Source: a virus. Taken from it: a stretch of 38,400 bases of DNA. The translations under genes were made by a program, and so were the position numbers. Positions within the stretch are counted from its first letter, which is position 1, and every line of letters begins with the position of its first letter. The notes below the pieces were generated by a model. That model saw only the letters and a list, made by a program, of their open reading frames with translations, had not been told where the DNA came from and made no database searches. The DNA is taken from UHGV virus genome UHGV-1783985. One strand, written 5' to 3'. Below, piece after piece: positions 1 through 38,400 of this stretch.

Positions 1-579
1 AAAACCAGCATCTTTTTTGTGTGGAGTATCCGCTGCCGCATATGCTGCGATCTTGGCCAGCCTGTCGCATATTTCGTTTTCTCGATGCCCGGCGTGGCCC
101 TTTACCCAGTTCCACCTGACATTGTGGCGACTGGCGGCTAAATCGAGTTGTTTCCAGAGGTCGACATTCTTAACAGGCTTCTTGTCAGCAGTGATCCAAC
201 CATTTTGTTTCCACCCCTTCATCCAGAGGGTCATACCATTTTTGAGATACTGGCTATCTGAGTGCAGGATCACGTTGCAGGAGAATTTAAGACGTTCCAA
301 AGCTATCAGGGCGCCCATCATCTCCATGCGATTGTTTGTGGTGCTGTGGAAGCCGTCGGAAAACTCGCGTTCTTCGCCGCGGAACTGAAAGACGATGCCA
401 TATCCACCGGGCCCGCCTGGGTTTCTGAGACAAGAGCCATCACTGAAAACTTTGACCGTCTTAAACCGGGGATTAAATTCGACAACTGGCGTTTTGAAGT
501 TTTTGCGGGGGTGTTTTTGATACTGGTGCTGCGCACGGCCGGCTGCCGTTTTTCGTCTGGCGTGTGTGCTTGTCGTCAT
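1..579 (-). CDS. rnhA: Ribonuclease HI, C-terminal end runs off the window start; about 45-aa basic N-terminal extension
   Basis: Minus-strand frame open from ATG at 577-579 (GGAG 7 nt upstream) to position 1 with no stop, so absent from the supplied ORF track. Translation contains [68 protein letters not shown], colinear with E. coli RNase HI. Confidence 0.85.
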
Positions 580-1159
580 CTCTAACTCCAAAGCGTGCGC
601 CGCCGCCCGTTTTTCCTCGCGCGTGTGCGCACGCGTGTTTATACATATTTATTTTCAATGAATTACTTCCCAGATCGGGTTTATTTTTACCTGAACTGAG
701 CGAACGAAGTGAGTGAAGTTCACCTCGAACGAAGTGAGAGGTTGTCTTTTCAGGTAATACTCTCCCAGGGAGGTGAGTATAAAAATTCCTCACCAACCTG
801 GTCGTTTCATAACCTGAAAAGTTATGACCTAAGTCTACTGCCAGCTTAGGCTTGGGAAGTTATGGATGACAGCACCCCAGAACCGAGATCTTCCCACACT
901 TTATGAAGGGGAGTACTGGATTCAACCTCTCGAAACACCCCAGACTCGACAATCATAAAGTGACCCTTCTCTCTGCCCACTTTGGTTCCCCCTTCCCCAA
1001 CCCCTAAACGGTGCCGGTTCTACGCTGGTAGTGAGCTTTTTTAAACCTGACGCCAGTGACGCTTACCCCCACCCATCAGGTCGAGCCTCCAGTCTACGAC
1101 TGGAAACTATCAGATCTTAGCACTTATCATTCACTTTATAAATAGTTAGTACTTATCTA

Positions 1160-1390
1160 TCATTGTGATTGGTTGCTTTCTCGACCATGTAGTTGAACAT
1201 TCAAGGCAAACACCTCATTGATCAACTCACCTAAAAGCTGTTCAACAAGTTCGCGATGCTCCCCAAGATGCAAGCACTTAATTGCCCATTCATACAAGGT
1301 GAAAGCCTGCTCGCGATCTTTCATCATTTCACGAGCCTGAGCCAGAAAATCGCTCTCTACGAGTGCAACGACATTAGTCGGGTATGACAT
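1160..1390 (-). CDS. Hypothetical small protein
   Basis: ORF 1160..1414; likely start is the internal ATG at 1388-1390 (MSYPTNVV) preceded by AAGGAA with 6-nt spacer. Confidence 0.5.
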   Translation of the reverse strand: MSYPTNVVALVESDFLAQAREMMKDREQAFTLYEWAIKCLHLGEHRELVEQLLGELINEVFALNVQLHGRESNQSQ

Positions 1391-1575
1391 GTTGGTTTCC
1401 TTAAAGTGGTTCATAAAATCGATTTTAAAGCGTCTGGGAAGGGGTTCTAGTGGATTCTGTGATGATGTTCAGGTCTGGAGTCTCTGATATAAAACAGCCT
1501 GTTTCCGTATATTAATAATTAATATGTAGTTATTTATATATACAGAAGCAGGCTAATTACAGACGCCAGAACAAA

Positions 1576-2181
1576 CTAAGCAGCCTTCTTTGATGGTCTT
1601 TTTTTCCTGATCACATTCGCAGGGTCATACCCTCCCAGACTTTTCATGACGTCCAGAGGGATCTTGCTTATAGAGTGCCCAGCATCCTGACAGAATCCTC
1701 GAAAAACAACGAGCATACTGCCACCGGGGTTGATGTTTACTTCTACCTGACCCAAATTGACGTCAGGCTCGACAAACGCTACGCGGCCACCAGACAGAAT
1801 AATCGTCTCATTCGCACACTCTGTTGCACGCTCATACCACTTTGTATCGAGGGATTGAGGAATTAGCATCACGGTTGTAACTCCGCGAGCCTGCTCACGT
1901 ATAGCCGCATCAATCCAGGGGGAGATTTTGGAGTAGGGTGGATTGAGGAAGGCAATTGTACCTGGCTGCCCCCATTCAGATTTCAAAGCATCGCGCTCAA
2001 CGCCTATGAAATTTGGCAGCTTTGCATTGTCCTTGTTGCAGGCAACGTCAACATCAAATGTCACTCCAAGATAACGTTGAATGGCAGAAAACAGCCAATC
2101 AGGTGTTCTCCAGAGATCACGAAGAGAGTTGTCGCGCTTTCGCTGTTTGATTTTTTCAGCTGCAATCATCTTCTTTCTCAA
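1576..2181 (-). CDS. DNA N6-adenine methyltransferase (phage Dam-like)
   Basis: 201-aa ORF with DLWRTPDWLF near N-terminus and NPPYS catalytic motif, as in phage/bacterial N6-adenine methyltransferases. Confidence 0.75.
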   Translation of the reverse strand: MRKKMIAAEKIKQRKRDNSLRDLWRTPDWLFSAIQRYLGVTFDVDVACNKDNAKLPNFIGVERDALKSEWGQPGTIAFLNPPYSKISPWIDAAIREQARGVTTVMLIPQSLDTKWYERATECANETIILSGGRVAFVEPDVNLGQVEVNINPGGSMLVVFRGFCQDAGHSISKIPLDVMKSLGGYDPANVIRKKRPSKKAA

Positions 2182-2352
2182 TAGGTAGGTGATTACCTAT
2201 TTTTGCATTTGGTTTTATGTATAGCAATCAAATAAAATGCGCCAGAAATGCGAACAAGAAGCTCTCTGGCGCGTTTTTGTGGTGCTGGGTATGTGATTGG
2301 CTTACCCAGCACTATAAAGCTCTCTATGGGCTTTATTTTCAGTAGGGGAACG

Positions 2353-3162
2353 TCATCCAATAGTGTACTCCGCGACAAACTTCTTAACGATCGGTGATTC
2401 TTCGTTCAGTGTTAGATTTCCACCGTCTCTAACAGCAATTCCTGTAGCTGGAAACACAGCCATCATTTGCCCAGCCTGAGTTGACGCCGTGTTAAGCGGA
2501 TACGGTTTTTCTGGATTGCTCATTAAAGCAATCTTAATACTATTACTTGTAGCCTTCTTTTCTGTGAGAAGGTGTCTCATGGAAATTACTGTGTAAACAC
2601 TAATATCTGGACCCGCGCTAAACCAATTAAGAAGGTTTAATATCTTATCCTTTGCTTTGACAGGCGCGTTTTCGTAAGCGTCTAAGAAAATATCTTTTTC
2701 TAAACCTGCTTTATTGAAAAACGAATCATCTTTATCACTTAAAGTAAAACGAGGACCTCTTGCAGCACGAGCTTTTTTATTTGTGTTGCTATCATTTGAC
2801 TGTTGGACTTTTAATCCATCATTAACCTCAACACACTCTTCAACATCAATAATCCCCAATTGTTCTGGCTCGTTTTCAGCAGCTTCAACGCTTTCAGCGT
2901 TAATTACGTTTATAGGTTCATGCGCTAACTCCAACTCATTTAAAGCAGAGCTGAAATCACCGATATTTTCTTCATTGGACAACTCTTCGGCGACATCATC
3001 AGAACTCGTAGCCACACCTTCATCGAGACCAAGAAGAAGATAATCAATGTCATCAGTATTTTCAATCTGTGCAGCTTTTTTTACTGGTTCATCAAGTGAT
3101 CGCAACATTGCAGTCAGCTCGTCCAGATCATCATTTATAATTACATTTTCAGTCGAACTCAT
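2353..3162 (-). CDS. Hypothetical protein with strongly acidic N-terminal half
   Basis: 269-aa ORF; first ~150 residues extremely rich in D/E (e.g. DDLDELTAMLRSLDEP, EELSNEENIGDFSS, AENEPEQLGIIDVEECVEVNDG), C-terminal ~100 residues non-acidic. Confidence 0.6.
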   Translation of the reverse strand: MSSTENVIINDDLDELTAMLRSLDEPVKKAAQIENTDDIDYLLLGLDEGVATSSDDVAEELSNEENIGDFSSALNELELAHEPINVINAESVEAAENEPEQLGIIDVEECVEVNDGLKVQQSNDSNTNKKARAARGPRFTLSDKDDSFFNKAGLEKDIFLDAYENAPVKAKDKILNLLNWFSAGPDISVYTVISMRHLLTEKKATSNSIKIALMSNPEKPYPLNTASTQAGQMMAVFPATGIAVRDGGNLTLNEESPIVKKFVAEYTIG

Positions 3163-3416
3163 GTAAGTCTCCTTTTCTTTCGTTATATTTGCGTTTAGTT
3201 GATTATATTTTGACTAAACCTACTAGGCGGAAAAGTGTTAAATCCAGGCGAGTTAGTCATGAACGGGTTATATTCCTGATGATCATGTGAGTCTGACTGC
3301 TTTACAAATAAGCAAATAAATTTACACATATTATTTTTGTGATCGTCATCACAAAAATAACCTTCAATAAAGGTTATTTATAATATTGTACGTTCATGTT
3401 TTTTTTGGCAAGGAAA

Positions 3417-3518
3417 ATGGAATCATCAAAAAAAGAACAATTTAGCAACTTATTAATAAAAGTTGTTATTGGTATCGCTGTAGTTGAATACATTTATCTT
3501 TTTGTGAGATATTTTTAA
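3417..3518 (+). CDS. Candidate 33-aa hydrophobic peptide
   Basis: ATG at 3417 preceded by AAGGAAA; translation MESSKKEQFSNLLIKVVIGIAVVEYIYLFVRYF; stop immediately followed by the 3521-3560 hairpin. Below the 60-aa ORF-track cutoff. Confidence 0.3.
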   Translation: MESSKKEQFSNLLIKVVIGIAVVEYIYLFVRYF

Positions 3519-3520
3519 TA

Positions 3521-3560
3521 AAAACCCTACTTTAAAGTTAATTTAAAGTAGGGTTTATTC
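3521..3560. terminator. Intrinsic terminator hairpin (bidirectional)
   Basis: Inverted repeat AACCCTACTTTAAA / TTTAAAGTAGGGTT flanked by A-run and T-run, directly downstream of the minus-strand exonuclease gene and the plus-strand small ORF. Confidence 0.6.
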
Positions 3561-4117
3561 TAAGCTATTTCAGAAGGCAACTTAAAAAATCCGTACTTAT
3601 TACGTGCCTTAAAGAAGCATTGCATCATTAAGTTTGTGTCATATAAGGCACTATGTGCTTTGGTATGATCGTATATAAAGCCAAGAGAGAAGGCTAACTC
3701 TTCAAGGCGGGGACGTTTACCGTCTTCTGTGGCCCACAGGGAAAATAGAGTGTCAATCAATGGGATGTCTGGAAGCGAAAAACCGTAACTTTTCAGCTCA
3801 TGCCTAATAAACGGAATATCGAACGCTTCGCCGTTGTGGGCTATCCAAATATCGGAAGAAGAGAGGTACGAAGCGACAGATGAAGCGTGATCGGCTAGTA
3901 ACGGCTCGGCGGCTAAATCTTCAAGACTGATGCCGTGTACCGCTTGCGCTTTCGGATCGATACTGCGACGCGGGTTGAACCGCATTACAAAACTATCAAC
4001 CATTGTCTGTGTCTCAATTTCGTACTTCACCATTGCGATTTCAATAATTTTATGACCAGCAAGGAAATCCAGCCCCGTAGACTCGATATCGATGCCTGCA
4101 ACAATCGTTGTCATCAA
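3560..4117 (-). CDS. DnaQ-like 3'-5' exonuclease (DEDDh family)
   Basis: 185-aa ORF with Exo I GIDIESTGL, Exo II HNGEAFDIPF and Exo III HSALYD motifs. Confidence 0.8.
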   Translation of the reverse strand: MMTTIVAGIDIESTGLDFLAGHKIIEIAMVKYEIETQTMVDSFVMRFNPRRSIDPKAQAVHGISLEDLAAEPLLADHASSVASYLSSSDIWIAHNGEAFDIPFIRHELKSYGFSLPDIPLIDTLFSLWATEDGKRPRLEELAFSLGFIYDHTKAHSALYDTNLMMQCFFKARNKYGFFKLPSEIA

Positions 4118-4123
4118 AACTCC

Positions 4124-4543
4124 TTACAACTTCTTAGCGCCCTTAAGTAGTGCGCTACGTACAAATTGAGCCGCTTTTTTCAAAGTTTCTTCACTGGTTT
4201 CACAGACAATCGGATCTTTCCACTTACCTGATGCTGTGTTGAGAATGTTGATTTGGTTGCTATCCAGACAAACAGAGATATAAAGCACCGTGCCACCAGC
4301 CAGCATCAAATGCATAGGAAACAGAGGCTTTTTACTGCCTTCACTGAACTGAGACATGGCGATGTTAATGGCTTCACCTACTTGTGCGCCAACAAGCCCT
4401 TGCGCAGTTTCGAATATGGCACGAATAGCCAGACGAGCCTCTCGATCGCTCATAAACGACCGAGAATGTTCGTCCGCCACACGAATCAAAGCCTCTGTTG
4501 TTTTCCGATCCAGTTCATCTTCAAGCAACATTTCACTAAACAT
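4124..4543 (-). CDS. Hypothetical protein
   Basis: 139-aa ORF in operon context, same strand as neighbours; no motif recognised. Confidence 0.5.
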   Translation of the reverse strand: MFSEMLLEDELDRKTTEALIRVADEHSRSFMSDREARLAIRAIFETAQGLVGAQVGEAINIAMSQFSEGSKKPLFPMHLMLAGGTVLYISVCLDSNQINILNTASGKWKDPIVCETSEETLKKAAQFVRSALLKGAKKL

Positions 4544-4604
4544 TTTTTATCCTTAACCCATTTTGAGAGTTTTATTGTCGCAATGTCGAAGAGGCGAACA
4601 ATTT

Positions 4605-5249
4605 CTAATGAACGGTCACTCGGCCACAGAACCGGTTTTCTATCTTTTCTACAGCGTTATCGAGTATTCTCATTACTGATCTGGCTCTTGCTTCAACTGT
4701 GCGATATCGGTTGGAAACGACGAAAGTTTGCAGATCTCCCCTTTGCGGATGCAGGTGAATTTTTGTCAGTTCCCCGCACATCAACGCATCAATACGAGCA
4801 ACATACAGACGGTCTAATGATGCTCGTTGTGATCGCAAGTAATCTCGCTCTGAGAGAGCGACTCCCGGGCGTAAGCCAGCAATGGCGTTAAAGTTTGAAA
4901 TGGCAGTTTTGTGGCAAAATTTTTCGATATCGAGGGCTAACTCAATACACCGCTCTTCATTTGTATGGCCGACCAAATCCAACGTGTAGGCCATAACATC
5001 AGCAGGTGTGCGATCGATAACAAAGCCTTCAACACCACGCGTAAGTAGCTCTATATGCTTTGCTATTTCCATTTGAATCTGAAGCCGCTCATATAGAGGC
5101 ATAGACTCACCTACTCGAACACCGAGGCGGCTCATCAAACTTCCGACACCAGCATCCACGTAAGGGATTCCGTAATGTTTGTCGATATATTTAGCCAGGG
5201 TTGTTTTCCCACTGCCCTGAGCACCAGTGATCCCAATCCGGTAATCCAT
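4605..5249 (-). CDS. P-loop nucleotide kinase (putative dNMP kinase)
   Basis: 214-aa ORF with Walker A GITGAQGSGKTTLA at residues 7-20; nucleotide-metabolism neighbourhood (DHFR, ThyA). Confidence 0.5.
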   Translation of the reverse strand: MDYRIGITGAQGSGKTTLAKYIDKHYGIPYVDAGVGSLMSRLGVRVGESMPLYERLQIQMEIAKHIELLTRGVEGFVIDRTPADVMAYTLDLVGHTNEERCIELALDIEKFCHKTAISNFNAIAGLRPGVALSERDYLRSQRASLDRLYVARIDALMCGELTKIHLHPQRGDLQTFVVSNRYRTVEARARSVMRILDNAVEKIENRFCGRVTVH

Positions 5250-5725
5250 TACGACCTTCTGTATACGATCTGCGAAAAGCCAGGCTCTTCCTCGCTGGCT
5301 CGTTGGGTATAAGCTGTTTCAACAGGCACAAAGCCTAAGTTACGCATCATGCTTGCCGGGAAGAATGCATCAGCGTTTGGTACATCAACGCCGATGTGGG
5401 AGAGCCAAATCTCTTCAACATGCGGCATGAATAGCGAGTAAATTTGTTCCCCGCCAATCACCCACACAGGCTCTGGTAATCGCAACACATCATCCACACC
5501 AGCAGGGTAGAATCCATTTGGTACAAAGCCATGAGAGCGCGTCAAAACGAGATTATGACGCTCTGGAAGAGGGCGTTTGAGACTTTCCATCGTTTTACGT
5601 CCCATAACGACAGTGGCGTTTTTGGTGAGTCTCTTAAATAGCTTCAGATCGGTAGAGCAACGCCAGGGCAGTTCGTTCGCTATACCGATCTCATAATTAC
5701 GGCCAACAGCAGCTATCATCTTCAT
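5249..5725 (-). CDS. folA: Dihydrofolate reductase
   Basis: 158-aa ORF; MIAAVGRNYEIGIANELPW, VVMGRKTMESL, HNLVLTRS, VIGGEQIY match DHFR signature blocks; start overlaps upstream gene stop. Confidence 0.8.
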   Translation of the reverse strand: MKMIAAVGRNYEIGIANELPWRCSTDLKLFKRLTKNATVVMGRKTMESLKRPLPERHNLVLTRSHGFVPNGFYPAGVDDVLRLPEPVWVIGGEQIYSLFMPHVEEIWLSHIGVDVPNADAFFPASMMRNLGFVPVETAYTQRASEEEPGFSQIVYRRS

Positions 5726-6135
5726 TTGCCCACCTCATAGATGACCGGTCTATGATGAGAGTCAGCTAAAGCGGCACGGAGTCGAGGATCGTGCACCAGC
5801 GCAGCGATAAGCAGATCGCCTTTATGCTCCGCTAATGTGCGCTTAATATGCTTCTCATAACTGATGCCATTCGGTACGAGATGAAGCCAGTCGTAATCAA
5901 CACCAAAATCTTTCAGCCATCGTTTAGTGGGCGCTTCAAGAGTTTCAGAGCGGCTACTGATAAGCACCACTTCAGCCCCTGAGCGAGCAAAACCACGCAA
6001 CATACGGCTGGTGGGGAAAATGAGTTCATCACCGGCAATGAGCTGGCCTGCATCCGCGTCAGATACAGATTTACGATGGCTGGTATTTGCCAGCACACCT
6101 TCAATTTCGCATAAGACATACATACCTCTTGCCAT
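5722..6135 (-). CDS. Hypothetical protein
   Basis: ORF 5722..6183; start placed at ATG 6133-6135 (MARGMYVL) one nt after the ThyA stop; ATGA overlap with the DHFR start. Confidence 0.45.
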   Translation of the reverse strand: MARGMYVLCEIEGVLANTSHRKSVSDADAGQLIAGDELIFPTSRMLRGFARSGAEVVLISSRSETLEAPTKRWLKDFGVDYDWLHLVPNGISYEKHIKRTLAEHKGDLLIAALVHDPRLRAALADSHHRPVIYEVGK

Positions 6136-6136
6136 A

Positions 6137-7267
6137 TCACACCGCCACTGGAACCTTGATCCACGGTAGAGGGGCATAGCCAAGAATTAGAACCTCGTCC
6201 CATTTGAAATCATCCAACTCTGACCATTCATGAGGGAAAATAACGACCGGATCTGAATGCTCTGGAGCCTGTCGTTTCATTAGCTCACACACACTTTCCA
6301 TGTGGTTGTTGTACAAATGCACGTCAAAGCCAAAATGCACAAAGGCACCGGCCATGTGACCCGTAATCTTCGCGAGAAAATGAGTGAGAATGCCATAACC
6401 AGCAATATTGAATGGCATACCAACAAAAGTGTCTACGCTACGCTGTACGAGGCAGGAGTTGAGGATGCGTTTGGGGATTCCAAGTTCATCCAGTTCAGTT
6501 TCAGTAACACTGCCGACCATCTCCAGATCGTATAGCATCTTGGTGTAGATAGACTCGTAACCGAGGCGACTGTGTTGAAGACCAATGTCAGTTGCCATCG
6601 TTAAACGGGTTTCAAAATCAAGCTCACGACTCCACAAAGAGAAGACAAAGTGGCAAGGTGGCAGTTTCATATCCTCAAGCTCGCCTACGTTCCATGCGTT
6701 AAGCATGATGCGACGATCGGTAGGGTTCGTGCGCAGTGTATCGACAATACGCTGTAGCTGATCGATTTCACGGGACAGCACTACGCGATCTTCACTGATA
6801 CCCAGGTATCCCTCGACTTTGTACCCGCGTTCACGGAACGTATCGATCTTGCTCAGATACTCACTATGGCTCACGATGCGGGTATCTTCCCAGCGACGCC
6901 ACTGCTTGCCGTAAACCGGCCCCAAATCACCATTCTCATCGGCCCATGCGTCCCAAATCTTCACGCCGTTATCCTTGAGAAATTGGATGTTACCCGTGCC
7001 TTTCAGATACCACTCAAGTTCGACAAGTAGTGGCTTAAGATTTACCGCCTTTCCAGAAATAAGCGGCACAGTCCCACCAGTAAGCATGTAGTAAGAGGGA
7101 ACGTAGCAGGTGCTTAAAGTACCAGTGCCTGTGCGATCATCAGCCTGCACGCCGCTTTTAAGCACCGTCTCAATAACTCTTGCATACGATGCGTTTGTTA
7201 CCTGACCGTTCGTATGCTCACGATTCAAAAGGAGTGACACAAAAACCTCACAAAGATAGGTAATCAC
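6137..7267 (-). CDS. thyA: Thymidylate synthase (ThyA family) with two internal insertions
   Basis: DRTGTGT, IWDAWADENGDLGPVYGKQWRRW, LPPCH, SCLVQRSVDTFVGMPFNIAGY motifs. About 38-aa and about 50-aa insertions relative to E. coli ThyA. An in-frame GTG preceded by GAGG (spacer 5) nine codons in may be the true start. Confidence 0.8.
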   Translation of the reverse strand: MITYLCEVFVSLLLNREHTNGQVTNASYARVIETVLKSGVQADDRTGTGTLSTCYVPSYYMLTGGTVPLISGKAVNLKPLLVELEWYLKGTGNIQFLKDNGVKIWDAWADENGDLGPVYGKQWRRWEDTRIVSHSEYLSKIDTFRERGYKVEGYLGISEDRVVLSREIDQLQRIVDTLRTNPTDRRIMLNAWNVGELEDMKLPPCHFVFSLWSRELDFETRLTMATDIGLQHSRLGYESIYTKMLYDLEMVGSVTETELDELGIPKRILNSCLVQRSVDTFVGMPFNIAGYGILTHFLAKITGHMAGAFVHFGFDVHLYNNHMESVCELMKRQAPEHSDPVVIFPHEWSELDDFKWDEVLILGYAPLPWIKVPVAV

Positions 7268-7411
7268 TTATTTATTGTGTGAGTTTACATTTATTGAGAG
7301 AACAAGACCAGACAGATAAAAAAATGGTGACCATAGGCCACCAAAAACGAATAGTTGTTTCAGAAATTTAACGCGCAGACACAATATACATAGATAGATA
7401 ACTACCTACAA

Positions 7412-8281
7412 TTATTTTTTGATCATTCCGTACATTGCTGAGGCTTTAGCTTGCTCAACAAAGGAGGATAAATCGACATCACTATAGGTTGGAGACTTCA
7501 GAATTTTTCCATCGGAAATTCGAAAGCCGATCATCTTATCGGTGCCATCAGCATGGCGAAATCCCAGATCTGAAGAGTCGTATTTGCAGTTGGCCACAGC
7601 CTGGCGACGTTCCTCGACATCAGCAGGCCATAATTTTGTCATGTTAGACCGATGAATTTCGCCAACCAGCTCGACGACATTGATACCGAGGAAATCAGCC
7701 AGTCGATAGGTCATCATGCACGCCACATAGATTTTGTTCATGACACGGCGCAGTTCCTGAATCAGCTCAGAATCCTTAACAGTCTTGTTCTCAAGTTTAT
7801 CTGCCAGCTCTTCGAGCATACATGACGCCTCACGAGCTTCCTGAAATGGCATTGCCATATCATCGAAAACAGTGTTACCAGGCACAAAAATTGTCTGCAT
7901 AAAGCGATCAATGCTCTGTTCCTGCGTGTAATAGGTCATGCCGGTAGAAATGCCGCCTTTGATGGCGACCATCGTACCAACACCAACGTATAAAAAGTCG
8001 GCCATTGCATCCAGCAGTTGCTCAATATCCCCATTCATTGCGGCTGGAATACCTTCCACTACAGCTTCTTCATGAATCAGGCTTGCACGGAGACGAAGCA
8101 GCTCTGGTGTCGGCATAACGCGTCTCGGATGCTGGAAGAGTTCATGAAACTGATCGACCATCTTGTAAATACTTTCAGTGGCTACACCATGGCCTTCATG
8201 CAACTCATATGGTTCTGGCTTAAATCCAATGAGTCGATCGGTGGCAAGTTTCAGGTGGTCAGTCAGTTTGGTAAAGTTCAT
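7412..8281 (-). CDS. Putative all-alpha NTP pyrophosphohydrolase (MazG-like), tentative
   Basis: 289-aa ORF with two helical E-rich segments (ELHEGHGVATESIYKMVDQFHELF; LIHEEAVVEGI) reminiscent of MazG/dimeric dUTPase folds; call is by resemblance only. Confidence 0.35.
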   Translation of the reverse strand: MNFTKLTDHLKLATDRLIGFKPEPYELHEGHGVATESIYKMVDQFHELFQHPRRVMPTPELLRLRASLIHEEAVVEGIPAAMNGDIEQLLDAMADFLYVGVGTMVAIKGGISTGMTYYTQEQSIDRFMQTIFVPGNTVFDDMAMPFQEAREASCMLEELADKLENKTVKDSELIQELRRVMNKIYVACMMTYRLADFLGINVVELVGEIHRSNMTKLWPADVEERRQAVANCKYDSSDLGFRHADGTDKMIGFRISDGKILKSPTYSDVDLSSFVEQAKASAMYGMIKK

Positions 8282-8358
8282 GCTAGTTTTGTTCCTTCTT
8301 AATTCTTGTGATCCATTGTGGCCCAGCGTTGCCAGGCCACATAATGCTTTGTATCGGT

Positions 8359-9501
8359 TTACAGGTCTGCAAACTGGCTTAGAGAAGCCTTATCCACGGT
8401 AGAATCGATCTGACCTACCAGATATGTGCTTTGCTCTGCCTCTTGTGGTGCAATTTGCAGTGTGTCGGTTAACAACCACTTGTTCATCCAGACCAGCGGA
8501 TCAGTGGTAACTTCTGGAAATAAAGCCTTCAGGCCAAGACGATTCATAGCCAGATTGGTGCGGTATTTTACATAGGTCTTCAGAATATCCGCGTTTAAAC
8601 CAATCATCGAACCGTCTTTGAAGAGATAGTCTGCCCAGTTCATTTCTTGTTCGGCGACTGATTTCATGGTGTCGTAAATGACGTTTTCTTCATCAGCAGC
8701 AATCTCTTTCCACAATAAACCTTCGCGACCGGTACGCATGAAGCGGATCATGCGTTCAGTTCCTTCGCAATGCAGAGCTTCATCACGGGCAATAAAGCGC
8801 ATAATTTTGGTGTTACCCTCAAGCAACTTCCGTTCGCCAAAGGCAAACGTACATGCAAAACTTACATAGAAACGGATCGCCTCAAGCGCATTAATGGACA
8901 CCAACGTGCGGAAAAGCTGACGGTGCAAAGGGTATGGCTCCCAGCCATATTCATTTACGTACAGACGTTCAAACTCCTTCTCACCTAACGACTGGCGCTC
9001 GCATGTCATCCCATAAAGCCTGTCATATTCAGCAGAGATACTGATCGCTCGGTTGATGATTTCTTCATCCGTAACAATACCGTCAAAAACAATGCTCGGA
9101 TCGTCCACCATGCCACGAATAATATGGGTGTAGCTACGGCTATGGATAGTCTCAGAGAAAGACCACGTTTCAACCCACGTTTCCAGTTCAGGAATAGAGA
9201 TAAGCGGCAGCAGCGTTGCATTTGGGCTACGTCCCTGAACTGAATCGAGCAACGTTTGATAACGGAGATTACTCAGGAAAATGTGGCGTTCGTGGTCCCG
9301 CAGCTTCGTATTGAAGTCGATGCGATCGCTCGAAATATCAACTTCTTCCGGCCGCCAGAAGAAAGACAATTGACGTTCAATCAACTTTTCAAAATCACGG
9401 TATTTTTGCTGATCGTAACGTGCCACGTTGACAGATTGTCCGAGGAACATAGGCTCTTTGGTTGCATCATTAGCACCCAAACGGAACGTTGAATATGACA
9501 T
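8359..9501 (-). CDS. nrdB: Ribonucleotide reductase class Ia beta subunit
   Basis: Near-colinear with E. coli NrdB ([63 protein letters not shown]). Start placed at ATG 9499-9501 (MSYSTF) with AAGGAAAA upstream; ORF track starts 12 codons earlier. Confidence 0.9.
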
Positions 9502-9606
9502 GTGTTTTTCCTTTTGCTTTTTGATGTGTTTAAACAAGTTGTTATCTTATTTGTTTAAACAAGGCTTACAAATCAAAGAGAAGGTGGGGATACACCCCAC
9601 CATATA

Positions 9607-11922
9607 TCAGATTTTGCAGGCTCCGTCGCACTCATCTTCTGGCTCGACGGCTACAGCTTGCGTCAGTGGATTCTGCGGTTCGTCGTCATCACGCTTTCCT
9701 GCCCCATCTCTGGTGTTGTGGTAGTAAAGCGTTTTAACCCCCATCTTGTAGGCGAGAAGCAAATCTGACAGTAGCGTCATCATTGGGACTTTATCGCCTT
9801 CAAAGCGAGAAGGGTCATAGTTGGTATTGGCTGAAATAGCCTGGTCAAAGAACTTCTGGATGATCGCCACCTTTGTCAGATAGCCGCGGTTGTCCGGCAT
9901 ATCCCACAGGTATTCATACTGTTTCTTCAGTTTTTCAAACTCAGGCACGACCATCTTAACGATGCCGTCCTTAGAAGATTTCACCGACACCGGTCCACGA
10001 GGCGGTTCGATGCCGTTGGTGGAATTAGTGATCTGGCTGGAAGTCTCGCATGGCATTTGTGCCGTCAGTGTGGAGTTGCGAAGACCGTATTTTGCAATAC
10101 GTTCACGCAGTTCTTCCCACGGCATCTTTAACTCAAAGTTGGTTTCACCACTTTCGTCTAATGAAGAACGGTAATGGTCGATCGGCAACTGACCAATTGC
10201 GTATTTGGTCTGCTCAAACCAGTCACACTCACCTTTAGCTTCAGCAAGTTGGCAGCTGGCATCGAGAAGGTAATACTGGATAGCTTCGAACGTTTCATGC
10301 ACCAGTTTATTGCCAGCGGTATCAGAATAACGAACGCCATTCTTTGCCAGGTAATAAGCAAAGTTGGTTACACCGATTCCCAGGCTACGACGAGCTTTGG
10401 CAGGCACTTCGGCTGCCTCCATCGGATAGTCTTGATAATCCAGTAACGAATCCAGTGCAGCGACGGCATAGAACGCCACCTCTTTAAGAGACTCCAGTGA
10501 ACGGATGGCTCCGAGATTAAAAGCGGATAAAGTGCAAAGCGCGATCTCACCGTTCGGGTCGTCGGTAAATGTCAGTGGACGGGTGGGTAGGGTGATCTCC
10601 ATACACAGGTTTGACTGGCGGACAGGTGCAAGAGCAGGAATGAAAGCGCCATGCTCGTTAATATGATCGACGTTCGCAATATAAATTCGGCCCGTGGACG
10701 CACGTTCCTGCATCAGATATGAGAACAGCTCAATGGCAGGCACTGACTTCTTGCGAATTGAATCATCGGCTTCGTATTTATGGTACAGCTTTTCAAACAG
10801 ATCCTGGTCTGTGAAGAAGGCTTCGTACATATCAGGCACATCATGCGGGCTGAACAGAGTGATGTTCTCGCTTCTGACGAGTCGACGGTACATCAGACGG
10901 TTACTCATGACACCGTAATCAAGATGGCGAACGCGGTTTTCATCGATACCACGGTTATTTTTCACCACCAGCAGACTTTCAACTTCAAGATGCCAAATCG
11001 GGTAAAACGCTGTTGCTGCGCCACCACGGACACCACCTTGCGAGCAAGATTTAACAGCCGTCTGGAAATGCTTCAGGAATGGAATAACTCCGGTATGGGT
11101 GGCTTCACCATTGCGGATCTCACTGCCCAGCGCACGGATACGGCCAAAACCAATACCAATTCCAGCACGACGTGAAACGTAGTCGATAATTGCGGCTGAA
11201 GCTGCGCTAATCCCTTTCAGACTATCGCCAGACTCAATCAGCACACAACTGGAGAACTGACGGGTTGGAGTACGGACGCCGGCCATGATTGGTGTGGGCA
11301 GAGACAGTTTGAACGTACTTGTAACGTCATAGAAACCTTTGACCATCTCCATACGTGTTTTGCCAGCGCAGTCGTCTTCCCAATTCTGGAACAGACACAT
11401 GCCTACCAGCATATAGATATGTTGCGGCCCCTCATGAATCTCACCAGTAACACGGTTTTGAACGAGGTATTTGCTTTGCAATTGCACCGTAGCTGCATAG
11501 CCAAAAAGATCGTCACGTTTAGGCTTAATGTAATTGCCGAGTTCTTCGATCTCTTCAAACGAATAATGTGTCAGCAAATCCTTGTCATAAACGCCCTTGT
11601 TAACGTTCTTGACAATGTGTTGGTAGAAGTTCGGATAGTCGTAACGACCGAAGGCATCTTTGCGGATTTTAAAAATGTTCAGGCGGGCAGCCACCTGTGA
11701 GTAATTTGGTGCATCTGGTGAGATCAAATCAGCGGCAGATTTAACCAAAGCCTCATGCAACTGGCTGGTGGTAATCCCATCAAAAATGCTGGCCGCAGCT
11801 CCCATTGCTACAGCGGATGCGCTTACACCACGAATGCCTTCTACGCCATACATTACGACGCGGTTGTATTTTTCTTCGGATAACGGCTCTGTTTGGCCGT
11901 TACGTTTTACGATGCTTATCAT
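9607..11922 (-). CDS. nrdA: Ribonucleotide reductase class Ia alpha subunit
   Basis: 771-aa ORF with long stretches matching E. coli NrdA (VTGEI, LPTPIMAGVRTPTRQFSSCVLIE, SCSQGGVRGGAAT, NLCMEI, C-terminal GACKI). Confidence 0.92.
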   Translation of the reverse strand: MISIVKRNGQTEPLSEEKYNRVVMYGVEGIRGVSASAVAMGAAASIFDGITTSQLHEALVKSAADLISPDAPNYSQVAARLNIFKIRKDAFGRYDYPNFYQHIVKNVNKGVYDKDLLTHYSFEEIEELGNYIKPKRDDLFGYAATVQLQSKYLVQNRVTGEIHEGPQHIYMLVGMCLFQNWEDDCAGKTRMEMVKGFYDVTSTFKLSLPTPIMAGVRTPTRQFSSCVLIESGDSLKGISAASAAIIDYVSRRAGIGIGFGRIRALGSEIRNGEATHTGVIPFLKHFQTAVKSCSQGGVRGGAATAFYPIWHLEVESLLVVKNNRGIDENRVRHLDYGVMSNRLMYRRLVRSENITLFSPHDVPDMYEAFFTDQDLFEKLYHKYEADDSIRKKSVPAIELFSYLMQERASTGRIYIANVDHINEHGAFIPALAPVRQSNLCMEITLPTRPLTFTDDPNGEIALCTLSAFNLGAIRSLESLKEVAFYAVAALDSLLDYQDYPMEAAEVPAKARRSLGIGVTNFAYYLAKNGVRYSDTAGNKLVHETFEAIQYYLLDASCQLAEAKGECDWFEQTKYAIGQLPIDHYRSSLDESGETNFELKMPWEELRERIAKYGLRNSTLTAQMPCETSSQITNSTNGIEPPRGPVSVKSSKDGIVKMVVPEFEKLKKQYEYLWDMPDNRGYLTKVAIIQKFFDQAISANTNYDPSRFEGDKVPMMTLLSDLLLAYKMGVKTLYYHNTRDGAGKRDDDEPQNPLTQAVAVEPEDECDGACKI

Positions 11923-11995
11923 GTATCACCAAATAAAGAGGGCCACTAAATATAGTGGCCCATGTTAATAGATAAGTGCCTACCTATCAATGAGG

Positions 11996-12565
11996 TCAAA
12001 TGAGAGACTTGAGAACATCGCACACCTGGCGGAACTGATCTGTTTGCATACCGGTATGGATGGCAGCCACCGCATCAGCCAAATGTTCGTTTTTGTTCAC
12101 GAGAACATCCTGTCCAGATTGCTTACGACGCAGCCACGGTGCTTTAGGGTGTTTTTTCGTAGCCCACTGGATAATCTCTTCTTTCGATGTTGTAAGTTTA
12201 TTGCCGACAAAATGTTTAATTTCGTTTGGAGTAACCTGGATCAATGGCTTATCCACACACGCAAGTACACCGATGCAAATACCGTAAGACGTCTGCGAAC
12301 GAGAGTTTTGGCTCCCAACCGGTAGCTCACAAAAAACCATATTTGCCTTATCAATGATTGGCTTTGCAACACGCCATATTTCACTGGCGCGGCGAAGATC
12401 GTCACTGTTCACACGAACTGTCTTTTTGTTATTCCCCGCTTTAGTCTCAACAAGAGTAAGGCCGTGAATCTCAAGTTCGTCCGTTTCAAGGTCTAAAGTG
12501 CCCACAGCAAGCCCAAAGTTGCTCATTGAGGGATCAACACCAACTACGCTGATTTTTTTACTCAT
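11996..12565 (-). CDS. RuvC-like Holliday junction resolvase
   Basis: 189-aa ORF; N-terminal VVGVDPSMSNFGLAV (catalytic Asp context), later FCELP and ADAVAAIHTG typical of RuvC-fold resolvases. Confidence 0.55.
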   Translation of the reverse strand: MSKKISVVGVDPSMSNFGLAVGTLDLETDELEIHGLTLVETKAGNNKKTVRVNSDDLRRASEIWRVAKPIIDKANMVFCELPVGSQNSRSQTSYGICIGVLACVDKPLIQVTPNEIKHFVGNKLTTSKEEIIQWATKKHPKAPWLRRKQSGQDVLVNKNEHLADAVAAIHTGMQTDQFRQVCDVLKSLI

Positions 12566-12574
12566 ATAGTCTCC

Positions 12575-13318
12575 TTACCATGTTCCCCATATAGGGTTTT
12601 CCAATAATCTCGCCTCCAACGAATTGGCTACTATTGCCGTTTGCAACGTTGGTTGGGGATAGTTTGCAAAGTCTGAATACTCATTTTCCTGCGTGACAAG
12701 TTTATCTGCGGCATCTTTAACGCCACTTGCTATGAAATGACGCATGATGCCCAACAGCCTCCGACTGTCTGCACTATCGTTTGCTAAAACATGAGGGAGC
12801 TGAAGTTCGATTTCTACCATTTCTCCATACTTACCAACAAACTGTAGTTTGTCCGCACTGTACTTTTTATCCCTCCTTTGGATAAGGAAACCAGTAAAAG
12901 CATCACCTGGCGATGCCAAACTATCCGCCCGCTTATTGGCAAGTCGAATAAGATTCGTGAAAGCCATACAGAGATGCGCATCCATTGCCCCAAAGAACCC
13001 TTCGCTATTAATGTTAAGATCTTCAGTTTCATGGGTTGCGATAAACCCAGGTCCGACGTTGGGAAGATATCCCCCCTCAACAAAAGGATTAATCAAGATC
13101 GGCGCAATACATCCAGACGGCAGTGATTCCAAACTTTGCATCAATGGTGTCTCGGATATTAGACCAAGCAACGGGGCGAATTGTGCTTTGTCAATATTAT
13201 TGCTGCCCCACAGAATACGTGGAGCCGCACTATTGGAAGTATGCCCATTGATCAGTTTTATCGACTGCATCACTGCAAACACCTGCAAAAACTGCGAGCG
13301 GCTTAATTTAAACGACAT
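12575..13318 (-). CDS. Hypothetical protein
   Basis: 247-aa ORF between resolvase and SbcC-like genes; overlaps SbcC-like stop by 11 nt. Confidence 0.5.
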   Translation of the reverse strand: MSFKLSRSQFLQVFAVMQSIKLINGHTSNSAAPRILWGSNNIDKAQFAPLLGLISETPLMQSLESLPSGCIAPILINPFVEGGYLPNVGPGFIATHETEDLNINSEGFFGAMDAHLCMAFTNLIRLANKRADSLASPGDAFTGFLIQRRDKKYSADKLQFVGKYGEMVEIELQLPHVLANDSADSRRLLGIMRHFIASGVKDAADKLVTQENEYSDFANYPQPTLQTAIVANSLEARLLENPIWGTW

Positions 13319-15224
13319 AGCTGCGCCCCTCTTTAACTTCCAGCGTAATAGTTTCCCGGAACCATGACTTCATCTCTTTATGGGAGATAATCAGCACAGT
13401 ACCTCGCTCGCGAGCTTTGGACTCCAGAATACCCATGAGGCGTTCAAGACCGGCTGTATCGAGTGCATCGTCAATTTCGTCGCCGATAAACAAATCGATG
13501 TTTTTACTCGCCCGGTTACTAACCAGATCCTGCAATGCCAAAGAACACGCAATGCGAACCTTCCGCTTCTCACCACCAGAGAGGGTCTGGAACGACTTAC
13601 TTGAACCTTTCTTCTGCACACTAATGTTGAATTTGTCGCGATACTCACCTTTTTTAGTGACATCCATCGTCGACCACTCAGCAGTAATATTCCCGTCAGA
13701 CAACGTATTGAGATACTCGGCTGTGCGTGTATTCAGGAAAGGCGTAACAGACGTCAAAATATGAGAACGCACCCCGGCAGGAGAGTAGACCTGACGAGCT
13801 TTTTCCAATAGCAACGTTTGTTCCTGAATAGCCTTCAACTCATCTTTTAAGGACTTGAAGGTAGACTTACTGGATACCAGGTTATCTTCGTGTCTGGCGA
13901 TAAGAGCAATAAACGGATTAATCTCTTTTGATATACGATCGACCTCAGTACGAGCACGAGTAACAAGAGACTCAATAGCAACAACCTCCTTCTCACGATG
14001 ACGCAAAGATGAGAGTTGTTTAGTAAGTTCTTCAATCCGGGCAATGATAGCCGTTACATCAGGTGTCGTTTTAACAAGGGCAGACTCAATGCTTAACGCC
14101 TTCTCAAGATTCGTTTTGTGTTTAGCCATTGCCTCTGCAAGTGTCTTCGCCTGACCAATTTCCTGACGTGCTTGTTCAATGAAATTCTCCTTCACCGTTG
14201 ATAGATCTTCTTCGCAGTAGGCTTTGCCACAAGTAGGGCATGGTGATCCTACTTTAGTACCAACCTCTTCTGCTTTGGTCTTAAAATTGCGCGCGCGGCT
14301 CATTGCATCAGCCTGACTATTTTCTGTAGCTTTGATGCTTGCCCGAATATCAGTTATCGCACCACGCACTTTGAGCAACTTGGCATCATGTTCTTCTTTT
14401 GAGGCTAACTTTTTGCGCTCACTTTCGATTGCCTTCTCGGTATCACGGATCTGTTCGGGAAGAGTGCGGATCTCAAGTTCAACTTCCGTTAACTCAACTT
14501 CGGCACTTGCCAGCCCAGCCAGGGCATCGTCATAACGTTTAGAACGCTCTTGTTCCCATGATTCAGAGGAGGCTTTCGCGGACTCAATTTCTGACTGTGT
14601 TGCCTCAATGGTCGAGATTGTTGACTCCAATTTGGTTTTAACCACGTCCGTACGTGCGGCAGCTGCGTTAGCTCGTTCACGAGCAATAGCGTAGGCGCGT
14701 GTCAGTCTGTCAACGCCAGCGGCTTCTTCTACGATGGTTTTAAGGTTTTTGTCGGACATTCCAGGTAGATCTGGCATAGCTTCTTGGCTCGCATAGATAG
14801 AAGCCATGAAAACCTCTTTAGATGCACCGATCAGACGCTCGACGAACTCTTGCGTCAGCGCATCTTTGCCTTTCGTCATATCGCCATCTTCACCACGAAC
14901 GATAAGACGATTTTTGAACTCTTTGTGTTTACGGTGACGAATGATCGCATATCTCTTGCCTTCATCCTCGATGGTTACTGCAACACGACAGTTCTTTTCA
15001 TGGTCGGTAGACAACACATCGTCACCCTTCACACCATGAGCTGTTTCGCCATAAAGACACCACATCAGGCTATTCATTAGCGTTGACTTTCCAGAGCCAT
15101 TGCTTGATGCGGAACTATCGTCACTATTAACGCCCTGAATTAGCACTAAACCACGCTGATCTAACTCGACCTCCGCGCTGGCGATAGCCATAAAATTCTC
15201 AACCTGGAGTTTTAAAAACTTCAT
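13308..15224 (-). CDS. SbcC/Rad50-like recombination ATPase
   Basis: 638 aa; Walker A GSGKST, long coiled-coil middle with CPTCG zinc hook-like motif, ABC signature LSGGEKRKV, Walker B LFIGDEIDDALD. Confidence 0.85.
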   Translation of the reverse strand: MKFLKLQVENFMAIASAEVELDQRGLVLIQGVNSDDSSASSNGSGKSTLMNSLMWCLYGETAHGVKGDDVLSTDHEKNCRVAVTIEDEGKRYAIIRHRKHKEFKNRLIVRGEDGDMTKGKDALTQEFVERLIGASKEVFMASIYASQEAMPDLPGMSDKNLKTIVEEAAGVDRLTRAYAIARERANAAAARTDVVKTKLESTISTIEATQSEIESAKASSESWEQERSKRYDDALAGLASAEVELTEVELEIRTLPEQIRDTEKAIESERKKLASKEEHDAKLLKVRGAITDIRASIKATENSQADAMSRARNFKTKAEEVGTKVGSPCPTCGKAYCEEDLSTVKENFIEQARQEIGQAKTLAEAMAKHKTNLEKALSIESALVKTTPDVTAIIARIEELTKQLSSLRHREKEVVAIESLVTRARTEVDRISKEINPFIALIARHEDNLVSSKSTFKSLKDELKAIQEQTLLLEKARQVYSPAGVRSHILTSVTPFLNTRTAEYLNTLSDGNITAEWSTMDVTKKGEYRDKFNISVQKKGSSKSFQTLSGGEKRKVRIACSLALQDLVSNRASKNIDLFIGDEIDDALDTAGLERLMGILESKARERGTVLIISHKEMKSWFRETITLEVKEGRSYVV

Positions 15225-15453
15225 ATAACACCTTTGATACCGTGTGTTAGCTTTTGACCTTCTTTCAATCTGAACTCCGTATGCGCCGGGAAGGATCTGC
15301 GCCTCAATACGCCTTTTCTGGTTAACCTTCCAAGATAAAACGCTACGGGATTTCCTTGTGGCGGGTAGGGCTTGTGAAACATCACCGTCTGGCCTCGTTC
15401 AAGTCTTTTCATCGTGATGGCAAAGTCTCAAAAGCTCCCATAACGACTTTGCC

Positions 15454-16539
15454 TCACACAGCCTCCGAACTCTCCGCTTCGGTGAGGATTTCCTGACACA
15501 AAATATCCAACTTGCTCAGATCAAATCCGCCGTCAGTATCGTGGACAATCTTGCAATAAGCAGATACCGACTCTCCCAGGCTATCGATTTTGCTGGTTTC
15601 CGTTGTGCTTGCTGTCCCTTCCATCATTGATGACTTACGGATGAAGTTGCACACAACACCTTTTGCACCCATTGTTTTGAGGATGTTCTGGTACTTAATG
15701 CCTTCTTCGTCGTTCTCGATTACGGCGCGGAAACGCACGTAGTTGCCGCGAATTTGGTCATCTGCAACATAATCTTCCAGGTTAATGAATTTAGGCGCAC
15801 TGGTTTCGTAGTGACTGAAACTGCCGTCCGGGTTTACGATCATGTAACCAGCTAGAGATCCAACATCTCCCCAATTTTGATGGGTCAGTGCACCGACACT
15901 GATAACTCCAGGAATGACCTCTTTGTGATTGTGGTAATGCCCACTAAGCACGAGACGAAAGCCGATATCCTTTAACTCCTGCGCATCGATACCGACGTCA
16001 GGCATTGTTGGAATAGCTTTGTTAATGGATGTATGGATAACAACGTCATGATTATCACCTTCTACGCTCTTACGTAATGCTTTCAGATCGCTGATAAGCT
16101 CCGCATGATTGTTACGCCAGCTAATCAGGTGGACAGTGACATCACCAATTTTTATTGAGTGTGGGCGCTTGCCACATACGATTATCACGCCGATAGAACT
16201 CAGCGATGCTGCTGCGTTGGCGCTATATACTGAATCGTTGGTTTCAAGATCGTGATTACCGGCCAGCATTACTACTGTCAGATCAAGCTCGTTGATAATC
16301 CACTTGTACGTTTCAGTTACGTAATGCAAAACAGAAGGGGACACAGTTCCTCGGACGTGAAATGTATCACCGGCAACCAACATGTACTTACAACCGGCCT
16401 TCTTCATGGCGATGGCTGCTTCTTTCGTTGCTTCCAACTGTATTTCAAGTCTGGAGTTAAGCCCCTCAGCGTTCGTCGTGGAGAACGCATCCCATTTGTG
16501 GTAGTGGCAGTCAGAAATGACGCCGTATGGCAAAGTCAT
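15454..16539 (-). CDS. SbcD/Mre11-like nuclease (calcineurin-like phosphoesterase)
   Basis: 361 aa; SDCHYH, VAGDTFH, LAGNHD, HTS and SGHYHNH phosphoesterase motifs; adjacent to SbcC-like gene. Confidence 0.8.
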   Translation of the reverse strand: MTLPYGVISDCHYHKWDAFSTTNAEGLNSRLEIQLEATKEAAIAMKKAGCKYMLVAGDTFHVRGTVSPSVLHYVTETYKWIINELDLTVVMLAGNHDLETNDSVYSANAAASLSSIGVIIVCGKRPHSIKIGDVTVHLISWRNNHAELISDLKALRKSVEGDNHDVVIHTSINKAIPTMPDVGIDAQELKDIGFRLVLSGHYHNHKEVIPGVISVGALTHQNWGDVGSLAGYMIVNPDGSFSHYETSAPKFINLEDYVADDQIRGNYVRFRAVIENDEEGIKYQNILKTMGAKGVVCNFIRKSSMMEGTASTTETSKIDSLGESVSAYCKIVHDTDGGFDLSKLDILCQEILTEAESSEAV

Positions 16540-16793
16540 GTATTTTTCCTTTGTGGTTATTTTGATACAAATTTTAAGAGCAATAAGAAGGTAAACAACT
16601 ATGCATAACGGTATGTTAGGAATGAAACGAGCGTCTTAATATACAAAATTTATAAGTAAGTATATACCTATTTGCTGTGGCGCAACTTTGCTTGTCTGTA
16701 TGATTAAAAATAAGACAGGATCACTGTAGAACGCTATGAGAGCTATTTTGAGGAGGCGTAGATTCTATCTACGCCAATATACGATCTGGAAGG

Positions 16794-17438
16794 TTACAGC
16801 GCGTCAGTGGGCTTTTTACGCGCTGCGTTTATGCTTATGACGCCAGCTTTTGGACGTGGGTCAACAAGGTTAAGCTCTTCTTCACTGTGGTATTCGAGGT
16901 CGAACTCACGTTTTACATGTCTGATGTAGATTGCGGTGAGCAGGCTATCTTTGGTTAGGAAGTGTCCGTAGGATTTACGGATCACTTCTTCTACCTTCTC
17001 GATTTTCTCTCCACCCATACAGAGATGATTAAACCGGCTGTGTTTTCGCAACATTTCGTCTACTGGACCTGAGTAAACCTTGTCTACTTTCCCAAAACGG
17101 ATGATTTTCCCTGTGTCTGCGGATACAAGGCAAATCAGCTTGTCTGGTGATAAACGATCTCGCCACGTCACACCTGAACGAAGTGTGTTGAAGTAGGGGG
17201 CATCCAATCCGATGATCGGTTTACGAAATGCGAGCAATGGAACGTACCTGATGCAACTGTTTAAATGAAAGTTCACACCAGCCTTATCAAGTTTAATTCT
17301 GGTTTCGTAGATCGGGCACTTCGCCGCTATACCGCAGATGTCACAAAGCAGCTTCTGCTTATTCAGGTTGGAATTTGATTCGATAGTGTAGGAGCCGTCT
17401 TCAAGACGACGAACCCAGCGCGTGCGTTTTAGATCCAT
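16794..17438 (-). CDS. Hypothetical protein
   Basis: 214-aa ORF; no motif recognised. Confidence 0.45.
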   Translation of the reverse strand: MDLKRTRWVRRLEDGSYTIESNSNLNKQKLLCDICGIAAKCPIYETRIKLDKAGVNFHLNSCIRYVPLLAFRKPIIGLDAPYFNTLRSGVTWRDRLSPDKLICLVSADTGKIIRFGKVDKVYSGPVDEMLRKHSRFNHLCMGGEKIEKVEEVIRKSYGHFLTKDSLLTAIYIRHVKREFDLEYHSEEELNLVDPRPKAGVISINAARKKPTDAL

Positions 17439-17637
17439 ATGTCATTTTTCTGTGATTGTTAGCCGAGGCAACGATAACCCACCAGGTGCGCCGAAGGTAG
17501 TAAATGCCTGTTTTAATTATTCACATATCCACAGGATAGATCCTAATAAAGAGATCCATAGATAGATCCTTGTATAGATCAAATAAGATCCCCGATCGCT
17601 GTAAGCCGCGCCACGACTGGTCTGAAGTCATGTTCAT

Positions 17638-17739
17638 GTATGCTGCCAGCGGTAATTGATAGTCTGTCAACGGTTCGCCGTATGCTGCCAACTGTTTTTG
17701 GTATGCTGCCAGCGGCAAATCAAGTATGCTGTCAGCGGT
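17638..17739. repeat. Iteron cluster upstream of rep (about 4 copies)
   Basis: Direct repeats of consensus GTATGCTG(C/T)CAGCGGT at 17638, 17701, 17724 plus a degenerate copy near 17679. Confidence 0.8.
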
Positions 17740-17759
17740 TGAATGACAAAGGTGTCCAC

Positions 17760-18854
17760 ATGTCCACAAAAAATAAAAAAGGTAAAAATAACAAAGAAGT
17801 AGAAGATAATCTCGACAACTTTGAAGAAGGTTCCCTTGAATTGTACACAGGGGAACTTGTCCCTAATAGCAACAATACAGTCCAACCAATTGCGTTGATG
17901 CGGCTGGGGTTGTTCGTGCCCACGCTCAAGGGGACAAAATACAGCAAGCGTAACAAGCCAAATGAGATCGATGCTTCAAAGGAGCTTGTTCAGCTCGAAG
18001 TAGCCCGTTCTGAAGGCTATTCCGATATCAAGATAACCGGTCCTCGTCTCGACATGGATCATGATTTCAAAACGTGGGTGGGCGTCGTGCGTTCGCTGGC
18101 AGAATACGGCGAACCTAACGGTCGTGTCGAGTTAAGCATCACGAAATTTGCGAAGTTTTGTGGCTATCCATCGTCACAGATCCGCAAAACACTCCGCGAC
18201 CGGCTTACAAACAGTCTTTTGAAGATTATGCGTACCACTCTGTCTTTCCAGAGAACGTATGAAGAAAAGAATGTCGACGGTTCTAACAAGATCTCGCTTC
18301 TGATGGTGCACCTCATCAATAGCGTGGACTACAACGAGCAGAAAGATACGGTGGTATTCTATGCAGAACCGAAGCTGGCCGAACTATATCGCTTTGACCA
18401 TAAGGTTCTTTTGCAGTTAAAGGTTATCAATAAGCTACCACGCAAAGAAACAGCACAGGCTCTGTACACCTTCATCGAAAGTCTTCCAACCAAGCCTGCG
18501 CCGGTATCGCTTGCTCGATTGCGTGCGCGACTCAATTTGAGTAGCAGGAATGTCAGCTCGCAGAATCAGACTATACGTAACGGCTTAAAAGTTCTTCAAG
18601 ATTTGGGCTATCTCGAATACAGCGAGATTAAGCGAGGGCGGTCGATCTATATCCAGATTCACAGCCGCAATCCAAAACTCAAAGTCGCACCGCCAAAACC
18701 TGAAGACATCGAACCCAAAAAACCAGATGAGAAAGCTGGGGAAATTGATGCCAAACAGAACATTATCAACAAGATAACCGAACTTTCGCAGAATTTGACG
18801 CCTGAAAATATCAAGATGATTGAGATCCTTTCCAATAGTCTCAAACTGCTTTGA
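17760..18854 (+). CDS. Putative iteron-binding replication initiator (Rep-like origin-binding protein)
   Basis: Plus-strand ORF flanked on both sides by iterons; start placed at ATG 17760 (MSTKNKKGK), the ORF-track start at 17640 lies inside the iterons. Basic N-terminus and size (364 aa) consistent with plasmid RepA-type initiators; assignment by context. Confidence 0.6.
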   Translation: MSTKNKKGKNNKEVEDNLDNFEEGSLELYTGELVPNSNNTVQPIALMRLGLFVPTLKGTKYSKRNKPNEIDASKELVQLEVARSEGYSDIKITGPRLDMDHDFKTWVGVVRSLAEYGEPNGRVELSITKFAKFCGYPSSQIRKTLRDRLTNSLLKIMRTTLSFQRTYEEKNVDGSNKISLLMVHLINSVDYNEQKDTVVFYAEPKLAELYRFDHKVLLQLKVINKLPRKETAQALYTFIESLPTKPAPVSLARLRARLNLSSRNVSSQNQTIRNGLKVLQDLGYLEYSEIKRGRSIYIQIHSRNPKLKVAPPKPEDIEPKKPDEKAGEIDAKQNIINKITELSQNLTPENIKMIEILSNSLKLL

Positions 18855-19386
18855 TATGCTGTCAGCGGTGAAATGTATGCTATCAGCGGCTATTTTTCTG
18901 AAAAGTATGCTGTGAACGGTTAGAGATATGCTACTAGCGGTATAGTGAGATAAACGTATGCTGTGAGCGGTAAAACATCTATCACCACTCAATGCTCTGT
19001 CATACCTACCCAGTGGTTACTAACCTCGAAGAGTGCATTCCATATAGGTTTGCGCTCACTAACATTCTATTGCCATTGCGCTGATTGCTTGTAGTGAAAG
19101 GCATTTATTGCCTGCTGCTCCCTGATAGAACGTATGCTGTCAGCGGTGTTTTATTGAGGAATTTTTGTTTGGATATGCTATCAGCGGTAATTAATGGTAT
19201 ATGTCAGACCTTCGTATGCTGCCAGCGGTAATTTTGTTCTGGTTATACCCATACCGGTACACATTATTCATGCAATGTCTTAAGTATGCTGTCAGCGGTA
19301 AAAAATCGAGTAAAGTATGCTGTGAGCGGTGAGATAAACTCTCGATATGCTATCAGCGGTAATTGATTGTGTATGCTGTCAGCGGT
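18854..19386. repeat. Iteron array downstream of rep (about 11 copies), putative replication origin
   Basis: 16-bp repeats (G/A)TATGCT(G/A)(T/C)(C/G)A(G/A)CGGT at 18854, 18875, 18905, 18926, 18956, 19132, 19173, 19214, 19284, 19314, 19345, 19371; spacing mostly 21-41 bp, same orientation. Confidence 0.8.
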
Positions 19387-19433
19387 GACGACAATGAAAT
19401 ATGACTGCGGAACGAGCCGCAGTCAGTTTGCAT

Positions 19434-19646
19434 TTAGTGTATTTTCTTTAACAGACCCCAAAGTGTCCCGGCTTTTGTAGTCAGTTTTCCTGTTTCTGGA
19501 TCGTACATACGCCATTCACGCCGCTGGTGGACGATATACCCATCTTCACGTTCCAGACGCTCAAGAATGCCAGGCTGCTTGAAGCCCTTAGCACGCCAGT
19601 AGCCGCTTGTTTTCTCGATTTCCAGACCTGCCAGTGTTAATGCCAT
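19434..19646 (-). CDS. Hypothetical small protein
   Basis: 70-aa ORF; start overlaps upstream gene stop. Confidence 0.45.
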   Translation of the reverse strand: MALTLAGLEIEKTSGYWRAKGFKQPGILERLEREDGYIVHQRREWRMYDPETGKLTTKAGTLWGLLKKIH

Positions 19647-19981
19647 TATCCAACCTCCTTGCAGTCATCGAAAAGGTAGCTTTGCTGAGAAGCGTGAACG
19701 CCATAGAAGCCCTTGTATTTGTTGTATACGAAGTGGTCTTCTCCGACGCCGGTTAATTTGCCATTACGGTTTGTGAGATATGGGGATGACAATACTCGAT
19801 CGTCACGCACAACATAGAACTGGTCGCCGCTGTCTACGACCATCGCGCCATATGGTGCTTTTATGACGTCGGTAAGAGCGCCATTCTTAACTTCGGCTAC
19901 AGACATTTCACACTGATAAACAGTGGCGTCGGCCACAACGATCGAAGAAAGGAACAACAGAGCGAATGGGATGGCCTTCAT
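19646..19981 (-). CDS. Secreted/periplasmic small protein
   Basis: 111 aa; N-terminal signal peptide MKAIPFALLFLSSIVVADA followed by a hydrophilic domain with one Cys pair. Confidence 0.55.
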   Translation of the reverse strand: MKAIPFALLFLSSIVVADATVYQCEMSVAEVKNGALTDVIKAPYGAMVVDSGDQFYVVRDDRVLSSPYLTNRNGKLTGVGEDHFVYNKYKGFYGVHASQQSYLFDDCKEVG

Positions 19982-20157
19982 GCTGCCACCTCTTTGATTA
20001 CATCAAATGCTGAATTAAATACGAGCACGATAGCCAAAGCGTTTATGACTACTTCGTTCACCGGGGAAAAGACTTTACGAATGACACCAGTGAAAATGCA
20101 GTCGATGACAAAAGCTATTGACACGATGAGTAACAAGTATTCAATAAAAATCTTCAT
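19978..20157 (-). CDS. Small membrane protein (59 aa)
   Basis: My own translation MKIFIEYLLLIVSIAFVIDCIFTGVIRKVFSPVNEVVINALAIVLVFNSAFDVIKEVAA; two hydrophobic segments; stop overlaps ATG of the secreted-protein gene. Below ORF-track cutoff. Confidence 0.4.
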   Translation of the reverse strand: MKIFIEYLLLIVSIAFVIDCIFTGVIRKVFSPVNEVVINALAIVLVFNSAFDVIKEVAA

Positions 20158-20196
20158 GATAGGTAGATACTAACTTATATAAATTTTACTGTAAAC

Positions 20197-20472
20197 TCAC
20201 TCAAAAGTGCTGATGCTTAAAATACGCTCAAGATGTGCGGCATCTTCATCACTGATTTGTTGAGTCTCTTCTACGTACCAACAGTTGCCGTTATGCCAAC
20301 AAACACCATCATCATCAACCATCACTGAATCAGCGTCATGACCTGTATATTCAACGAGAATACGCTGGATCAGCGCGTCAGTTTCTTCGTCGTTAAGGCC
20401 ATCGGCTTTGACCATAAAAAGCGGAAACACGTCATAGACAGTGCTGGTAACGATTCGAACTAAAACTCTCAT
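20197..20472 (-). CDS. Hypothetical protein
   Basis: 91-aa acidic ORF. Confidence 0.45.
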   Translation of the reverse strand: MRVLVRIVTSTVYDVFPLFMVKADGLNDEETDALIQRILVEYTGHDADSVMVDDDGVCWHNGNCWYVEETQQISDEDAAHLERILSISTFE

Positions 20473-20490
20473 GTGTTTTTCCTTTTGTGG

Positions 20491-20952
20491 TTAGTGTTTA
20501 CTTATTTTGTTAGTTATGAATAGGCGATCAATCTTCTTGTTTAGGGAAAAACTGTTCAATAACTCTGTCAACGGCTGTTCTATATGGAGTAGATGCCACA
20601 CAACCATATCTTTGCTTCCCATACCTTGTGTGAATATCACGTCATATTTACGCCATGCGCAGTGGAACCAATATGCTGAGTCATCAATTGGTAAATCCTC
20701 TCCCGCCTCTTTGAAGTATTTCAGCAGCATTGCTTGCTCTGCCGTTGGCGTTGGACCTATTTCCTGAGCGTACATACGGATAAATCGCTGCCAGTCTGTC
20801 TCGTCGGTGGTCGGAGCTGGTGGATTCATTTCGGCGATAGCGTTTCGTAGCTGATGCGCCCAATCAGGTTCAGGAAAGCCTTTTGATACTTCATCATCAA
20901 TAACATTCAGAGCCGCGTTTGCGGCATCGTAGAGTTTCTTAATTGCTGCCAT
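20491..20952 (-). CDS. Hypothetical protein
   Basis: 153-aa ORF. Confidence 0.45.
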   Translation of the reverse strand: MAAIKKLYDAANAALNVIDDEVSKGFPEPDWAHQLRNAIAEMNPPAPTTDETDWQRFIRMYAQEIGPTPTAEQAMLLKYFKEAGEDLPIDDSAYWFHCAWRKYDVIFTQGMGSKDMVVWHLLHIEQPLTELLNSFSLNKKIDRLFITNKISKH

Positions 20953-21043
20953 GTTTTCTTAACCATTTAAACAAATTGTTTTCTTAATAAGATAATTGCG
21001 ATAAAAAAGGCGTCCAACTGGACGCCTGAACTTTTAAGGGGAG

Positions 21044-21874
21044 TTATTTCACTGTAATGAAAGGAGTGTTAGCCCCTTGAGTCATGTACTGCGGTAACTG
21101 GCCATTCCATTTATTGATGGCTTCCAGTTCCATAACGTTCGGGTTTTGACGCAGAGCTTCACCGCGCAGACGAATAGCGTCTGCTTCTGCTTGCGCACGA
21201 GCACGAATAGCATCAGCTTCACCATTAGCCTGTTCACGCAGCATATTCGCCTCAGCTTTACGTTGTTCGACTTCCTGCTGACGTTGCAGAGTACGCTGGT
21301 TAGCCGTTACTTTGGCGTTGATAGATTCAATGACGGTTTTTGGGTAATCAGGCTTTCCAACCCATGACAGGCTCAGTACCTCAATACCAACCGGAGACAT
21401 CTCTTTCTGAATATCTTTCAGTGCGTTGTCCAGCAATTGCGCCTTACCACCGTCGATAAATGAGTCAGTGGTCATACGGCTGGCCAAACGGTTTAGAGAG
21501 TCGGCAATTTTCTGACGCAGATCTGATTCGGTGATATCATCTACGCCTTTGCGATAGGTCTGGAACACCGTCGTTACCTTGTCACGATTAACCAGATACG
21601 CAACGCCAATTTTGTGACCAATAGCAGTACCGTCACTCATCTGGAATGTGAACGGCTCGTCGTAGGTCTTCATTTGTTTGAAGGTCGGGAATACGTAAAG
21701 TTCGGTGTTAAGACCTGTCCATTGGCGACCAACGCCAACCACTTCACCAATCCCTTTGTCTTCACCTAATTTGTTTACTTTGATGCCAACGTATCCAGGC
21801 TCCACGCGATCACAGCCAGTAAGACCCATTGTGCAAATAGCCGCCAGAGCAACTGCAAGTAAACCTTTCTTCAT
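21044..21874 (-). CDS. SPFH/band-7 domain lipoprotein
   Basis: 276 aa; signal peptide with lipobox LTGC (Cys21); central region consistent with SPFH/prohibitin fold; C-terminal Ala/Arg/Gln-rich coiled coil (EADAIRARAQAEADAIRLRGE). Confidence 0.65.
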   Translation of the reverse strand: MKKGLLAVALAAICTMGLTGCDRVEPGYVGIKVNKLGEDKGIGEVVGVGRQWTGLNTELYVFPTFKQMKTYDEPFTFQMSDGTAIGHKIGVAYLVNRDKVTTVFQTYRKGVDDITESDLRQKIADSLNRLASRMTTDSFIDGGKAQLLDNALKDIQKEMSPVGIEVLSLSWVGKPDYPKTVIESINAKVTANQRTLQRQQEVEQRKAEANMLREQANGEADAIRARAQAEADAIRLRGEALRQNPNVMELEAINKWNGQLPQYMTQGANTPFITVK

Positions 21875-21877
21875 TAC

Positions 21878-22078
21878 TTATTTCCCCTTTGCTTTGATTA
21901 ATGAGTTAATAAACTTACGACCAGCAATAAGACCGATTACAGGAGTACCAAAACCAACGAGAACTCCAAGCATGACGGCCAAATCACTCTTTGCAGAAAT
22001 CAGCGACGGAACCAGTAATCCGTAGATGAGAGCCACTGAAAGACCTGTGGCTACTGCCAATAGATAGATTTTGATCAT
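21878..22078 (-). CDS. Small membrane protein, co-transcribed with SPFH lipoprotein
   Basis: 66 aa, two hydrophobic helices; 3-nt gap to downstream SPFH gene. Confidence 0.5.
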   Translation of the reverse strand: MIKIYLLAVATGLSVALIYGLLVPSLISAKSDLAVMLGVLVGFGTPVIGLIAGRKFINSLIKAKGK

Positions 22079-22170
22079 GTGTTTTCCTATGTGGTTGTTA
22101 TGCGAAAATGATAAGTAAGTGCTTATATATTTTCAAGAGATAAAAAAGGCGTCCATAGGACGCCTTGTGT

Positions 22171-24348
22171 TTACCCTTCTACTGACTCCGTGGGGGTATC
22201 TTTTGCTCTCCGGTCGTCGATTGCCTGTAAAGCCGCAATGATTTCAGCTAGTGGCTTCTCCCGATACATCTCGACGATCTGTGATTTGGTGTATTTCTTG
22301 TCACCAATTTCTACGCGCCCGCTGGCGTTCTTTGGCAGGTATCCTTCTTCCAGCATGTACTCGACGAGCGATTCGATAACGTCGAGGCCACGAGTAGGAT
22401 CGAAGTAGAATTTCCAGGTGCATTTGCCATACGGTGGTGCAACTTTGTTTTTGATGCACTCTGCGCCTACGTCCTGACCGATCTTCTCTTTACCATCCTT
22501 CATCACCGATGCACCGAGACGGATGCGCACAGAAGCGTAAAACTTCGGTGAATCGCCACCTGGTGACGTGCAATTGTGAACGATAAATCCATTTGCCGAA
22601 TTTCCAACCATATAGTTATGGTTGTCTTCAACACCAATGTCATAACGTCGTGTTAATGTTCTCCCCGCTCCCTTTTTTACCTTGCTCTCGCGGACATCTT
22701 TGACGACCGTCCAATGTTCATAGAATGAGACTACCGGTTGCATATCATAATTATCGACGAACTTGCCACGATACTCCGAGGGGAGCTTGTACTGCATAGA
22801 ATCAAAGACAAACGATGCAATATTCTCAGCAATTATGGCGCTGGATTCCTGGTCAAAGAGGAGGCCTCCCTTACGCGCGTTAACTTTTGATCTGATGCTG
22901 AATTTGTCGTACAGGATATCGGCCAGGTTTTGGAGATACCCTCTGCCACAGTGTTTTTTAGCCTTACGTTTAAATGAAATGTCGTATCGACCTCTGCTAT
23001 CAAGATGACCGTCATCCATTACCAGTAGAGCGAAGTTTTGCCAGGAGGCAAACTCCGTAAACACTTTTAGCGGATTTCTGACATAATCCTCCAGGTCTTT
23101 AAAATCGTTGTTAACAGGAGAGTCGTGTCTAATTCCGTACTTTCCTGACATTCGACCTAAAAGAACTTTTGTCTCTGTAAATTCGCCAAATAGATTCGAT
23201 AGCTTATCCGCTTTCCACTTTGAGTAAGACGGGTTCGCATTATCCTGAAAAGCAATGCCTGCTGTGGTTCTTTCGCCTCTCATCTTTCTAAAAGCGCAGT
23301 CTCCCACTAAGAAGCCGACAACTTGAGACCTGGTTTCATTAGTTAAAACAGTTGTGCGCTTGGTAAGCAATTCATCGCCTTCAATTATGTCTTTGGCCGT
23401 AGTCCAACCACGACGAGTCAGGATGCGGTGATCCTCTGTAAATGTCGCAGCCATAACCCCGTTTTTGGTATTGTGTCCAAGCGTGCTGATGTGTATCCAT
23501 TCCTCATCATCTGGCTTGCGGCCGTTATCATGCCATTCGTTGATTTTCTTTGGCTCGATAACGCCTGACTCTTCGTTGTACGACCACACATCTTTTTCTA
23601 TTTTGTTCTCTACAATTTCTCGGATAGTTGCGCTTGTGCCATCAACGAAAGGTATTATTGCATCCCCTCTCAAACATCTATCGCCAAACATAATTCCCAG
23701 ATTTGTCCTCATCTGATTGAGGAAAATTAAACAAGCATTGTATTTACGCGCCCACAAAGCCAGAGTAGGAAAGTTCGCACTCGTCGCACGCGCCAGCGCC
23801 GTATTGTCGTTCATGTTTAGCTGATCTTTGTCTTTGGCAGTGCCTTCAGCCATCTTTTCGAACTTCTCGGCTTTGGAGTTCGGAACCATAGACGCAAGTG
23901 AGTCAGCCACGATACAGATAGGTGCTGATTCAGGGATAAGCTCTTCATCACGTACCAATTTAAGTATTGTGCCGATCAACTCTACAGAGTCTTCGAAGGT
24001 ATCAGGCTGCTTGTATACCCACTGACCGTCATCCTCATCTGCGTTCAGGCCATTGGCGACAGCCAGGCCAACATCAAAACTGTTCTCATGATCGAGGAAT
24101 ACCGCCAGACCATCTTGTTTCTGAGCGGATATCATTGCTGCTGTTGCCAAAAAGGTTTTCCCCGCGCTTGGCGGCCCGAATACTTCTACGATACGACCAC
24201 ATGGGAAACCGCCATCGTAACGACCGGAAATAGCTTTGTTTAACGGAGGAAAGCCTGTGTCAATCCAATGAGTTACTTTCTGAATTTCGTCGTTGCTACC
24301 GATTTTCTTTTTCAGAGCAAGTGCCAGTGCGGATTTTCCTTTTGCCAT
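22171..24348 (-). CDS. RecA/UvsX-family recombinase interrupted by an intein
   Basis: 725-aa ORF. N-extein has Walker A GPPSAGKT; junction ...GIMFGDR | CLRGD...FIVHN | CTSPGGDSPKFYASVR. Spliced extein (about 357 aa) restores the RecA motif MFG-x6-GG-x3-KFYASVR. Confidence 0.8.
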   Translation of the reverse strand: MAKGKSALALALKKKIGSNDEIQKVTHWIDTGFPPLNKAISGRYDGGFPCGRIVEVFGPPSAGKTFLATAAMISAQKQDGLAVFLDHENSFDVGLAVANGLNADEDDGQWVYKQPDTFEDSVELIGTILKLVRDEELIPESAPICIVADSLASMVPNSKAEKFEKMAEGTAKDKDQLNMNDNTALARATSANFPTLALWARKYNACLIFLNQMRTNLGIMFGDRCLRGDAIIPFVDGTSATIREIVENKIEKDVWSYNEESGVIEPKKINEWHDNGRKPDDEEWIHISTLGHNTKNGVMAATFTEDHRILTRRGWTTAKDIIEGDELLTKRTTVLTNETRSQVVGFLVGDCAFRKMRGERTTAGIAFQDNANPSYSKWKADKLSNLFGEFTETKVLLGRMSGKYGIRHDSPVNNDFKDLEDYVRNPLKVFTEFASWQNFALLVMDDGHLDSRGRYDISFKRKAKKHCGRGYLQNLADILYDKFSIRSKVNARKGGLLFDQESSAIIAENIASFVFDSMQYKLPSEYRGKFVDNYDMQPVVSFYEHWTVVKDVRESKVKKGAGRTLTRRYDIGVEDNHNYMVGNSANGFIVHNCTSPGGDSPKFYASVRIRLGASVMKDGKEKIGQDVGAECIKNKVAPPYGKCTWKFYFDPTRGLDVIESLVEYMLEEGYLPKNASGRVEIGDKKYTKSQIVEMYREKPLAEIIAALQAIDDRRAKDTPTESVEG
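22573..23676 (-). mobile_element. Intein with LAGLIDADG homing-endonuclease domain inside the recombinase gene
   Basis: Residues 225-592: starts with Cys (CLRGDAIIPFVDG), ends HN followed by Cys+1; internal LAGLIDADG-like motifs VGFLVGDCAF and LLVMDDGHLD. Codon boundaries checked against the sequence. Confidence 0.75.
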
Positions 24349-24350
24349 GA

Positions 24351-24623
24351 TCAGGCTCCTTTTGTTTTGTTGATTCGTTTTAAAGCGGCGGATTCGTCGA
24401 ATACAATCGCATCGTGGTTAAGGAGTTTGGATAAACGAGCGAGGATTTTTACGACCTGCTCGCTGACTAATTCAAACTCGCGATTTGTCGCTTTCATTCC
24501 GGCAGCGCCTAGAATTGACGGCAGTGCGATGACAGCGTACTCACCGTGATAAAAGACAATCTCTTTTGCCAGTTTGGCAGGGGTGGTTGTAGCGCCATTA
24601 ATAATCGATTTAAGCATTAGCAA
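24351..24623 (-). CDS. Hypothetical protein
   Basis: 90-aa ORF between FEN and recombinase genes. Confidence 0.45.
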   Translation of the reverse strand: MLMLKSIINGATTTPAKLAKEIVFYHGEYAVIALPSILGAAGMKATNREFELVSEQVVKILARLSKLLNHDAIVFDESAALKRINKTKGA

Positions 24624-25612
24624 TACCTTTCGAATGGAAGAACAAACACTTCAAGGTCTTCAAGGAACGAACGGAAATTCAGCTCGTAACACAGTTGCTC
24701 GAATGCTTTCACGTCACGATTGCCTTTGATTGTTTCGATTTCGGTAGGCGGAAACTTCGTCTCAATCAGGTTCATTAGCGTGATGTTTCTCTTGAACGCT
24801 TCGAGCATTCGACAGCCTGTTTTCTCGTTGAAGGCATTCTTCGCTAGTTTGTTGAAGGCGGTCTTATGACGCCCTTTATTAACCACGATTGAGCCGTCGT
24901 TGATGCCGCGTACCATCGTTGCGACACTTCCCCATTCATGCAGCAGCTCTTTCGCACCGCCAGCACCAATGCCACCAACACCGCTAATGTTGTCCGAGTT
25001 ATCGCCTTGTAATGCTTTTGCTTCCAAAAATGCGCGAGGCGTGGCGAACCCTGTCAGCTCCGCAAATTGCTCAAAATTAACCTGCTTGTTTTTGGCGTCT
25101 TCACGCAGGCTTACCCAGCTTACGTTTTCACGAACTAACTGAAGCCAGTCACCATCGCCTGTTAACAGATAGATGTGTTCAACGGTTGGCTGCGGTGCCA
25201 TACGGGATACCAGCAGCCCGGCCAGATCGTCCGCTTCTGCATCTTTTGCAATGAGTTGGTTAACTCCAAGCGCGGTCATCATTTTGAGGATGTATGGCTT
25301 CTGGATAGCAAAGCCTTCCTTCATCTTTTTTATATCAGGGTCGTTGTCGCGATTTGCCTTGTAATCCGGGTAAAAGTCGCGACGCTTGTCACTAAATCCA
25401 TCCCAAAGAATCATAGGCCGGGCATGGAGAATTGAGGCATAACGACGGACGTTCTTAACAAAGCCGAAAGCAGCCTGTACTTCCATTTCGCCGTTATACA
25501 ATTTGTCAGATTTTTGGTGGTAATAACCCAGGCTATTGCCATCTACGAAGAGATAATTCACCGGTACATTCCTTCCAAAAAGTAAGGCGTCCGTAGACGC
25601 CTTACTGGTCAC
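24617..25612 (-). CDS. 5'-3' exonuclease / flap endonuclease (FEN, PIN-like)
   Basis: 331 aa; YLFVDGNSLGYY, AEADDL, LLTGDGDWLQLV, H3TH motif LQGDNSDNISGVGGIG. Confidence 0.85.
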   Translation of the reverse strand: MTSKASTDALLFGRNVPVNYLFVDGNSLGYYHQKSDKLYNGEMEVQAAFGFVKNVRRYASILHARPMILWDGFSDKRRDFYPDYKANRDNDPDIKKMKEGFAIQKPYILKMMTALGVNQLIAKDAEADDLAGLLVSRMAPQPTVEHIYLLTGDGDWLQLVRENVSWVSLREDAKNKQVNFEQFAELTGFATPRAFLEAKALQGDNSDNISGVGGIGAGGAKELLHEWGSVATMVRGINDGSIVVNKGRHKTAFNKLAKNAFNEKTGCRMLEAFKRNITLMNLIETKFPPTEIETIKGNRDVKAFEQLCYELNFRSFLEDLEVFVLPFERYC

Positions 25613-25621
25613 GTAATGGGA

Positions 25622-26650
25622 TTACAGAGAGTCAAGCTCTCTCAGTAGATCATCCAGACCTTCATCTTCCGTCGCAGATGCGGCTGCTACAGATGTCGCT
25701 GCGACTGCTTCAGACTCTTTGACTGATACGGCAACGGCAGCGGAACTTGCTTCTGGTTTAAATTCAGTTTCAACGGCACGGAGGATTTCTTCATCAACCA
25801 GACTGGTTGGTTCAGAAGCTGGGGTGTGAGCGGTTGCTACAGCAGTCGCACCCTCCGTATGACCAGTGACAGAGCCAAATCCAGGCAGTGCCGCGGCCGA
25901 TGTTTTCGCGGTAGAGGAAATTGCTGGTGCAGATGCAGAGGCAGTTGGTGCTGCGATGCCAATCAGACGGCCCATAGTGCGAATTGTCGAGAGAAGACGA
26001 GTTTCATCAGCCTGATTTACGAATGCGCTTAGATCATGCTGGGTGTTCCAGAATTTATCTTCGATATCGCCGTTGAAGACTTTACGCTTACGCGTGAGGT
26101 CATATACGGTATTGGGGTAAGAGCCAGTGCGATTAATCAGGAATGCGTAGCCTTCCTCTTTGCTCAGTGGATTTCCGATATCGTCAGCAATGTCTTCGGC
26201 GATTGCTTTGCAGATATCGTCGAAGACCGTGGACGGCAATTCGATTAACTGGCATTTCTCTGCATCGGCAAAGTCTTCACGCGCAGACAGAACACCGTTG
26301 ACTAGGTAGCGAGGGGACGCGCGCATTTTACTGATGCGATCTTCCATTGCTGTGTTATCCTTGTGACGAGCGCGACCTTCCATCACCATTTCGCATAGCT
26401 GACAAGCGCGACCGTGAGTTTGTTGCTCACAAATATAAGCGTTGGTGGCTTCTTTACCGTCCTCGTTCTGATACTTAACGTAGTGCATACCGAAAGTCTG
26501 GAAAAACTTACCATTTGGATCGTCTTTATTCGGGAAGATACGGATATAGTTGATGCCATCTTTTAAGCGAGCCAGATCAACGTTGTTACCACGTTTGGCG
26601 GCAATGTCTTTACGAGTTTTGTTAAGCAAATCAAGTAATGTCTTAGACAT
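25622..26650 (-). CDS. Single-stranded DNA-binding protein, T4 gp32-like
   Basis: 342 aa; YIRIFP block, Zn-binding-like CEQQTHGRACQLC, Ala/Ser/Thr-rich linker and acidic C-terminal tail EDEGLDDLLRELDSL, the same architecture as T4 gp32. Confidence 0.65.
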   Translation of the reverse strand: MSKTLLDLLNKTRKDIAAKRGNNVDLARLKDGINYIRIFPNKDDPNGKFFQTFGMHYVKYQNEDGKEATNAYICEQQTHGRACQLCEMVMEGRARHKDNTAMEDRISKMRASPRYLVNGVLSAREDFADAEKCQLIELPSTVFDDICKAIAEDIADDIGNPLSKEEGYAFLINRTGSYPNTVYDLTRKRKVFNGDIEDKFWNTQHDLSAFVNQADETRLLSTIRTMGRLIGIAAPTASASAPAISSTAKTSAAALPGFGSVTGHTEGATAVATAHTPASEPTSLVDEEILRAVETEFKPEASSAAVAVSVKESEAVAATSVAAASATEDEGLDDLLRELDSL

Positions 26651-26767
26651 GTGTTTCTCCTTGTTGTGATTTGACCGATGGCGCTATGCGCGTTGGGCTT
26701 TCGTTCATTCGTGGCTTTTTCGAGCTGTCAAATGATAGATCAGTACATACTTATTATCTATCAAAAA

Positions 26768-27316
26768 TCAGCGGGGAGTAATAAAGCGTTCAGAGCCTAA
26801 TCGATCTAACTCAACGATGGCCATCTTCGACGCCTGAACGATCATGTCTCGGCGATGCGAAAAGGCGGCGACAGCATGTTTGTATATGTCTGCGATGTGC
26901 CGTGCTTCATCCAACTTCTGCCGTTTAGACAGATACTGTGGGTTTGTTTTAACCTTAGCGTCCAGTACAGACTCATTGAACTTAATGCCGTTCATACTCA
27001 AGTTCTTACGCTCTGTGTCGTATAGCTTGGCTTCAACAGCTTCAAGGTTAAGTTTTGCCTCTGCGACACTTCTTTCTGCATGAGCGAGTTTTGAGCCATA
27101 CTCCATTAAAAGGCGGGGTTGTCTACGCCAGACTTCTTCCAGATTGTCTCGGTCAAACTCGAGATCAGACATTATTTTCTCGTAAATATCGGCGAACATG
27201 AGCATTTCCTTATCACTTATCATTTTGTATTTATTATAGCATTGTGATGATGAAGCAATGAGCTTGAAGATAGGGGGATGTGAGGGGATAAGGGAAAACA
27301 TGGCCTTTATGGCCAT
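26768..27316 (-). CDS. Hypothetical protein (start uncertain)
   Basis: 182-aa ORF; internal ATG at 27221-27223 (MISDKEML) is an alternative start; neither start has a clear RBS. Confidence 0.45.
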   Translation of the reverse strand: MAIKAMFSLIPSHPPIFKLIASSSQCYNKYKMISDKEMLMFADIYEKIMSDLEFDRDNLEEVWRRQPRLLMEYGSKLAHAERSVAEAKLNLEAVEAKLYDTERKNLSMNGIKFNESVLDAKVKTNPQYLSKRQKLDEARHIADIYKHAVAAFSHRRDMIVQASKMAIVELDRLGSERFITPR

Positions 27317-27326
27317 GTTTATTGGA

Positions 27327-30300
27327 TCACGTCTTAATAGTTTCTGCTACGTCGGCTAATATCGCTTCTAGTCGTTCCCCCTCTTCAGGTCTGAAGTAAA
27401 GAATGTTGGGGTTAAACCCGTAAAAGACAGTAACGTCAAGGTCTGGAAGATACTCCTTCCTGCCGACCAAATCGGATGGCTTGTTTTTGTTGTTAAACAA
27501 TGCCGTTGCCCGGCTGCCACACGTCAGCACATAGGTCGGACGCACCAGATTGATCTCTTCACGCATAAAGTCGGTGAACTGGCCGATCTCGTCTTTGGTG
27601 TAGTCCTTTTCTTTGTCTTTCATCTTTTTGCAAACGCCTGTGACATAGATATCGCCCATGCGCAGATCTCCAGCCGTCAACAGCTTGGCCTTAAAATCGT
27701 CGTATCCGTTCTCCATGAAGTAACCGGTTCGAGCATCATTACCGTTTGCATTGTCCAGAATGATCATGATTTTCGGCTTAATACCAATGCTGGGGCGGAT
27801 TAGTTCATCACCTAAGCTCATTTCAGCCGCCATCCGTGTCATGAGCACGTTAATCTCAGCCGAACGTTTGGGGTTCATCTCAAACGGACGTGAGGCTTTA
27901 ACTGCATCTATGACAAGGTTTCCCATCAATTCTGCCTGGTCGCGGAGACGCTCTGGATCAGTTGCTGGCAGACTACCTGGCTCTATGGATGCAAACGCAC
28001 CTACTTTTTGCAGTGATTCGCGCACTCGACTATTACAGGAACGTTTCTCGACAGCTTCTTCGAATTGCGCCAGTGACTCGAATTTGCCGCCAACTTTTTC
28101 TCGCGCTCTCATGATGGCTTGGCAGCCATTCTCAGAACACCCCTTCACAGCAGAGAAGGGCGCATACAGCACCTGGCTGCCATCTTCAAGCGTGCGGATC
28201 TCGATTCGGTTAGATGACACGTTAACGTCTGGTGGCAATACGCGAATACCATAGGTCAGCGCATCTTTAACCAGCCCCTGGTGTTTATCTTCGCCAAGAA
28301 TAGTGAGAGCAGCAGCGAAAAACTCTGCGGGATAATGAGTTTTCAACCACATAGATTGATAACTGATTAAGGAGTAAGCAACAGAGTGTGATTTGTTGAA
28401 CTGGTAGGCACCATTTTTCTCGAATGCAGTCCAGATCTCCTTCGCCTTCATCTCTGATAGCCCTGGATGTGACGCTGTAACGCGTACTGCGTTTATAGGT
28501 AGTTTTGCTCCGTGCTCAAGTGCTTCTTCGACAGTTTTCAGGGTTCCGTCTTCGCATTTAAAATGTTCCGCACGGTGAATGCGCTGTGTAGTGCCATCTT
28601 CCAGCTCAACGTCTATCCAGCCAGCTTGAGCCTGAACGATGAACTTCTCGCCCATGCTCTTCATTTTTTCCATGTTCTTCTTACCGATTGCGGAACGCAC
28701 ACCGTCAGCTTCAGCCATTGTGAAGCCAGCAAGCAATCGAGTCGCGTTCATCGTCTGTTCCTGATAGAGAATCACGCCATTTGTTTCTGCGGTAAGTTCA
28801 TCAAGAACGGGGTGTAATGATTCCGGCGTCATAAAGCCTTTGGCGACAGAAACATAATCATCCAACATGCCTGACTGAATTGGTCCCGGCCGGAAGAGCG
28901 CAGTCGTAGCAACAACCGTTTTAAAGCTCATTGGCTCAATTCCACCACCTAAATCTTTAAGCAGCTTGCGCATTGGGCCTGATTCAAGCTGGAAAACACC
29001 TTGAGTGTACCCAGCAGCAAAACCATCCAGCACCTTGCGATCTTCAAGAGATATGGCATCAAGATTGATATCTTCACCTGTGTTCTCTTTAATGTAGCGT
29101 TTTGCACTATCGAGCAAATCGAGAGTTGCCAGGCCAAGCACGTCCAGCTTAATTAGGCCCATAGCCTCGCAGTAACGCTTGTCAAATGCGATACAACGCG
29201 CGTCACCACGTCGTTCAACCGGTGTACGTTCTGTCAGAGGAACACCTGCTACGATCATCCCTGCCGCATGTCTACCAAAGCCACGCATAAGGCTTTGTAA
29301 CTTGCAGGCTGCATTGAATGCATCAGGGTATTTTGTCGCGTATTTGTCGAGACTTGCCAGTTGTTCGCGCAGCTCCTCCAGTGGAAGGCTATCATCCTCG
29401 ACGTTCTTCAGTTCTTTTGATACCGCCATATCTGCGGACTCCACACCATAAATACGAGCAGTGTCACGTAGTGCAGAGGCTGCGCCCAGATATGTGAAGT
29501 TCGGAATGCCTGCAACGTAATCTTCGCCGTAGCGTTCATTCAGATACTCGATCACCTCATGGCGACGTGCCTGGCTGAAGTCCAAATCCGCATCTGGCAA
29601 GTCGAGACGCTCAGGGTTGATGAAACGTTCAAACAGAAGACCGTGACGGATAGGGTCGACGTTGGTTATGCCTATGCACCATGCCACCAGAGAGCCAGCA
29701 GAGGAACCACGACCAGGCCCGACAGGAATGCCAGTTTCACGGCTGTGATTCATCAGATCGCGTACCATCAGGAAGTAACCACAGAATCCCAGGCGAGTCA
29801 GCGTATCCATTTCGTACTTAAGTCGCTCAACATAAACCCTGTTCTCAGAAGCCGGTGGTGTGTAGCCAAACTCTTTTGTGGTAAGACGTTTACGCAGCCC
29901 AGCAACGGCCAGTTTCATCAGAGTTGCAGGCTCGTCGTCTGCCATCTTTGGCAGTGCTGGTGGCAATTCATGCCAGCGCCATGTGCAGGCATCGATAATG
30001 GTATCCTGCGTTGTTGAGGCCATTGCAGCTGTTACCGGCACATCCATGCGAACGGAGAAGGCTTTAAGCGCCTCAAGGAGATGGCGGCGACCATTGACGG
30101 CGTTATCTCGCTGGTGGGGGATACGCAGACGATGCGGCTGGTCGATTTTGATGTTGTTCGTAACCATGTGCGCAATGTCTTTAATGTCTGCATCGTCGAT
30201 CGATTCGTAATAAGCGGGATAAAACGCTACTGGCTCTATTTTCAGTGCGCTGGCGACTTTCATCGCCCGGACGTTAATCTGGTCGTAGAATGGGGTAGGG

Positions 30301-30845
30301 TGCGGATAAATCACACTATAGAAGTTGTCTTTTCCACCCGCTGTAATCAATGTGCTTATGATTTTTGCAAAATCGTTGCGTTGGAACACGCTACCGATGT
30401 CGGAAGTTAGCAGGATGATGTTGCCTTTGGCATATGTAGAAACCAACTGTTCGAGCGAGAGACGCGGTACAAAGTAGAACTGTTCTCGTGTGTTGGCCGC
30501 CGTCATTAGTTCGCAGATGTCTCGATATCCCTGCTCATTTTTAATTAGAGCGGTAAAGGAGTAGTTCCGCCCACGCTCTAATGATTCCATACATCCCATA
30601 GACTCTTTAGCAAGTTTAGCCCGGTGCTCGTATGTGGGATCATCAACAATGTTTAGTTTCACACCACAAATAACCGCCATGTCGTCACCAGCGGCACGTT
30701 GTAGTGGAATAACACTCGCAATATTCATGCTATCTGCCGAAATTACAGCGGTGTAGCCAGCTTCTCTGGCAATCTTCACCGCGTTTTCTGCTTTTAGAGC
30801 CGACTCCCCAAGAGAGAAGTCAGTTCGAACCATCAGAGCCTTCAT
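27327..30845 (-). CDS. dnaE: DNA polymerase III alpha-type replicative polymerase (DnaE family)
   Basis: 1172-aa ORF; size and overall layout match the DnaE family; the N-terminal PHP-like region (MVRTDFSLGESALKAENAVKIAREAGYTAVI) lacks the canonical His pair and may be degenerate. Confidence 0.8.
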   Translation of the reverse strand: MKALMVRTDFSLGESALKAENAVKIAREAGYTAVISADSMNIASVIPLQRAAGDDMAVICGVKLNIVDDPTYEHRAKLAKESMGCMESLERGRNYSFTALIKNEQGYRDICELMTAANTREQFYFVPRLSLEQLVSTYAKGNIILLTSDIGSVFQRNDFAKIISTLITAGGKDNFYSVIYPHPTPFYDQINVRAMKVASALKIEPVAFYPAYYESIDDADIKDIAHMVTNNIKIDQPHRLRIPHQRDNAVNGRRHLLEALKAFSVRMDVPVTAAMASTTQDTIIDACTWRWHELPPALPKMADDEPATLMKLAVAGLRKRLTTKEFGYTPPASENRVYVERLKYEMDTLTRLGFCGYFLMVRDLMNHSRETGIPVGPGRGSSAGSLVAWCIGITNVDPIRHGLLFERFINPERLDLPDADLDFSQARRHEVIEYLNERYGEDYVAGIPNFTYLGAASALRDTARIYGVESADMAVSKELKNVEDDSLPLEELREQLASLDKYATKYPDAFNAACKLQSLMRGFGRHAAGMIVAGVPLTERTPVERRGDARCIAFDKRYCEAMGLIKLDVLGLATLDLLDSAKRYIKENTGEDINLDAISLEDRKVLDGFAAGYTQGVFQLESGPMRKLLKDLGGGIEPMSFKTVVATTALFRPGPIQSGMLDDYVSVAKGFMTPESLHPVLDELTAETNGVILYQEQTMNATRLLAGFTMAEADGVRSAIGKKNMEKMKSMGEKFIVQAQAGWIDVELEDGTTQRIHRAEHFKCEDGTLKTVEEALEHGAKLPINAVRVTASHPGLSEMKAKEIWTAFEKNGAYQFNKSHSVAYSLISYQSMWLKTHYPAEFFAAALTILGEDKHQGLVKDALTYGIRVLPPDVNVSSNRIEIRTLEDGSQVLYAPFSAVKGCSENGCQAIMRAREKVGGKFESLAQFEEAVEKRSCNSRVRESLQKVGAFASIEPGSLPATDPERLRDQAELMGNLVIDAVKASRPFEMNPKRSAEINVLMTRMAAEMSLGDELIRPSIGIKPKIMIILDNANGNDARTGYFMENGYDDFKAKLLTAGDLRMGDIYVTGVCKKMKDKEKDYTKDEIGQFTDFMREEINLVRPTYVLTCGSRATALFNNKNKPSDLVGRKEYLPDLDVTVFYGFNPNILYFRPEEGERLEAILADVAETIKT

Positions 30846-31025
30846 GTGTTTTTACCTTTCTGGTTTTTTTGATTTTGTCATTGGGGAAGCCTACGAACTT
30901 CCCATGCATCGAAATCGCAACTTCTTTTGCTGATTGGTGACAATCGGGCTTGTCTGGACATACCAGACAAGCCTTACCAGTTTCAGAAGCAGCGATAAGA
31001 GAGCCGAAACATCCTTTACGCACGA

Positions 31026-33308
31026 TTAACCAAATATTTTTTGAACAACTTCACGTGCCGCTTGCGCAGAAGCTGAAGGGAGTTTGTTAATGAAAGAACG
31101 CTCAATACCTGTCACAAAATCGCCTCGCATCATTCCAATCTTGGCCGACAACAAAAGCTCACGAGGCCCAATTGGTTGGCTAATATTGTGTTCTTCGTAT
31201 CCATCGCGAACGATACCGGCAAACTTAACCATCTTTTCAGCGTATTCATCCACAATGCCGGCATTTATCAACATGTTGATCTCTGCCTCTTTGCTCATGT
31301 ATTTCACATTCGAAACGATGCCAAAACGCGAAAAGTTCGCGGCGTTCTGGATGTTTGTACCCTGGTACAAGCCGGTTTCATCACCAGATCCGTTCGTGTT
31401 GCCAGTGCCAATGAAAGCAAACCGTTCATGCGGAGTAATGCGACGCCATTCTGGAGTCGCCTCTTTGATGACCAACGCTTCACCTTCCAGCACTGGCTGA
31501 TACACGCCAAGAATTTGTGGAAACGCAAAGTCGTATTCATCCGCGAGGTAAACCCAGCCATGCTTCATTGCGAGCGCAAGCAAGCCAGGTTCGAAATACG
31601 TAGAGCCATCACGCGCCAGAATTTGCCCCGTAACATGTGCCTCTTCCATTGATGCTGTATGTTGGGCACGGATCAACGGGCGATTGAGCAAAGCACATAG
31701 CTGTGTAGGCAGAGTTGTATTGTGCGTAACGATAAACTCTTCGGTGATGTACAGTTCATCATCTGCGCTTACTTTTATACATATGCACTCAGCCTCGCCA
31801 TCTTCCTCGATAGAGGTGATAAATCTGCTTGGCGGATTCTTGGTAGATGGAGACCAGTTTTTGGATTTCCGATCAGCGGAAAATGGGTTAATGAACATTT
31901 TCACGTTAATATCAGCATAGTAACCGCTCTTATGACGTTCTGCGGCTCCATCTTTTACTATCGCAGTTCCGCCTAAAGACTGAACAAGAAACTTCACACA
32001 TGCAGCCAGCTTTTCAGACGTGGTGGAGAAGTTTGTACGGTTTTGTCTCACGCTTCCGTCTGTATCCATCAGTCCTCGGAGTAAAGCGAGGCGATTTTCA
32101 GTGGAGTCGAAGAGATATTCATCTGGGATAAATTTTTCCCCTGATTGCACATTCAAACCCAGCCGTTTAATCTCATCCATCATTCTGTTTTGACGGAACT
32201 TTTTGCAGTCGATGATATTAAATTGCCGCCCGTTTTCACTCGTGTTTCTGAGCTTGCTGGTGCGCATACCATCAGGAAGAAGAGAATCGATTCTTCTCTT
32301 GATATCAATGTCTTCCGTACCCACGCTCATTGCTGGCGTGTTCCCTAATAAGTAACCGTCTCCAATTAACGCACCTAATAAATAGGGATGGATGAGATGT
32401 TCCTGCGAGGGCCACTCGACAGCTTTAGTTAAAGGAACTTTGAACTTGCACTGACCACCAGAATTTCTGATTCCCAAGTCAATCATTTCTTTGGTCGTTC
32501 TGATTTTTGCATGTTGCTTGTAGCTCTTGCCGTTTTTGGTCTTGTATTCATGTGTAGGTAGGATATGCCAAAGATGTTCGCCGCAAGCTCGTGTGCTAGA
32601 ACCATCTCTAAAGGTGATGCGATAAATTGGCTTAATCCCTTGTGGGAAGATGCCTGTTATCTTTGTGGACTTTCCGTTAGATCCGAATACCTCATCACCA
32701 ACTTTCAAATCACCAAAGCGCACCATCCCTCTTGGTGTTGGGATTAGCGTATCTACTGGCTGGGCCTTGCCTGTTCCTGCATGACCCCACAAATAGCCAG
32801 GTATGCCAAGTTCAAGCATCATGAAAATATCTTTGATCAGTTCGAAGTCGCCATATACGTAGCCCTTCTTCACTTCGGGAACGAACTCTGGAAACGGCGT
32901 ATTGACGTTGACGCTAACCATGAGCGGCGTCCCACGTTTTGTTCCGAGTTCTTCCACCGTTACGTTTAGCAGTTCGTGAGCTGCGACCAGATCTGTCTTG
33001 TACTCAACTGTGCCTGTGTAGCCTGGGCTACTGGTCACGCCAGAAGATTTGGCCAGTTCGCTTTTTTGCTCGGCACGTTTAGCTTGAATTGCATCAAGTG
33101 CCTTTTTCGATAGCGTTGGCTCATCTGGAAACTGCGTTGTGTACATTTTCAGTACGGTGTCAGGGTCGGAATCTTTTACTGACTCAGGAATGCCCTCACA
33201 ATTACCATTGGCTACATGGGACTTAAAATAGTGAAATGATTTGCCGCACCACTTGCAAACAAGGTAATCAGAAGGATTTTTTTCATTTTGCAGTGCAGTA
33301 GTCGTCAT
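31026..33308 (-). CDS. CobS/MoxR-like AAA+ ATPase interrupted by an intein in the P-loop
   Basis: 760-aa ORF; junction ...GYLWGHAGTGK | AQPVD...IVTHN | TTLPTQLCALL. Spliced product (about 411 aa) restores Walker A GHAGTGKTTL; N-terminal Cys-rich segment CKWCGK...H...C. Confidence 0.7.
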   Translation of the reverse strand: MTTTALQNEKNPSDYLVCKWCGKSFHYFKSHVANGNCEGIPESVKDSDPDTVLKMYTTQFPDEPTLSKKALDAIQAKRAEQKSELAKSSGVTSSPGYTGTVEYKTDLVAAHELLNVTVEELGTKRGTPLMVSVNVNTPFPEFVPEVKKGYVYGDFELIKDIFMMLELGIPGYLWGHAGTGKAQPVDTLIPTPRGMVRFGDLKVGDEVFGSNGKSTKITGIFPQGIKPIYRITFRDGSSTRACGEHLWHILPTHEYKTKNGKSYKQHAKIRTTKEMIDLGIRNSGGQCKFKVPLTKAVEWPSQEHLIHPYLLGALIGDGYLLGNTPAMSVGTEDIDIKRRIDSLLPDGMRTSKLRNTSENGRQFNIIDCKKFRQNRMMDEIKRLGLNVQSGEKFIPDEYLFDSTENRLALLRGLMDTDGSVRQNRTNFSTTSEKLAACVKFLVQSLGGTAIVKDGAAERHKSGYYADINVKMFINPFSADRKSKNWSPSTKNPPSRFITSIEEDGEAECICIKVSADDELYITEEFIVTHNTTLPTQLCALLNRPLIRAQHTASMEEAHVTGQILARDGSTYFEPGLLALAMKHGWVYLADEYDFAFPQILGVYQPVLEGEALVIKEATPEWRRITPHERFAFIGTGNTNGSGDETGLYQGTNIQNAANFSRFGIVSNVKYMSKEAEINMLINAGIVDEYAEKMVKFAGIVRDGYEEHNISQPIGPRELLLSAKIGMMRGDFVTGIERSFINKLPSASAQAAREVVQKIFG
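31719..32765 (-). mobile_element. Intein (Ala-1, candidate class 3) with LAGLIDADG homing-endonuclease domain inside the AAA+ ATPase gene
   Basis: Residues 182-530: begins with Ala, ends THN with Thr+1; Trp in block-B-like ACGEHLWHIL, Cys in block-F-like ECICIKV, Thr in terminal VTHN (WCT arrangement); LAGLIDADG motifs LLGALIGDGYL and LLRGLMDTDGSV. Codon boundaries checked. Confidence 0.6.
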
Positions 33309-33403
33309 GCGTTTTTCCTTTGTTCTCTAATGAGCGTTCAACCTCTTATATAAATATACCATTAACTATCGTAAGTGGTTACTTATCGTTAAGGCTGTTT
33401 TAT

Positions 33404-35512
33404 TCACTTCAAAATGATACGAGATAGTTCAGTAACTACAGATGAACCAAGACTATCAACGCTCGTTACCAGGGCATGATTTGAGTAAAATCTCTCCGGT
33501 GCGTCAGTCATGATGCCAATTGCCATCAAATCAATGTCAGTCTGCGTTTCAATTTGCTTCGCAACCGAACGCAAATGAGCGTCAAACCCTCTCCCAACAG
33601 CCCACGGCGCGCCATCACTCAGAACAAGCATGATCTTCCTGTCCTCCATGCGACCGGAAAATAACGATGCAAGGCTGGCTATACTTTCACCATCCACGTT
33701 ATTAAGAAGTGGGAATGTGTAGCCTACGCACCCCATACGTGAGCGAACTTCGCGAGAATTTACCTTTTCATTCCAATTTTTGATGATAGGTAGCATTAAA
33801 GACTCAAAGCGAGAGAACTCATACTTGACAGCCTTAAGTTCTCCTGCCGCCATATGACTACCAAATGTAGTGAAGCCGGTGATAATGTTGGGAACATTTA
33901 TTCGATCAAGGGCATCGGCGATGGTATATGCACTTGCAAGAGCCAATTGTATCGTTATACCACACATTGAACCTGATAAATCAATCACTTGTTGAACACA
34001 GGCGTTAACGGCTTTAGATTCTTCTTTTTTACGAAACACGCGATCATCATTCATTGCTAATCTGTAGATACTAGAACCATGAATGCGCCCCCGACGCTGG
34101 CCCGGTATAAACTGAACTCTGTTTCTGCTTGCTATTGCTCGCTCCAGGTCTTTTGCCAGCGTCGACGAAACACCTGACGAAAGATGCTTTTCAATATATT
34201 TGTCGAAGAGCTGGTTGCCTTCAGGAACGATGCGATAGCGGCTGATTGGATATCCTCCTAAATCAATATCGGAGAATGTTTTAATAAGCCGTTTGATATG
34301 GGCTTCTGCCTGATCAATCGAGCCGATGAAGTCGTATGAGCGATTGTATGGCCTGTATTCGCTTTTCGAGCTTTCTGTTAACTCGCTTTTAATCGTTTCG
34401 GATATAGCATCTTCTGTCATGCCTCCGACTTCATCTTCTATGCTATCCAGCTCCTCTAAAGCCTCTTCCAGACTCATTTTTGACGGAGTTGGAATATCTG
34501 AAGAGCCGTCTTCTGTCGTTTTTCTTTTTTCGTGGTCAGCGGTTAATGATTCTGACGCCGCGTTATCAGAAGCATCAGAATCTGATACCTCTTTATCATT
34601 TTCTGTATCATCGAATATTGTTTCTGATGATTCAGAATTATCTGAATCATTACTGTCGTTATTATCATGTTTGTGCTTACTGTGTGATTCTGATTTGATA
34701 GATTTGTGATTATCTAACGATGAGGGTGTCTCATGATCTTCGTTATCTTCATTGTTTTCTCCAGAGGCATCCGTCTGGTCAGCGTCTGAAGGATCGGAAG
34801 TTTTTCCCGGAGCTGACTCCTTACCTTTGCTTTCGCTTTCAGTGTCTTTGAGGATCTTAGCTATGGTCGCAGCCACCTTTACACAATCCTCGGTGCAAGA
34901 CATGTTACGCACGGCCACATCGATACCATGTTCTTTTAATAATGAAATTGGTTTCTCAATGACAGGCCAGTATTCATCCATGAAATCTACGAACGGTGCT
35001 TGGCCATCCCAGGCTCTTACAACCGGACAGAGAAAGAAGTTTAGAAAAAGCGCGCGCTGATCTTTGCCACAATAAGCAATAGCCTCTGAAGCCTTTGGTT
35101 TAAAGACTTTTCCGATTATAAGGCGCTGAGTTGCCATCAGATTACGTCTCGTTCCGTTAAAGACCTGCCCCATTTTTCGCTCGATGAACACGTCTTCTAA
35201 GGCATTCCATAGCGACCAGGAAGGAACGCGTCCTTTTTCTCTCATTTTGTTGGACACACGAATATCGGTAAACAAAATGTGAGCAACCTCATGATCGAGA
35301 AATCCGCGCACAGCATTCATCAATGCCGGTGTTGCGTTATCCGGGATTGATGGGATGTTTACGAGAATTGGCTCTCCATCATCGTTATAGCGTACATAAG
35401 CGTCGTCCCCTCGTTCTGCAACAGGGATGTTTTTACCTGAAAGGAGAGCGACTACTCGTTTTACACTGTCACGGAAGTCCTGAACCTCTTTGATGGAACG
35501 TTTTTTAGACAT
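33404..35512 (-). CDS. vWA-domain protein (CobT-like partner of the AAA+ ATPase) with long acidic low-complexity insert
   Basis: 702 aa; C-terminal vWA-like block (VIDLSGSM, ITGFTTFG, VLSDGAPW); central 130 residues are S/D/E/N-rich (SDPSDADQTDASGENNEDNEDHET...). Confidence 0.65.
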   Translation of the reverse strand: MSKKRSIKEVQDFRDSVKRVVALLSGKNIPVAERGDDAYVRYNDDGEPILVNIPSIPDNATPALMNAVRGFLDHEVAHILFTDIRVSNKMREKGRVPSWSLWNALEDVFIERKMGQVFNGTRRNLMATQRLIIGKVFKPKASEAIAYCGKDQRALFLNFFLCPVVRAWDGQAPFVDFMDEYWPVIEKPISLLKEHGIDVAVRNMSCTEDCVKVAATIAKILKDTESESKGKESAPGKTSDPSDADQTDASGENNEDNEDHETPSSLDNHKSIKSESHSKHKHDNNDSNDSDNSESSETIFDDTENDKEVSDSDASDNAASESLTADHEKRKTTEDGSSDIPTPSKMSLEEALEELDSIEDEVGGMTEDAISETIKSELTESSKSEYRPYNRSYDFIGSIDQAEAHIKRLIKTFSDIDLGGYPISRYRIVPEGNQLFDKYIEKHLSSGVSSTLAKDLERAIASRNRVQFIPGQRRGRIHGSSIYRLAMNDDRVFRKKEESKAVNACVQQVIDLSGSMCGITIQLALASAYTIADALDRINVPNIITGFTTFGSHMAAGELKAVKYEFSRFESLMLPIIKNWNEKVNSREVRSRMGCVGYTFPLLNNVDGESIASLASLFSGRMEDRKIMLVLSDGAPWAVGRGFDAHLRSVAKQIETQTDIDLMAIGIMTDAPERFYSNHALVTSVDSLGSSVVTELSRIILK

Positions 35513-35610
35513 GGCTAATCCTTTGTTATGAAAACAAATTATTTACTAGTGTGTTTAATGTAGCACTGCGCGAACAGGGAACTAAGCCATTCGCGCAGGG
35601 AGAAGAGGGG

Positions 35611-35823
35611 TTAACAGATTCTGACGGCTAAAGACCCGGAGCCGGTATTGAGAAGCGTGAAGCGTTTGTTGTTAAGTTCGAATATAAAGCCAGTTGTGTC
35701 ATTCAAACCAACCTGAATCTGCTCATTCGGAAGATCGGTGAGGATGTCAGCTACACACTCATCAGCTAATTTCTGTACGTGTCCGGTCTCAAGAGCGATT
35801 AGGCTGGAAATAGTGGTTTTCAT
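35611..35823 (-). CDS. Hypothetical small protein
   Basis: 70-aa ORF. Confidence 0.4.
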   Translation of the reverse strand: MKTTISSLIALETGHVQKLADECVADILTDLPNEQIQVGLNDTTGFIFELNNKRFTLLNTGSGSLAVRIC

Positions 35824-36028
35824 TCAATCAATCCATTCTAACTTATACTATGGTAAGGAATACTACTAAAATTTGTATCAATACTGAATACATCTATATC
35901 AGATGCAAGTTAATTTTCTTACCTATTTTGGGCTAGTTCTTCTCCATGCATGGACCTTTGCTCGGTCTTACAAGTGCCTGCCGAAAAAATGATAATAGCT
36001 TTACAACCCTAACCTTTGATGTAATATC

Positions 36029-36042
36029 GGTAAGCACTTACC
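36029..36042. promoter_or_regulatory. Perfect palindrome GGTAAGCACTTACC, candidate operator upstream of the HTH gene
   Basis: 14-bp perfect inverted repeat 32 nt upstream of the HTH gene start; related half-sites GGTAAG / CTTACC recur twice more in the same divergent intergenic region. Confidence 0.45.
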
Positions 36043-36073
36043 AGAGAGAATTAAACGCGCAAAGGTTATAACG

Positions 36074-36460
36074 ATGTCTGAAAACAAAATTGAATTTATT
36101 GAAAGTCGCTATGCTGCTGTTATTGCAGGGCTGATTGAATCCTCATCTATGAGTCAGGCACAAATAGCCAGACTTATTGGTTATAAAAATGCCAACAACC
36201 TTTCTTTAATTAAAAGTGGCAAAATTCCTTTGCCTATCGATAAGGTTCGTCCGCTGGCGCTGGCACTGGATATTGAGCCAAGTCGCCTTATGATGATGGT
36301 TCTGGAAGAACGCCAACCTGAACTCGCAGCATTTTTATACAAAGAAGGCACCGCTCCTCTTAACGAGGACGAAAAACAGGTTCTTGCTGCATATAACGAG
36401 CGATTCGGTAAAGAGAAAGGCGCATCACAAAAGGTTGTTGAGGCCATAAAGTCTCTATGA
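36074..36460 (+). CDS. Helix-turn-helix transcriptional regulator (XRE/Cro-CI-like)
   Basis: 128 aa on the plus strand; HTH-like segment SQAQIARLIGYKNANNLSLIKSGK; convergent with and overlapping the integrase stop by 6 nt. Confidence 0.6.
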   Translation: MSENKIEFIESRYAAVIAGLIESSSMSQAQIARLIGYKNANNLSLIKSGKIPLPIDKVRPLALALDIEPSRLMMMVLEERQPELAAFLYKEGTAPLNEDEKQVLAAYNERFGKEKGASQKVVEAIKSL

Positions 36461-37558
36461 AAAATTTACACGAATAAGCTCTGTTGATAGACGATCTCCC
36501 TTGAATTTGTGGTCAATTTCGTCTAAATCCGGTTGCTCTACGATTGATGCGATGTACGTCGAGAAACTTTCTAAGGCGTCTCGCATCTCGTCCATATAAT
36601 CGTGTCGATCGTAGACCCGATCTATCCCCTCAAGACTGTGGTTCATGATTTTGCGTGATACCTCCTGGCTTATGCCTAATGCTGGGAAGTAACTACGCGC
36701 AGTACGGCGCAAATCTCGGGGTGTAAATGGCTCAAGCTCCATCAGTTCTGGTCGGTCCAGAATACGACGTAATGCCTGGGCTATTGCCACTTTAGACATA
36801 GGAAGGTCTTTCCCGATTTTTTTATTCGAAGGCACAAGCCACTGGCTGTCTTTGCCGTATTCGAACAATTCTTCAATGCATGTGCGCATTAATGTGCTTA
36901 AAGGCAGCGAATGCTCACGTGCTGACTTGTTTCTCTTGCCTTGATTCCAAACCCCACGCTTAAGATTGAACTCACTTTTTTTAGCCCGCAGAACTTCGTC
37001 AGGTCGTCTTGCCGATACAAGGCATAGCCTGGCCGCCCATTTTGTACCAGCGCACACATTGAAGTAGTCCCATATATTCCAGAACACCCATACCTCTGCG
37101 TCGGTCAGCTTCCGCTCGCGAGGCGTGGGCTTTGCGCCACCGGCAACTTTGTTCAGTGACATATCGTTTAACGGTGACACGTCGATCATCCCCTGGAAGG
37201 CGCACCAGCTGAGGAACTGCTTCATCAGAGAGAAAACGCGGCGGCCCATAACAATTTTGCCATCCAGTATTAGTGGGTTGACCAGTTGGTTCACCATGAA
37301 CCTATTAATATCACTTACTTTTACGTCGGCAATGTGCGGCAAAACATGTATCAAAATACAATGAACAGCGATCTCTGGCCGACGTCTTGTTATCAGCAGA
37401 GATAAGCGAGTGAATAACATGAATGCGTCCGAGAATCTCATGTCATTGCTGACCTGGGAGATCATAACGGCCTGCATTTGAGATGCTCTTTCGAGATACT
37501 CAATCGCCTCTTTTGAGGTGTTCTCCGCAGCGCGTGCTCTGTCAAAGCTATTTTTCAT
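36455..37558 (-). CDS. Tyrosine recombinase / phage-type integrase
   Basis: 367 aa; catalytic-domain-like blocks RRPDEVLRAKKSEF, FTPRDLRRTARSYF and C-terminal IDRVYDRHDY (candidate catalytic Tyr). Confidence 0.7.
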   Translation of the reverse strand: MKNSFDRARAAENTSKEAIEYLERASQMQAVMISQVSNDMRFSDAFMLFTRLSLLITRRRPEIAVHCILIHVLPHIADVKVSDINRFMVNQLVNPLILDGKIVMGRRVFSLMKQFLSWCAFQGMIDVSPLNDMSLNKVAGGAKPTPRERKLTDAEVWVFWNIWDYFNVCAGTKWAARLCLVSARRPDEVLRAKKSEFNLKRGVWNQGKRNKSAREHSLPLSTLMRTCIEELFEYGKDSQWLVPSNKKIGKDLPMSKVAIAQALRRILDRPELMELEPFTPRDLRRTARSYFPALGISQEVSRKIMNHSLEGIDRVYDRHDYMDEMRDALESFSTYIASIVEQPDLDEIDHKFKGDRLSTELIRVNFS

Positions 37559-37656
37559 ATGACAATCACCGAGTTACGCCGTTGCACTGTATAAGTAAAC
37601 AGTATATTAGGCATAGATTCTTATAGGATCAAGAGTAAAAGTAACTCATTTTCAGT

Positions 37657-37711
37657 AATGATTCCATACATAGTAGGTATGGAATCATTTTGACGTTGTT
37701 TTTTGAATTTT
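37657..37711 (+). terminator. Plus-strand intrinsic terminator-like hairpin
   Basis: 12-bp perfect stem AATGATTCCATA / TATGGAATCATT with 9-nt loop, followed by TTGACGTTGTTTTTTGAATTTT. Confidence 0.45.
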
Positions 37712-37735
37712 AAGGGAAACGGGAGTGAGTTTGGT

Positions 37736-37763
37736 GGGAATAAAAACGGCTCCTGTGAGCCGT
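37736..37763 (-). terminator. Intrinsic terminator downstream of the glutaredoxin gene
   Basis: Hairpin AACGGCTC-CTGT-GAGCCGTT followed on the minus strand by TTTTTATT, immediately after the glutaredoxin stop. Confidence 0.6.
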
Positions 37764-37768
37764 TAAAA

Positions 37769-38014
37769 TCAGAGGGTGCTGACGTATGCAGCCAGTTCTG
37801 TGTATCCGCCAATCGGCTGGCCGTCGATCAGTACCTGTGGGATAGTCTCTACCGGTTTACCAACAATTTCACTTAGTTTTTCCTTGTCGATACCGGCTGT
37901 GGTGATGTCGATGTACTCATAATCACCGCAGCCATGCCCCTTTAGTTGCTTTGCCAGCTCGACCGCACGTTTGCAGTAAGAGCAGTTATCTCGTCCGTAG
38001 ATAGTGATCGTCAT
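37769..38014 (-). CDS. Glutaredoxin-like protein (NrdH/NrdC-type redoxin)
   Basis: 81 aa; MTITIYGRDNCSYCKRA with CxxC active site and glutaredoxin-like C-terminal region VETIPQVLIDGQPIGGYTEL. Confidence 0.8.
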   Translation of the reverse strand: MTITIYGRDNCSYCKRAVELAKQLKGHGCGDYEYIDITTAGIDKEKLSEIVGKPVETIPQVLIDGQPIGGYTELAAYVSTL

Positions 38015-38058
38015 TACTTCTCCTTACAAAGTTCGATTTGACTATTTCAGTTACAAAA

Positions 38059-38085
38059 AAGGGGCCGAAGCCCCTTTGAATTTTG
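38059..38085 (-). terminator. Intrinsic terminator downstream of the tRNA cluster
   Basis: GC-rich hairpin GGGGCTTCGGCCCC (minus strand) followed by TTTTTT. Confidence 0.7.
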
Positions 38086-38230
38086 CGCTGACAGAAGAGT
38101 TGCTGGGATGTTAGTAAGCTATGGTAAGAACGTCTGCAGTAATTGTCTATCACAGCGTTGAGCGGTCTGGTTTATGTTAGCGGAGTCTTAATCTGGGTGA
38201 TTAAAAGGCCAAACCGCTCAACGCTGTGGC

Positions 38231-38317
38231 TGGCGGAGAGTAATGGAATCGAACCATCATCGCTTGCGCAATGGGACGGTTTTCAAGACCGTTTGAGCAC
38301 CATGCTCCCTACTCTCC
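38231..38317 (-). tRNA. tRNA-Ser (anticodon UGA), long variable arm
   Basis: Minus-strand sequence GGAGAGT...ACGGT-CTTGAAA-ACCGT...GGTTCGATTCC...ACTCTCCGCCA folds as a cloverleaf with 7-bp acceptor stem, anticodon loop CU-UGA-AA, long variable arm and encoded CCA. Confidence 0.8.
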
Positions 38318-38325
38318 AATTGTTG

Positions 38326-38400
38326 TGGTGCCGGTTAACGGACTTGAACCGCTGGCCATTCGCTTACAAAGCGACTGCTCTACCAACTGAGCTAAACCGG
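38326..38400 (-). tRNA. tRNA-Thr (anticodon UGU), 5' end just beyond window edge
   Basis: Minus-strand sequence CCGGTTTAGCTCAGTTGGTAGAGC...GTTCAAGTCC...AACCGGCACCA; D-loop and T-loop consensus, anticodon loop UU-UGU-AA; first acceptor nucleotide lies past position 38400. Confidence 0.75.

Follow-up and report, generated by a model that had tools for sequence, protein, structure and literature searches.

The locus examined here raises a simple question: what occupies the 580-bp gap that interrupts the otherwise gene-dense, 38,400-nt stretch of viral DNA analysed in this study (hereafter the window)? The neighbouring genes all lie on the minus strand, and in the order of transcription they are a dam methylase gene (1576-2181), a gene for a 76-aa protein, the gap itself and the gene for RNase HI, which starts at 579. 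The original prediction, made from the letters of the DNA, described 580-1160 as a structured unit with direct repeats, hairpins and a G-quadruplex (G4) motif, and offered three options for its nature: a structured non-coding RNA (ncRNA), a packaging or recombination site, or a promoter or leader for rnhA. We find that the gap is an unannotated gene for an intricately folded ncRNA of ~450 nt, and that the repeats, the hairpins and the G-run are parts of this one minus-strand RNA gene and not separate oddities. The structure proposed for the unit is real, while its limits have to be corrected to ~660-1107 on the minus strand; positions 580-660 are a variable spacer and a GC-rich palindrome outside the functional unit. 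The main elements of the neighbourhood are the following.

Positions 1160 to 1390, minus strand: gene for a 76-aa protein (phrog_5343), always immediately upstream of the RNA.
Positions ~660 to 1107, minus strand: ncRNA gene of ~450 nt, recognised by covariation across the whole stretch, G·U excess and LF82 RNA-seq.
Positions 666 to 1086, minus strand: structured core of ~17 helices, highly conserved in identity and in pairing.
Positions 1 to 579, minus strand: rnhA, encoding RNase HI with an N-terminal extension (Pfam RNase_H, 9.5e-44) and running off the window.

That the locus is a structured minus-strand RNA gene we regard as highly probable. Among the three options first offered, the structured ncRNA is strongly borne out: the copies covary, the G·U pairs are strand-specific, the promoter is conserved, and an independent abundant transcript is seen in published RNA-seq; the packaging or recombination site has found no support and the role as promoter or leader for rnhA has been weakened.

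The window is a piece of a phage-plasmid of the SSU5/pHCM2 type. Bases 400-1500 match 12 phage records, with Salmonella SSU5, Escherichia phage Cyrano (= pLF82) and several Klebsiella phages among them, and 580-1160 matches 687 plasmids in PLSDB, whose hosts are Klebsiella, Escherichia, Enterobacter, Salmonella, Citrobacter and Cronobacter and which include pHCM2 of S. Typhi. The element is found in 232 of 5426 complete E. coli genomes (~4%), nearly all of the copies lying on plasmids of 106-120 kb and none being annotated at the site in RefSeq; 232 of the 234 matching places are on plasmids, in each matching record 80% of the query or more is covered, and no weak or partial chromosomal similarity was found in the complete E. 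coli genomes. Current annotation leaves the site blank, calls it the 'hypothetical protein' CYRAN_81 or, in SSU5, gives RNase H an over-long start, and no description of an RNA in SSU5, pHCM2 or phage-plasmids was found in the literature. The covariance-model scan for known RNA families that had been proposed for the region returned no Rfam match to it, even at a permissive threshold. Rfam 15 (families covered include GOLLD, ROOL, HEARO, OLE, RNase P, 6S, tmRNA, group I/II introns and riboswitches) gave two tRNAs at 38.2-38.4 kb as the only hits in the whole window at the gathering threshold, and for 450-1600 with E up to 10 gave chance-level matches of miRNA type, none of them over the core; ARAGORN found no tRNA or tmRNA in 1-38230.

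More distant copies were reached through DNA patterns and through the neighbouring 76-aa protein, by protein search and contig look-ups, which together yielded a second, pCP102-like clade (~69% identical) and the divergent copies L170, L172 and L178. Two specific DNA patterns run against IMG/VR recovered the same family only, and a shorter pattern and a looser gapped one added nothing except chance matches; scanning GTDB genomes with the neighbouring protein gave two Kluyvera loci only, and a metagenome scan gave only clades already known. All copies thus far come from one phage-plasmid group and form ~5-6 clades, that is, few independent lineages. As a separate observation, the unrelated IMG/VR contigs L018, L027 and L054 share a 22-nt hairpin motif with the element; there it lies inside an unannotatable 442-aa ORF of a GC-rich phage, with no match in the phage database and no functional clue.

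Comparison with eight main-clade relatives locates the conserved part precisely. Identities to the window are listed by region; flanks that belong to the window's own recombinant block are exceptions to these ranges.

Core, 666-1086: 89-97%.
Small ORF (76-aa gene): 71-76%.
rnhA, 5' part: 63-70%.
Promoter region, 1087-1159: 49-57%.
Spacer, 580-665: 47-65%.

The core is therefore the best-conserved stretch of the neighbourhood, against 63-76% for the flanking genes. Its left edge is set by two plasmids that lack rnhA, pEh65_1 and pCP102, and in pEh65_1 a betT insertion reaches to about window position 663. A crossover between lineages falls inside the element, which appears to be a junction for the exchange of flanking modules, and the high sequence identity of the element is a simple explanation for its position.

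The evidence that this conservation is that of a folded RNA comes from an alignment of 22 non-redundant copies read in the minus-strand sense. RNAalifold gives 98 base pairs in 17 helices, 44 of the pairs having at least one compensatory double change. Standard pairs are formed by 97.3% of cells, compared with 32-49% once the 3' partners have been shifted by 1-3 columns, though with ~5-6 lineages and many inherited changes there are fewer independent events than the cell counts suggest. Sliding the partners also lowers the number of pairs with double changes from 44 to 7-13 and the covariation score from 0.362 to 0.05-0.10; this control keeps the relatedness of the copies, and the separation is still clean. 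In 500 column shuffles, four of the five measures never attain their observed values. Individual helices show the same pattern, with three double changes between clades in GGGAAG/CUUCCC (855-860/891-896) and two in CACUUUAUGA/UCAUAAAGUG (897-906/953-962). Within the predicted pairs there are 309 G·U cells and 15 A·C cells, and since G·U pairs become mismatches when read on the plus strand, the RNA strand is the minus strand. On the minus strand the fold has a minimum free energy of -165.6 kcal/mol (z -4.6); the plus strand reaches -138.3 kcal/mol (z -3.3). The overall shape of the RNA is a 5' stem-loop followed by several multi-branched domains, in which these parts can be pointed out.

Positions 976 to 1004, minus strand: purine-rich tract GGGGUUGGGGAAGGGGGAACCAAAGUGGG, read from the sequence and noted earlier as a G4 motif.
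Positions 923 to 931, minus strand: arm 1 of a candidate pseudoknot, loop GAGAGGUUG, a 9-nt perfect complement to 736-744.
Positions 765 to 801, minus strand: hairpin CCAGGUUGGUGAGG...CUCACCUCCCUGG (helix 15), with 11 pairs, three of them with double changes, and 97.5% paired.
Positions 736 to 744, minus strand: arm 2 of the candidate pseudoknot, CAACCUCUC, overlapping a local hairpin stem that carries the first repeat.
Positions 726 to 738 and 701 to 713, minus strand: two copies of CUCACUUCGUUCG (RNA sense) in the 3' domain, from a repeat search.

The GGTGAG/CTCACC hairpin singled out in the original prediction is present, as part of an inverted repeat at 765-777/789-801. In the candidate pseudoknot (923-931/736-744) pairing holds in 92% of cells, L178 and L172 have compensatory changes, and the contact competes with local hairpins. 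For the purine-rich tract, the pyrimidine tract CUCCCCUUC is a possible pairing partner in every lineage. Both long-range contacts, GAGAGGUUG/CAACCUCUC and purine tract/CUCCCCUUC, are likely, and we infer that the RNA has at least one long-range pseudoknot.

Signals for the two ends of the transcript can be recognised on either side of the core.

Positions 1114 to 1142, minus strand: predicted sigma-70 promoter, from sequence and comparison.
Positions 1087 to 1105, minus strand: 5' stem-loop P1, CCAGUC-GUA-GACUGG, directly after the predicted start.
Positions 593 to 634, minus strand: GC-rich palindrome or hairpin (inverted repeat) with conserved CGCGCGAGG(A)n.

The RNA would thus have a sigma-70 promoter of its own, with -35 TTTATA (1142-1137), a 17-nt spacer and an extended -10 TGcTAAGAT (1122-1114), from which a start, and hence the 5' end of the RNA, is predicted at ~1107. 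An extended -10 of the form TGnTAnnnT together with a TTTAMM -35 is seen in 18 of 20 representative copies, in surroundings that are only ~50% identical; the two others, L010 and L172, depart from the strict extended -10 spacing and keep good -10 hexamers (TAGAAT, TATGAT). In most lineages the promoter, with its -35 at 17 nt from the extended -10, sits ~25-35 nt upstream of the first invariant block, GAUGGGUGG. The hairpin predicted near 1090 exists as CCAGTC/GACTGG at 1089-1103, with the loop TAC and not TACG; most lineages have a 5' hairpin of differing sequence (CUUCCGGA/UCCGGAAG, CUGGCAGA/UCUGCCAG, GUCUGG/CCAGAC), and it is weak in the pCP102-like clade and in L170. At the other end, the last invariant motif, UCUGGGAAG (~675-667), is followed by an AT-rich spacer and then by the GC-rich palindrome, which comes just ahead of the next gene's ribosome-binding site and whose CGCGCGAGG motif is kept in all clades, also where rnhA has been replaced. 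No U-tract follows this hairpin, so it is not a canonical terminator, a terminator scan found nothing at 593-634, and an alternative (antiterminator) pairing was not established; it may be a transcription stop or a processing site. The 3' end is provisionally placed at ~660 and could extend to ~590.

Published RNA-seq from E. coli LF82 lysogens, in the study that names phage Cyrano (PMC9928086), includes the element under the name CYRAN_81, listed among the 'morons' at 12-fold over local background. In LB, S1 Table of that study gives ~117 fpkm for CYRAN_81 (inside the RNA), 9.5 fpkm for CYRAN_80 (the small ORF upstream) and 8.4 fpkm for CYRAN_82 (rnhA), so that CYRAN_81 is 12-14 times above both neighbours, in a data set that is stranded (both strands are plotted) and whose fpkm counts may pool the strands. 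Across conditions the two replicates for CYRAN_81, as log2(fpkm+5), are as follows (PMC9928086).

LB stationary: 6.8 and 6.9.
B1: 9.3 and 9.0.
B6: 6.9 and 6.9.
Macrophage, 1 h: 9.0 and 8.2.
Macrophage, 6 h: 10.35 and 10.3.

The neighbours of CYRAN_81 remain at 2.6-5.8 in all conditions (PMC9928086), and CYRAN_81 itself rises ~10-fold inside macrophages. Because it lies far above both neighbours and changes with conditions, the element is an abundant, condition-responsive transcript of the plasmid-prophage state that is separately controlled or separately stable.

What such an RNA does can be approached through the company it keeps. The 76-aa protein gene is always found immediately upstream, and its family is restricted to SSU5/pHCM2-type elements in a protein-database search. 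Its AF2 model has three helices (pLDDT 82) and, compared with the PDB, shows no fold match and no known RNA-binding fold, and Pfam and PHROGs give no function for it; a Rop-like protein was considered and set aside, the model having no PDB fold match. The gene after the RNA, by contrast, is not constant: most lineages have rnhA there, the pCP102-like clade has a Tad2-like gene and no rnhA, one plasmid has betT, a hypothetical gene also occurs, and in Buttiauxella rnhA is cut after its fifth codon and replaced by convergent Gabija-like genes. The slot directly 3' of the RNA gathers defence and anti-defence cargo.

With the downstream gene varying and the 76-aa gene constant, a free-standing RNA is favoured over a leader dedicated to rnhA. 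The explanation that best covers the whole is a free-standing ncRNA gene of ~450 nt, belonging to phage-plasmids of the SSU5/pHCM2 type, whose product acts through its fold in the plasmid-prophage state, and we give it a probability of roughly 0.55. Such an RNA would owe its activity to its folded form, serving one or more proteins as scaffold, partner or decoy, and the co-inherited 76-aa protein, by virtue of its strict synteny, is the obvious candidate partner. Its mode of action would be neither long antisense pairing nor that of a DNA site, nor would the RNA be just the leader of rnhA. Elsewhere in the 108-kb Cyrano genome the longest complementarity is one 13-mer, which is at chance level, and none reaches 14 nt. 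Its role may lie in maintenance, host interaction or control of the lytic programme, and its high expression in the plasmid-prophage state, with the ~10-fold rise in macrophages, is the reason for placing that role there. A free-standing folded RNA or ribonucleoprotein (RNP) active in the plasmid-prophage state is accordingly our best guess.

The rival that survives best, although we think it unlikely, holds the element to be a cis-acting leader or attenuator of the downstream early or accessory operon (rnhA and beyond), in which the 593-634 hairpin stops most transcripts unless a read-through signal is present. The RNA shares its orientation with all its neighbours, the GC-rich hairpin with CGCGCGAGG is kept in all clades directly before the ribosome-binding site of rnhA, and the element is 12-40 times more abundant than rnhA mRNA, a leader-to-gene ratio typical of an 'off' attenuator. 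The downstream gene is nevertheless inconstant, and the convergent Gabija-like genes of Buttiauxella leave nothing to regulate; across the lineages we do not find the constant regulated gene downstream that would mark a leader or riboswitch. Moreover, at 450 nt, with ~17 helices and a pseudoknot, the RNA far exceeds known leaders in size, and the hairpin lacks a U-tract and was negative in the terminator scan. As a promoter or leader for rnhA in particular the element makes a weak case, since it persists without rnhA and exceeds the rnhA mRNA by the margin just given.

A second rival, more doubtful still, takes the transcript as the primer RNA of a transcription-dependent (R-loop) origin, like ColE1 RNA II or T4 oriF/oriG: the G-rich tract would form a persistent hybrid that the adjacent RNase H cuts and that then primes DNA synthesis, probably in lytic replication. 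An RNase HI gene does lie immediately downstream in most lineages, the RNA contains a G-rich tract, the phage-plasmid encodes T4-like UvsW, UvsY, gp32 and RecA-like proteins, and the element surpasses the genes in conservation and stays in place where its neighbours have been exchanged; RNA-based origins are also reported for extrachromosomal mycobacteriophage prophages (PMC7157519). Against this, the pCP102-like clade has no rnhA next to the RNA, conservation does not extend to the G-runs, and the plasmid replicon is represented by RepA, whose gene lies 17 kb off. Opposite the 5' part of the RNA no promoter of the antisense (RNA I-like) kind came up, a consensus scan of 480-1100 on the plus strand giving no promoter-like site, though the scan was a simple one that a weak promoter could escape. 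The locus shows no inflection in GC skew, which is weak evidence as transcription dominates the skew and that of Cyrano rises monotonically with it, and strong expression in lysogens that have not been induced is unexpected for a lytic origin. Neither the leader nor the primer RNA explains all lineages.

That the element acts at the level of DNA, as a pac or cos site, a recombination site, an iteron array or a G-quadruplex, is very improbable. The direct repeats and the G-run do exist, and a lineage crossover falls inside the element. The repeats, predicted as CGAACGAAGTGAG, are confirmed at 701-713 and 726-738 (we estimate the chance of an exact 13-nt repeat within 580 bp at ~0.003); their copies are invariant in the main clade and read CUCACUNCGUUCG and CACAUUCGUUCG in the second. 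Iteron-type origins have at least three direct repeats of ~17-22 bp, near a rep gene and an AT-rich unwinding element. Iterons were rejected here, the repeats being only two, of 13 nt, and sited in the conserved 3' domain of the RNA, with RepA 17 kb off. The G-run predicted as a minus-strand G4 motif is likewise present at 976-1004, but the G4 is not conserved: four G-runs occur in the main clade only, the pCP102-like clade has GAGAGGGAGAA or something similar, and L170 and L172 differ again. What all clades share is a purine-rich tract, which more likely forms a purine/pyrimidine helix with CUCCCCUUC than a G4. The pairs of the element, moreover, are kept through RNA-specific G·U (309 against 15 A·C), and the crossover is simply explained by high identity. 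As to a packaging or recombination site, the pattern of conservation is that of RNA base pairing, and the Cyrano map has its terminase genes at the opposite end, at 0.1-2 kb with the element at 78.5-79 kb, or ~30 kb away on the circular map.

Coding potential offers no better account. The statement that the gap holds no convincing ORF stands, as none is conserved there: within 580-1160 none exceeds 50 aa except a 107-aa minus-strand ORF with a TTG start (473-796), which overlaps the start of rnhA and is not conserved. The only ORF ever annotated in the region is CYRAN_81, of 44 aa (window 846-980, minus strand), which is broken by 1-2-nt indels and stops in the L010, L053, L173, L033 and L178 lineages with the RNA helices intact, is frameshifted or interrupted in the Klebsiella-type and Buttiauxella lineages as in several more, and can no longer be recognised in the second clade; CYRAN_81 is a mis-annotated ORF inside the RNA element. 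A small-protein gene such as CYRAN_81, for all that this ORF is annotated in Cyrano and intact in many main-clade copies, or a decayed pseudogene is the least credible reading of all, because the ORF is disrupted where the helices are preserved and because conservation far above that of real genes makes decay unlikely.

What is new, then, is an ncRNA gene without annotation. It is strongly conserved, backed by covariation and highly expressed, and the phage-plasmids that carry it are a clinically widespread group, often met in clinical E. coli, Klebsiella, Enterobacter and Salmonella Typhi. The apparent recombination junction and the cargo slot 3' of the RNA also bear on the evolution of phage-plasmids.

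Several known systems invite comparison. The free-standing RNA resembles GOLLD, ROOL and HEARO, the orphan large RNAs of phages and prophages, in being several hundred nucleotides long, encoded by a mobile element or phage, built of many covarying helices and highly conserved. It differs from them in giving no covariance-model match even at E up to 10, in having Enterobacteriaceae phage-plasmids as its hosts, and in being tied to a 76-aa ORF and not to tRNA clusters or IscB. With ColE1 RNA II it shares a length of ~0.5 kb, conserved folding, a plasmid location and, in the main clade, a G-rich segment, and, as with the RNase H and Rop of that system, an RNase H gene and the gene of a small helical protein adjoin it; unlike ColE1, the scan showed no RNA I-like antisense promoter, RNase H is dispensable in one clade, the phage-plasmid has its own RepA 17 kb away, and the small protein has no Rop-like fold match. 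The c4 RNA of P1/P7, CI RNA of P4 and CB RNA of N15 are immunity antisense RNAs of ~70-100 nt with short complementarity to a target in the same operon. Like these, the RNA described here is non-coding and expressed in the prophage state of plasmid-prophages, but it measures ~450 nt, and no other part of the Cyrano genome is significantly complementary to it.

6S RNA and CsrB/CsrC are abundant, structured, stand-alone transcripts that sequester proteins, acting through their shape or through repeated motifs. The element is likewise an abundant, structured, stand-alone transcript, and by analogy its recurring CUGGG/CAGGU motifs and two UCACUUCGUUC elements could be protein sites. It has, however, none of the GGA-loop repeats of CsrB/CsrC, no open-promoter mimic like that of 6S and no Rfam match, and its abundance is lowest in stationary phase, the opposite of 6S. 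Large, highly structured bacterial RNAs without an assigned function are rare, and past cases have proved to be ribozymes, RNP scaffolds or regulators of an unusual kind. A more far-reaching reading, which we put forward tentatively and hold to be possible without expecting it, is that the element represents an undescribed class of large (~450 nt), pseudoknotted bacterial ncRNA, with a catalytic or RNP function of its own that governs the choice between plasmid and phage lifestyle or host physiology in macrophages. If that reading is true, the RNA would stand beside RNase P RNA, tmRNA or the orphan giants in both size and conservation.

Sequence comparison across nucleotides 400-1500 of the window shows that positions 400-779 are identical to the Klebsiella phage ST13-OXA48phi12.3, while positions ~701-1500 are nearly identical to the E. 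coli phage Cyrano. This stretch is a mosaic of two lineages with the crossover at ~701-779, which places an inter-lineage recombination junction within the conserved RNA gene itself.

The cargo carried directly 3' of the RNA gene differs by lineage, as seen at window 1-579 and in the relatives' loci L004, L168-L171, L173, and L007. The palindrome that separates the two, and the types of cargo found, are as follows.

Features 3' of the RNA gene
Window 593-634: GC-rich palindrome containing the conserved CGCGCGAGG, then an A-run; located after the RNA and ahead of the ribosome-binding site of the next gene
Window 1-579, minus strand: RNase HI gene (rnhA)
Another lineage: Tad2-like (anti-Thoeris-like) gene
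Relatives in which rnhA is replaced after its fifth codon: Gabija-like OLD-TOPRIM and UvrD-type helicase genes
Further cargo type: betT transporter gene

The slot appears to be a hot spot where accessory genes and genes related to defence collect. The palindrome at 593-634 is retained in all clades, and also where rnhA has been replaced. It is not a canonical terminator; it might serve as an operator, mark a processing site, or stop transcription.

Two further loci, L176 (2726-3437) and L177, from the Logan assemblies SRR28417476 and SRR28417470, show the synteny seen in the family, namely the 76-aa ORF, a long gap, and RNase H genes. Their 712-nt gap gave no alignment to the RNA family by nhmmer and has only short motifs in common with it, among them a 5' hairpin and, close to its end, ...AUCUGGAACUCC; it may represent either a very divergent member of the family or a non-homologous analogue. 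Another Logan contig (L175, SRR8137545) carries the RNA locus in C-to-T converted form, apparently assembled from bisulfite-treated reads, and was left out of all alignments.

Two annotations in public records are errors at the RNA gene: the "RNase H" CDS of phage SSU5 (SSU5_090, 3571-4335 of L002) has an annotated upstream start that extends into the RNA gene, and in Cyrano a 44-aa "hypothetical protein" (CYRAN_81, 4286-4420 of L001) is annotated within it.

A 22-nt hairpin motif is shared with an unrelated GC-rich phage, where it takes the form of the perfect hairpin ACAACCTC-GAACGTAGTGA-GAGGTTGT.

The 22-nt motif hairpin in IMG/VR contigs
L018: 799-825
L027: 6304-6330
L054: 1756-1782

In these contigs a GC palindrome, CGTGCGCGCACG, lies 8 nt from the hairpin, with a run of GGGGGGAAGGGGGG nearby. 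The motif falls within a 442-aa ORF for which Pfam returned no match, and the motif region had no match in the phage database.

Elsewhere in the window, the interval 1469-1575 between dam and the 76-aa ORF is AT-rich and contains an inverted repeat or hairpin; it is the origin of the weak miRNA-like Rfam matches and may act as a promoter or operator. At the window's end (38231-38400, minus strand) are genes for tRNA-Ser(UGA) and tRNA-Thr(UGU), which correspond to the Cyrano tRNA cluster at 39.0-39.3 kb. Finally, at 3417-3560 on the plus strand, within an AT-rich gap (GC ~0.22-0.26), a 33-aa hydrophobic ORF (MESSKKEQFSNLLIKVVIGIAVVEYIYLFVRYF) runs against the direction of the neighbouring genes. 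It has a Shine-Dalgarno sequence, and a strong hairpin and T-run follow it at 3520-3560; its features are similar to those of type I toxins or small membrane peptides.

What the first reader, a model, noticed from the sequence alone, without database searches (positions are those of the whole stretch)
17520..19400. Plasmid-like replicon: Rep-type initiator gene flanked by about 15 iterons
A 16-bp motif GTATGCTGYCAGCGGT occurs about 4 times just upstream and about 11 times downstream of the only long plus-strand gene in a minus-strand block. Regular same-orientation repeats bracketing an initiator-sized basic protein are the architecture of iteron-controlled theta replicons. This is the likeliest replication origin of the element and may allow plasmid-like maintenance.
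Basis: partly seen in the sequence, partly recalled or inferred. Interest (0 to 1): 0.7.

Follow-up and report, generated by a model that had tools for sequence, protein, structure and literature searches.

The report
P1-type plasmid replicon of phage-plasmid
This is the plasmid-maintenance replication origin of a known E. coli phage-plasmid (pECOH89 type): an initiator gene related to phage P1 RepA, flanked by 17 copies of its binding site. It is real but ordinary.

Summary
The 16-bp motif GTATGCTGYCAGCGGT occurs 17 times on the + strand. Five copies lie upstream of the 364-aa gene at 17760..18854 and twelve lie downstream. About 0.4 matches are expected by chance in the whole window.

The protein is 46% identical, end to end, to bacteriophage P1 RepA. 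It passes the Pfam Rep3_N cut-off. Its predicted core folds like the RepE, pi and RctB initiators.

The layout copies P1 oriR/incC–repA–incA element for element:
- two tandem DnaA boxes;
- an AT-rich cluster of six GATC sites;
- a GC-rich spacer;
- five iterons spaced 21/21/21/23 bp;
- the rep gene;
- a downstream iteron array whose first copy overlaps the stop codon.

The DnaA-box and GATC stretch aligns with P1 at the nucleotide level.

The same replicon occurs in pECOH89 (98.3% identity over 1909 bp, same 5+12 iterons). pECOH89 is the plasmid after which the replicon type IncFIB(H89-PhagePlasmid) is named. About 120 other Escherichia/Shigella SSU5-like phage-plasmids also carry it.

Differences from P1:
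- all twelve downstream iterons are direct;
- the par genes are not adjacent;
- a conserved 64-bp non-iteron block of unknown function interrupts the array.

Autonomous replication and copy control were not tested.

The parts
17517..17533 (+). Two tandem DnaA boxes (TTATTCACA and ATATCCACA) at the left edge of the origin
   Evidence: They show 0 and 1 mismatch to TTWTNCACA. They align with the DnaA protein_bind feature annotated in P1 oriR.
17534..17597 (+). AT-rich cluster of six GATC sites, five of them inside (A/T)AGATCC heptamers. This is the likely DNA-unwinding element and the target of Dam methylation and SeqA.
   Evidence: GATC sites lie at 17539, 17553, 17565, 17577, 17587 and 17594, against 4.6 per kb in the window (Poisson P 4e-7). 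GC content is 0.35. The stretch aligns base for base with the five annotated Dam sites of P1 oriR.
17598..17637 (+). GC-rich spacer (core CCGCGCCACG) between the GATC cluster and the iterons
   Evidence: It is conserved in the window, Klebsiella pJN2-26, P1 and RCS47, and nearly so in JK004, in alignment A1.
17638..17739 (+). Five origin iterons (incC-like) spaced 21/21/21/23 bp. The second copy (17659) is degenerate.
   Evidence: P1 incC has the same number and phasing (21/21/21/22). The same five copies occur in pECOH89 and in the Salmonella, Citrobacter and Klebsiella relatives.
17698..17727 (+). Candidate rep promoter TTGGTA-N18-AAGTAT, overlapping iterons 4 and 5. The match is weak and the position is inferred.
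   Evidence: It is the positional equivalent of the annotated P1 PrepA. It matches only 7 of 12 consensus positions. The standard scan found no + strand promoter here.
17752..17768 (+). Two weak DnaA-box-like 9-mers (GTGTCCACA and ATGTCCACA) that span the rep start codon
   Evidence: Each has 2 mismatches to TTWTNCACA. A TATCCAC(A) motif lies between the last iteron and the rep start in Klebsiella, SSU5, P1 and JK004.
17760..18854 (+). rep gene for a 364-aa RepA-type initiator: a WH1-WH2 core (about aa 32-309) and a C-terminal tail (310-364) that P1 RepA lacks
   Evidence: Pfam Rep3_N. 46% identity to P1 RepA over aa 32-309. PHROG 775 at E 1e-132. The AlphaFold2 core matches RctB, RepE, pi, pPS10 RepA and TrfA.
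18854..18971 (+). Downstream iteron cluster A: five direct iterons spaced 21/30/21/30 bp. The first overlaps the rep stop codon.
   Evidence: The first incA iteron of P1 overlaps the repA stop codon in the same way.
19005..19068 (+). Conserved non-iteron block with two YACTAAC half-sites 41 bp apart. Its function is unknown.
   Evidence: 26 of 64 positions are invariant, without gaps, across E. coli, Salmonella, Citrobacter, Klebsiella and SSU5, where it is inverted. There is one copy per element.
19132..19229 (+). Downstream iteron cluster B1: three direct iterons spaced 41 bp
19284..19386 (+). Downstream iteron cluster B2: four direct iterons spaced 31/30/26 bp
   Evidence: The last three are missing in phage PhiR41_1.
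19402..19425 (.). GC-rich hairpin (9-bp stem) between the iteron array and the convergent 70-aa gene. It is probably a terminator that closes the replicon.
   Evidence: The terminator-like scan finds it on both strands. The stem is conserved, with a different loop, in Salmonella.

Best explanation
This is the plasmid-prophage replicon of an SSU5-like phage-plasmid of the pECOH89 type, and it is built like the oriR/incC–repA–incA replicon of bacteriophage P1. The steps below are inferred from homology with P1; none was tested here.

1. Rep monomers bind the five in-phase iterons at 17638-17739.
2. Together with host DnaA bound at the tandem boxes (17517-17533), they open the adjacent AT-rich GATC-heptamer region (17534-17597). 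The host replisome then loads for theta replication.
3. The six GATC sites make firing depend on Dam methylation and allow SeqA to sequester the origin after initiation.
4. The rep promoter must lie within the iteron block, so Rep represses its own synthesis.
5. The twelve downstream iterons (18854-19386) are not part of the origin. They titrate Rep and pair with origin iterons (looping in cis, handcuffing in trans), which holds copy number low and causes incompatibility.

What is shown here: the repeats, their phasing, the family and fold of the protein, nucleotide-level homology of the origin core to P1, and occurrence of this replicon on circular plasmids.
For: - The repeats are real and far beyond chance.
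- Rep is 46% identical to P1 RepA over aa 20-284 of its 286 residues (E 7e-86; tblastn).
- Pfam Rep3_N scores above its cut-off.
- The predicted fold matches the WH1-WH2 iteron initiators RctB, RepE, pi, pPS10 RepA and TrfA.
- The curated P1 record annotates DnaA site, five Dam sites, five incC iterons with PrepA inside, repA, then incA starting at the stop codon. The window has the same order, number and spacing.
- Window 17506-17620 aligns with P1 oriR at 77% identity (E 3e-16).
- Relatives with other iteron sequences (SSU5, P1-like JK004, RepFIB-type RCS47) keep the same architecture.
- Relatives with Rep at 85-93% identity keep the same iteron sequence and the same five upstream copies, while the downstream count varies from 8 to 12.
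- The replicon is 98.3% identical to that of pECOH89. It sits on about 120 circular, non-mobilizable plasmids of roughly 60-200 kb, mostly near 110 kb.
- Plasmids highly similar to pECOH89 are typed IncFIB(H89-PhagePlasmid) (PMC12838234). pECOH89 was isolated as a plasmid (PMC3999498).
- The Klebsiella cousins were described as an iteron-regulated IncpKPHS1 replicon (PMC6735626).
Against: - No experiment on this replicon was found. Rep-iteron binding, autonomous replication and copy control are all inferred.
- No convincing sigma-70 promoter match lies in front of rep.
- The downstream array differs from P1 incA: all 12 copies are direct, whereas P1 has 3 direct and 6 inverted. It is also interrupted by a conserved non-iteron block. 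Its control mode may therefore differ.
- There is no GC-skew switch at the origin.
- The par genes are not adjacent as they are in P1.
Confidence: 0.88

Rival explanations
1. The downstream array, or part of it, is itself an origin, or is needed in cis for initiation, rather than being a purely negative control element.
For: It holds more iterons than the upstream set, in phased clusters. It also contains a conserved non-iteron block that could bind a host factor.
Against: No DnaA boxes, GATC cluster or AT-rich stretch accompany it. The downstream copy number varies from 8 to 12 among close relatives, and three copies are missing from phage PhiR41_1, whose record names E. coli K-12 MG1655 as host. 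In contrast, the upstream five are invariant. The array is positionally homologous to P1 incA.
Confidence: 0.07
2. The repeats, or the block within them, serve another protein, for example as a partition centromere or a phage regulator operator, and not only Rep.
For: The 64-bp block is conserved across replicons with unrelated iterons, so something other than iteron-specific Rep binding may hold it in place. ParB-like genes exist elsewhere on the element.
Against: The 16-bp repeats downstream are the same sequence as the origin iterons and change together with Rep type across the family. The block has a single copy and no dyad or array typical of centromeres.
Confidence: 0.08
3. The repeats are attachment sites, as annotated (attL/attR) in the GenBank record of Klebsiella phage pJN2-26.
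For: That record labels two 20-bp copies flanking rep as attR and attL.
Against: There are 13-17 copies, not two. The element is a circular plasmid. The two labelled sites are ordinary iterons.
Confidence: 0.01

Closest known systems
Bacteriophage P1 / P7 plasmid replicon (oriR-incC, repA, incA)
   Same: The initiator is homologous (46% identity end to end). The order is the same: two DnaA boxes, a GATC-heptamer cluster, a GC-rich spacer, five iterons in 21-bp phase, rep, then a downstream iteron array whose first copy overlaps the stop codon. The origin core shows nucleotide-level homology (77% over 118 aligned positions).
   Different: - The iteron sequence differs (GTATGCTGYCAGCGGT against GATGTGTGCTGGAGGGAAA).
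- There are 12 downstream iterons, all direct, against 9 in P1 (3 direct and 6 inverted).
- The array is split by a conserved 64-bp block that P1-group loci lack.
- Rep has a 31-aa N-terminal extension and a 55-aa C-terminal extension.
- parAB-parS is not adjacent.
- There are six GATC sites rather than five.
pECOH89 / p09EL50 replicon (replicon type IncFIB(H89-PhagePlasmid))
   Same: It is essentially the same sequence: 98.3% nucleotide identity over 1909 bp without gaps, identical 5+12 iteron positions, and 2 amino-acid differences in the 364-aa Rep.
   Different: Nothing of substance. I found no published iteron or origin map for this replicon.
IncpKPHS1 replicon of Klebsiella SSU5-like phage-plasmids (pKPHS1, pPMK1-B, pJN2-26)
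   Same: Rep is 85-87% identical. The iteron sequence is the same, with the same five upstream copies, and all downstream copies are direct.
   Different: There are 8-9 downstream iterons, and the conserved block lies after the array rather than inside it. The 2019 description reported only four downstream iterons and no known domain for RepA (PMC6735626).
SSU5 / pLF82 (Cyrano) replicon
   Same: The phage backbone and flanking genes are the same. The DnaA-box and GATC part is continuous with backbone homology at 77%. The architecture is the same, and the conserved 64-bp block is present.
   Different: Rep is only 48% identical. The iterons are unrelated (TAACCACTGTAGWGAGTAG; no hit in the window). 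The downstream array mixes direct and inverted copies, and the block is inverted.
RepE (F), pi (R6K), RepA (pPS10), RctB (Vibrio chromosome 2): solved WH1-WH2 iteron initiators
   Same: The predicted fold of the core matches them (Foldseek E 7e-8 to 4e-3).
   Different: Sequence identity is only 10-16% in those fold alignments, with no hit by sequence search of the PDB. These are different subfamilies.

Membership tests
Rep3 / RepA (WH1-WH2) iteron-binding initiator family | Sequence match to the family profile above the curated threshold | tested here: met
   Pfam PF01051 Rep3_N scores 36.8 bits against a cut-off of 22.4. All 120 listed homologues carry PF01051.
Rep3 / RepA (WH1-WH2) iteron-binding initiator family | Two winged-helix domains, as in RepE and pi | tested here: met
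   The AlphaFold2 model has mostly pLDDT 76-92 over aa 70-305 (aa 211-230 drop to about 58). Foldseek top hits are RctB domains 2-3, RepE, the Rep-DUE complex, pi, pPS10 WH1 and TrfA. Overall pLDDT is only 71 and TM-scores are 0.26-0.52, so the support is moderate.
P1-type (P1/P7/RepFIB-like) iteron replicon | Initiator homologous to P1 RepA | tested here: met
   BLASTP gives 46% identity, E 7e-86, covering aa 20-284 of 286.
P1-type (P1/P7/RepFIB-like) iteron replicon | Five direct iterons in about 21-bp phase immediately upstream of rep | tested here: met
   Spacing is 21/21/21/23 in the window against 21/21/21/22 in P1.
P1-type (P1/P7/RepFIB-like) iteron replicon | Tandem DnaA boxes and a GATC-heptamer cluster on the rep-distal side of the iterons | tested here: met
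   The stretch aligns with the annotated P1 features.
P1-type (P1/P7/RepFIB-like) iteron replicon | rep promoter embedded in the origin iterons (autorepression) | tested here: inconclusive
   Only weak hexamer matches were found. The position is inferred from the annotated P1 PrepA.
P1-type (P1/P7/RepFIB-like) iteron replicon | Second iteron array directly downstream of rep (incA-type control locus) | tested here: met
   Twelve copies begin at the stop codon, as in P1. Orientation differs: all are direct.
P1-type (P1/P7/RepFIB-like) iteron replicon | Adjacent parA-parB-parS partition operon | tested here: not met
   The downstream neighbours are small minus-strand genes of unknown function. 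ParB-domain genes lie about 43 kb away in pEC881_2. This is a feature of P1 itself, not of the replicon class.
P1-type (P1/P7/RepFIB-like) iteron replicon | Autonomous replication dependent on Rep, DnaA and Dam, with higher copy number when the downstream array is deleted | not testable with these tools
   This needs mini-replicon and copy-number experiments.
IncFIB(H89-PhagePlasmid) replicon type | Near-identity to the pECOH89 rep region | tested here: met
   98.3% identity over 1909 bp, and Rep 397/404 identical in the RefSeq frame. The type name comes from PMC12838234. The PlasmidFinder database itself was not queried.

The most novel reading that the evidence does not exclude
The 64-bp block at 19005-19068 may be a previously undescribed cis-acting site. 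It is conserved inside or beside the downstream iteron array in every SSU5-group replicon examined, whatever the Rep and iteron specificity, and it is inverted in SSU5. It could bind a host or phage factor, or Rep dimers through a half-site. It could, for example, set the looping geometry between the control array and the origin, or couple plasmid replication to the lysis-lysogeny state.
Probability: 0.2. Interest if true: 0.35.

Novelty: already known. Interest (0 to 1): 0.15.

Why it matters
The result places this window in a well-known element. It is the pECOH89-type SSU5-like phage-plasmid, which spreads blaCTX-M-15 in E. coli. The region 17517-19425 is the element's plasmid-maintenance replicon and incompatibility determinant. 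The practical value is modest:
- a base-level map of the origin, the iterons and the correct rep start codon for a replicon used in plasmid typing;
- correction of database mis-annotations (a 404-aa start, the label "replication helicase", and attL/attR features);
- a ready design for mini-replicon, incompatibility and copy-number experiments.

It does not open a new biological question.

Tried and rejected
- **Relic SSU5-type iterons in the non-iteron gaps, which would mark a replicon swap.** A position weight matrix built from 15 SSU5 iterons scored at most 1.8 bits in the window, against at least 23.8 bits for true copies. Rejected.
- **A structured RNA or small gene in the gaps.** Rfam gave no hit at E up to 1. 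Only short ORFs of 22-48 aa without support were found. Only one 9-nt inverted repeat with a 54-nt gap was found in 18960-19300, with no hairpin in the block. Rejected.
- **GC-skew switch as an origin marker.** Skew is negative on both sides and follows the coding strand. Uninformative.
- **Direct sequence match to solved structures.** None was found. Fold comparison was needed instead.
- **NCBIfam.** No family matched.
- **A strong sigma-70 promoter for rep.** None was found.
- **The 404-aa RefSeq start at 17640.** Rejected. Against pECOH89, the extra 40 codons are iteron DNA carrying 5 of 40 substitutions, while the remaining 364 codons carry 2 (Fisher p 1.4e-4). Homology to P1 RepA begins at aa 32 of the short form.
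- **Failed retrievals.** Accessions HG530657, MW590712 and CP003298 and two papers could not be retrieved. pECOH89 was reached as NC_023916.1 instead.

Full report
**1. The observation**

The motif GTATGCTGYCAGCGGT, allowing up to three mismatches, matches 18 times in the 38.4-kb window. Shuffled sequence gives 0.44 matches, and none of 100 shuffles reached 18. Sixteen matches lie on the + strand between 17638 and 19386. A looser scan and a position weight matrix add a degenerate copy at 17659.

The true arrangement is as follows.
- Five copies lie upstream of the gene, at 17638, 17659, 17680, 17701 and 17724. Their spacing is 21/21/21/23 bp.
- Twelve copies lie downstream, in three groups. 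The first group is 18854, 18875, 18905, 18926 and 18956. The second is 19132, 19173 and 19214. The third is 19284, 19315, 19345 and 19371.
- All copies share one orientation.

The gene at 17760..18854 encodes 364 aa with pI 9.46. It is the only + strand gene among the minus-strand genes from the window's start to about 36 kb.

**2. What the protein is**

- Pfam Rep3_N (initiator WH1 domain) matches at 36.8 bits, above the 22.4-bit cut-off.
- tblastn against phage genomes finds P1 and P7 RepA at 43.5% identity (E 2e-64) and SSU5 and Cyrano RepA at 48%.
- Pairwise BLASTP against the curated P1 RepA gives 46% identity and E 7e-86. It covers residues 20-284 of the 286-aa P1 protein.
- The window protein therefore equals a P1 RepA core plus about 31 N-terminal residues and a 55-residue C-terminal tail.
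- An AlphaFold2 model built from 29 homologues has mean pLDDT 71, and mostly 76-92 over residues 70-305.
- Its best matches among solved structures are RctB domains 2-3, RepE, a Rep-DUE complex, pi, pPS10 RepA WH1 and TrfA. These are the winged-helix iteron initiators.
- Sequence search of the PDB alone found nothing, and NCBIfam had no model.

**3. What the DNA around it is**

The curated P1 record annotates, in order:
- a DnaA site of two tandem boxes;
- five Dam (GATC) sites;
- five RepA-binding incC iterons spaced 21/21/21/22 bp, with the repA promoter inside them;
- repA;
- nine incA iterons, the first beginning at the last base of repA.

The window has the same order:
- tandem DnaA boxes TTATTCACA and ATATCCACA at 17517-17533;
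- six GATC sites in 59 bp at 17539-17597, against a window average of 4.6 per kb (Poisson P 4e-7), in a stretch of 35% GC;
- a GC-rich spacer;
- the five iterons;
- rep;
- a downstream array whose first copy begins at the last base of the stop codon.

This is homology, not only analogy. Window 17506-17620 aligns with P1 oriR at 77% identity (E 3e-16). A six-way alignment with P1, JK004, RCS47, SSU5 and Klebsiella pJN2-26 shows invariant columns through the DnaA boxes, the GATC heptamers and the CCGCGCCACG spacer. The iterons themselves differ.

**4. Comparative support that the repeats are Rep sites**

Relatives with a different Rep lineage have different iterons in the same architecture.
- SSU5 uses TAACCACTGTAGWGAGTAG.
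- P1-like JK004 uses the P1 type.
- RepFIB-type RCS47 uses TGTTGACTATACGCGA.

Relatives with Rep at 85-93% identity (Klebsiella, Salmonella, Citrobacter) keep exactly the window's iteron and the same five upstream copies. Their downstream copies number 8, 9 or 11, and PhiR41_1 has 9. An invariant upstream set and a variable downstream set fit an essential origin plus a dispensable control array.

**5. Which element this is**

The 2-kb region is 98-99% identical to about 120 circular plasmids that PLSDB types as non-mobilizable. They range from about 60 to 200 kb, mostly near 110 kb, and come from E. coli, E. albertii and Shigella. It is also 98-99% identical to phages PhiR41_1 and CMS-2020a.

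The annotated relative pEC881_2 carries the following:
- siphovirus structural genes;
- its own dnaE, DnaB-like helicase, primase and ligase;
- nrdAB, thyA, dfr and recA;
- an integrase.

It is therefore an SSU5-like phage-plasmid.

pECOH89 (NC_023916.1) matches at 98.3% over 1909 bp without gaps and has the same 5+12 iterons. pECOH89 was isolated as a non-conjugative plasmid. Its RepA was reported as 48% similar to that of pLF82 (PMC3999498). That figure matches our 47.9% to Cyrano, which is pLF82. Plasmids highly similar to pECOH89 are typed IncFIB(H89-PhagePlasmid) (PMC12838234). Typing tools are known to include SSU5-group rep genes as IncFIB (bioRxiv 10.1101/2025.09.12.675607).

The Klebsiella cousins were named IncpKPHS1 and called iteron-regulated. 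That paper reported only four downstream iterons and no domain match for RepA (PMC6735626).

**6. Most likely mechanism**

The mechanism is inferred by homology with P1, from the P1 record notes, a general review of iteron plasmids (PMC6312765), and established knowledge of P1 oriR.

1. Rep monomers occupy the five phased iterons.
2. With DnaA at the tandem boxes, they open the AT-rich GATC-heptamer region.
3. Dam methylation of the six GATC sites licenses firing, and SeqA sequesters the hemimethylated origin. The element encodes its own Dam-family methylase at 1576..2181.
4. The rep promoter must lie in 17598-17759, which is almost entirely iteron DNA, so Rep represses its own gene.
5. The twelve downstream iterons titrate Rep and pair with the origin, which limits copy number and causes incompatibility.

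The weak points are these.
- No good sigma-70 match precedes rep. The best positional equivalent of P1 PrepA is TTGGTA-N18-AAGTAT at 17698-17727.
- The downstream array is all direct, whereas P1 has three direct and six inverted copies.
- Nothing here was tested experimentally.
- GC skew shows no switch at the origin.
- Because the element carries a full replisome set, this origin probably serves the plasmid state only. That point is an inference.

**7. Side observations**

- The backbone homology to SSU5 (77%) runs from the upstream gene through the DnaA and GATC region. It stops at 17598, where the iterons begin, and resumes at 19436. The specificity module (iterons plus rep) has therefore diverged or been exchanged within a conserved frame.
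- Inside the 160-bp gap of the downstream array lies a 64-bp block (19005-19068). Of its 64 positions, 26 are invariant without gaps across E. coli, Salmonella, Citrobacter, Klebsiella and SSU5, where it is inverted.
- The block occurs once per element and is absent from the P1-group loci. It has no Rfam hit, no credible ORF and no hairpin. Its function is unexplained.
- The RefSeq 404-aa start at 17640 reads through the iterons and is probably wrong.

**8. Verdict**

The finding is real and was correctly interpreted. It is a textbook P1-type iteron replicon on an already catalogued phage-plasmid. Novelty is low and interest is low.

Noticed in passing
window 19005-19068: A conserved 64-bp non-iteron block lies inside the downstream iteron array (CCCAGTGGTTACTAACC ... 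GGTTTGCGCTCACTAAC). Of its 64 positions, 26 are invariant across E. coli, Salmonella, Citrobacter, Klebsiella and SSU5, where it is inverted. It is absent from the P1-group replicons examined and occurs once per element. Its function is unknown. From memory only, it loosely resembles a Tus Ter core, and it contains an iteron-like half-site, CAGTGGTTA.
   Followed up: partly
window 17640-17759: RefSeq records call a 404-aa Rep that starts inside the first iteron. Against pECOH89, 5 of these 40 extra codons differ, compared with 2 of the remaining 364 (Fisher p 1.4e-4). Homology to P1 RepA starts later. The 364-aa start at 17760 is the likely true start.
   Followed up: yes
L006 (Klebsiella phage pJN2-26) 1378-1397 and 2648-2667: The GenBank record labels two ordinary iterons flanking rep as phage attachment sites attR and attL. 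This is an annotation artefact.
   Followed up: yes
window 17760-18854; PHROG 775; RefSeq P1, P7 and SSU5 records: The RepA initiator family is labelled 'replication helicase' in PHROGs and in several RefSeq phage records. Pfam matched only the Rep3_N initiator domain, with no helicase family, so the label is misleading.
   Followed up: partly
window 1576-2181 (minus strand): The element encodes its own Dam-family N6-adenine methyltransferase (Pfam PF05869, 131.8 bits). It could keep the six origin GATC sites methylated independently of the host.
   Followed up: partly
window 16804-17598 and 19436-19800 against SSU5 (L004): Nucleotide homology to SSU5 (77-81%) covers the flanking genes and the DnaA-box and GATC part of the origin. 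It breaks exactly at the iterons and rep, where only patchy similarity remains and Rep is 48% identical. This suggests exchange or fast divergence of the Rep-iteron specificity module within a conserved frame.
   Followed up: partly
L002 (phage PhiR41_1) 4060-4137 against window 19284-19386: The number of downstream iterons is polymorphic. PhiR41_1 lacks the last three copies. Counts are 8-9 in Klebsiella and 11 in Salmonella and Citrobacter, while the five upstream copies are constant.
   Followed up: yes
window 18687-18851 (Rep aa 310-364): The C-terminal tail, absent from P1 RepA, is predicted as a disordered acidic and proline-rich linker followed by two helices (pLDDT about 80). Many RepFIB-type homologues of 336-340 aa carry a comparable tail. 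Its role is unknown.
   Followed up: no
window 10305-10320 (+), 18092-18107 (-), 35303 (-): Isolated weak iteron-like matches (3 mismatches, or 10 bits or more on the weight matrix) lie outside the arrays, one of them inside rep on the opposite strand. They are probably chance matches.
   Followed up: no

Follow-up and report, generated by a model that had tools for sequence, protein, structure and literature searches.

We analysed a window of 38,400 nucleotides, the whole stretch of virus genome UHGV-1783985 under study, which is part of a metagenome-derived SSU5-like E. coli phage-plasmid of ~110 kb. Clinical E. coli, Klebsiella and Salmonella commonly carry phage-plasmids of the SSU5-like group. 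The minus strand carries a recA gene that contains a long in-frame insert between the extein flanks ...NQMRTNLGIMFGDR and CTSPGGDSPKFYASVR (Table 1). This insert corresponds to residues 225-592 of the ORF, starts with CLRGD and ends with FIVHN, and is followed by Cys; the original prediction of a 368-residue insert with Cys at its start and HN-Cys at its end proved correct to the base. GC content is 44.0% in the intein and 48.7% in the exteins. A second intein had been proposed in the same window and is real as well, residing in a CobS-like AAA ATPase.

Table 1. Features of the recA locus and position of the second intein in the window.
Feature	Position	Strand	Basis
recA precursor ORF, 725 aa + stop	22171..24348	-	ORF list; Pfam RecA 4.3e-33 in two stretches
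N-extein, aa 1-224, C-terminal end ...GIMFGDR	23677..24348	-	aligns with E. coli RecA as far as P206
Walker A GPPSAGKT, within N-extein	24154-24177	-	sequence
Donor-derived co-conversion tract, last ~115 nt of N-extein	23677..23791	-	comparison with intein-less alleles
Intein, 368 aa, Cys1 ... His367-Asn368	22573..23676	-	profiles, alignments, AlphaFold model, Foldseek
N-terminal splicing (HINT) half, aa 1-108	23353..23676	-	TIGR01445 at aa 1-54; Foldseek
Block B, T80-E-D-H83	23428-23439	-	T80 and H83 invariant in alignments A1 and A2
LAGLIDADG homing endonuclease domain, aa ~109-310 (approximate limits)	22747..23352	-	Pfam, Foldseek
LAGLIDADG motif 1, VVGFLVGDCAF, acidic D126	23290..23322	-	D126 invariant in A2, nearly so in A1
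LAGLIDADG motif 2, FALLVMDDGHL, D221 and D222	23002..23034	-	M220, D221, D222 and G223 invariant in A2
C-terminal splicing half, aa 311-368	22573..22746	-	TIGR01443 at aa 345-368
+1 nucleophile Cys, first C-extein codon	22570-22572	-	sequence
C-extein, 133 aa + stop, first letters CTSPGGDSPKFYASVR	22171..22572	-	aligns with E. coli RecA, E207 on
Second intein, in CobS-like AAA ATPase	31719..32765	-	confirmed real

Joining the exteins in silico yields a 357-residue protein that matches Pfam RecA in one stretch (E 1e-38), as compared to two stretches in the precursor, a difference that is, on these profile matches, far beyond chance; excision does restore the MFG...GG...KFYASVR motif of loop L2, as had been claimed. 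The RecA core, the Walker A motif and the loop L2 and KFYASVR motifs are all present, and the alignment with E. coli RecA spans NQxRxxxGxMFG...GG..KFYASVR. The host protein, originally described as RecA/UvsX-like, matches RecA chains in the PDB (down to about 1e-31) far better than UvsX (8e-9 for 9gbg and 4.6e-5 for T4 UvsX, 3io5), and a T4-type UvsX identity was rejected on this ground. It scores 123.6 bits with the bacterial RecA equivalog TIGR02012, under the cut-off of 325.3, and matches phrog_97, annotated as 'UvsX-like recombinase', at 4.5e-88, which together indicate a phage-type RecA. By sequence comparison the host protein is therefore a diverged RecA of this type, nearer to bacterial RecA than to T4 UvsX.

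Splicing and endonuclease domains of the insert

Taken alone, the insert is recognised by Pfam Intein_splicing (1e-10, 42.1 bits, cut-off 35.8) and by the NCBIfam models intein_Nterm TIGR01445 (25.6 bits, cut-off 24.5) and intein_Cterm TIGR01443 (32.4 bits, cut-off 15.6). Block F (YDIGVEDNHNY, with D346) and block G (GFIVHN) are found in its C-terminal half. The alignments recovered the residues of blocks A, B, F and G, with Cys1 (block A), T80, H83, D346, H353, H367 and N368 invariant across relatives in both alignments A1 and A2. The AlphaFold (AF2) model of the intein has a pLDDT of 88 and a pTM of 0.76, and in Foldseek its splicing domain matches Mtu RecA, Ssp DnaB, Npu DnaE and others with a probability of 1.00. 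The features of a class-1 intein are thus found together: Cys1, a block B TxxH, His-Asn followed by Cys+1, a HINT fold and an in-frame insertion. We conclude that the insert is a genuine intein with every canonical splicing residue and is predicted to splice.

The central part of the insert matches Pfam LAGLIDADG_2 (PF03161) over residues 118-271 (3.7e-7, 30.7 bits, cut-off 25). The top Foldseek matches of this domain are I-SceI (1r7m, E 1.6e-8, TM on target 0.63) and I-WcaI, and the model of the entire intein also matches PI-TkoII. Both LAGLIDADG helices end in an acidic residue that is conserved over the relatives. Pfam and NCBIfam profiles, the AF2 model and Foldseek therefore agree with the initial assignment of an intein carrying a LAGLIDADG endonuclease; judged from sequence and model, the domain is a double-motif, I-SceI-like homing endonuclease with predicted activity.

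By established intein chemistry, translation would produce a 725-residue precursor in which Cys1 undergoes an N-S acyl shift, the +1 Cys attacks to form a branched intermediate, and Asn368, assisted by His367, cyclises to release the intein. The expected products would be a free endonuclease of 42 kDa and a 357-residue RecA whose loop reads ...MFGDR-CTSPGG.... The endonuclease would cut intein-less recA near the insertion point, and repair of the break on an intein-bearing template would transfer both the intein and the sequence beside it. Our preferred reading, to which we assign a probability of about 0.88, is that loop L2 of recA in this SSU5-like E. coli phage-plasmid holds a canonical class-1 intein with an I-SceI-like double-motif LAGLIDADG endonuclease, both splicing and cleavage being predicted activities. 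A RecA L2 intein is a known type of element; what is new is this copy, which retains the scar left by a recent arrival.

That a HINT/endonuclease element unable to splice has instead inactivated recA, leaving a pseudogene that the phage-plasmid can do without, appears highly improbable. Disruption of the gene is tolerated in relatives, since IS911 interrupts it in several E. albertii plasmids, but in the window none of the residues that the four splicing steps require is missing, nor do they vary over the family, the frame is kept over 2.2 kb, and outside the tract described below the exteins carry no excess of changes (7 differences in 956 nt).

Empty sites and the diverged tract beside the intein

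An uninterrupted recA (1074 nt, 357 aa), continuous across the site, was found in hundreds of related plasmids, NZ_AP017612.1 for example, and the intein-free relatives invoked in the original prediction accordingly do contain the empty-site position. A megablast search with the gene found intein-less site alleles at 95-97% identity in 551 related plasmids, 243 complete E. coli genomes and 7 phages, and the recA intein of the window in none of them. In most relatives the site is empty, and some hold a different, third intein in the P-loop of recA, a site that is empty in the window. The second intein of the window, that of the CobS-like ATPase, is likewise absent from all sequenced relatives. 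A scan of the other large ORFs of the window detected no free-standing homing endonuclease and no further intein; an oversized thymidylate-synthase ORF was considered as an intein host and rejected, its insertions being too short. The suggestion that this genome is a hotspot for homing elements is consequently borne out for inteins, with two in the window and the P-loop intein in relatives, but not for free-standing homing endonuclease genes. Recombination and replication genes of SSU5-like phage-plasmids are recurrent intein targets (recA P-loop, recA L2 and CobS-like P-loop), and our literature search found no paper on inteins in these phage-plasmids.

Comparison with the intein-less allele revealed a sharply bounded patch directly upstream of the insertion point. 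The tract and the +1 codon, 118 nt in all, hold 30 of the 36 differences (binomial P 1.7e-23), corresponding to a divergence of 25% as compared to 0.6% over the remaining gene. When an 84-nt query overlapping the tract (23677-23760) was searched with blastn, 784 related plasmids were matched, at best with 79% identity. Around the insertion point, seven of nine bases differ between the spliced junction and the native E. coli phage-plasmid site, and the junction (-1 Arg, +1 Cys, +2 Thr) combines extein sequence of donor and recipient. The sharp limits of this foreign patch beside the intein show that the intein was acquired through recombination with a diverged recA, and the 118-nt patch is a co-conversion tract from an unsampled donor. 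Searches for this donor by megablast and blastn (phages, plasmids and E. coli genomes), a protein word-index queried with the precursor and with the intein alone, HMMER and pattern scans of GTDB and IMG/VR retrieved none, the best matches being 45% for the intein and 79% for the tract. Since the closest intein that HMMER retrieved from 1.84 billion cluster representatives, searched exhaustively, is only 45% identical, the donor lineage would be remote.

The source contig, NODE_140 of ENA analysis ERZ1749178, comes from a metagenome at 3.6x coverage, and a tract diverged by 25% in a gene otherwise >99% identical to known alleles could also be produced by an assembler joining the intein and diverged flank of a co-occurring element to an E. 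coli phage-plasmid contig. We find this scarcely credible. The assembler would have had to switch twice, both times at an exact k-mer match and once directly after the +1 codon, where a donor diverged by 25% is unlikely to be identical over a whole k-mer; yet the outcome is a perfect in-frame precursor. Moreover, the identical 725-residue protein (P0001, a one-member protein cluster) is recorded in an ENA metagenome contig, which brings the number of contigs to two in all, and an unrelated rare intein lies 8 kb off on the same contig, so that a real genome that took up inteins in the past fits better than two independent mis-joins.

The scarcity of the copy bears on homing itself. An actively homing element would be expected more often among >550 sequenced relatives, and the finding of a singleton counts against active homing. 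Because the native site differs at seven of its nine central bases, E. coli phage-plasmid recA alleles may be poor targets for the endonuclease of the window. It is conceivable, albeit rather unlikely, that the intein splices but that its endonuclease is inactive or unable to cut the recA of this group, the element having been brought to a dead end by common recombination between the phage-plasmid and a diverged element in the same cell, and not by homing driven by the endonuclease. The absence of the intein from all the plasmids, E. coli genomes and phages counted above that carry the same gene, the dissimilarity of the native site to the donor-like junction and the remoteness of the nearest intein would all fit such a course. 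Against it, the two LAGLIDADG motifs, acidic residues included, are undamaged and conserved, the high-confidence model of the endonuclease domain matches I-SceI, the ORF has neither frameshift nor stop codon, and the foreign tract stops exactly at the insertion point, as expected from double-strand-break repair at that position.

The tract constitutes an unusually clean natural record of intein transfer. In a recipient background that shares >99% identity with known alleles, a 25%-diverged stretch of 118 nt that ends at the +1 codon fixes both the direction and the extent of co-conversion. The intein-plus allele of the window and the intein-minus alleles of hundreds of plasmids also form a ready experimental pair for studying homing across diverged targets.

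Insertion position in loop L2

Inteins in loop L2 of RecA have been known since the description of the M. leprae recA intein. In the window the insertion point corresponds to P206/E207 of E. coli RecA (the slash marks the insertion point here and below), within the local sequence MFGDR/C. Loop L2 is a published target of both inteins and introns, and the M. leprae recA intein is named among them (PMC3239194). The proposed alignment with RecA/UvsX and known RecA inteins placed the insertion at 206/207 in L2 and showed homology to the Mycobacterium recA inteins; on sequence similarity, the window intein is a member of a large L2-loop family that includes them. Homologous inteins were found in the RecA/UvsX L2 loops of Acinetobacter plasmids, Erwinia and Yersinia phages, viral contigs and Actinomycetota, including Mycobacterium.

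When insertion positions were read off against the aligned segment of E. coli RecA, members of this family, homologous in their endonuclease domain as well, occupied at least six adjacent codon sites in ~10 residues (201/202, 204/205, 205/206, 206/207, 207/208 and 208/209), among which 206/207, the position in the window, is rare. A tree of the L2-family inteins requires ~17 position changes, a rough count because the tree is neighbour-joining only (bootstrapped, with distances capped at saturated pairs). In this tree the 206/207 and Cys+1 arrangement of the window has an origin independent of the three other 206/207 members. It is conceivable, albeit less likely than not, that a fresh invasion across lineages placed an L2-family intein at a new codon position in the recA of the window. 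If this were true, intein-endonuclease pairs would retarget in single-codon steps within a DNA-binding loop, and the hybrid junction of the window, with its N-flank from the donor and its C-flank from the recipient, would be a natural intermediate of such a position shift. Single-codon retargeting of L2 intein-endonuclease pairs was found nowhere described in the literature, and the position diversity of the family may be of interest for studies of target change in homing endonucleases.

Comparison with known inteins and homing endonucleases

The closest relatives found for the window intein are the RecA inteins of ~110-kb Acinetobacter baumannii plasmids (NC_020524, NC_023031 and p130D1, among others) and of uncultured viral contigs (P0031 / IMGVR_UViG_3300025693_000003, and P0007). 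They are 37-45% identical to it over all 368 residues and have Cys1, Cys+1 and the domain layout in common with it, and the host recA is in each case plasmid- or phage-borne and located downstream of a 5'-3' exonuclease gene. These inteins are nevertheless inserted one codon further downstream (MFGDPT/C-TPGG, 207/208), and the Acinetobacter intein is widespread (138 Acinetobacter plasmids) whereas the copy in the window is a singleton.

The P-loop intein of relatives resides in the same host gene, in a 779-residue recA allele (WP_001051807-like; phrog_9666) with exteins at 95-97% identity, and also carries a LAGLIDADG endonuclease. It differs in its Walker A site (SAGK/C...HN/TFLAT), its length of 422 residues, its Pfam family LAGLIDADG_3 and its abundance, its cluster P0002 comprising 1496 member sequences.

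M. leprae-type and other actinobacterial RecA L2 inteins resemble the window intein in host family, loop L2, the class-1 HINT and LAGLIDADG architecture and a length of about 350-365 residues, and those of Mycobacterium barrassiae and Mycobacterium sp. show full-length homology to it (27% identity, E 2e-24 to 6e-22). The M. leprae-type site, which we take to be 'RecA-b' in InBase naming, was positioned from Mycobacterium recA loci, where the intein lies at 204/205 (VMFG/C...HN/SPETTTGG), two codons upstream of that in the window; we therefore rejected a same-site allele of the M. leprae-type intein. The +1 residue is Ser in the mycobacterial genes as compared to Cys in the window, and their host recA is chromosomal rather than carried by a phage-plasmid.

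The M. tuberculosis intein PI-MtuI is likewise located in RecA, and the model of the window intein can be superposed on its splicing domain (Foldseek E about 1e-6), but its sequence similarity is marginal and confined to the splicing domain (E 0.004), and it was rejected as a close relative. Its site is a different one, about 45 residues further downstream, near KVVKNK. The NCBIfam model NF007072, 'intein-containing recombinase RecA', gives 81 bits for the window protein against a cut-off of 1024.

For the endonuclease domain, I-SceI is the best structural match; both belong to Pfam LAGLIDADG_2, with an identity of 18-19%, and we take the motifs GFLVGDC and LVMDDG of the window to resemble the two motifs of I-SceI. 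I-SceI, however, is a free-standing protein encoded by a group I intron, whereas the endonuclease of the window is nested inside an intein.

Anatomy of the intein and its site in the RecA host protein

Translation of the recA ORF and Pfam comparison bore out to the base the coordinates and description given in the original prediction for a 368-aa insert starting with Cys and ending in HN-Cys (Table; flanks ...LNQMRTNLGIMFGDR-intein-CTSPGGDSPKFYASVR...). As had also been predicted, removal of the insert leaves a continuous RecA motif: the Pfam RecA match is split into two stretches on the precursor, whereas the computationally joined exteins (357 aa) give a single one (E 1e-38). The insert alone matched the Pfam models Intein_splicing (1e-10, 42.1 bits; cut-off 35.8), LAGLIDADG_2 (3.7e-7, 30.7 bits; cut-off 25) and PT-HINT, and the NCBIfam models of intein C-terminal (32.4 bits; cut-off 15.6) and N-terminal domains (25.6 bits; cut-off 24.5). 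In alignments with its relatives Cys1, T80 and H83 of the block B TxxH, D346 of block F, H353 and the block G pair H367-N368 were invariant, and the acidic residues of both LAGLIDADG motifs (VVGFLVGD126CAF and FALLVMD221D222GHL) were kept. An AlphaFold2 model computed from 17 sequences (mean pLDDT 88, pTM 0.76) was compared with the PDB using Foldseek: I-SceI (1r7m; E 1.6e-8, TM on target 0.63) and I-WcaI were matched by its central domain, PI-TkoII by the model as a whole, and the splicing domains of the Mtu RecA, Ssp DnaB and DnaE inteins by its two ends. No solved structure was close by sequence, the best being DnaE and Mtu RecA mini-inteins at E ~0.002-0.009. On these model matches, invariant residues, motifs and structural matches we identify the insert as a class-1 intein whose LAGLIDADG endonuclease is of the monomeric, double-motif type, and conclude that the original prediction was right.

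Table. Features of the window
Feature	Coordinates	Strand	Remarks
Lowest-GC stretch	2001-4200		GC 0.37-0.41 vs about 0.46
269-aa ORF	2353-3162		in lowest-GC stretch; without Pfam match
RNase T-like exonuclease ORF	3560-4117		in lowest-GC stretch
Thymidylate-synthase ORF	6137-7267	-	376 aa
recA precursor ORF	22171-24348	-	725 aa (ORF list)
Intein in recA	22573-23676	-	368 aa, precursor residues 225-592; CLRGD start, FIVHN end, then Cys
Walker A of recA	24154-24177		P-loop intein site, empty
CobS-like AAA ATPase ORF	31026-33308		contains second intein
Second intein	31719-32765	-	349 aa

According to established intein biochemistry, splicing would proceed through an N-S acyl shift at Cys1, trans-thioesterification to Cys+1, cyclisation of Asn368 assisted by His367 and an S-N shift yielding a 357-aa RecA with the loop MFGDRCTSPGG. 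A non-splicing, disruptive insertion is unlikely in view of the unbroken reading frame and the conservation of every catalytic residue. By analogy with LAGLIDADG enzymes, the freed intein would cut empty sites as an endonuclease, and repair would copy it into them. That the intein is splicing-competent but immobile in this host is a real possibility, compatible with our main reading.

HMMER paired the spliced segment nqmrtnlgimfgdr-ctspggdspkfyasvr with nqirmkigvmfgnp-etttggnalkfyasvr of E. coli RecA; the intein therefore lies inside loop L2, between the equivalents of P206 and E207 in E. coli numbering. The spliced host protein is RecA-like rather than T4 UvsX-like, since PDB RecA chains were matched at ~1e-31 and T4 UvsX at 4.6e-5. 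It is nevertheless diverged, scoring 123.6 bits against TIGR02012 (below the cut-off of 325.3) and having 'UvsX-like recombinase' as its best function-assigned PHROG. According to Taylor et al. 2011 (PMC3239194), L2 of RecA makes contact with DNA and is a site of intein insertion, as in M. leprae recA; a group I intron in a phage recA also targets this region.

The carrier genome and the rarity of its inteins

The neighbouring genes encode a Rep3-type initiator, an SbcC-like ATPase, a metallophosphoesterase, an SPFH protein, a 5'-3' exonuclease, a gp32-like SSB, DnaE, CobS-like and CobT-like proteins, RNR subunits, ThyA, DHFR, Dam and an integrase. Non-mobilizable E. coli plasmids of ~110 kb are 97-98% identical to the window over a 24.4-kb stretch, and its recA gene also matches records deposited as Escherichia phages (CMS-2020a, PhiR41_1, Cyrano) and as Klebsiella phages such as ST13-OXA48phi12.3. 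The genome belongs to the SSU5-like phage-plasmid group, in which a literature search found no published reports of inteins. In the thymidylate-synthase ORF, 350 residues align to a 266-position Pfam profile; the about 85 extra residues form internal insertions whose length does not suffice for an intein. The GTG start listed may be too far upstream.

Of 5,426 complete E. coli genomes, 243 were matched by whole-gene megablast, as were 551 plasmids and 7 phages; none of these carries the window's intein; maximum query coverage was 49%, exteins only. Most related records hold an intein-less 1074-nt recA (e.g. NZ_AP017612.1, 97.3% identity) and a minority a 2340-nt allele (e.g. NZ_AP027904.1, 4284-6623), the whole of which is named 'LAGLIDADG family homing endonuclease' in RefSeq. 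The intein of this longer allele is a different one, of 422 aa with a LAGLIDADG_3 domain, located in Walker A (SAGK/CVTADT...ISHN/TFLAT), and its protein cluster counts 1496 member sequences. The nearest relative of the window's intein showed 45% identity in an exhaustive search of 1.84 billion cluster representatives, 41% when 5.8 billion clusters were searched by word index, 44% in IMG/VR and 43% among GTDB genomes. The exact 725-aa precursor forms a one-member protein cluster and was found on two contigs, one being ENA ERZ1749178 NODE_140 (49,330 bp, coverage 3.6). Chimeric assembly of the intein into the contig is unlikely: it would require two exact switches, one of them immediately following the +1 codon; both contigs carry the protein; and a second rare intein lies on the same contig.

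This second intein, likewise anticipated in the original prediction, interrupts the Walker A motif of the CobS-like ATPase (GHAGTGK/AQPVD...FIVTHN/TTLPTQ). Its endonuclease part is a LAGLIDADG_3/Hom_end domain, and its first residue is Ala rather than Cys or Ser. By eye, the block B His is followed two positions on by a Trp (GEHLW), block F has a Cys (ECICIKV) and a Thr precedes the terminal His-Asn; together with Ala1, these features make up the class-3 intein pattern. It was present in 0/194 related plasmids, each of which has an empty allele of 1236 nt. At best, its relatives reached 46% identity; they occupy P-loops of PhoH, AAA_24, RecA and helicase proteins.

Two further observations concern related recA genes. 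In ~62-kb E. albertii plasmids (nucleotide matches H20-H25) the recA match breaks up into 4 segments spanning ~3.5 kb, and the annotation places an IS911-family transposase there, so recA can be disrupted in nature. RecA and DnaE Pfam domains occur together in three E. coli proteins (P0005, P0006 and P0016; 879-1075 aa) whose annotation reads 'PHP domain-containing protein' or 'DNA polymerase III subunit alpha'. With 92-95% identity over 18-22% of the query, these proteins are possibly recA-dnaE deletion fusions in some phage-plasmids.

A divergent tract ending at the insertion point

When the spliced coding sequence was compared with the intein-less NZ_AP017612 allele, 30 of the 36 nucleotide differences fell within 118 nt comprising the last ~115 nt of the N-extein and the +1 codon (25.4% divergence vs 0.63% elsewhere; binomial P 1.7e-23), with only one difference in the next 130 nt downstream. 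Native residues are thereby replaced at the protein level (...ACLIFLNQMRTNLGIMFGDR-intein-CTSPGG). Most of the tract is spanned by an 84-nt stretch that was only 60-80% identical to 784 related plasmid genes, the best match being from Salmonella (79%) and E. coli reaching up to 75%. During break repair at an insertion site, an intein is copied together with donor flanks, a process termed co-conversion. The 118-nt tract is the expected co-conversion pattern, here strongly one-sided, and this pattern shows a recent transfer of the intein from an unsampled recA of diverged sequence. The intein's lower GC content (44.0% vs 48.7% in the exteins) agrees with such a transfer. The parts of the element, the empty-site alleles and the recombination tract ending at the insertion point are all observed. 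At the junction, 7 of 9 central bases differ between local alleles and the donor-like sequence, and the local alleles may be poor targets of the endonuclease; this, or simply an arrival in the very recent past, could account for the element having been seen only once.

Insertion positions in the L2-loop intein family

Among the 1.84 billion representatives, 1296 relatives of the window's intein were found at E<=1e-3 (115 of them at E<=1e-30), nearly all in RecA/UvsX-like proteins of ~700 aa. They occur, among others, in ~110-kb Acinetobacter baumannii plasmids (37% identity, 138 records), Erwinia phage pEa_SNUABM_17, Yersinia phage fHe-Yen9-02, many IMG/VR viral contigs and, in GTDB, chromosomal recA of Acidimicrobiia, Solirubrobacterales, Gaiellaceae, Chloroflexota and Mycobacterium. 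The junctions of Mycobacterium barrassiae and two Mycobacterium sp. (VMFG/C[FM]NY...VHN/SPETTTGG) correspond to that of the M. leprae RecA intein. The 1191-aa UvsX-like recombinase of pEa_SNUABM_17 apparently carries two inteins, one in L2 and homologous to the window's (MFG/C...HN/SPEYEPGG), and a second insert only 11 residues later (ALKFY/CFDRDT...VSHN/SDVRVRL). Close homologues outside RecA include P0030 (RNA-ligase-like), P0170 and P0171; two non-RecA homologues other than P0030 have junctions ...(/)C...HN/CDGT(D/H)GTPDLR.

Each spliced junction was aligned to E. coli RecA and numbered accordingly. Position 204/205, the Mycobacterium-type site, holds 94 inteins and 207/208 holds 23, including the inteins found in Acinetobacter plasmids and the two nearest relatives of the window's intein; 7 lie at 201/202, 4 at 206/207 (the window's, P0068, P0150 and P0159), 4 at 208/209, one at 205/206 and 4 in other host proteins. 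The differing insertion codons reflect true position shifts, because the MFG-to-GG distance was a constant 6 residues wherever it was inspected. Inteins of the family could be aligned over their full length, endonuclease domain included. A rough neighbour-joining tree of 135 inteins needed 17 position changes, against a mean of 41 (minimum 37) with shuffled labels; in it the window's intein clustered with 207- or 201-position inteins and in 0/40 bootstraps stood beside another 206 intein. This rough tree indicates that insertion position is conserved within clades yet has changed repeatedly. As a speculation, the window's position could have arisen if resolution slipped at the tandem ACG-ACG (Thr-Thr) codons of the recipient and one upstream codon was then lost. 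The element is of a known kind, a RecA intein of loop L2 with a LAGLIDADG endonuclease, and is a new and divergent member at a rare L2 position; for specialists, its interest lies in the co-conversion scar and in the position diversity of the L2-loop intein family.

Follow-up and report, generated by a model that had tools for sequence, protein, structure and literature searches.

A DnaE-type DNA polymerase ending in a UDG-like domain in the replication and recombination gene block of an SSU5-family Escherichia coli phage-plasmid

The SSU5 supergroup of phage-plasmids (SSU5, pHCM2, pLF82/Cyrano, pKpn and pMT1) combines RepA and iterons with genes for DnaE, a gp32-like SSB, FEN, RecA, SbcCD, RNR, ThyA, DHFR and an exonuclease, and in E. 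coli these elements are located on plasmids. Public records already carry the annotations "Pol III alpha", "gp32-like SSB" and "Pol III epsilon" for them. The extra DnaE of Y. pestis and S. enterica was noted in 2013 to have a UDG domain in place of the OB fold and CTD, and the published phylogeny left such DnaE unclassified as "DnaEX" (PMC3919608). A UDG fold is also physically coupled to a replicative polymerase in SPO1/T5-type and SP15-type PolA-UDG and in vaccinia/Mpox E9-A20-D4, and the UDG module of phage and poxvirus replicases has a proposed or shown template-strand or processivity role (PMC3201878; bioRxiv 10.1101/2025.03.26.645540). Our literature search found no experiment on an SSU5-type polymerase, its exonuclease or its UDG-like domain.

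We analyzed a stretch of 38,400 nucleotides (hereafter, the window) and found that it is the replication and recombination gene block of a common, previously described SSU5-family E. coli phage-plasmid, near-identical in DNA and gene order to the supergroup and carrying RepA and iterons together with phage genes. Its DnaE shares 98.8% identity with the Escherichia phage PhiR41_1 protein and 93.8% with the SSU5 protein, and PhiR41_1 aligned with 83% of the positions of window 14000-38400 at 96.5% identity. The element matched 991 plasmid records, and its dnaE was present in 244 of 5426 complete E. coli genomes, always on a plasmid. In the annotated relative, phage Cyrano, this gene set is accompanied by helicase, primase, ligase and UvsW; the window itself contains no virion genes, which are known only from relatives. 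The gene block and its annotations are thus already known and the arrangement is ordinary for the SSU5 family. Apart from the polymerase and the DnaQ-like exonuclease, the window contains the following features:

33404-35512, minus strand: CobT-like VWA protein (Pfam)
31026-33308, minus strand: CobS-like AAA+ ATPase with an intein (Pfam)
26768-27316, minus strand: candidate UvsY-like recombination mediator (phrog_2058, weak phrog_231 match, positional homologues, Cyrano annotation)
25622-26650, minus strand: T4 gp32-like single-stranded-DNA-binding protein (Pfam gp32, 4e-61)
24617-25612, minus strand: FEN-type 5'-3' exonuclease, primer removal (Pfam 5_3_exonuc_N, 5_3_exonuc)
22171-24348, minus strand: RecA-type recombinase with a LAGLIDADG intein (Pfam; BLASTP against the intein-less nickie RecA)
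17640-18854, plus strand: RepA (Rep3-family) plasmid replication initiator (Pfam Rep3_N)
17637-17744 and 18853-19391, flanking repA, no strand assigned: at least 13 iterons, (G/A)TATGCT(G/A)YCAGCGGT (repeat search)
15454-16539, minus strand: SbcD/gp47-like metallophosphoesterase nuclease (Pfam Metallophos; annotation of relatives)
13308-15224, minus strand: SbcC/Rad50/gp46-like ATPase (Pfam AAA_23, SMC_N, SbcC_Walker_B)
11996-12565, minus strand: RuvC-like Holliday-junction resolvase (phrog_159, 7e-57)
5249-11922, minus strand: nucleotide-supply genes (Pfam), as follows
9607-11922, minus strand: RNR large subunit (Pfam)
8359-9537, minus strand: RNR small subunit (Pfam)
7412-8281, minus strand: MazG-like (Pfam)
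6137-7267, minus strand: thymidylate synthase (Pfam)
5722-6183, minus strand: PNK-phosphatase-like (Pfam)
5249-5725, minus strand: DHFR (Pfam)

The gp32 DNA-binding domain (PF08804) is present as a full-length match (207 bits; threshold 26.8), and the RecA intein spans approximately aa 224-593 (window 22570-23679). RepA probably starts downstream of position 17640 (Cyrano RepA has 351 aa), and the iterons around repA form the plasmid-mode origin. The UvsY-like gene lies directly downstream of dnaE, a position kept in Pseudomonas phage nickie and in the Rhizobium phage, and synteny places the CobS-like and CobT-like genes upstream of dnaE in all relatives examined. The neighbours of dnaE named by the first-pass annotation, i.e., the gp32-like SSB, FEN, RecA, SbcCD-like nucleases and a DnaQ-like exonuclease, were all recovered with Pfam. 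That annotation had overlooked the inteins, the RepA/iteron replicon and, within the polymerase, the missing OB fold and tau-binding domain, the linker with its QxEL[M/L] motif and, chiefly, the UDG-like C-terminal domain.

The polymerase gene begins with ATG, has the exact boundaries 27327-30845 on the minus strand, and encodes its parts in the order PHP, Pol3 core, lineage-specific insertion, (HhH)2, linker and UDG-like domain:

27327-30845, minus strand: dnaE, 1172-aa C-family (DnaE-type) DNA polymerase (Pfam, NCBIfam, PDB phmmer)
29946-30845, minus strand: PHP domain, aa 1-300, metal site degenerate (alignments to Mtb and Taq DnaE; homologue conservation)
28626-29921, minus strand: polymerase core, palm/thumb/fingers, aa 309-740 (Pfam, PDB phmmer, homologue alignment)
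28467-28625, minus strand: insertion of ~50 aa, predicted beta-rich, aa 741-793 (alignment; predicted structure)
27981-28250, minus strand: (HhH)2 domain, aa 866-955 (Pfam HHH_6)
27915-27950, minus strand: conserved R-L-R-D-Q-A-E-L-M-G-N-L in the linker, aa 966-977 (homologue conservation; pLDDT)
27330-27788, minus strand: UDG-fold domain, aa ~1020-1172, replacing the OB fold and tau-binding C-terminal domain (NCBIfam, PDB profile, Foldseek)

That this ORF is a DnaE-family polymerase, as had been proposed, was borne out by domain analysis: four Pfam domains scored above their gathering scores in the expected order (PHP 4.9e-13, DNA_pol3_alpha 1.3e-73, DNA_pol3_finger 1.4e-43, HHH_6 1.4e-16), and the NCBIfam superfamily TIGR00594 gave 628.9 bits against a cut-off of 434. 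The closest solved structures were Taq, M. tuberculosis and E. coli DnaE (E 1e-121 to 4e-109), and a dN/dS of 0.09 relative to phage Cyrano indicated purifying selection. The catalytic aspartates D418 and D420 (LPDADLDF) and D568 (IKLDVLGL) have counterparts in Taq PDIDTDF and LKMDFLGL and are kept in all homologues compared. Assignment to a cellular subgroup failed in both cases tried. The DnaE1 equivalog NF004226 scored 676.5 bits (cut-off 1002) and that subgroup's OB fold and tau-binding C-terminal domain are absent from the polymerase; the error-prone, ImuA/ImuB-associated DnaE2 model NF004225 scored 400.5 bits (cut-off 939) and Pfam found no ImuA/ImuB-like domains in the window.

In the PHP domain, the N-terminal HxH is absent (the N-terminus reads MKALMVRTDFS), as is the His of the HL motif; in comparison to M. 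tuberculosis and Taq DnaE, TDH is replaced by ADS, E by K and the Cys ligand by S; in the phage FYPAYY, P and Y stand where Taq NDGHY and Mtb NDCHY have D and H. Of the nine conserved metal-binding residues, no more than a single His (H182) and one D-to-E substitution are left, indicating by these alignments that the polymerase's own PHP site is unable to proofread in the manner of M. tuberculosis and Taq DnaE. The ~50-aa insertion in the fingers, with strands predicted at aa 743-793 (pLDDT 74-89), is limited to enterobacterial SSU5-like DnaE. In many relatives dnaE is split into two genes at the end of this insertion (at approximately residue 787, with no intein, in 36 of 84 non-fragment clusters, ~40%). 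Homology to cellular DnaE stops at aa 953 in the Taq alignment, (HhH)2 being the last homologous region. It is followed by a linker predicted to be disordered (pLDDT <50 for aa 969-981), in which R966, Q970 and M974 are invariant among close homologues, and for which ~100 clusters at 50% identity give the consensus R-x-K-D-Q-x-E-L-[ML]-P-G. Positions 1, 4 and 5 matter most in the clamp-binding consensus QL[S/D]LF (PMC3919608); Q970-A-E-L-M974 fits it at positions 1 and 4, while position 5 is M or L where the consensus has F, and QxEL[M/L] is a candidate beta-clamp-binding motif.

The polymerase thus resembles E. coli Pol III alpha (DnaE1) in its PHP, palm/thumb/fingers and (HhH)2 domains, its catalytic Asp triad and a Q-x-x-L-hydrophobic motif directly after (HhH)2, and resembles proteobacterial DnaE1/epsilon in pairing a degenerate PHP site with a separate DEDDh exonuclease. 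In contrast to DnaE1, it carries the extra insertion and has a UDG fold where the OB fold and tau-binding domain would be. The NCBIfam model TIGR00758 matched this C-terminal domain (1.3e-7), a profile search against the PDB returned only family-4 UDGs, with homology over the whole domain (E 1.5e-7), and the top 36 Foldseek matches of its AF2 model in the PDB were all family-4 UDG or UdgX (E 1e-8, TM 0.65-0.75, probability 1.00; pLDDT of the model only 75). We conclude from these profiles and the predicted model that the C-terminal domain has a UDG fold, that its relationship is with family 4, and that its active site has diverged. Although it shares the fold of T. maritima TM0511, T. thermophilus UDG-A, S. 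tokodaii UDG and M. smegmatis UdgX, it is fused to a polymerase, has no conserved Fe-S cysteines and is changed in its motifs, which also differ from those of the active family-4 enzymes when it is set beside PolA-UDG and E9-A20-D4. Motif A, GE(A/G)PG in family 4 (GEGPG in T. thermophilus UDG, against which LD-a-a-n aligns), reads LDNAN in the window, with loss of the Pro; the ITN containing the uracil-recognising Asn reads ITG (G, S or A across the family); motif B, HPS/HPA in family 4, becomes NPN (FHPAYL to FNPNIL), the His being replaced by Asn, which is also found at motif B in MUG-type glycosylases; and VKC corresponds to the family consensus V-L-K-K (VCKK in the window). Of the four Fe-S Cys columns, the one that was aligned is Lys in the polymerase family, and the only Cys that the domain has in the window lacks conservation. 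Motif A, the Asn, the motif-B His and the aligned Fe-S column all depart from family 4. Across ~130-140 clusters at 50% identity, the motif-A Asp (107/129), a Pro (106/130) and the Pro of motif-B [N/S/T]-P (137/140) are conserved, suggesting that a pocket is maintained.

[quoted passage not shown]

3560-4117, minus strand: free-standing DEDDh (DnaQ/epsilon-like) 3'-5' exonuclease, 185 aa (Pfam RNase_T 2.2e-23, NCBIfam, PHROG 192, PDB)

Its start is likely the ATG at codon 2, and its best solved relative is E. coli epsilon (epsilon186; E 4e-12). The segments DIESTG, HNGEAFDIPF and HSALYD line up with E. coli epsilon at its Exo I DxE, Exo II NxxxFD and Exo III-epsilon HxxxxD motifs, indicating, from sequence, that the enzyme is catalytically intact; its dN/dS of 0.12 indicates purifying selection. 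The protein ends ~16 residues past the exonuclease domain (185 aa vs. 243 aa in epsilon), and sequence and alignment gave neither a recognisable clamp motif nor the C-terminal alpha-binding segment by which epsilon is held on the PHP domain. Its short tail is conserved as F-x-[LS]-P-x-[ED]-[IM] and could be a docking peptide. NCBIfam scores remained below their cut-offs (NF004316, 77.9 vs. 196 bits; TIGR00573, 60 vs. 71.5). An orthologue was present in all 31 phage records with a full-length DnaE-UDG; 36 phage records had any exonuclease match, the five outside this set all being weak. Shared ancestry confounds this co-occurrence, the gene block as a whole being passed on as one unit. We also found 63 Yersinia plasmid records that match the C-terminal region of the polymerase; the ten named organism groups listed for exonuclease matches do not include Yersinia (the smallest listed group having three records).

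It is plausible, as the first-pass annotation had suggested, that this exonuclease is the proofreader of the window's DnaE, and the alternative is a 3'-5' exonuclease independent of this polymerase, with a role in recombination or repair or with other nucleic acids as substrates. Favoring independence are the 23 kb between the two genes, the missing alpha-binding segment and QxxLF-type motif, the scores below every NCBIfam cut-off, the Yersinia plasmids, and the many roles of DEDDh domains. However, the exonuclease is closest, among characterised proteins, to epsilon subunits and to the exonuclease domain of PolC, the polymerase's degenerate PHP site is predicted to be incapable of proofreading, the orthologue accompanies DnaE-UDG in every phage record with few weak matches listed elsewhere, and the conserved tail could dock; an independent role is therefore a minority reading, albeit a serious one, and we retain proofreading as the preferred role. 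For the UDG-like domain, an active glycosylase that works ahead of the polymerase and clears the template of uracil or some other base has to be weighed against a non-catalytic DNA-binding or processivity module. The maintained pocket suggested by the conserved residues and the MUG-type Asn would suit an active enzyme. SP15-like phage PolA-UDG fusions, for which such removal was shown, offer a precedent (bioRxiv preprint 10.1101/2025.03.26.645540). Against activity stands the change of the motif-A Pro, the uracil-recognising Asn, the motif-B His and the aligned Fe-S Cys alike, and we regard a working glycosylase as doubtful.

Whether DnaE is the phage replicase at all was also considered, since it is an additional copy in hosts with a Pol III of their own, its PHP site resembles those of DnaE2 and DnaE3 in being degenerate, the published phylogeny left its kind unclassified (PMC3919608), and Y. 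pestis pMT1 keeps the gene, the polymerase region being matched there with no exonuclease group. An accessory polymerase, either error-prone/repair (DnaE2-like) or for plasmid maintenance, nevertheless appears improbable: the DnaE1 model outscores the error-prone model (676 vs. 400 bits, neither cut-off being reached), Pfam showed no ImuA/ImuB-like genes, and dnaE is flanked by helicase-primase-ligase and SSB-FEN in phages for which no second polymerase is annotated (in the complete Cyrano record and ~56 kb each of nickie and RHph_N1_15). Moreover, the classification of nickie is that of a phage (Nickievirus), and the stretches examined carry no annotated gene for plasmid replication or partition. 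The replisome had further been described as a mosaic in one module. Bacterial-type parts (DnaE, the DnaQ-like exonuclease and, just beyond the window in relatives, DnaB/DnaG-like genes) are indeed mixed with T4-type parts (gp32, the UvsY-like mediator and the gp46/47-like SbcCD pair), and the DNA-metabolism genes do form one same-strand array; given the distance of the exonuclease from dnaE, "one module" means a long array and not adjacent genes. A recent, unusual mosaic, in which a T4-like phage would have recombined with a dnaE region of bacterial or plasmid origin, could draw on this mixture of families, on local mosaicism (DnaE is nearly identical to that of PhiR41_1 but the exonuclease only 81%) and on a highly variable dS along dnaE. 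It is contradicted by synteny: the order helicase, primase, ligase, CobT, CobS, DnaE, UvsY-like, SSB, FEN, RecA, SbcD, SbcC, RuvC, Nrd, ThyA, exonuclease is common to Pseudomonas phage nickie and Rhizobium phage RHph_N1_15, even though protein identity with these phages is no more than 35-45%. Since this order is conserved, the module is old and stable. Intermixed replisome parts are reported to be typical for phages (PMC4889955), and a recent mosaic is very improbable.

Taken as a whole, the window is with high probability best explained as an SSU5-like replication, recombination and nucleotide-supply block in which a RepA/iteron plasmid replicon and phage-encoded replisome genes stand side by side. 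RepA/iteron replication with host enzymes would maintain the plasmid prophage. The phage replisome, i.e., the DnaE-type polymerase, gp32-like SSB, FEN and DEDDh exonuclease in the window and the DnaB-like helicase, primase and ligase that relatives encode just past its right end, may serve lytic, largely recombination-dependent replication, and we infer this mode for DnaE. A T4-style recombination set is present (RecA, UvsY-like mediator, SbcCD-like nucleases and RuvC-like resolvase). Of the other components of the E. coli holoenzyme, no theta gene was found, and neither clamp nor clamp-loader genes, a check named in the first-pass annotation, were seen by annotation and Pfam in the part of the genome covered, where a very divergent clamp could escape. 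With neither of these seen, the polymerase probably uses the beta clamp of the host, bound via its linker motif. Proofreading would be done in trans by the tail-less epsilon-like exonuclease, and the UDG-like domain, replacing the OB domain, may handle the template strand by DNA binding, processivity or base sensing. Together these features tentatively suggest, at rather less than even likelihood, a distinct, as yet uncharacterised C-family holoenzyme with a family-4-derived UDG-fold domain as template reader or grip in front of the active site, host beta clamp binding via Q-x-E-L-[ML], proofreading in trans and, in the 36 of 84 clusters with split genes, a polymerase of two non-covalent polypeptides. 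If true, this would be a further coupling of a UDG fold to a replicase, beside phage PolA-UDG and poxvirus E9-A20-D4.

Differences from the SSU5 supergroup are at strain level only: the window has no HicAB pair between dnaE and the UvsY-like gene, its exonuclease allele is 81% identical to those of its closest relatives, and it carries inteins in the CobS-like ATPase and in RecA, the latter at a site different from that of Cyrano.

The 1172-aa protein encoded at 27327-30845 on the minus strand, with an ATG start, is a DnaE-family polymerase, as the first-pass annotation, which gave exactly these coordinates, had proposed. Pfam recovers, in order, the PHP (4.9e-13), DNA_pol3_alpha (1.3e-73), DNA_pol3_finger (1.4e-43) and HHH_6 (1.4e-16) domains; the score against the NCBIfam Pol III alpha superfamily model (628.9 bits) passes the cut-off of 434 bits, and the best solved relatives are the Taq, M. 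tuberculosis and E. coli DnaE proteins (E = 1e-121 to 4e-109). Domain analysis, the check named in that annotation as able to refute its proposal, does not refute it. The catalytic aspartates are kept (D418 and D420 in LPDADLDF; D568 in IKLDVLGL). The proposed identities of the neighbours (gp32-like SSB, FEN, RecA, SbcCD-like proteins and DEDDh exonuclease) also held. Nearly all genes of the window lie on the minus strand, and the block around dnaE contains the following.

Genes of the replication block

3560-4117, minus strand: DEDDh exonuclease
5249-11922: ribonucleotide reductase, MazG, thymidylate synthase and DHFR
11996-12565: RuvC-like resolvase
13308-15224: SbcC-like protein
15454-16539: SbcD-like protein
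17640-18854, plus strand: RepA, Rep3 family (Pfam)
22171-24348: RecA
24617-25612: FEN-type 5'-3' exonuclease
25622-26650: gp32-like SSB (Pfam, 4e-61)

The DnaE, DEDDh exonuclease, SSB and FEN genes had been described as one module and, with their RecA and SbcCD-like neighbours, as a mosaic replisome. They do lie in a single long co-oriented array, but the DEDDh exonuclease is 23 kb from dnaE. The same block is found in two distant phages, nickie (Pseudomonas) and RHph_N1_15 (Rhizobium), in which DnaE is 35-36% and the exonuclease 42-43% identical to the proteins of the window. Common to all three is the order helicase, primase, ligase, CobT, CobS, DnaE, UvsY-like, followed by SSB, FEN, RecA, SbcD, SbcC, RuvC, Nrd, ThyA and DHFR, with the exonuclease approximately 25-30 kb downstream of dnaE. 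Given this conserved gene order, the block is an old module rather than a fresh mosaic, and the replisome is mosaic in a trivial sense only.

The window is part of an SSU5-like phage-plasmid of E. coli. Its DnaE shares 98.8% identity with the proteins of Escherichia phage PhiR41_1 and CMS-2020a, 93.8% with its Salmonella phage SSU5 counterpart and 91.7% with the one in phage Cyrano (pLF82), and PhiR41_1 DNA matches 83% of window positions 14000-38400 at 96.5% identity. Among plasmid records there are 991 matches, mostly non-mobilizable replicons of ~110 kb, the hosts being Escherichia, Klebsiella, Enterobacter, Salmonella and Yersinia, with the plasmids of the last four genera numbering in the hundreds. 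Among 5426 complete E. coli genomes, 244 (~4.5%) carry this dnaE, all of them on a plasmid. The SSU5-like family is well described in the phage-plasmid literature (PMC7969092; PMC9928086), and the curated Cyrano record already lists a DNA polymerase III alpha subunit, UvsY recombination mediator, T4 gp32-like SSB, Exonuclease, RecA, SbcC/SbcD-like proteins, RuvC resolvase and an "Exonuclease, PolIII subunit epsilon", with DNA helicase, primase and ligase just past the position equivalent to the window's right end and UvsW helicase and virion genes elsewhere in the genome. The first-pass interpretation, correct in part, is thus one of an ordinary, previously annotated replication module that is already known from a very common phage-plasmid family. 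With the element common, its genes annotated and the DnaE-UDG architecture published in 2013, the discovery value is small. A private replicase is of possible practical interest because SSU5-type phage-plasmids spread resistance genes and abound in clinical enterobacteria; our literature search found no experimental studies of the DnaE-UDG polymerase and its partners.

The metal site of the DnaE PHP domain is degenerate. The N-terminal HxH is absent, and alignment to the M. tuberculosis and Taq enzymes reveals replacement of TDH by ADS, of Glu by Lys and of Cys by Ser, loss of the HL-motif His, and replacement of the D and H of Taq NDGHY and Mtb NDCHY by P and Y (phage FYPAYY). Given these losses, PHP-based proofreading by DnaE is excluded. 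This adds weight to the suggestion that the 185-aa exonuclease at 3560-4117 is the proofreader of DnaE, which we regard as plausible. The exonuclease has a complete set of DEDDh motifs and, among characterised relatives, is closest to E. coli epsilon (E = 4e-12), to proteobacterial DnaQ models and to the exonuclease domain of PolC, although it scores under every NCBIfam cut-off. Among 50,697 phage records, the same 31 hold both a full-length DnaE with a UDG-type C-terminus and a clear exonuclease orthologue, and beyond these 31 the exonuclease search gave only five further weak matches; this co-occurrence is, however, confounded, since the block is inherited as a whole. At the level of record counts, the plasmids also speak against the idea: 976 match the DnaE C-terminal region and 890 the exonuclease, and Yersinia, with 63 plasmid records matching the DnaE C-terminal region, is absent from the ten organism groups named for the exonuclease. 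The dN/dS values versus Cyrano (0.09 for dnaE and 0.12 for the exonuclease gene) show purifying selection on both, which fits the proofreading idea.

A further consideration against the exonuclease as proofreader is its short C-terminus. It stops ~16 residues past the catalytic domain and hence lacks the PHP-tethering segment and internal clamp motif of epsilon. Its C-terminal tail is conserved (F-x-[LS]-P-x-[ED]-[IM]) and could, speculatively, be a docking peptide; a clamp-recruited, non-canonical DnaQ proofreader has been reported in mycobacteria as a precedent (PMC11348249). Downstream of the exonuclease, window positions 2353-3162 encode an uncharacterised 269-aa protein whose N-terminal half is acidic; its homologues, too, lie downstream of the exonuclease, adjacent in RHph_N1_15 and two genes away in nickie.

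The (HhH)2 domain is the last part homologous to cellular DnaE (up to aa 953), and the phage enzyme has neither the OB fold nor the tau-binding C-terminal domain. Disorder is predicted for residues 969-981 (pLDDT <50). The last ~150 residues adopt a UDG fold by three lines of comparison: NCBIfam assigns them to family-4 UDG (1.3e-7), the homologue profile retrieves only family-4 UDGs from the PDB (E = 1.5e-7 to 3e-6), and Foldseek matches the AlphaFold model of the domain (pLDDT 75) to family-4 UDG and UdgX (E ~1e-8; TM 0.65-0.75). Homologues were collected by an exhaustive profile search, used in place of a word-indexed search with the C-terminal 219 aa that returned only six close fragments. 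Judged by its sequence motifs, the active site of the UDG-like domain is diverged from that of family 4 at the following positions.

Active-site positions in family-4 UDGs and in the UDG-like domain

Motif A: GE(A/G)PG in family 4; LDNAN in the window, with x-D-[ACG]-P-[NST] across the wider family of the domain
Uracil-recognising Asn: present in family 4; Gly in the UDG-like domain, with Ser or Ala among relatives
Motif B: His (HPS/HPA) in family 4; Asn (NPN) in the UDG-like domain
Fe-S cysteines: four in family 4; Lys in the sole aligned column, the window's single Cys not being conserved

Certain strains of Y. pestis and S. enterica have, as Timinskas et al. reported, an extra DnaE in which an archaeal-type UDG replaces the OB and C-terminal domains (PMC3919608); pMT1 and pHCM2, the elements concerned, are relatives of the window's element. 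A role as intrinsic processivity factors has been proposed for the UDG-like domains found fused to phage PolA (PMC3201878), and for the PolA-UDG of SP15-like phages uracil excision ahead of the fork was shown (preprint 10.1101/2025.03.26.645540).

The disordered linker stretch (aa 969-981) between (HhH)2 and the UDG-like domain contains an invariant motif, DQAELMG, whose counterparts are DQKELLP (nickie) and DQLELLP (RHph_N1_15); ~100 clusters at 50% identity give the consensus R-x-K-D-Q-x-E-L-[ML]-P-G. It occupies the same place as the beta-clamp motif of cellular DnaE, directly after (HhH)2, and partly matches it in form (published consensus QL[S/D]LF, with positions 1, 4 and 5 most important; PMC3919608). 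A search for clamp and clamp-loader genes, suggested in the first-pass annotation, found none that are recognisable, very divergent clamps being possible: neither was detected by Pfam among the window's ORFs, in the complete annotation of Cyrano, by Pfam among ten unannotated Cyrano ORFs, or in the annotation of ~56 kb each of nickie and RHph_N1_15. Taken with the conserved linker motif, this favours, short of proof, use of the host beta clamp by DnaE.

The element also has a second replication system. The RepA gene, the only plus-strand gene, has SbcD to one side and the RecA part of the array to the other, and is flanked on both sides by iterons, at least 13 copies of (G/A)TATGCT(G/A)YCAGCGGT (17637-17744 and 18853-19391), so that repA and its iterons are a classical iteron plasmid replicon. 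Because the first three iterons overlap the start of the listed ORF, the real repA start is probably further downstream. From this gene content, the plasmid state (~5.5 copies per cell for Cyrano; PMC9928086, S1 Fig legend) would be replicated by RepA with host enzymes and the lytic state by the phage replisome.

Close relatives show mosaicism: the exonuclease shares only 81% identity with its PhiR41_1 counterpart, against 98.8% for DnaE. Versus Cyrano, dS of dnaE is 0.11 over the first 300 codons and saturated over the last 220, which points to recombination breakpoints within dnaE. Some database proteins (P0097, P0103 and P0118; 879-1075 aa) join the N-terminal two thirds of DnaE to a RecA Pfam domain and may be dnaE-recA deletion fusions or assembly artefacts.

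The fingers domain carries a ~50-aa insertion (aa 741-793; window 28467-28625) found only in the enterobacterial SSU5-like lineage and predicted to be beta-rich in a full-length AF2 model (pLDDT 68.7, pTM 0.46) that we used for secondary structure, not domain packing. Many relatives have dnaE as two genes, split at the equivalent of ~aa 787 (window 28467-28500), as in Klebsiella phage GArcari-2022b (L004, 301-4553) and A. baumannii pA52-1 (L009, 3429-7672), with a free-standing NUMOD4/HNH homing-endonuclease gene and no intein between the halves. Split C-parts make up 36 of 84 non-fragment clusters (50% identity) with the C-terminal domain and share the start MK[IV]xx[IV]..DG[LM]; the N-part carries the counterpart of the insertion as its C-terminal tail. 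That insertion and split are remnants of a (split) intein or HINT domain is not supported: in hhalign, comparison of the insertion with the intein in the window's RecA reached a probability of 0.2%, the insertion's profile found only noise in the PDB (a DnaE intein at E = 1.2), and Pfam gave no match.

Two inteins interrupt other genes of the block. RecA contains a LAGLIDADG intein (~aa 224-593; window 22570-23679; CLRGD...IVHN/C), whereas the Cyrano RecA intein occupies a different site, after ~aa 74, and the window's site is empty there. The CobS-like AAA+ ATPase (31026-33308) has an intein of ~345 aa with a LAGLIDADG/Hom_end domain (31728-32762), inserted in the Walker A region (GHAGTGK/AQPV...THN/T), whose first residue is apparently Ala rather than Cys or Ser; the Cyrano copy (411 aa) lacks it. 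Between CobS and dnaE, a 67-aa Cys-rich ORF (30820-31023; C-x13-C-x2-C-x5-C) overlaps the dnaE start and is conserved among SSU5-likes (phrog_6337). We considered it as a polymerase accessory subunit but left it unassigned, its similarity to genes of nickie and RHph_N1_15 being weak (E ~0.002, tiny database); those genes lie near dnaE, not always directly adjacent. RHph_N1_15 and Acinetobacter plasmids have a sigma-factor gene between CobS and dnaE. The thymidylate synthase (6137-7267; 376 aa) is longer than its counterparts in the Rhizobium and Pseudomonas phages (274-325 aa), with ~85 extra residues within the Pfam match, and matches the ThyA-type family; the Cyrano record calls it ThyX. At the right edge (38231-38401, minus strand) the window encodes tRNA-Ser(TGA) and tRNA-Thr(TGT), and relatives have at the same edge an additional tRNA-Asn, then the ligase, primase and helicase genes.

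Follow-up and report, generated by a model that had tools for sequence, protein, structure and literature searches.

Class 3 inteins are defined by the absence of Cys, Ser or Thr at position 1, by Trp at B12, Cys at F4 and Thr at G5 (the WCT triplet), and by Ser or Thr at the +1 position, and their insertion into P-loops is on record from the definition of the class onward (PMC2807308, PMC5050341). Splicing in this class begins when the block F Cys, which is indispensable, attacks the N-terminal junction. Because the WCT triplet grafted alone into a class 1 intein did not give splicing (PMC7664689), we read the triplet as indicating the mechanism without proving it. The prototype of the class is the DnaB intein of mycobacteriophage Bethlehem; other members are the P-loop inteins of mycobacteriophage TerL and the mini-inteins MsmDnaB1 and MchDnaB1 (PDB 6BS8, 6RIX).

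The DNA that we analyzed, called the window below, is a 38,400-nt stretch of viral DNA, and it very probably contains an intein of this kind. Its sequence and a structural model point to a complete class 3 intein that harbors a LAGLIDADG homing endonuclease and interrupts Walker A of a CobS-like AAA+ ATPase between Lys and Ser/Thr (GxxGxGK/T, the slash marking a junction here and below); the ATPase gene belongs to an E. coli phage-plasmid of the SSU5/pHCM2 type. From its residues we infer splicing, the block F thioester route and endonuclease activity. The element is real but unremarkable within a class of phage inteins that is well known, and it stands out chiefly for its absence from nearly all related plasmids.

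The precursor gene, which lies on the (-) strand like every feature described here, occupies 31026..33308 and in the list of open reading frames encodes 760 aa plus stop. Its frame is unbroken across 2283 nt, and Pfam matches AAA_5, LAGLIDADG_3 and Hom_end on it. The N-extein (aa 1-181; 32766..33308) is collinear with intein-free alleles as far as Lys181 and ends with the opening residues of Walker A, GHAGTGK (aa 175-181; 32766..32786). The translated C-extein (aa 531-760 plus stop; 31026..31718) begins with Thr531 (31716..31718), the Ser/Thr of Walker A and the predicted +1 splicing nucleophile. An earlier, sequence-only reading of this DNA had proposed that an insert at 31719-32765 splits the P-loop, with GHAGTGK followed by about 349 residues and then TTL. 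Translation and the intein-free alleles showed this to be exact to the base, and alignment of the exteins with intein-free homologs, which that reading had suggested as a check, placed the break precisely at K181/T531. Taking the insert out restored GHAGTGKTTLP, again as proposed, and improved the AAA_5 match from E 2.6e-10 to 1.1e-15, with the match then spanning the Walker A region.

The identification of the host as a CobS-like AAA+ ATPase also held, because the protein matches Pfam AAA_5 and, once spliced in silico, PHROG 249 (E 2.6e-106), a family labeled 'porphyrin biosynthesis'. Against TIGR01650, the CobS equivalog model, the protein reached 87 bits and thus not the cut-off of 558; we therefore call it CobS-like by sequence and exclude CobS proper. 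The upstream partner gene (33404..35512) encodes a CobT-like protein of 702 aa with the Pfam domains CobT and CobT_C, and its match to TIGR01651 CobT (E 2.8e-18) is below the cut-off. The RecA-like gene of the same window carries a second intein, of class 1.

The intein itself (aa 182-530; 31719..32765) is 349 aa long and consists of a HINT splicing domain into which a LAGLIDADG homing endonuclease domain is set, as judged from the near-identical alleles, none of which has the segment, and from the model and its Foldseek matches. On translation it starts with AQPVD and finishes with FIVTHN, after which the extein resumes with TTLP, and the 27-mer of the N-junction is GGAACAGGCAAGGCCCAGCCAGTAGAT. 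Block A (AQPVDTLIPTPRG; 32727..32765) begins with the Ala1 codon (32763..32765) and is without an N-terminal nucleophile, there being no Cys, Ser or Thr at or beside the junction K/AQPVD. Block B (GSSTRACGEHLWHI; 32562..32603) holds Cys61 (B7), His64 (B10; 32574..32576) and Trp66 (B12; 32568..32570), the Trp sitting in EHLW two residues past the His. Block F (GEAECICIKVSADDELY; 31749..31799) contains, in the context ECICIKV, the predicted initiating nucleophile Cys329 (F4; 31779..31781) and a second Cys, Cys327 (F2). Block G (EEFIVTHN; 31719..31742) supplies Thr347 (G5), His348 and Asn349. The hallmarks of a HINT domain are thus present (blocks A, B, F and G, a C-terminal His-Asn and a +1 nucleophile, THN/T), and so are those of class 3 (a residue other than Cys, Ser or Thr as the first, Trp B12, Cys F4, Thr G5, Ser/Thr at +1). 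The sequence-only reading had listed the Ala start, the HN end, Thr+1 and a Trp-Cys-Thr arrangement in blocks B, F and G, all of which we recovered, the last as Trp66, Cys329 and Thr347.

The two LAGLIDADG motifs noticed earlier were found as LLGALIGDGY (32352..32381), with the catalytic Asp136 at 32358..32360, and LLRGLMDTDGS (32052..32084), with the catalytic Asp236 at 32058..32060; both Asp residues are intact. This agrees with the two-motif, intein-borne endonucleases, whose alpha-beta-beta-alpha-beta-beta-alpha core contains two LAGLIDADG helices that each close with an acidic catalytic residue. In alignment A1 of homologs, the G-D-G of the first motif is at least 90% conserved and the M-D-x-D-G of the second is invariant or nearly so. 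The Pfam matches to LAGLIDADG_3 (E 8e-09) and Hom_end (E 2e-06) both exceed their cut-offs. GC content is 44.3% in the intein, 47.5% in the exteins and 45.9% in the window, and it gives no compositional mark of a foreign origin of the insert.

Homologous inteins turned up in 832 phage records by tblastn and in 1123 proteins in a protein search at E <= 1e-10, so that the earlier view of such inteins as rare was not borne out. The block B His and Trp, the Cys at F4 and the Thr at G5 were invariant in all 125 aligned inteins and likewise in alignment A1, and THN was invariant in 124 of 124 homologs. Position 1 varied among these 124, being Ala in 57, Glu in 41, Ser in 9, Gln in 8, Pro in 6, Cys in 2 and Gly in 1, so that A, E, Q, P or G stood there in 113. 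The residues before the intein were GK in 115/124. The +1 residue, which in class 3 inteins is rarely Cys, was Thr in 112 and Ser in 12.

The window intein shares with the known class 3 inteins the missing position-1 nucleophile, the Trp(B12)-Cys(F4)-Thr(G5) arrangement, the His-Asn end, Thr+1 and the HINT fold, as well as insertion into a P-loop between the Lys and the Ser/Thr in a phage-borne gene. Its sequence matches 6RIX and 6BS8 at E about 2.5e-07, identity to these solved mini-inteins being low and limited to the N-terminal splicing region. It differs from the solved class 3 structures in keeping a full endonuclease domain, which they are without, and its host is a CobS-like, MoxR-type AAA+ ATPase instead of a helicase, a terminase or PhoH. 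P-loop inteins of phage UvrD/RecD-like helicases (Klebsiella phage KP13-16, Vibrio phages 501E54-1 and 424E50-1 and many metagenomic proteins) are 45-55% identical to it across all 349 aa. These have the same junctions (G[TS]GK/AQP...FIVTHN/T[ST]), the same endonuclease type and the invariant residues, but their extein family is unrelated to that of the window. Since related inteins reside in unrelated exteins, the lineage moves between P-loops of different ATPases.

The AlphaFold (AF2) model of the intein had a pLDDT of 93.9 and a pTM of 0.92. The best Foldseek match of the whole model was PI-SceI, the Sce VMA1 intein (E 3.8e-19, TM 0.70-0.73). The HINT part matched gp41-1, Ssp DnaB, MchDnaB1 and MsmDnaB1, class 3 mini-inteins being among them, and the endonuclease part matched LAGLIDADG endonucleases including I-DmoI. 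By sequence, the matches in the PDB were gp41-1 and the class 3 inteins MchDnaB1 and MsmDnaB1. PI-SceI resembles the window intein in that a two-motif LAGLIDADG endonuclease interrupts its HINT domain; however, it is a class 1 intein (Cys1, Cys+1, no WCT), only 15-18% identical and about 100 aa longer, with an extra DNA-recognition region.

A different splicing route would be conceivable, either that of class 2 (KlbA type), in which the +1 residue directly attacks the N-terminal junction, or that of class 1 with shifted boundaries, but we consider it very improbable. Ala1 is indeed shared with the KlbA class 2 inteins, which are nonetheless without the WCT triplet (PMC2807308). In the window intein the triplet is complete and belongs to the invariant residues of the family, and the +1 residue is Thr; class 2 chemistry was rejected on these grounds. 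Class 1 inteins have Cys, Ser or Thr at position 1, and class 1 chemistry was rejected on Ala1 and the lack of any such residue at or next to the N-terminal junction. Against shifted boundaries, both ends of the segment are fixed by the HN/T terminus and by the intein-free alleles being 349 aa shorter.

The same gene is present as an unbroken 1236-bp ORF in more than 400 close relatives among SSU5/pHCM2-type phage-plasmids and phages, with flanks of 97-99% nucleotide identity. These intein-free copies came from 4 phage records, 219 E. coli plasmids and 194 PLSDB plasmids, sets that overlap, and the insert was found in none of them. The site was uninterrupted in 770 PLSDB plasmids of Enterobacterales (intein 0/770), megablast with the intein DNA gave no match in PLSDB plasmids, and coverage of the gene in E. 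coli complete genomes and phage records never exceeded 54%. Because these relatives carry the gene uninterrupted, the segment was inserted and is no domain of the family. The contrary idea, that the 349 aa belong to this ATPase family as an ordinary accessory domain or arose as an artefact of assembly, has practically no probability left. We found no support for a normal domain, NCBI naming the Xenorhabdus homologs AAA family ATPase or porphyrin biosynthesis protein, and the intein-free alleles refute it: where the sequence-only reading had held that homologs with the segment as a regular domain would speak against an intein, we found hundreds of near-identical homologs precisely without it. 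Homologous inserts in unrelated helicases, PhoH, SNF2 and terminases argue against it as well. Against an artefact stands the identical intein-bearing allele on three independent public metagenome contigs from separate assemblies.

Outside the junction, alleles with and without the intein diverge by about 1%, and the next upstream difference is 400 nt off. At the junction, 6 of 8 bases are unlike every intein-free allele, the window reading AAG/ACAACTCTG and the intein-free alleles AAA/TCGTCATTG, which turns Ser-Ser into Thr-Thr; the C-extein start of the intein-free alleles is SSLP. The intein-free site has the sequence GGAACAGGCAAA/TCGTCATTGCC, and the E. coli intein-free site …GGAACAGGCAAATCGTCATTGCCTACA… compares with the spliced window site …GGCAAGACAACTCTGCC…. 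An intein-free allele with the Thr-Thr junction would signal precise intein loss or a pre-adapted site. None was found in the 770 plasmids, in which the best match of the spliced junction was 93.3%.

The nearest relatives of the intein are same-site inteins, 61-68% identical, in three Xenorhabdus phage-plasmid CobS-like proteins, P0001 (Xenorhabdus sp. KJ12.1), P0002 (X. hominickii) and P0003 (X. bovienii). In an NJ tree on p-distances, they form an exclusive clade with the window intein (100/100 bootstrap). Gene, site and junctions (GHAGTGK/AQP...FIVTHN/T) are the same, as is the neighborhood, in which a CobT-like gene is followed by the CobS-like gene and then by DnaE. The exteins of the window, in contrast, are 53-56% identical to those of Xenorhabdus and 98-99% identical to those of intein-free E. 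coli plasmids, and the window allele was therefore acquired separately, inside the lineage of E. coli. In Xenorhabdus, intein-bearing alleles have Thr at +1 and intein-free ones have Ser-Ser; this pattern and the Thr-Thr junction of the window fit a short co-conversion during homing. Searches of proteins, IMG/VR and GTDB species representatives gave no donor nearer than 68% identity, and back-translated peptide scans for closer relatives gave only 27-37% identical inteins in IMG/VR and nothing in GTDB species representatives. The homing event is therefore reconstructed. Between the window and Xenorhabdus inteins pN was 0.22 and pS 0.81, the same as in the conserved C-extein; we give pN and pS instead of dN/dS because synonymous sites are saturated (pS about 0.8). 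A pN far below pS and equal to that of the ATPase core points to purifying selection on the intein protein.

By analogy with experimentally characterized class 3 inteins, translation would yield a 760-aa precursor with a split ATP-binding loop. Cys329 of block F, helped by His64, Trp66 and Thr347, would attack the Lys181-Ala182 peptide bond to form a branched thioester, and the N-extein would then be transferred to the side chain of Thr531. Cyclization of Asn349 would free the intein, and an O-to-N shift would leave a 411-aa ATPase with GHAGTGKTTLP. The freed endonuclease would cut the same site in intein-free alleles, and repair off the intein-bearing copy would install the intein together with a few flanking bases.

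The intein could instead be real but decayed, so that it does not splice or does not home and the CobS-like gene is inactivated or relies on residual cleavage. The allele is very rare, occurring in none of the roughly 400 near-identical phages and plasmids and in none of the 770 PLSDB plasmids with the site, which could mean that it is deleterious, and the degenerate first LAGLIDADG motif of P0003 (IVDDY) shows that endonuclease decay occurs in this lineage. Against decay stand the intact 2283-nt frame, the full set of splicing residues invariant in the family, the two intact endonuclease Asp residues, the pN far below pS as in the ATPase core, and the same sequence on three separately assembled contigs. 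We therefore regard decay as improbable.

A bolder and rather unlikely extension of this reading would be that the window records an early invasion of the vast, otherwise intein-free and clinically widespread SSU5-type phage-plasmid population by a homing-competent, P-loop-hopping class 3 intein that brings along some bases of its extein, those of the Thr-Thr codons, the same element having also gained the class 1 intein of its RecA-like gene. In this extension, Cys61 (B7) and Cys327 (F2) beside the active site might make splicing redox-conditional, as is reportedly the case for the MsmDnaB1 class 3 intein. If so, the ATPase beside the DnaE of the element would be active only under reducing conditions.

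The current understanding of inteins is unchanged by this locus, which adds the MoxR/CobS-like AAA+ ATPase as a host family for class 3 inteins. In the literature searched, no paper linked inteins with CobS-like genes or SSU5-type phage-plasmids. The finding also bears on annotation, the source names of the three Xenorhabdus proteins (AAA family ATPase, porphyrin biosynthesis protein or cobaltochelatase subunit) making no mention of the intein. A pair of alleles about 1% apart outside the junction would make homing, co-conversion and target tolerance easy to test in tractable E. coli, and the compact size of this class 3 intein, its Thr+1 and its presumed splicing in E. coli may make it attractive for protein engineering.

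The interrupted gene is a minus-strand ORF at 31026..33308 that encodes a precursor of 760 aa. Direct translation placed GHAGTGK at aa 175-181, followed by an insert of 349 residues (aa 182-530; minus strand, 31719..32765 in plus-strand numbering) that starts with AQPVDTLIPTP and ends with EEFIVTHN, after which the host frame resumes with TTLPTQ. The sequence-only reading had given exactly these coordinates to a segment splitting a P-loop, whose excision would restore Walker A, and a Pfam search agreed: in the unspliced protein the AAA_5 match was confined downstream of the insert (E 2.6e-10), but it became longer and spanned the Walker A region when the 349 residues were removed (E 1.1e-15). 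The insert alone matched LAGLIDADG_3 and Hom_end above curated cut-offs, and the two LAGLIDADG motifs expected in it are LLGALIGDGY and LLRGLMDTDGS, both of which retain the catalytic Asp. The proposed identity of the host stood as far as "CobS-like AAA+ ATPase" goes (PHROG 249, E 2.6e-106), but the score against true CobS was 87 bits, with a cut-off of 558. By sequence, the host protein is thus a CobS-like MoxR-type AAA+ ATPase and not a true CobS.

Class 3 inteins are defined by the lack of Cys, Ser or Thr at position 1 together with a non-contiguous Trp (B12), Cys (F4), Thr (G5) triplet; their +1 residue is usually Ser or Thr, and most lie in ATPase P-loops (PMC2807308, PMC5050341). The insert carries Ala1, His64 and Trp66 at block B positions 10 and 12 (Trp66 within CGEHLW), Cys329 at block F position 4 (within ECICIKV), Thr347-His348-Asn349 in block G, and Thr531 at +1, so that the Ala start, the HN end, the Thr at +1 and the Trp-Cys-Thr arrangement were all as previously read. 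Among 124 homologous inserts, taken from proteins returned by a protein database search, the His, Trp, Cys, Thr, His and Asn were invariant (124/124), and the same columns were invariant in an independent 98-sequence alignment. Position 1 varied (A 57, E 41, S 9, Q 8, P 6, C 2, G 1), the insert was directly preceded by GK in 115 homologs, and at +1 Thr stood in 112 homologs with Ser in the other 12. Because grafting of WCT alone was insufficient for splicing (PMC7664689), we regard the triplet as a marker of the mechanism and not as proof of it.

The solved structures nearest by sequence were the gp41-1 intein and the class 3 inteins MchDnaB1 and MsmDnaB1. Modelling the insert and ten residues to either side of it with AlphaFold2 gave a confident structure (pLDDT 93.9, pTM 0.92), which was compared with the PDB by Foldseek. 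The best whole-model match was PI-SceI (E 3.8e-19, TM 0.70-0.73), while the splicing part matched mini-inteins, among them 6RIX, 6RIY and 6BS8 of class 3, and the central part matched I-DmoI. By every sequence and fold criterion testable, the window intein is a member of class 3, as had been proposed, with splicing itself predicted; it belongs to the large phage-borne sub-group that targets GK/(S or T) of P-loops (slashes mark junctions).

As is established for P-loop NTPases, ATP binding depends on the Walker A loop, and the precursor, in which this loop is split, should fail to bind ATP. The steps that would follow are drawn by analogy from characterised class 3 inteins (PMC2807308, PMC6195587, PMC7664689). 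Cys329, acting with His64 and Thr347, would attack the Lys181-Ala182 bond while Trp66 packs against the block B His; a Cys-His-Thr triad has been described for MchDnaB1 (PMC7664689). The N-extein would pass from the Cys329 thioester to the hydroxyl of Thr531, Asn349 would cyclise, and an O-N shift would give GHAGTGKTTLP, so that Thr531 would serve both as splicing nucleophile and as Walker A residue. When two phage-plasmids share one cell, the freed intein should target intein-free alleles as a homing endonuclease.

Two further cysteines lie beside Cys329, the predicted catalytic residue. Only 10 of 125 homologs share Cys327, which is at block F position 2 and lies together with Cys329 in 31779..31787, and 27 of 125 share Cys61 at block B position 7 (32583..32585). 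The MsmDnaB1 intein is redox-regulated by a disulfide with its catalytic Cys (PMC6195587), and by analogy a disulfide between Cys329 and an extra Cys is conceivable.

Megablast with the gene revealed uninterrupted versions in 4 phage records (Escherichia phages Cyrano, CMS-2020a in two records, and PhiR41_1), 219 plasmids of complete E. coli genomes and 194 PLSDB plasmids, these sets being overlapping. The matches, at 97-99% identity, always came in two pieces that covered 54% of the query and spanned 1236 bp, and no record among phages, complete E. coli genomes or PLSDB covered 80% of the interrupted gene. The spliced window gene was collinear with the intein-free alleles across 1236 nt, with 21 differences from pEC881_2 (NZ_CP019027.1), the plasmid closest to the window, and 36 from Cyrano. 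The break fell exactly at Lys181/Thr531, which confirmed by extein alignment the insertion point read earlier. The 349 residues could also have been a normal inserted domain of this ATPase family, as the sequence-only reading had considered; this was ruled out, because the 97-99% identical alleles run uninterrupted through that point.

Probing PLSDB with 90 nt that span the spliced junction found the site uninterrupted in 770 plasmids, from Klebsiella, Escherichia, Enterobacter, Yersinia, Salmonella, Citrobacter and other hosts. The related plasmids and phages are about 108 kb long, mostly non-mobilizable, and encode an integrase, a repressor, RepB, DnaE, RecA and NrdAB; judging by their annotation, we take them to be SSU5/pHCM2-type phage-plasmids. 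Three contigs of public metagenome assemblies encode exactly this 760-aa protein, among them Logan SRR1761716 and ENA ERZ1749178 (a 49-kb contig), and the two contigs retrieved were identical to the window. The intein allele of the window, apparently a functional one, is rare in a plasmid population that is very common and otherwise free of inteins. Near-identical intein-free E. coli CobS-like proteins (e.g. WP_078207895.1, 98% over the exteins) were missing from the best 120 protein-search matches, among which more distant intein-free Xenorhabdus proteins were present; the limit of 8000 scored candidates or the construction of the database may explain this.

Such inteins had been called rare, which does not hold for phages: tblastn matched 832 phage records, none of them reaching 60% identity, and the homologs interrupt helicases, terminase large subunits, primases and further ATPases. 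The best phage matches have the same junctions and lie in UvrD-like helicases of Klebsiella phage KP13-16 (AKAGTGK/AQPL…FIVTHN/TSTL) and Vibrio phage 501E54-1 (ASAGSGK/AQPI…FIVTHN/TTTL). The KP13-16 helicase (1198 aa, 2402..5998), which holds the best phage homolog, has an apparent second, class 1-like intein further downstream (…GDKHQ/CVSGETVL…GILSHN/CIYGW), and a PhoH-like protein of 1272 aa apparently contains three inteins of class 3 type.

The closest relatives among the matches listed in the protein database search were three Xenorhabdus proteins, named at source as AAA family ATPase, porphyrin biosynthesis protein or cobaltochelatase subunit. Their genes are CobS-like and lie, as in the window, in a CobT-like/CobS-like/DnaE neighbourhood, one of them on a 110-kb contig. 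Their inteins occupy the window's site with 61-68% identity to the window intein, compared with 55% for the next best intein, and the four CobS-like inteins formed an exclusive clade in 100/100 NJ bootstrap replicates. When the window was compared with Xenorhabdus sp. KJ12.1, pN and pS were 0.22 and 0.81 for the intein and essentially the same, 0.23 and 0.77, for the conserved C-extein, which shows purifying selection on the intein protein.

The window exteins share 98-99% identity with intein-free E. coli alleles, and the nearest known intein only 68% with the window's; the window allele must therefore have gained its intein from an unsampled donor, which was not found in IMG/VR or GTDB representatives. 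At the junction the window reads AAG/ACA ACT CTG and every intein-free allele AAA/TCG TCA TTG, changing Ser-Ser to Thr-Thr. Upstream of this cluster, 400 nt match pEC881_2 without a difference; downstream, the nearest difference lies 32 nt away. We read the substitutions as a short co-conversion tract that travels with the intein; alternatively, selection could have favoured Thr at +1 or resistance to the endonuclease. Intein presence is linked to Thr at +1 in Xenorhabdus too, where the intein-bearing KJ12.1 protein reads TTLPTQ and a 92.5% identical intein-free protein SSLPTQ, and none of the 770 PLSDB plasmids with an uninterrupted site had a Thr-Thr junction.

Flank substitutions were clustered in the same way at a second junction, in a RecA-like recombinase gene (22171..24348, minus strand) whose product has 725 aa in the window versus 357 aa in pEC881_2. 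Its 368-aa insert (22573..23676; MFGDR/CLRGDAII…NGFIVHN/CTSPGG) matched Pfam Intein_splicing and LAGLIDADG_2, and we assign it to class 1 because of its Cys1, HN and Cys+1; the intein-free allele reads QVRTKIGVMFGDP/TTSPGG. We consider the population-level view the most interesting: a rare allele among common intein-free plasmids, in an element that carries a second intein. The class 3 phage P-loop sub-group is known; what is new is its CobS-like MoxR-type host protein and, as a kind of carrier, an E. coli SSU5-type phage-plasmid. We found no article linking inteins with CobS or SSU5/pHCM2 phage-plasmids, which, given incomplete literature coverage, is weak evidence of novelty.

Compared with pEC881_2, the window also lacks about 2.1 kb with three hypothetical genes at ~20960 and about 1.5 kb at 38014..38051, and has a divergent stretch at 3249..3514. 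Its first 3.2 kb are only 90% identical to pEC881_2, versus 96-98% elsewhere. Within its nucleotide-metabolism module, pEC881_2 carries an annotated trimethoprim-resistance gene, dfrA51 (9855..10331), and the alignment with the window continues through this region at ~98% identity.

What the first reader, a model, noticed from the sequence alone, without database searches (positions are those of the whole stretch)
31026..35512. CobS-like AAA+ ATPase plus vWA (CobT-like) pair with long acidic disordered insert
An AAA+ ATPase followed by a vWA protein resembles chelatase/MoxR-vWA pairs whose role in phages is unresolved. The vWA protein has a roughly 130-residue Ser/Asp/Glu/Asn-rich low-complexity segment, unusual for chelatase subunits. 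The pair sits next to the replicative polymerase.
Basis: inference. Interest (0 to 1): 0.5.

Follow-up and report, generated by a model that had tools for sequence, protein, structure and literature searches.

The report
Intein-split CobS/CobT-like phage ATPase pair

Summary
The two ORFs exist, both on the minus strand: CobT-like vWA protein (33404-35512, 702 aa), then CobS-like AAA+ ATPase (31026-33308, 760 aa), a 67-aa ORF, then DnaE. The window is an SSU5/pHCM2-type E. coli phage-plasmid, 98% identical to phage Cyrano.

The acidic low-complexity segment is real (aa 223-386, 30% D+E, net charge -36) but not unusual. Genuine CobT has a ~90-aa, ~50% D/E disordered linker, and every relative of this protein has one.

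It sits in the Walker A loop (GHAGTGK|A…THN|TT). It is absent from 219 E. coli plasmids, 4 phages and 72,556 plasmids. It is present at the same site in Xenorhabdus relatives.

Both proteins are homologues of solved CobS and CobT but score far below NCBI's equivalog cut-offs. Gene order is reversed. The CobT-like N-domain keeps an HExxH…E motif that genuine CobT lacks. No CobN is encoded by the phage, and E. coli has no de novo B12 pathway. The order T→S→replication genes recurs in distant phages.

The likely role is a motor/adaptor acting on a non-CobN client in early replication. That function is inferred, not shown.

The parts
33404..35512 (-). CobT-like adaptor gene (702 aa): zincin-like N-domain, acidic linker, shaft-like segment and vWA/MIDAS domain
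   Evidence: Pfam CobT E=7.9e-27 and CobT_C E=2.1e-82. phrog_1576 E=4.7e-301. A family profile matches solved CobT 9uka at E=2.4e-38 over the C-terminal half. NCBIfam equivalog TIGR01651 scores only 66 bits against a cut-off of 759.
34847..35512 (-). CobT-like N-domain (aa 1-222) with HEVAH (aa 74-78; nt 35279-35293) plus E106 and E111
   Evidence: The domain alone matches Pfam CobT at E=6.6e-21. H74, E75, H78, E106 and E111 are invariant down to 31-36% overall identity. The motif is absent from genuine Rhizobium CobT and from phage hairong. The AF2 model has pLDDT 75.8, but fold searches were inconclusive.
34355..34846 (-). Acidic low-complexity linker (aa 223-386)
   Evidence: 30% D+E, 56% D/E/S/N, net charge -36. 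In relatives the length is 149-253 aa and identity is 21-48%, against 75-80% in the flanking domains of the close relatives. It is the counterpart of the disordered linker of about 90 aa in solved CobT.
33404..34354 (-). C-terminal half (aa 387-702): conserved shaft-like segment (aa 457-504; nt 34001-34144) and vWA domain with MIDAS D511-x-S513-x-S515 (nt 33968-33982) and D633
   Evidence: Aligned to CobT residues 325-618. D511, S513, S515 and D633 are invariant, as are G471, G475, R476, H478, R491-R494 and K496. The shaft and MIDAS of CobT are defined in the preprint.
31026..33308 (-). CobS-like AAA+ ATPase precursor gene (760 aa; mature 411 aa after protein splicing)
   Evidence: AAA_5, LAGLIDADG_3 and Hom_end in Pfam. 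phrog_249 E=1e-98. The intein-less allele matches solved CobS 9ujv at E=1.8e-25. TIGR01650 scores 87 bits against a cut-off of 558.6. The exact protein is found on 3 public contigs.
32766..33308 (-). N-extein (aa 1-181): N-terminal extension with C18-x2-C21-x4-H26-x4-H31 and the first part of Walker A (GHAGTGK)
   Evidence: Alignment with the 411-aa Cyrano protein. The CCHH-like motif occurs in 96 of 113 full-length homologues and not in genuine CobS.
31719..32765 (-). Class 3 intein (349 aa; precursor aa 182-530) with a LAGLIDADG homing endonuclease (motifs LLGALIGDGYL and LLRGLMDTDGS)
   Evidence: Exactly absent from Cyrano and from 219 E. coli plasmids. It has A1, H64, W66, C329 and T347-H348-N349, with Thr at +1. 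W, C and T are 99-100% conserved in 106 related P-loop inteins. Homologous inteins sit at the same site in Xenorhabdus elements.
31026..31718 (-). C-extein (aa 531-760): rest of Walker A (TT…), Walker B D590/E591, sensor 1 N637, Arg finger R661, sensor 2 R716
   Evidence: Alignment to solved CobS, with motif residues as named in the preprint. Positions were computed. Six of 8 nt at the junction differ from Cyrano, changing SS to TT.
30820..31023 (-). 67-aa ORF between the ATPase gene and dnaE (overlaps the dnaE start)
   Evidence: phrog_6337 E=7e-46. Small ORFs occupy the same position in relatives.
27327..30845 (-). DnaE-type DNA polymerase III alpha (1172 aa), next gene of the same transcription unit
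   Evidence: Pfam PHP, DNA_pol3_alpha, finger and HHH_6. Synteny is conserved in distant relatives. No minus-strand terminator-like site lies between 35512 and 27327.
35611..35823 (-). 70-aa ORF, first gene of the leftward unit, just upstream of the CobT-like gene
   Evidence: phrog_2627 E=1.2e-39. ORFs of 60-78 aa occupy the same place in relatives.
36074..36460 (+). Divergently transcribed HTH repressor-like gene (immunity region bordering the operon)
   Evidence: Weak HTH_19 and HTH_37 matches. Annotated 'putative repressor' in Cyrano. The same arrangement occurs in relatives.

Best explanation
The locus is the viral form of the CobS/CobT motor-adaptor pair. It is carried as the first long genes of the early DNA-replication operon of an SSU5/pHCM2-type E. 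coli phage-plasmid.

Shown:
- The CobS-like gene is interrupted in its Walker A loop by a mobile class 3 intein. The translated 760-aa precursor therefore has no intact P-loop.

Inferred from class 3 intein chemistry:
- Block-F Cys329 (intein numbering) attacks the K181-A182 bond.
- The N-extein is passed to Thr+1.
- Asn349 cyclises.
- A 411-aa ATPase with GHAGTGKTT is released, together with a free 349-aa intein.
- The intein's LAGLIDADG endonuclease cuts intein-less alleles and copies the intein into them by homing.

Inferred from homology to the solved CobST complex:
- The spliced ATPase forms a hexameric ring.
- The ring engages the conserved shaft-like segment of the CobT-like protein.
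- The vWA/MIDAS face of that protein holds a client.
- The acidic linker is a flexible tether to the N-domain.

Inferred from context:
- The client is not CobN and the product is not cobalamin.
- The module more probably remodels, metal-loads or processes a phage or host protein needed for early replication or nucleotide metabolism.
For: Identity of the element:
- 98% DNA identity to Escherichia phage Cyrano and to about 110-kb plasmids in 219 of 5,426 E. coli genomes.

Homology of the pair:
- Pfam and PHROG matches.
- Solved CobS at E=1.8e-25, with Walker A/B, sensor 1, Arg finger and sensor 2 all aligned.
- Solved CobT at E=2.4e-38, including the shaft region and MIDAS.

Intein:
- A precise 1,047-nt in-frame insertion relative to Cyrano.
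- A1, W66, C329, T347-H-N and Thr+1 fit the published class 3 definition. These residues are 99-100% conserved in 106 relatives, nearly all inserted after a P-loop GK.
- Both LAGLIDADG motifs are intact.
- Six of 8 nt are changed at the junction; corrected P is about 7e-6.
- Homologous inteins occupy the same site in Xenorhabdus elements, at 63-68% identity.
- The exact precursor is present in independent public assemblies.

Not a chelatase here:
- Equivalog scores are 66 against 759 and 87 against 558.6.
- Gene order is T then S, whereas Rhizobium has cobS then cobT.
- No CobN and no B12-dependent enzyme is annotated in the first 100 kb of Cyrano's 108-kb record that was read. Its ribonucleotide reductase is annotated as alpha and beta subunits, taken here to be the B12-independent class I type. 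It also has ThyX and DHFR.
- E. coli needs about 30 heterologous genes, including cobNST, to make B12.

Link to replication:
- The order integrase, repressor, small ORF, CobT-like, CobS-like, DnaE, gp32, 5'-3' exonuclease, RecA is conserved down to 44% CobS identity.
- Ligase, CobT, CobS, DnaE in Pseudomonas phage hairong.
- 'Peptidase' (CobT-like), cobS, gp45/gp44/gp62 in a T4-like cyanophage.
Against: - No experiment on any viral CobST was found, so the function rests on gene neighbourhood and on the absence of CobN.
- Auxiliary metabolic genes are often interspersed in the replication regions of T4-like phages, so the cyanophage neighbourhood is weak evidence.
- Splicing and endonuclease activity are predicted from motifs only.
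- The ring/shaft mechanism is carried over from one preprint on a bacterial enzyme.
- The CobT-like N-domain does not align to genuine CobT_N by hhalign or phmmer. Only Pfam's profile links them.
- AF2 of the full protein failed, with pLDDT 35.7.
- The host range of this element could include bacteria that have CobN.
Confidence: 0.55

Rival explanations
1. The pair is a true auxiliary metabolic cobaltochelatase motor. The viral CobS and CobT bind the host's CobN and raise cobalamin synthesis for the phage, as proposed for archaeal and bacterial tailed viruses.
For: - Liu et al. 2021 make this proposal for the viral cobST cluster. The ICP2 paper suggests a metabolic benefit.
- Both proteins are clear CobS and CobT homologues with intact ATPase, shaft-like and MIDAS elements.
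Against: - E. coli has no de novo pathway and needs heterologous cobN, cobS and cobT.
- No CobN and no B12-dependent enzyme is annotated in the 100 kb of the sister phage that was read.
- Scores are far below the CobS and CobT equivalog cut-offs.
- Gene order is reversed.
- The N-domain of genuine CobT, which contacts CobN in the preprint, is not detectably aligned to the phage N-domain outside Pfam's profile.
Confidence: 0.1
2. The CobT-like protein is an active zincin metalloprotease delivered by the AAA+ ring. The pair would then be an ATP-driven processing or degradation machine for a host or phage protein, for example in host takeover or anti-defence, rather than a chaperone or metal loader.
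For: - HEVAH plus E106 and E111 are invariant across relatives with only 31-36% overall identity and are also present in a cyanophage homologue annotated 'peptidase'.
- The motif is lost in genuine CobT.
- phrog_459 'peptidase' matches aa 72-126.
- The preprint reports that CobT_N resembles an M48C peptidase domain.
Against: - Phage hairong has SEIAK at this position yet keeps the pair and its synteny.
- No PADLOC match and no other defence-related match.
Confidence: 0.2
3. The interrupted ATPase gene is a dead allele. The insertion has inactivated it, and this phage-plasmid does without the motor.
For: - The allele is rare: 0 of 219 E. coli plasmids and 3 contigs, against more than 1,000 member sequences for the intein-less cluster.
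- The Walker A loop is physically split.
Against: - The ORF is uninterrupted over 760 codons.
- Every residue that defines class 3 splicing is present.
- The exteins are 99% identical to the functional-looking allele.
- The same intein at the same site persists in Xenorhabdus elements whose exteins have diverged to 68% identity. That is expected for a splicing intein and not for a pseudogene.
Confidence: 0.07
4. The vWA protein is a virion or tail-associated structural protein (an adhesin-like vWA), and the ATPase is an assembly chaperone.
For: - vWA domains often mediate adhesion.
Against: - The genes lie in the early replication unit next to the repressor. In Cyrano they are at 43-46.6 kb, and the structural and lysis genes occupy 0.1-28 kb.
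- Their neighbours are polymerase, SSB, exonuclease and RecA in all relatives examined.
- The best homologues are cytoplasmic CobT proteins.
Confidence: 0.03

Closest known systems
Aerobic cobaltochelatase motor CobS/CobT (CobNST; solved structures 9ujv, 9uka, 21vt; TIGR01650/TIGR01651)
   Same: - AAA+ (AAA_5) ATPase with all nucleotide-binding motifs.
- A partner with an N-domain in Pfam CobT, an acidic disordered linker, a shaft-like segment and a vWA/MIDAS domain.
   Different: - Scores are 8- to 11-fold below the equivalog cut-offs.
- Gene order is T then S rather than S then T.
- The ATPase lacks the CobS_N motif and has an N-terminal extension of about 140 aa with a C-x2-C-x4-H-x4-H motif.
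- The CobT-like N-domain keeps HExxH…E, which CobT lacks.
- The linker is longer and richer in Ser and Asn.
- There is no CobN partner in the phage or in E. coli.
Viral cobST clusters already described (Vibrio phage ICP2 ORF41/42; T4-like cyanophage cobS plus 'peptidase'; haloarchaeal tailed viruses)
   Same: - A two-gene CobT-like and CobS-like cluster in tailed viruses. It has been noted since 2011 and is called widespread in 2021.
- 480 phage records carry a CobS-like gene.
- Same T then S order, HExxH and acidic linker in cyanophage Syn33.
   Different: - Here the host lacks the pathway altogether.
- The pair heads a DnaE-based replication operon of a temperate phage-plasmid.
- The ATPase carries an intein.
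MoxR-class AAA+/vWA pairs (CbbQ/CbbO, NorQ/NorD, midasin)
   Same: Sequence similarity of the ATPase to CbbQ (5c3c, E=4.8e-6), NorQ (9qh4, E=0.0015) and midasin AAA modules (E about 1e-11). Each has a vWA/MIDAS partner and the general logic of client remodelling or metal insertion; this part rests on established knowledge of these families.
   Different: - Much closer to CobS and CobT than to these pairs.
- The partner has the CobT-specific N-domain and linker.
Class 3 P-loop inteins of phages and actinobacteria (for example mycobacteriophage TerL1-a, DnaB; Kelley et al. 2016)
   Same: - No nucleophile at position 1, and the Trp-Cys-Thr triplet in blocks B, F and G.
- Insertion between the invariant Lys and the Ser/Thr of Walker A.
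- A LAGLIDADG endonuclease.
- 33-46% identity to inteins in PhoH, RecD-like helicases, AAA_24, RecA and TerL.
   Different: The host protein is a CobS-like AAA+ ATPase. No paper in the searchable library mentions an intein in CobS or in SSU5-type phage-plasmids.
CobS-like intein alleles of Xenorhabdus SSU5-like elements (P0361 on NJCW01000016.1; X. hominickii NZ_NJAI01000009.1)
   Same: - Same insertion point (GHAGTGK|AQP…THN|T).
- Same class and same endonuclease type.
- 63-68% intein identity and the same operon.
   Different: - Exteins are only 38-68% identical, and there is no detectable DNA similarity.
- In E. coli elements this allele is the exception.
- A third, unrelated class 1 intein sits three residues upstream in another homologue, P0371.

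Membership tests
Aerobic cobaltochelatase subunit CobS (TIGR01650 equivalog) | Score at or above the curated equivalog cut-off (558.55 bits) | tested here: not met
   87.1 bits for the intein-less allele and 75.1 bits for the precursor.
Aerobic cobaltochelatase subunit CobS | AAA+ motifs: Walker A, Walker B, sensor 1, Arg finger, sensor 2 | tested here: met
   All are aligned to solved CobS 9ujv (motif residues). Positions in the precursor are G175-K181 with T531, D590/E591, N637, R661 and R716. Walker A is contiguous only after splicing.
Aerobic cobaltochelatase subunit CobS | CobS_N N-terminal motif (PF12556) | tested here: not met
   Present in Rhizobium CobS (E=1.5e-16). Not reported for the phage protein, which instead has a CCHH-type extension.
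Aerobic cobaltochelatase subunit CobT (TIGR01651 equivalog) | Score at or above the curated equivalog cut-off (759.05 bits) over the full length | tested here: not met
   66 bits, and only aa 297-697 are matched.
Aerobic cobaltochelatase subunit CobT | Architecture: CobT N-domain, disordered acidic linker, shaft, vWA with MIDAS | tested here: met
   Pfam CobT and CobT_C. Linker composition. Shaft-like segment and DxSxS…D invariant.
CobNST holoenzyme | A CobN subunit and the substrate hydrogenobyrinic acid a,c-diamide available in the cell | tested here: not met
   No CobN-sized ORF in the window other than DnaE. None is annotated in the first 100 kb of Cyrano's 108-kb record. E. coli needs heterologous cobNST and about 30 genes. 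E. coli genomes were not searched directly for cobN.
CobNST holoenzyme | ATP-dependent cobalt insertion activity | not testable with these tools
   Needs a biochemical assay.
Intein (HINT splicing element) | In-frame insertion absent from orthologues, ending in His-Asn and followed by Ser, Thr or Cys | tested here: met
   A 349-aa insertion relative to the 411-aa Cyrano protein: …THN|T.
Class 3 intein | No nucleophile at position 1, and the Trp (B:12) - Cys (F:4) - Thr (G:5) triplet | tested here: met
   A1, W66 two residues after block-B H64, C329 and T347. These are conserved at 99-100% in 106 related inteins. The definition is taken from PMC5050341.
Class 3 intein | Splicing through a block-F branched thioester | not testable with these tools
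   Needs expression of the precursor and of C329A and N349A mutants.
LAGLIDADG homing endonuclease | Two LAGLIDADG motifs with acidic catalytic residues | tested here: met
   Pfam LAGLIDADG_3 E=9.1e-9 and Hom_end E=1.8e-5. Motifs …IGDGY… (D136) and …DTDGS… (D234, D236) are present. Cleavage was not tested.
SSU5/pHCM2-type phage-plasmid | About 100-115 kb element with both phage and plasmid modules, carried as a plasmid | tested here: met
   98% identity to Cyrano and to plasmids in 219 E. coli genomes, all on plasmids. RepA (Rep3_N) is in the window. ParA, terminase, capsid and tail genes are in Cyrano.
Known anti-phage defence systems (PADLOC) | Match to any PADLOC model | tested here: not met
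   No family at E<=0.001 for either protein.

The most novel reading that the evidence does not exclude
Viral CobT-like/CobS-like pairs are not chelatase parts at all. They would be a distinct ATP-driven machine of the phage replication module. In it, a CobS-like ring bearing a CCHH motif (a possible zinc site) pulls on the shaft of an adaptor whose N-domain is still an active zincin (HExxH…E) and whose MIDAS face holds the client. The machine would process or metal-load a replication or nucleotide-metabolism protein such as DnaE's PHP domain or NrdB. In this phage the activity would additionally depend on splicing of a mobile class 3 intein, which could make it conditional.
Probability: 0.15. 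Interest if true: 0.7.

Novelty: new member of a known kind. Interest (0 to 1): 0.4.

Why it matters
The finding as written is ordinary. Viral cobST pairs have been known since 2011, and the acidic linker is a family trait. Two points go beyond it.

1. This window holds a natural E. coli-hosted intein polymorphism. An intein-bearing CobS-like allele and hundreds of 97-98% identical empty-site alleles exist in a genetically tractable phage-plasmid. A second rare intein sits in RecA of the same element. That is a convenient system for studying homing, co-conversion and class 3 splicing, although inteins in the P-loops of phage ATPases are not surprising in themselves.

2. The comparison sharpens an open question: what do viral CobS/CobT do in hosts without CobN? 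Several observations argue against the usual 'cobalamin auxiliary gene' annotation:
- both proteins fail the equivalog cut-offs;
- gene order is reversed;
- the HExxH and CCHH motifs are retained;
- the genes recur next to replication genes in three phage lineages.

They also point to E. coli phage-plasmids as the place to test it.

It also exposes a misannotation. Cyrano labels the genes as DMB phosphoribosyltransferase and cobalamin synthase, through a clash with the Salmonella CobT and CobS names.

Tried and rejected
- AF2 of the full-length CobT-like protein with a 10-sequence alignment failed (mean pLDDT 35.7, pTM 0.25). It says nothing about disorder or domains.
- phmmer of the N-domain against PDB, and hhalign of the family profile against Rhizobium CobT, aligned only the C-terminal half.
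- The promoter and terminator scan showed no enrichment: 12 promoter-like sites against 13.9 expected.
- PADLOC gave no match, so a defence-system reading was dropped.
- The intein search in the 5.8-billion-protein index returned nothing above 46% identity. It missed both the window's own protein and the Xenorhabdus alleles. These came only from the exhaustive representative search and the genome scan, so 'no close relative' would have been a wrong conclusion.
- The two longer CobS-like hits P0159 and P0160 were checked as possible intein carriers. They have long N-terminal extensions instead.
- A free-standing endonuclease gene, a group I intron or a mere domain insertion were rejected. The insertion is in frame, has the HINT blocks and ends in HN|T.

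Full report
**What is at the coordinates**

The interval 31026-35512 is filled by two minus-strand ORFs: 33404-35512 (702 aa) and 31026-33308 (760 aa). In the direction of transcription the order is:
- a 70-aa ORF (35611-35823);
- the 702-aa protein;
- the 760-aa protein;
- a 67-aa ORF (30820-31023);
- a 1172-aa DnaE-type polymerase (27327-30845).

An HTH repressor-like gene (36074-36460) is transcribed divergently, with an integrase gene beyond it. The 702-aa protein matches Pfam CobT (E=7.9e-27) and CobT_C/vWA (E=2.1e-82). The 760-aa protein matches AAA_5 but also LAGLIDADG_3 and Hom_end. In PHROGs its residues 175-534 match intein-bearing terminases, helicase loaders and primases, and only residues 531-759 match the 'porphyrin biosynthesis' ATPase family.

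**Where the window comes from**

The region is 98% identical to Escherichia phage Cyrano, CMS-2020a and PhiR41_1. These are about 108-kb phages. It is equally close to plasmids of roughly 100-130 kb in 219 of 5,426 complete E. coli genomes, always on plasmids. Cyrano has terminase, capsid, tail and lysis genes together with ParA and RepA, and the window has a Rep3-type initiator. This is an SSU5/pHCM2-type phage-plasmid.

All of those relatives cover only 76% of the query, in two pieces. The Cyrano ATPase is 411 aa. The alignment shows a single clean 349-residue insertion after GHAGTGK: GHAGTGK|AQPVD…EEFIVTHN|TTLPTQ, against GHAGTGKSSLPTQ in Cyrano. The insertion therefore splits the Walker A loop between the invariant Lys and the Ser/Thr. 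Kelley et al. call this the classic P-loop intein site.

The element has the class 3 signature:
- Ala at position 1, not a nucleophile;
- the block-B His (H64) with Trp two residues later (W66);
- a block-F Cys (C329);
- T347-H348-N349 at the end;
- Thr at +1.

In 106 full-length related inteins recovered from public proteins, position 1 is Ala in 86. W66, C329 and T347 are conserved at 99-100%. The +1 residue is Thr in 86 and Ser in 19. Most of these inteins follow a P-loop GK. This matches the published definition of class 3 inteins: no nucleophile at A1 and the WCT triplet at B:12, F:4 and G:5. Two LAGLIDADG motifs (LLGALIGDGYL and LLRGLMDTDGS) are intact. The ORF is uninterrupted.

The predicted chemistry is inferred from the class, not shown here:
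- Cys329 attacks the K181-A182 bond.
- The branched thioester is resolved by Thr+1.
- Asn349 cyclises.
- A 411-aa ATPase with GHAGTGKTT is released.

**How rare the intein is, and where it came from**

The intein DNA is absent from all 219 E. coli plasmids and the 4 phages, which match only its flanks. It has no blastn match in 72,556 plasmids. The exact 760-aa protein is nevertheless on three public contigs. The two that were read, from a Logan and an ENA assembly, are 100% identical to the window over 8.3 kb. It is therefore not an artefact of this window.

The word-indexed protein search found nothing closer than 46% identity. The exhaustive representative search did better. It found a 773-aa CobS-like protein (P0361) with a 68%-identical intein at exactly the same site, followed by the same TTLPTQ. 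P0361 lies on a 110-kb contig with the same operon. A genome scan found a 63%-identical copy in a 769-aa CobS-like gene of Xenorhabdus hominickii. A third homologue (P0371, 731 aa) has an unrelated Cys1 intein three residues upstream, at GHAG|C…HN|TGKS. The CobS-like P-loop has thus been invaded more than once.

Against Cyrano the exteins differ at 36 of 1,236 nt. Six of those differences fall within 8 nt at the junction: AAA|TCGTCATTG becomes AAG|ACAACTCTG, changing Ser-Ser to Thr-Thr. The corrected probability is about 7e-6. This is what a short co-conversion tract from a homing event would look like, or selection for a site immune to the endonuclease. The donor is not either Xenorhabdus allele, because their flanking DNA differs.

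**The acidic segment**

Residues 223-386 of the 702-aa protein are 30% Asp+Glu, against 12% elsewhere, and 56% D/E/S/N, with net charge -36.
- The solved 637-residue CobT has 'a linker of ~90 residues' that is disordered in every cryo-EM map.
- That linker's sequence, visible in the alignment, is almost pure D/E/S.
- A genuine Rhizobium CobT, encoded next to cobS, has 45 D+E and 3 K+R in its most acidic 100 residues.
- Among 16 relatives of the phage protein the linker is always present (149-253 aa) and always acidic (24-42% D+E, net -23 to -79). It is poorly conserved, at 21-48% identity, whereas the flanking domains of the close relatives are 75-80% identical.

What is conserved is the property rather than the sequence, as expected for a flexible acidic tether. 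The window's linker is at the short end of its own family.

**How close the pair is to real CobS/CobT**

The intein-less ATPase matches solved CobS at E=1.8e-25. Walker A, Walker B, sensor 1, Arg finger and sensor 2 are all aligned. More distant matches are midasin, CbbQ and NorQ. A profile of the phage CobT-like family matches solved CobT at E=2.4e-38 over residues 325-618. That stretch includes the segment which forms the 'shaft' inserted into the CobS ring, and the MIDAS motif. The corresponding phage residues are among the most conserved in the family: G471, G475, R476, H478, R491-R494, K496, D511, S513, S515 and D633. The motor-adaptor mechanism is therefore probably shared.

Membership in the enzyme family is another matter:
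- NCBI's equivalog models give 87 bits against a cut-off of 558.6 for CobS, and 66 bits against 759 for CobT. The CobT match covers the C-terminal half only.
- Gene order is T then S, whereas Rhizobium has cobS then cobT.
- The ATPase lacks the CobS_N motif. It has an N-terminal extension of about 140 residues carrying C-x2-C-x4-H-x4-H. This motif is present in 96 of 113 full-length homologues and absent from genuine CobS.
- The CobT-like N-domain matches Pfam CobT on its own (E=6.6e-21). It keeps an invariant HEVAH plus E106 and E111. At the homologous position Rhizobium CobT has SMALR and Pseudomonas phage hairong has SEIAK. Cyanophage Syn33's 'peptidase' has HEVGH…LEDARIE.

The preprint says CobT_N resembles an M48C peptidase domain. 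My structural test of this was inconclusive.

**Why it is probably not a cobalt chelatase here**

The third subunit, CobN, carries the substrate and contacts both CobT domains. No ORF of CobN size other than DnaE exists in the window. None is annotated in the first 100 kb of Cyrano's 108-kb record; the last 8 kb were not read. Cyrano's nucleotide-metabolism genes there are annotated as ribonucleotide reductase alpha and beta subunits, ThyX and DHFR. None of these needs B12, taking the reductase to be the class I type. E. coli has no de novo pathway, and making B12 in it required cobN, cobS, cobT and about 30 heterologous genes. The proposal that viral CobST hijacks host CobN therefore cannot apply in this host as far as can be told. 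I did not search E. coli genomes for cobN directly.

**Context**

The order integrase, repressor, small ORF, CobT-like, CobS-like, (small ORFs), DnaE, gp32-type SSB, 5'-3' exonuclease, RecA is kept in elements whose CobS-like protein is only 44-51% identical. These come from metagenomes, a Photobacterium genome and Xenorhabdus. Pseudomonas phage hairong (37% identity) has primase, ligase, CobT, CobS, a hypothetical gene, then DnaE. In the T4-like cyanophage Syn33 the CobT-like 'peptidase' and cobS sit directly upstream of gp45, gp44 and gp62.

No minus-strand terminator-like site separates the genes in the window. That scan is weak evidence. The association with replication genes recurs in three lineages with two different polymerase systems. 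It remains inference by neighbourhood, and the cyanophage case is weakened because metabolic genes are commonly interspersed there. No defence-system model matches.

**Verdict**

- The finding as written is a correct sighting of a known viral gene pair, described in ICP2 in 2011, in cyanophages, and as 'widely encoded' in 2021.
- Its headline oddity, the acidic insert, is a normal family feature.
- The unreported feature is the class 3 intein in the ATPase's P-loop. It is rare in E. coli elements and allelic with copies in Xenorhabdus elements.
- No paper in the searchable library links inteins to CobS or to SSU5-type phage-plasmids. That library is incomplete.

Identity of the parts is secure. 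Splicing, homing and the ring-shaft mechanism are inferred from strong homology. The biological role, a non-cobalamin function tied to early replication, is the best-supported reading but is unproven.

Noticed in passing
window 22171-24348 (-); intein about 22573-23676: The RecA/UvsX-like gene (725 aa) carries a second, unrelated intein: Cys1…HN|Cys+1 with a LAGLIDADG_2 endonuclease, inserted at MFGD(R)|…|(C)TSPGG. Cyrano's RecA (779 aa) is intein-free at this site but has a different class 1 intein in its P-loop (GPPSAGK|C…HN|T). Distant relatives have RecA of 335-344 aa with neither. The window's RecA intein DNA has no match in 5,426 E. coli genomes.
   Followed up: partly
L001/L010 (Escherichia phage Cyrano OV696614, 43137-46576): Cyrano annotates the CobT-like gene as 'dimethylbenzimidazole phosphoribosyltransferase' and the CobS-like gene as 'cobalamin synthetase'. 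Those are the functions of the unrelated Salmonella CobT and CobS, so this is a gene-name collision. The annotation is wrong.
   Followed up: yes
window 33215-33257 (-), aa 18-31 of the ATPase: C-x2-C-x4-H-x4-H (CKWCGKSFHYFKSH) in the N-terminal extension of the CobS-like protein. It is conserved in 96 of 113 full-length homologues and absent from genuine CobS. It may be a zinc-binding site; its role is unknown.
   Followed up: partly
window 35279-35293 (-), aa 74-78 of the CobT-like protein: An invariant HEVAH with E106 and E111 (a zincin-like signature). It is shared with the cyanophage 'peptidase' homologue, and lost in genuine Rhizobium CobT and in Pseudomonas phage hairong.
   Followed up: partly
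L034 (IncC/IncR plasmid NZ_MG252895.1, 89516-91312): More than 700 conjugative plasmids match the query. Those sampled, including this IncC plasmid, encode a 598-aa 'VWA domain-containing protein' whose first 187 residues are 34% identical to the CobT-like N-domain. In this plasmid it sits after ssb, bet, a lambda-exonuclease gene and DUF3150, with yfaE nearby and no AAA+ partner annotated.
   Followed up: partly
window 27327-30845 (-), aa about 920-1171 of DnaE: The C-terminal quarter of DnaE matches separate PHROGs of unknown function (4335 and 13175). In relatives the same region carries a Pfam UDG (uracil-DNA glycosylase-like) hit, so the polymerase seems to be fused to a UDG-like domain.
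   Followed up: no
window 31026-31718 (-), extein nt 1074-1103 of the spliced gene: A second cluster of 7 substitutions within 30 nt relative to Cyrano, including N359 against L. It suggests patchy recombination among phage-plasmid alleles independent of the intein.
   Followed up: no
proteins P0241-P0360: The CobT-like family splits into very many single-member 90% clusters of lengths 684-790 aa, because the linker varies in length and sequence even among E. coli and Salmonella elements. The linker evolves fast by expansion and contraction.
   Followed up: partly
tool behaviour: The word-indexed protein search with the intein returned neither the window's own protein, which is in the collection, nor the 68%-identical Xenorhabdus intein. 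'Best hit 46%' from that tool alone would have been misleading.
   Followed up: yes
window 30820-31023 (-): A conserved 67-aa ORF (phrog_6337) with a Cys-rich stretch (CLVCPDKPDC) lies between the ATPase gene and dnaE and overlaps the dnaE start by 26 nt. It is not annotated in Cyrano.
   Followed up: no
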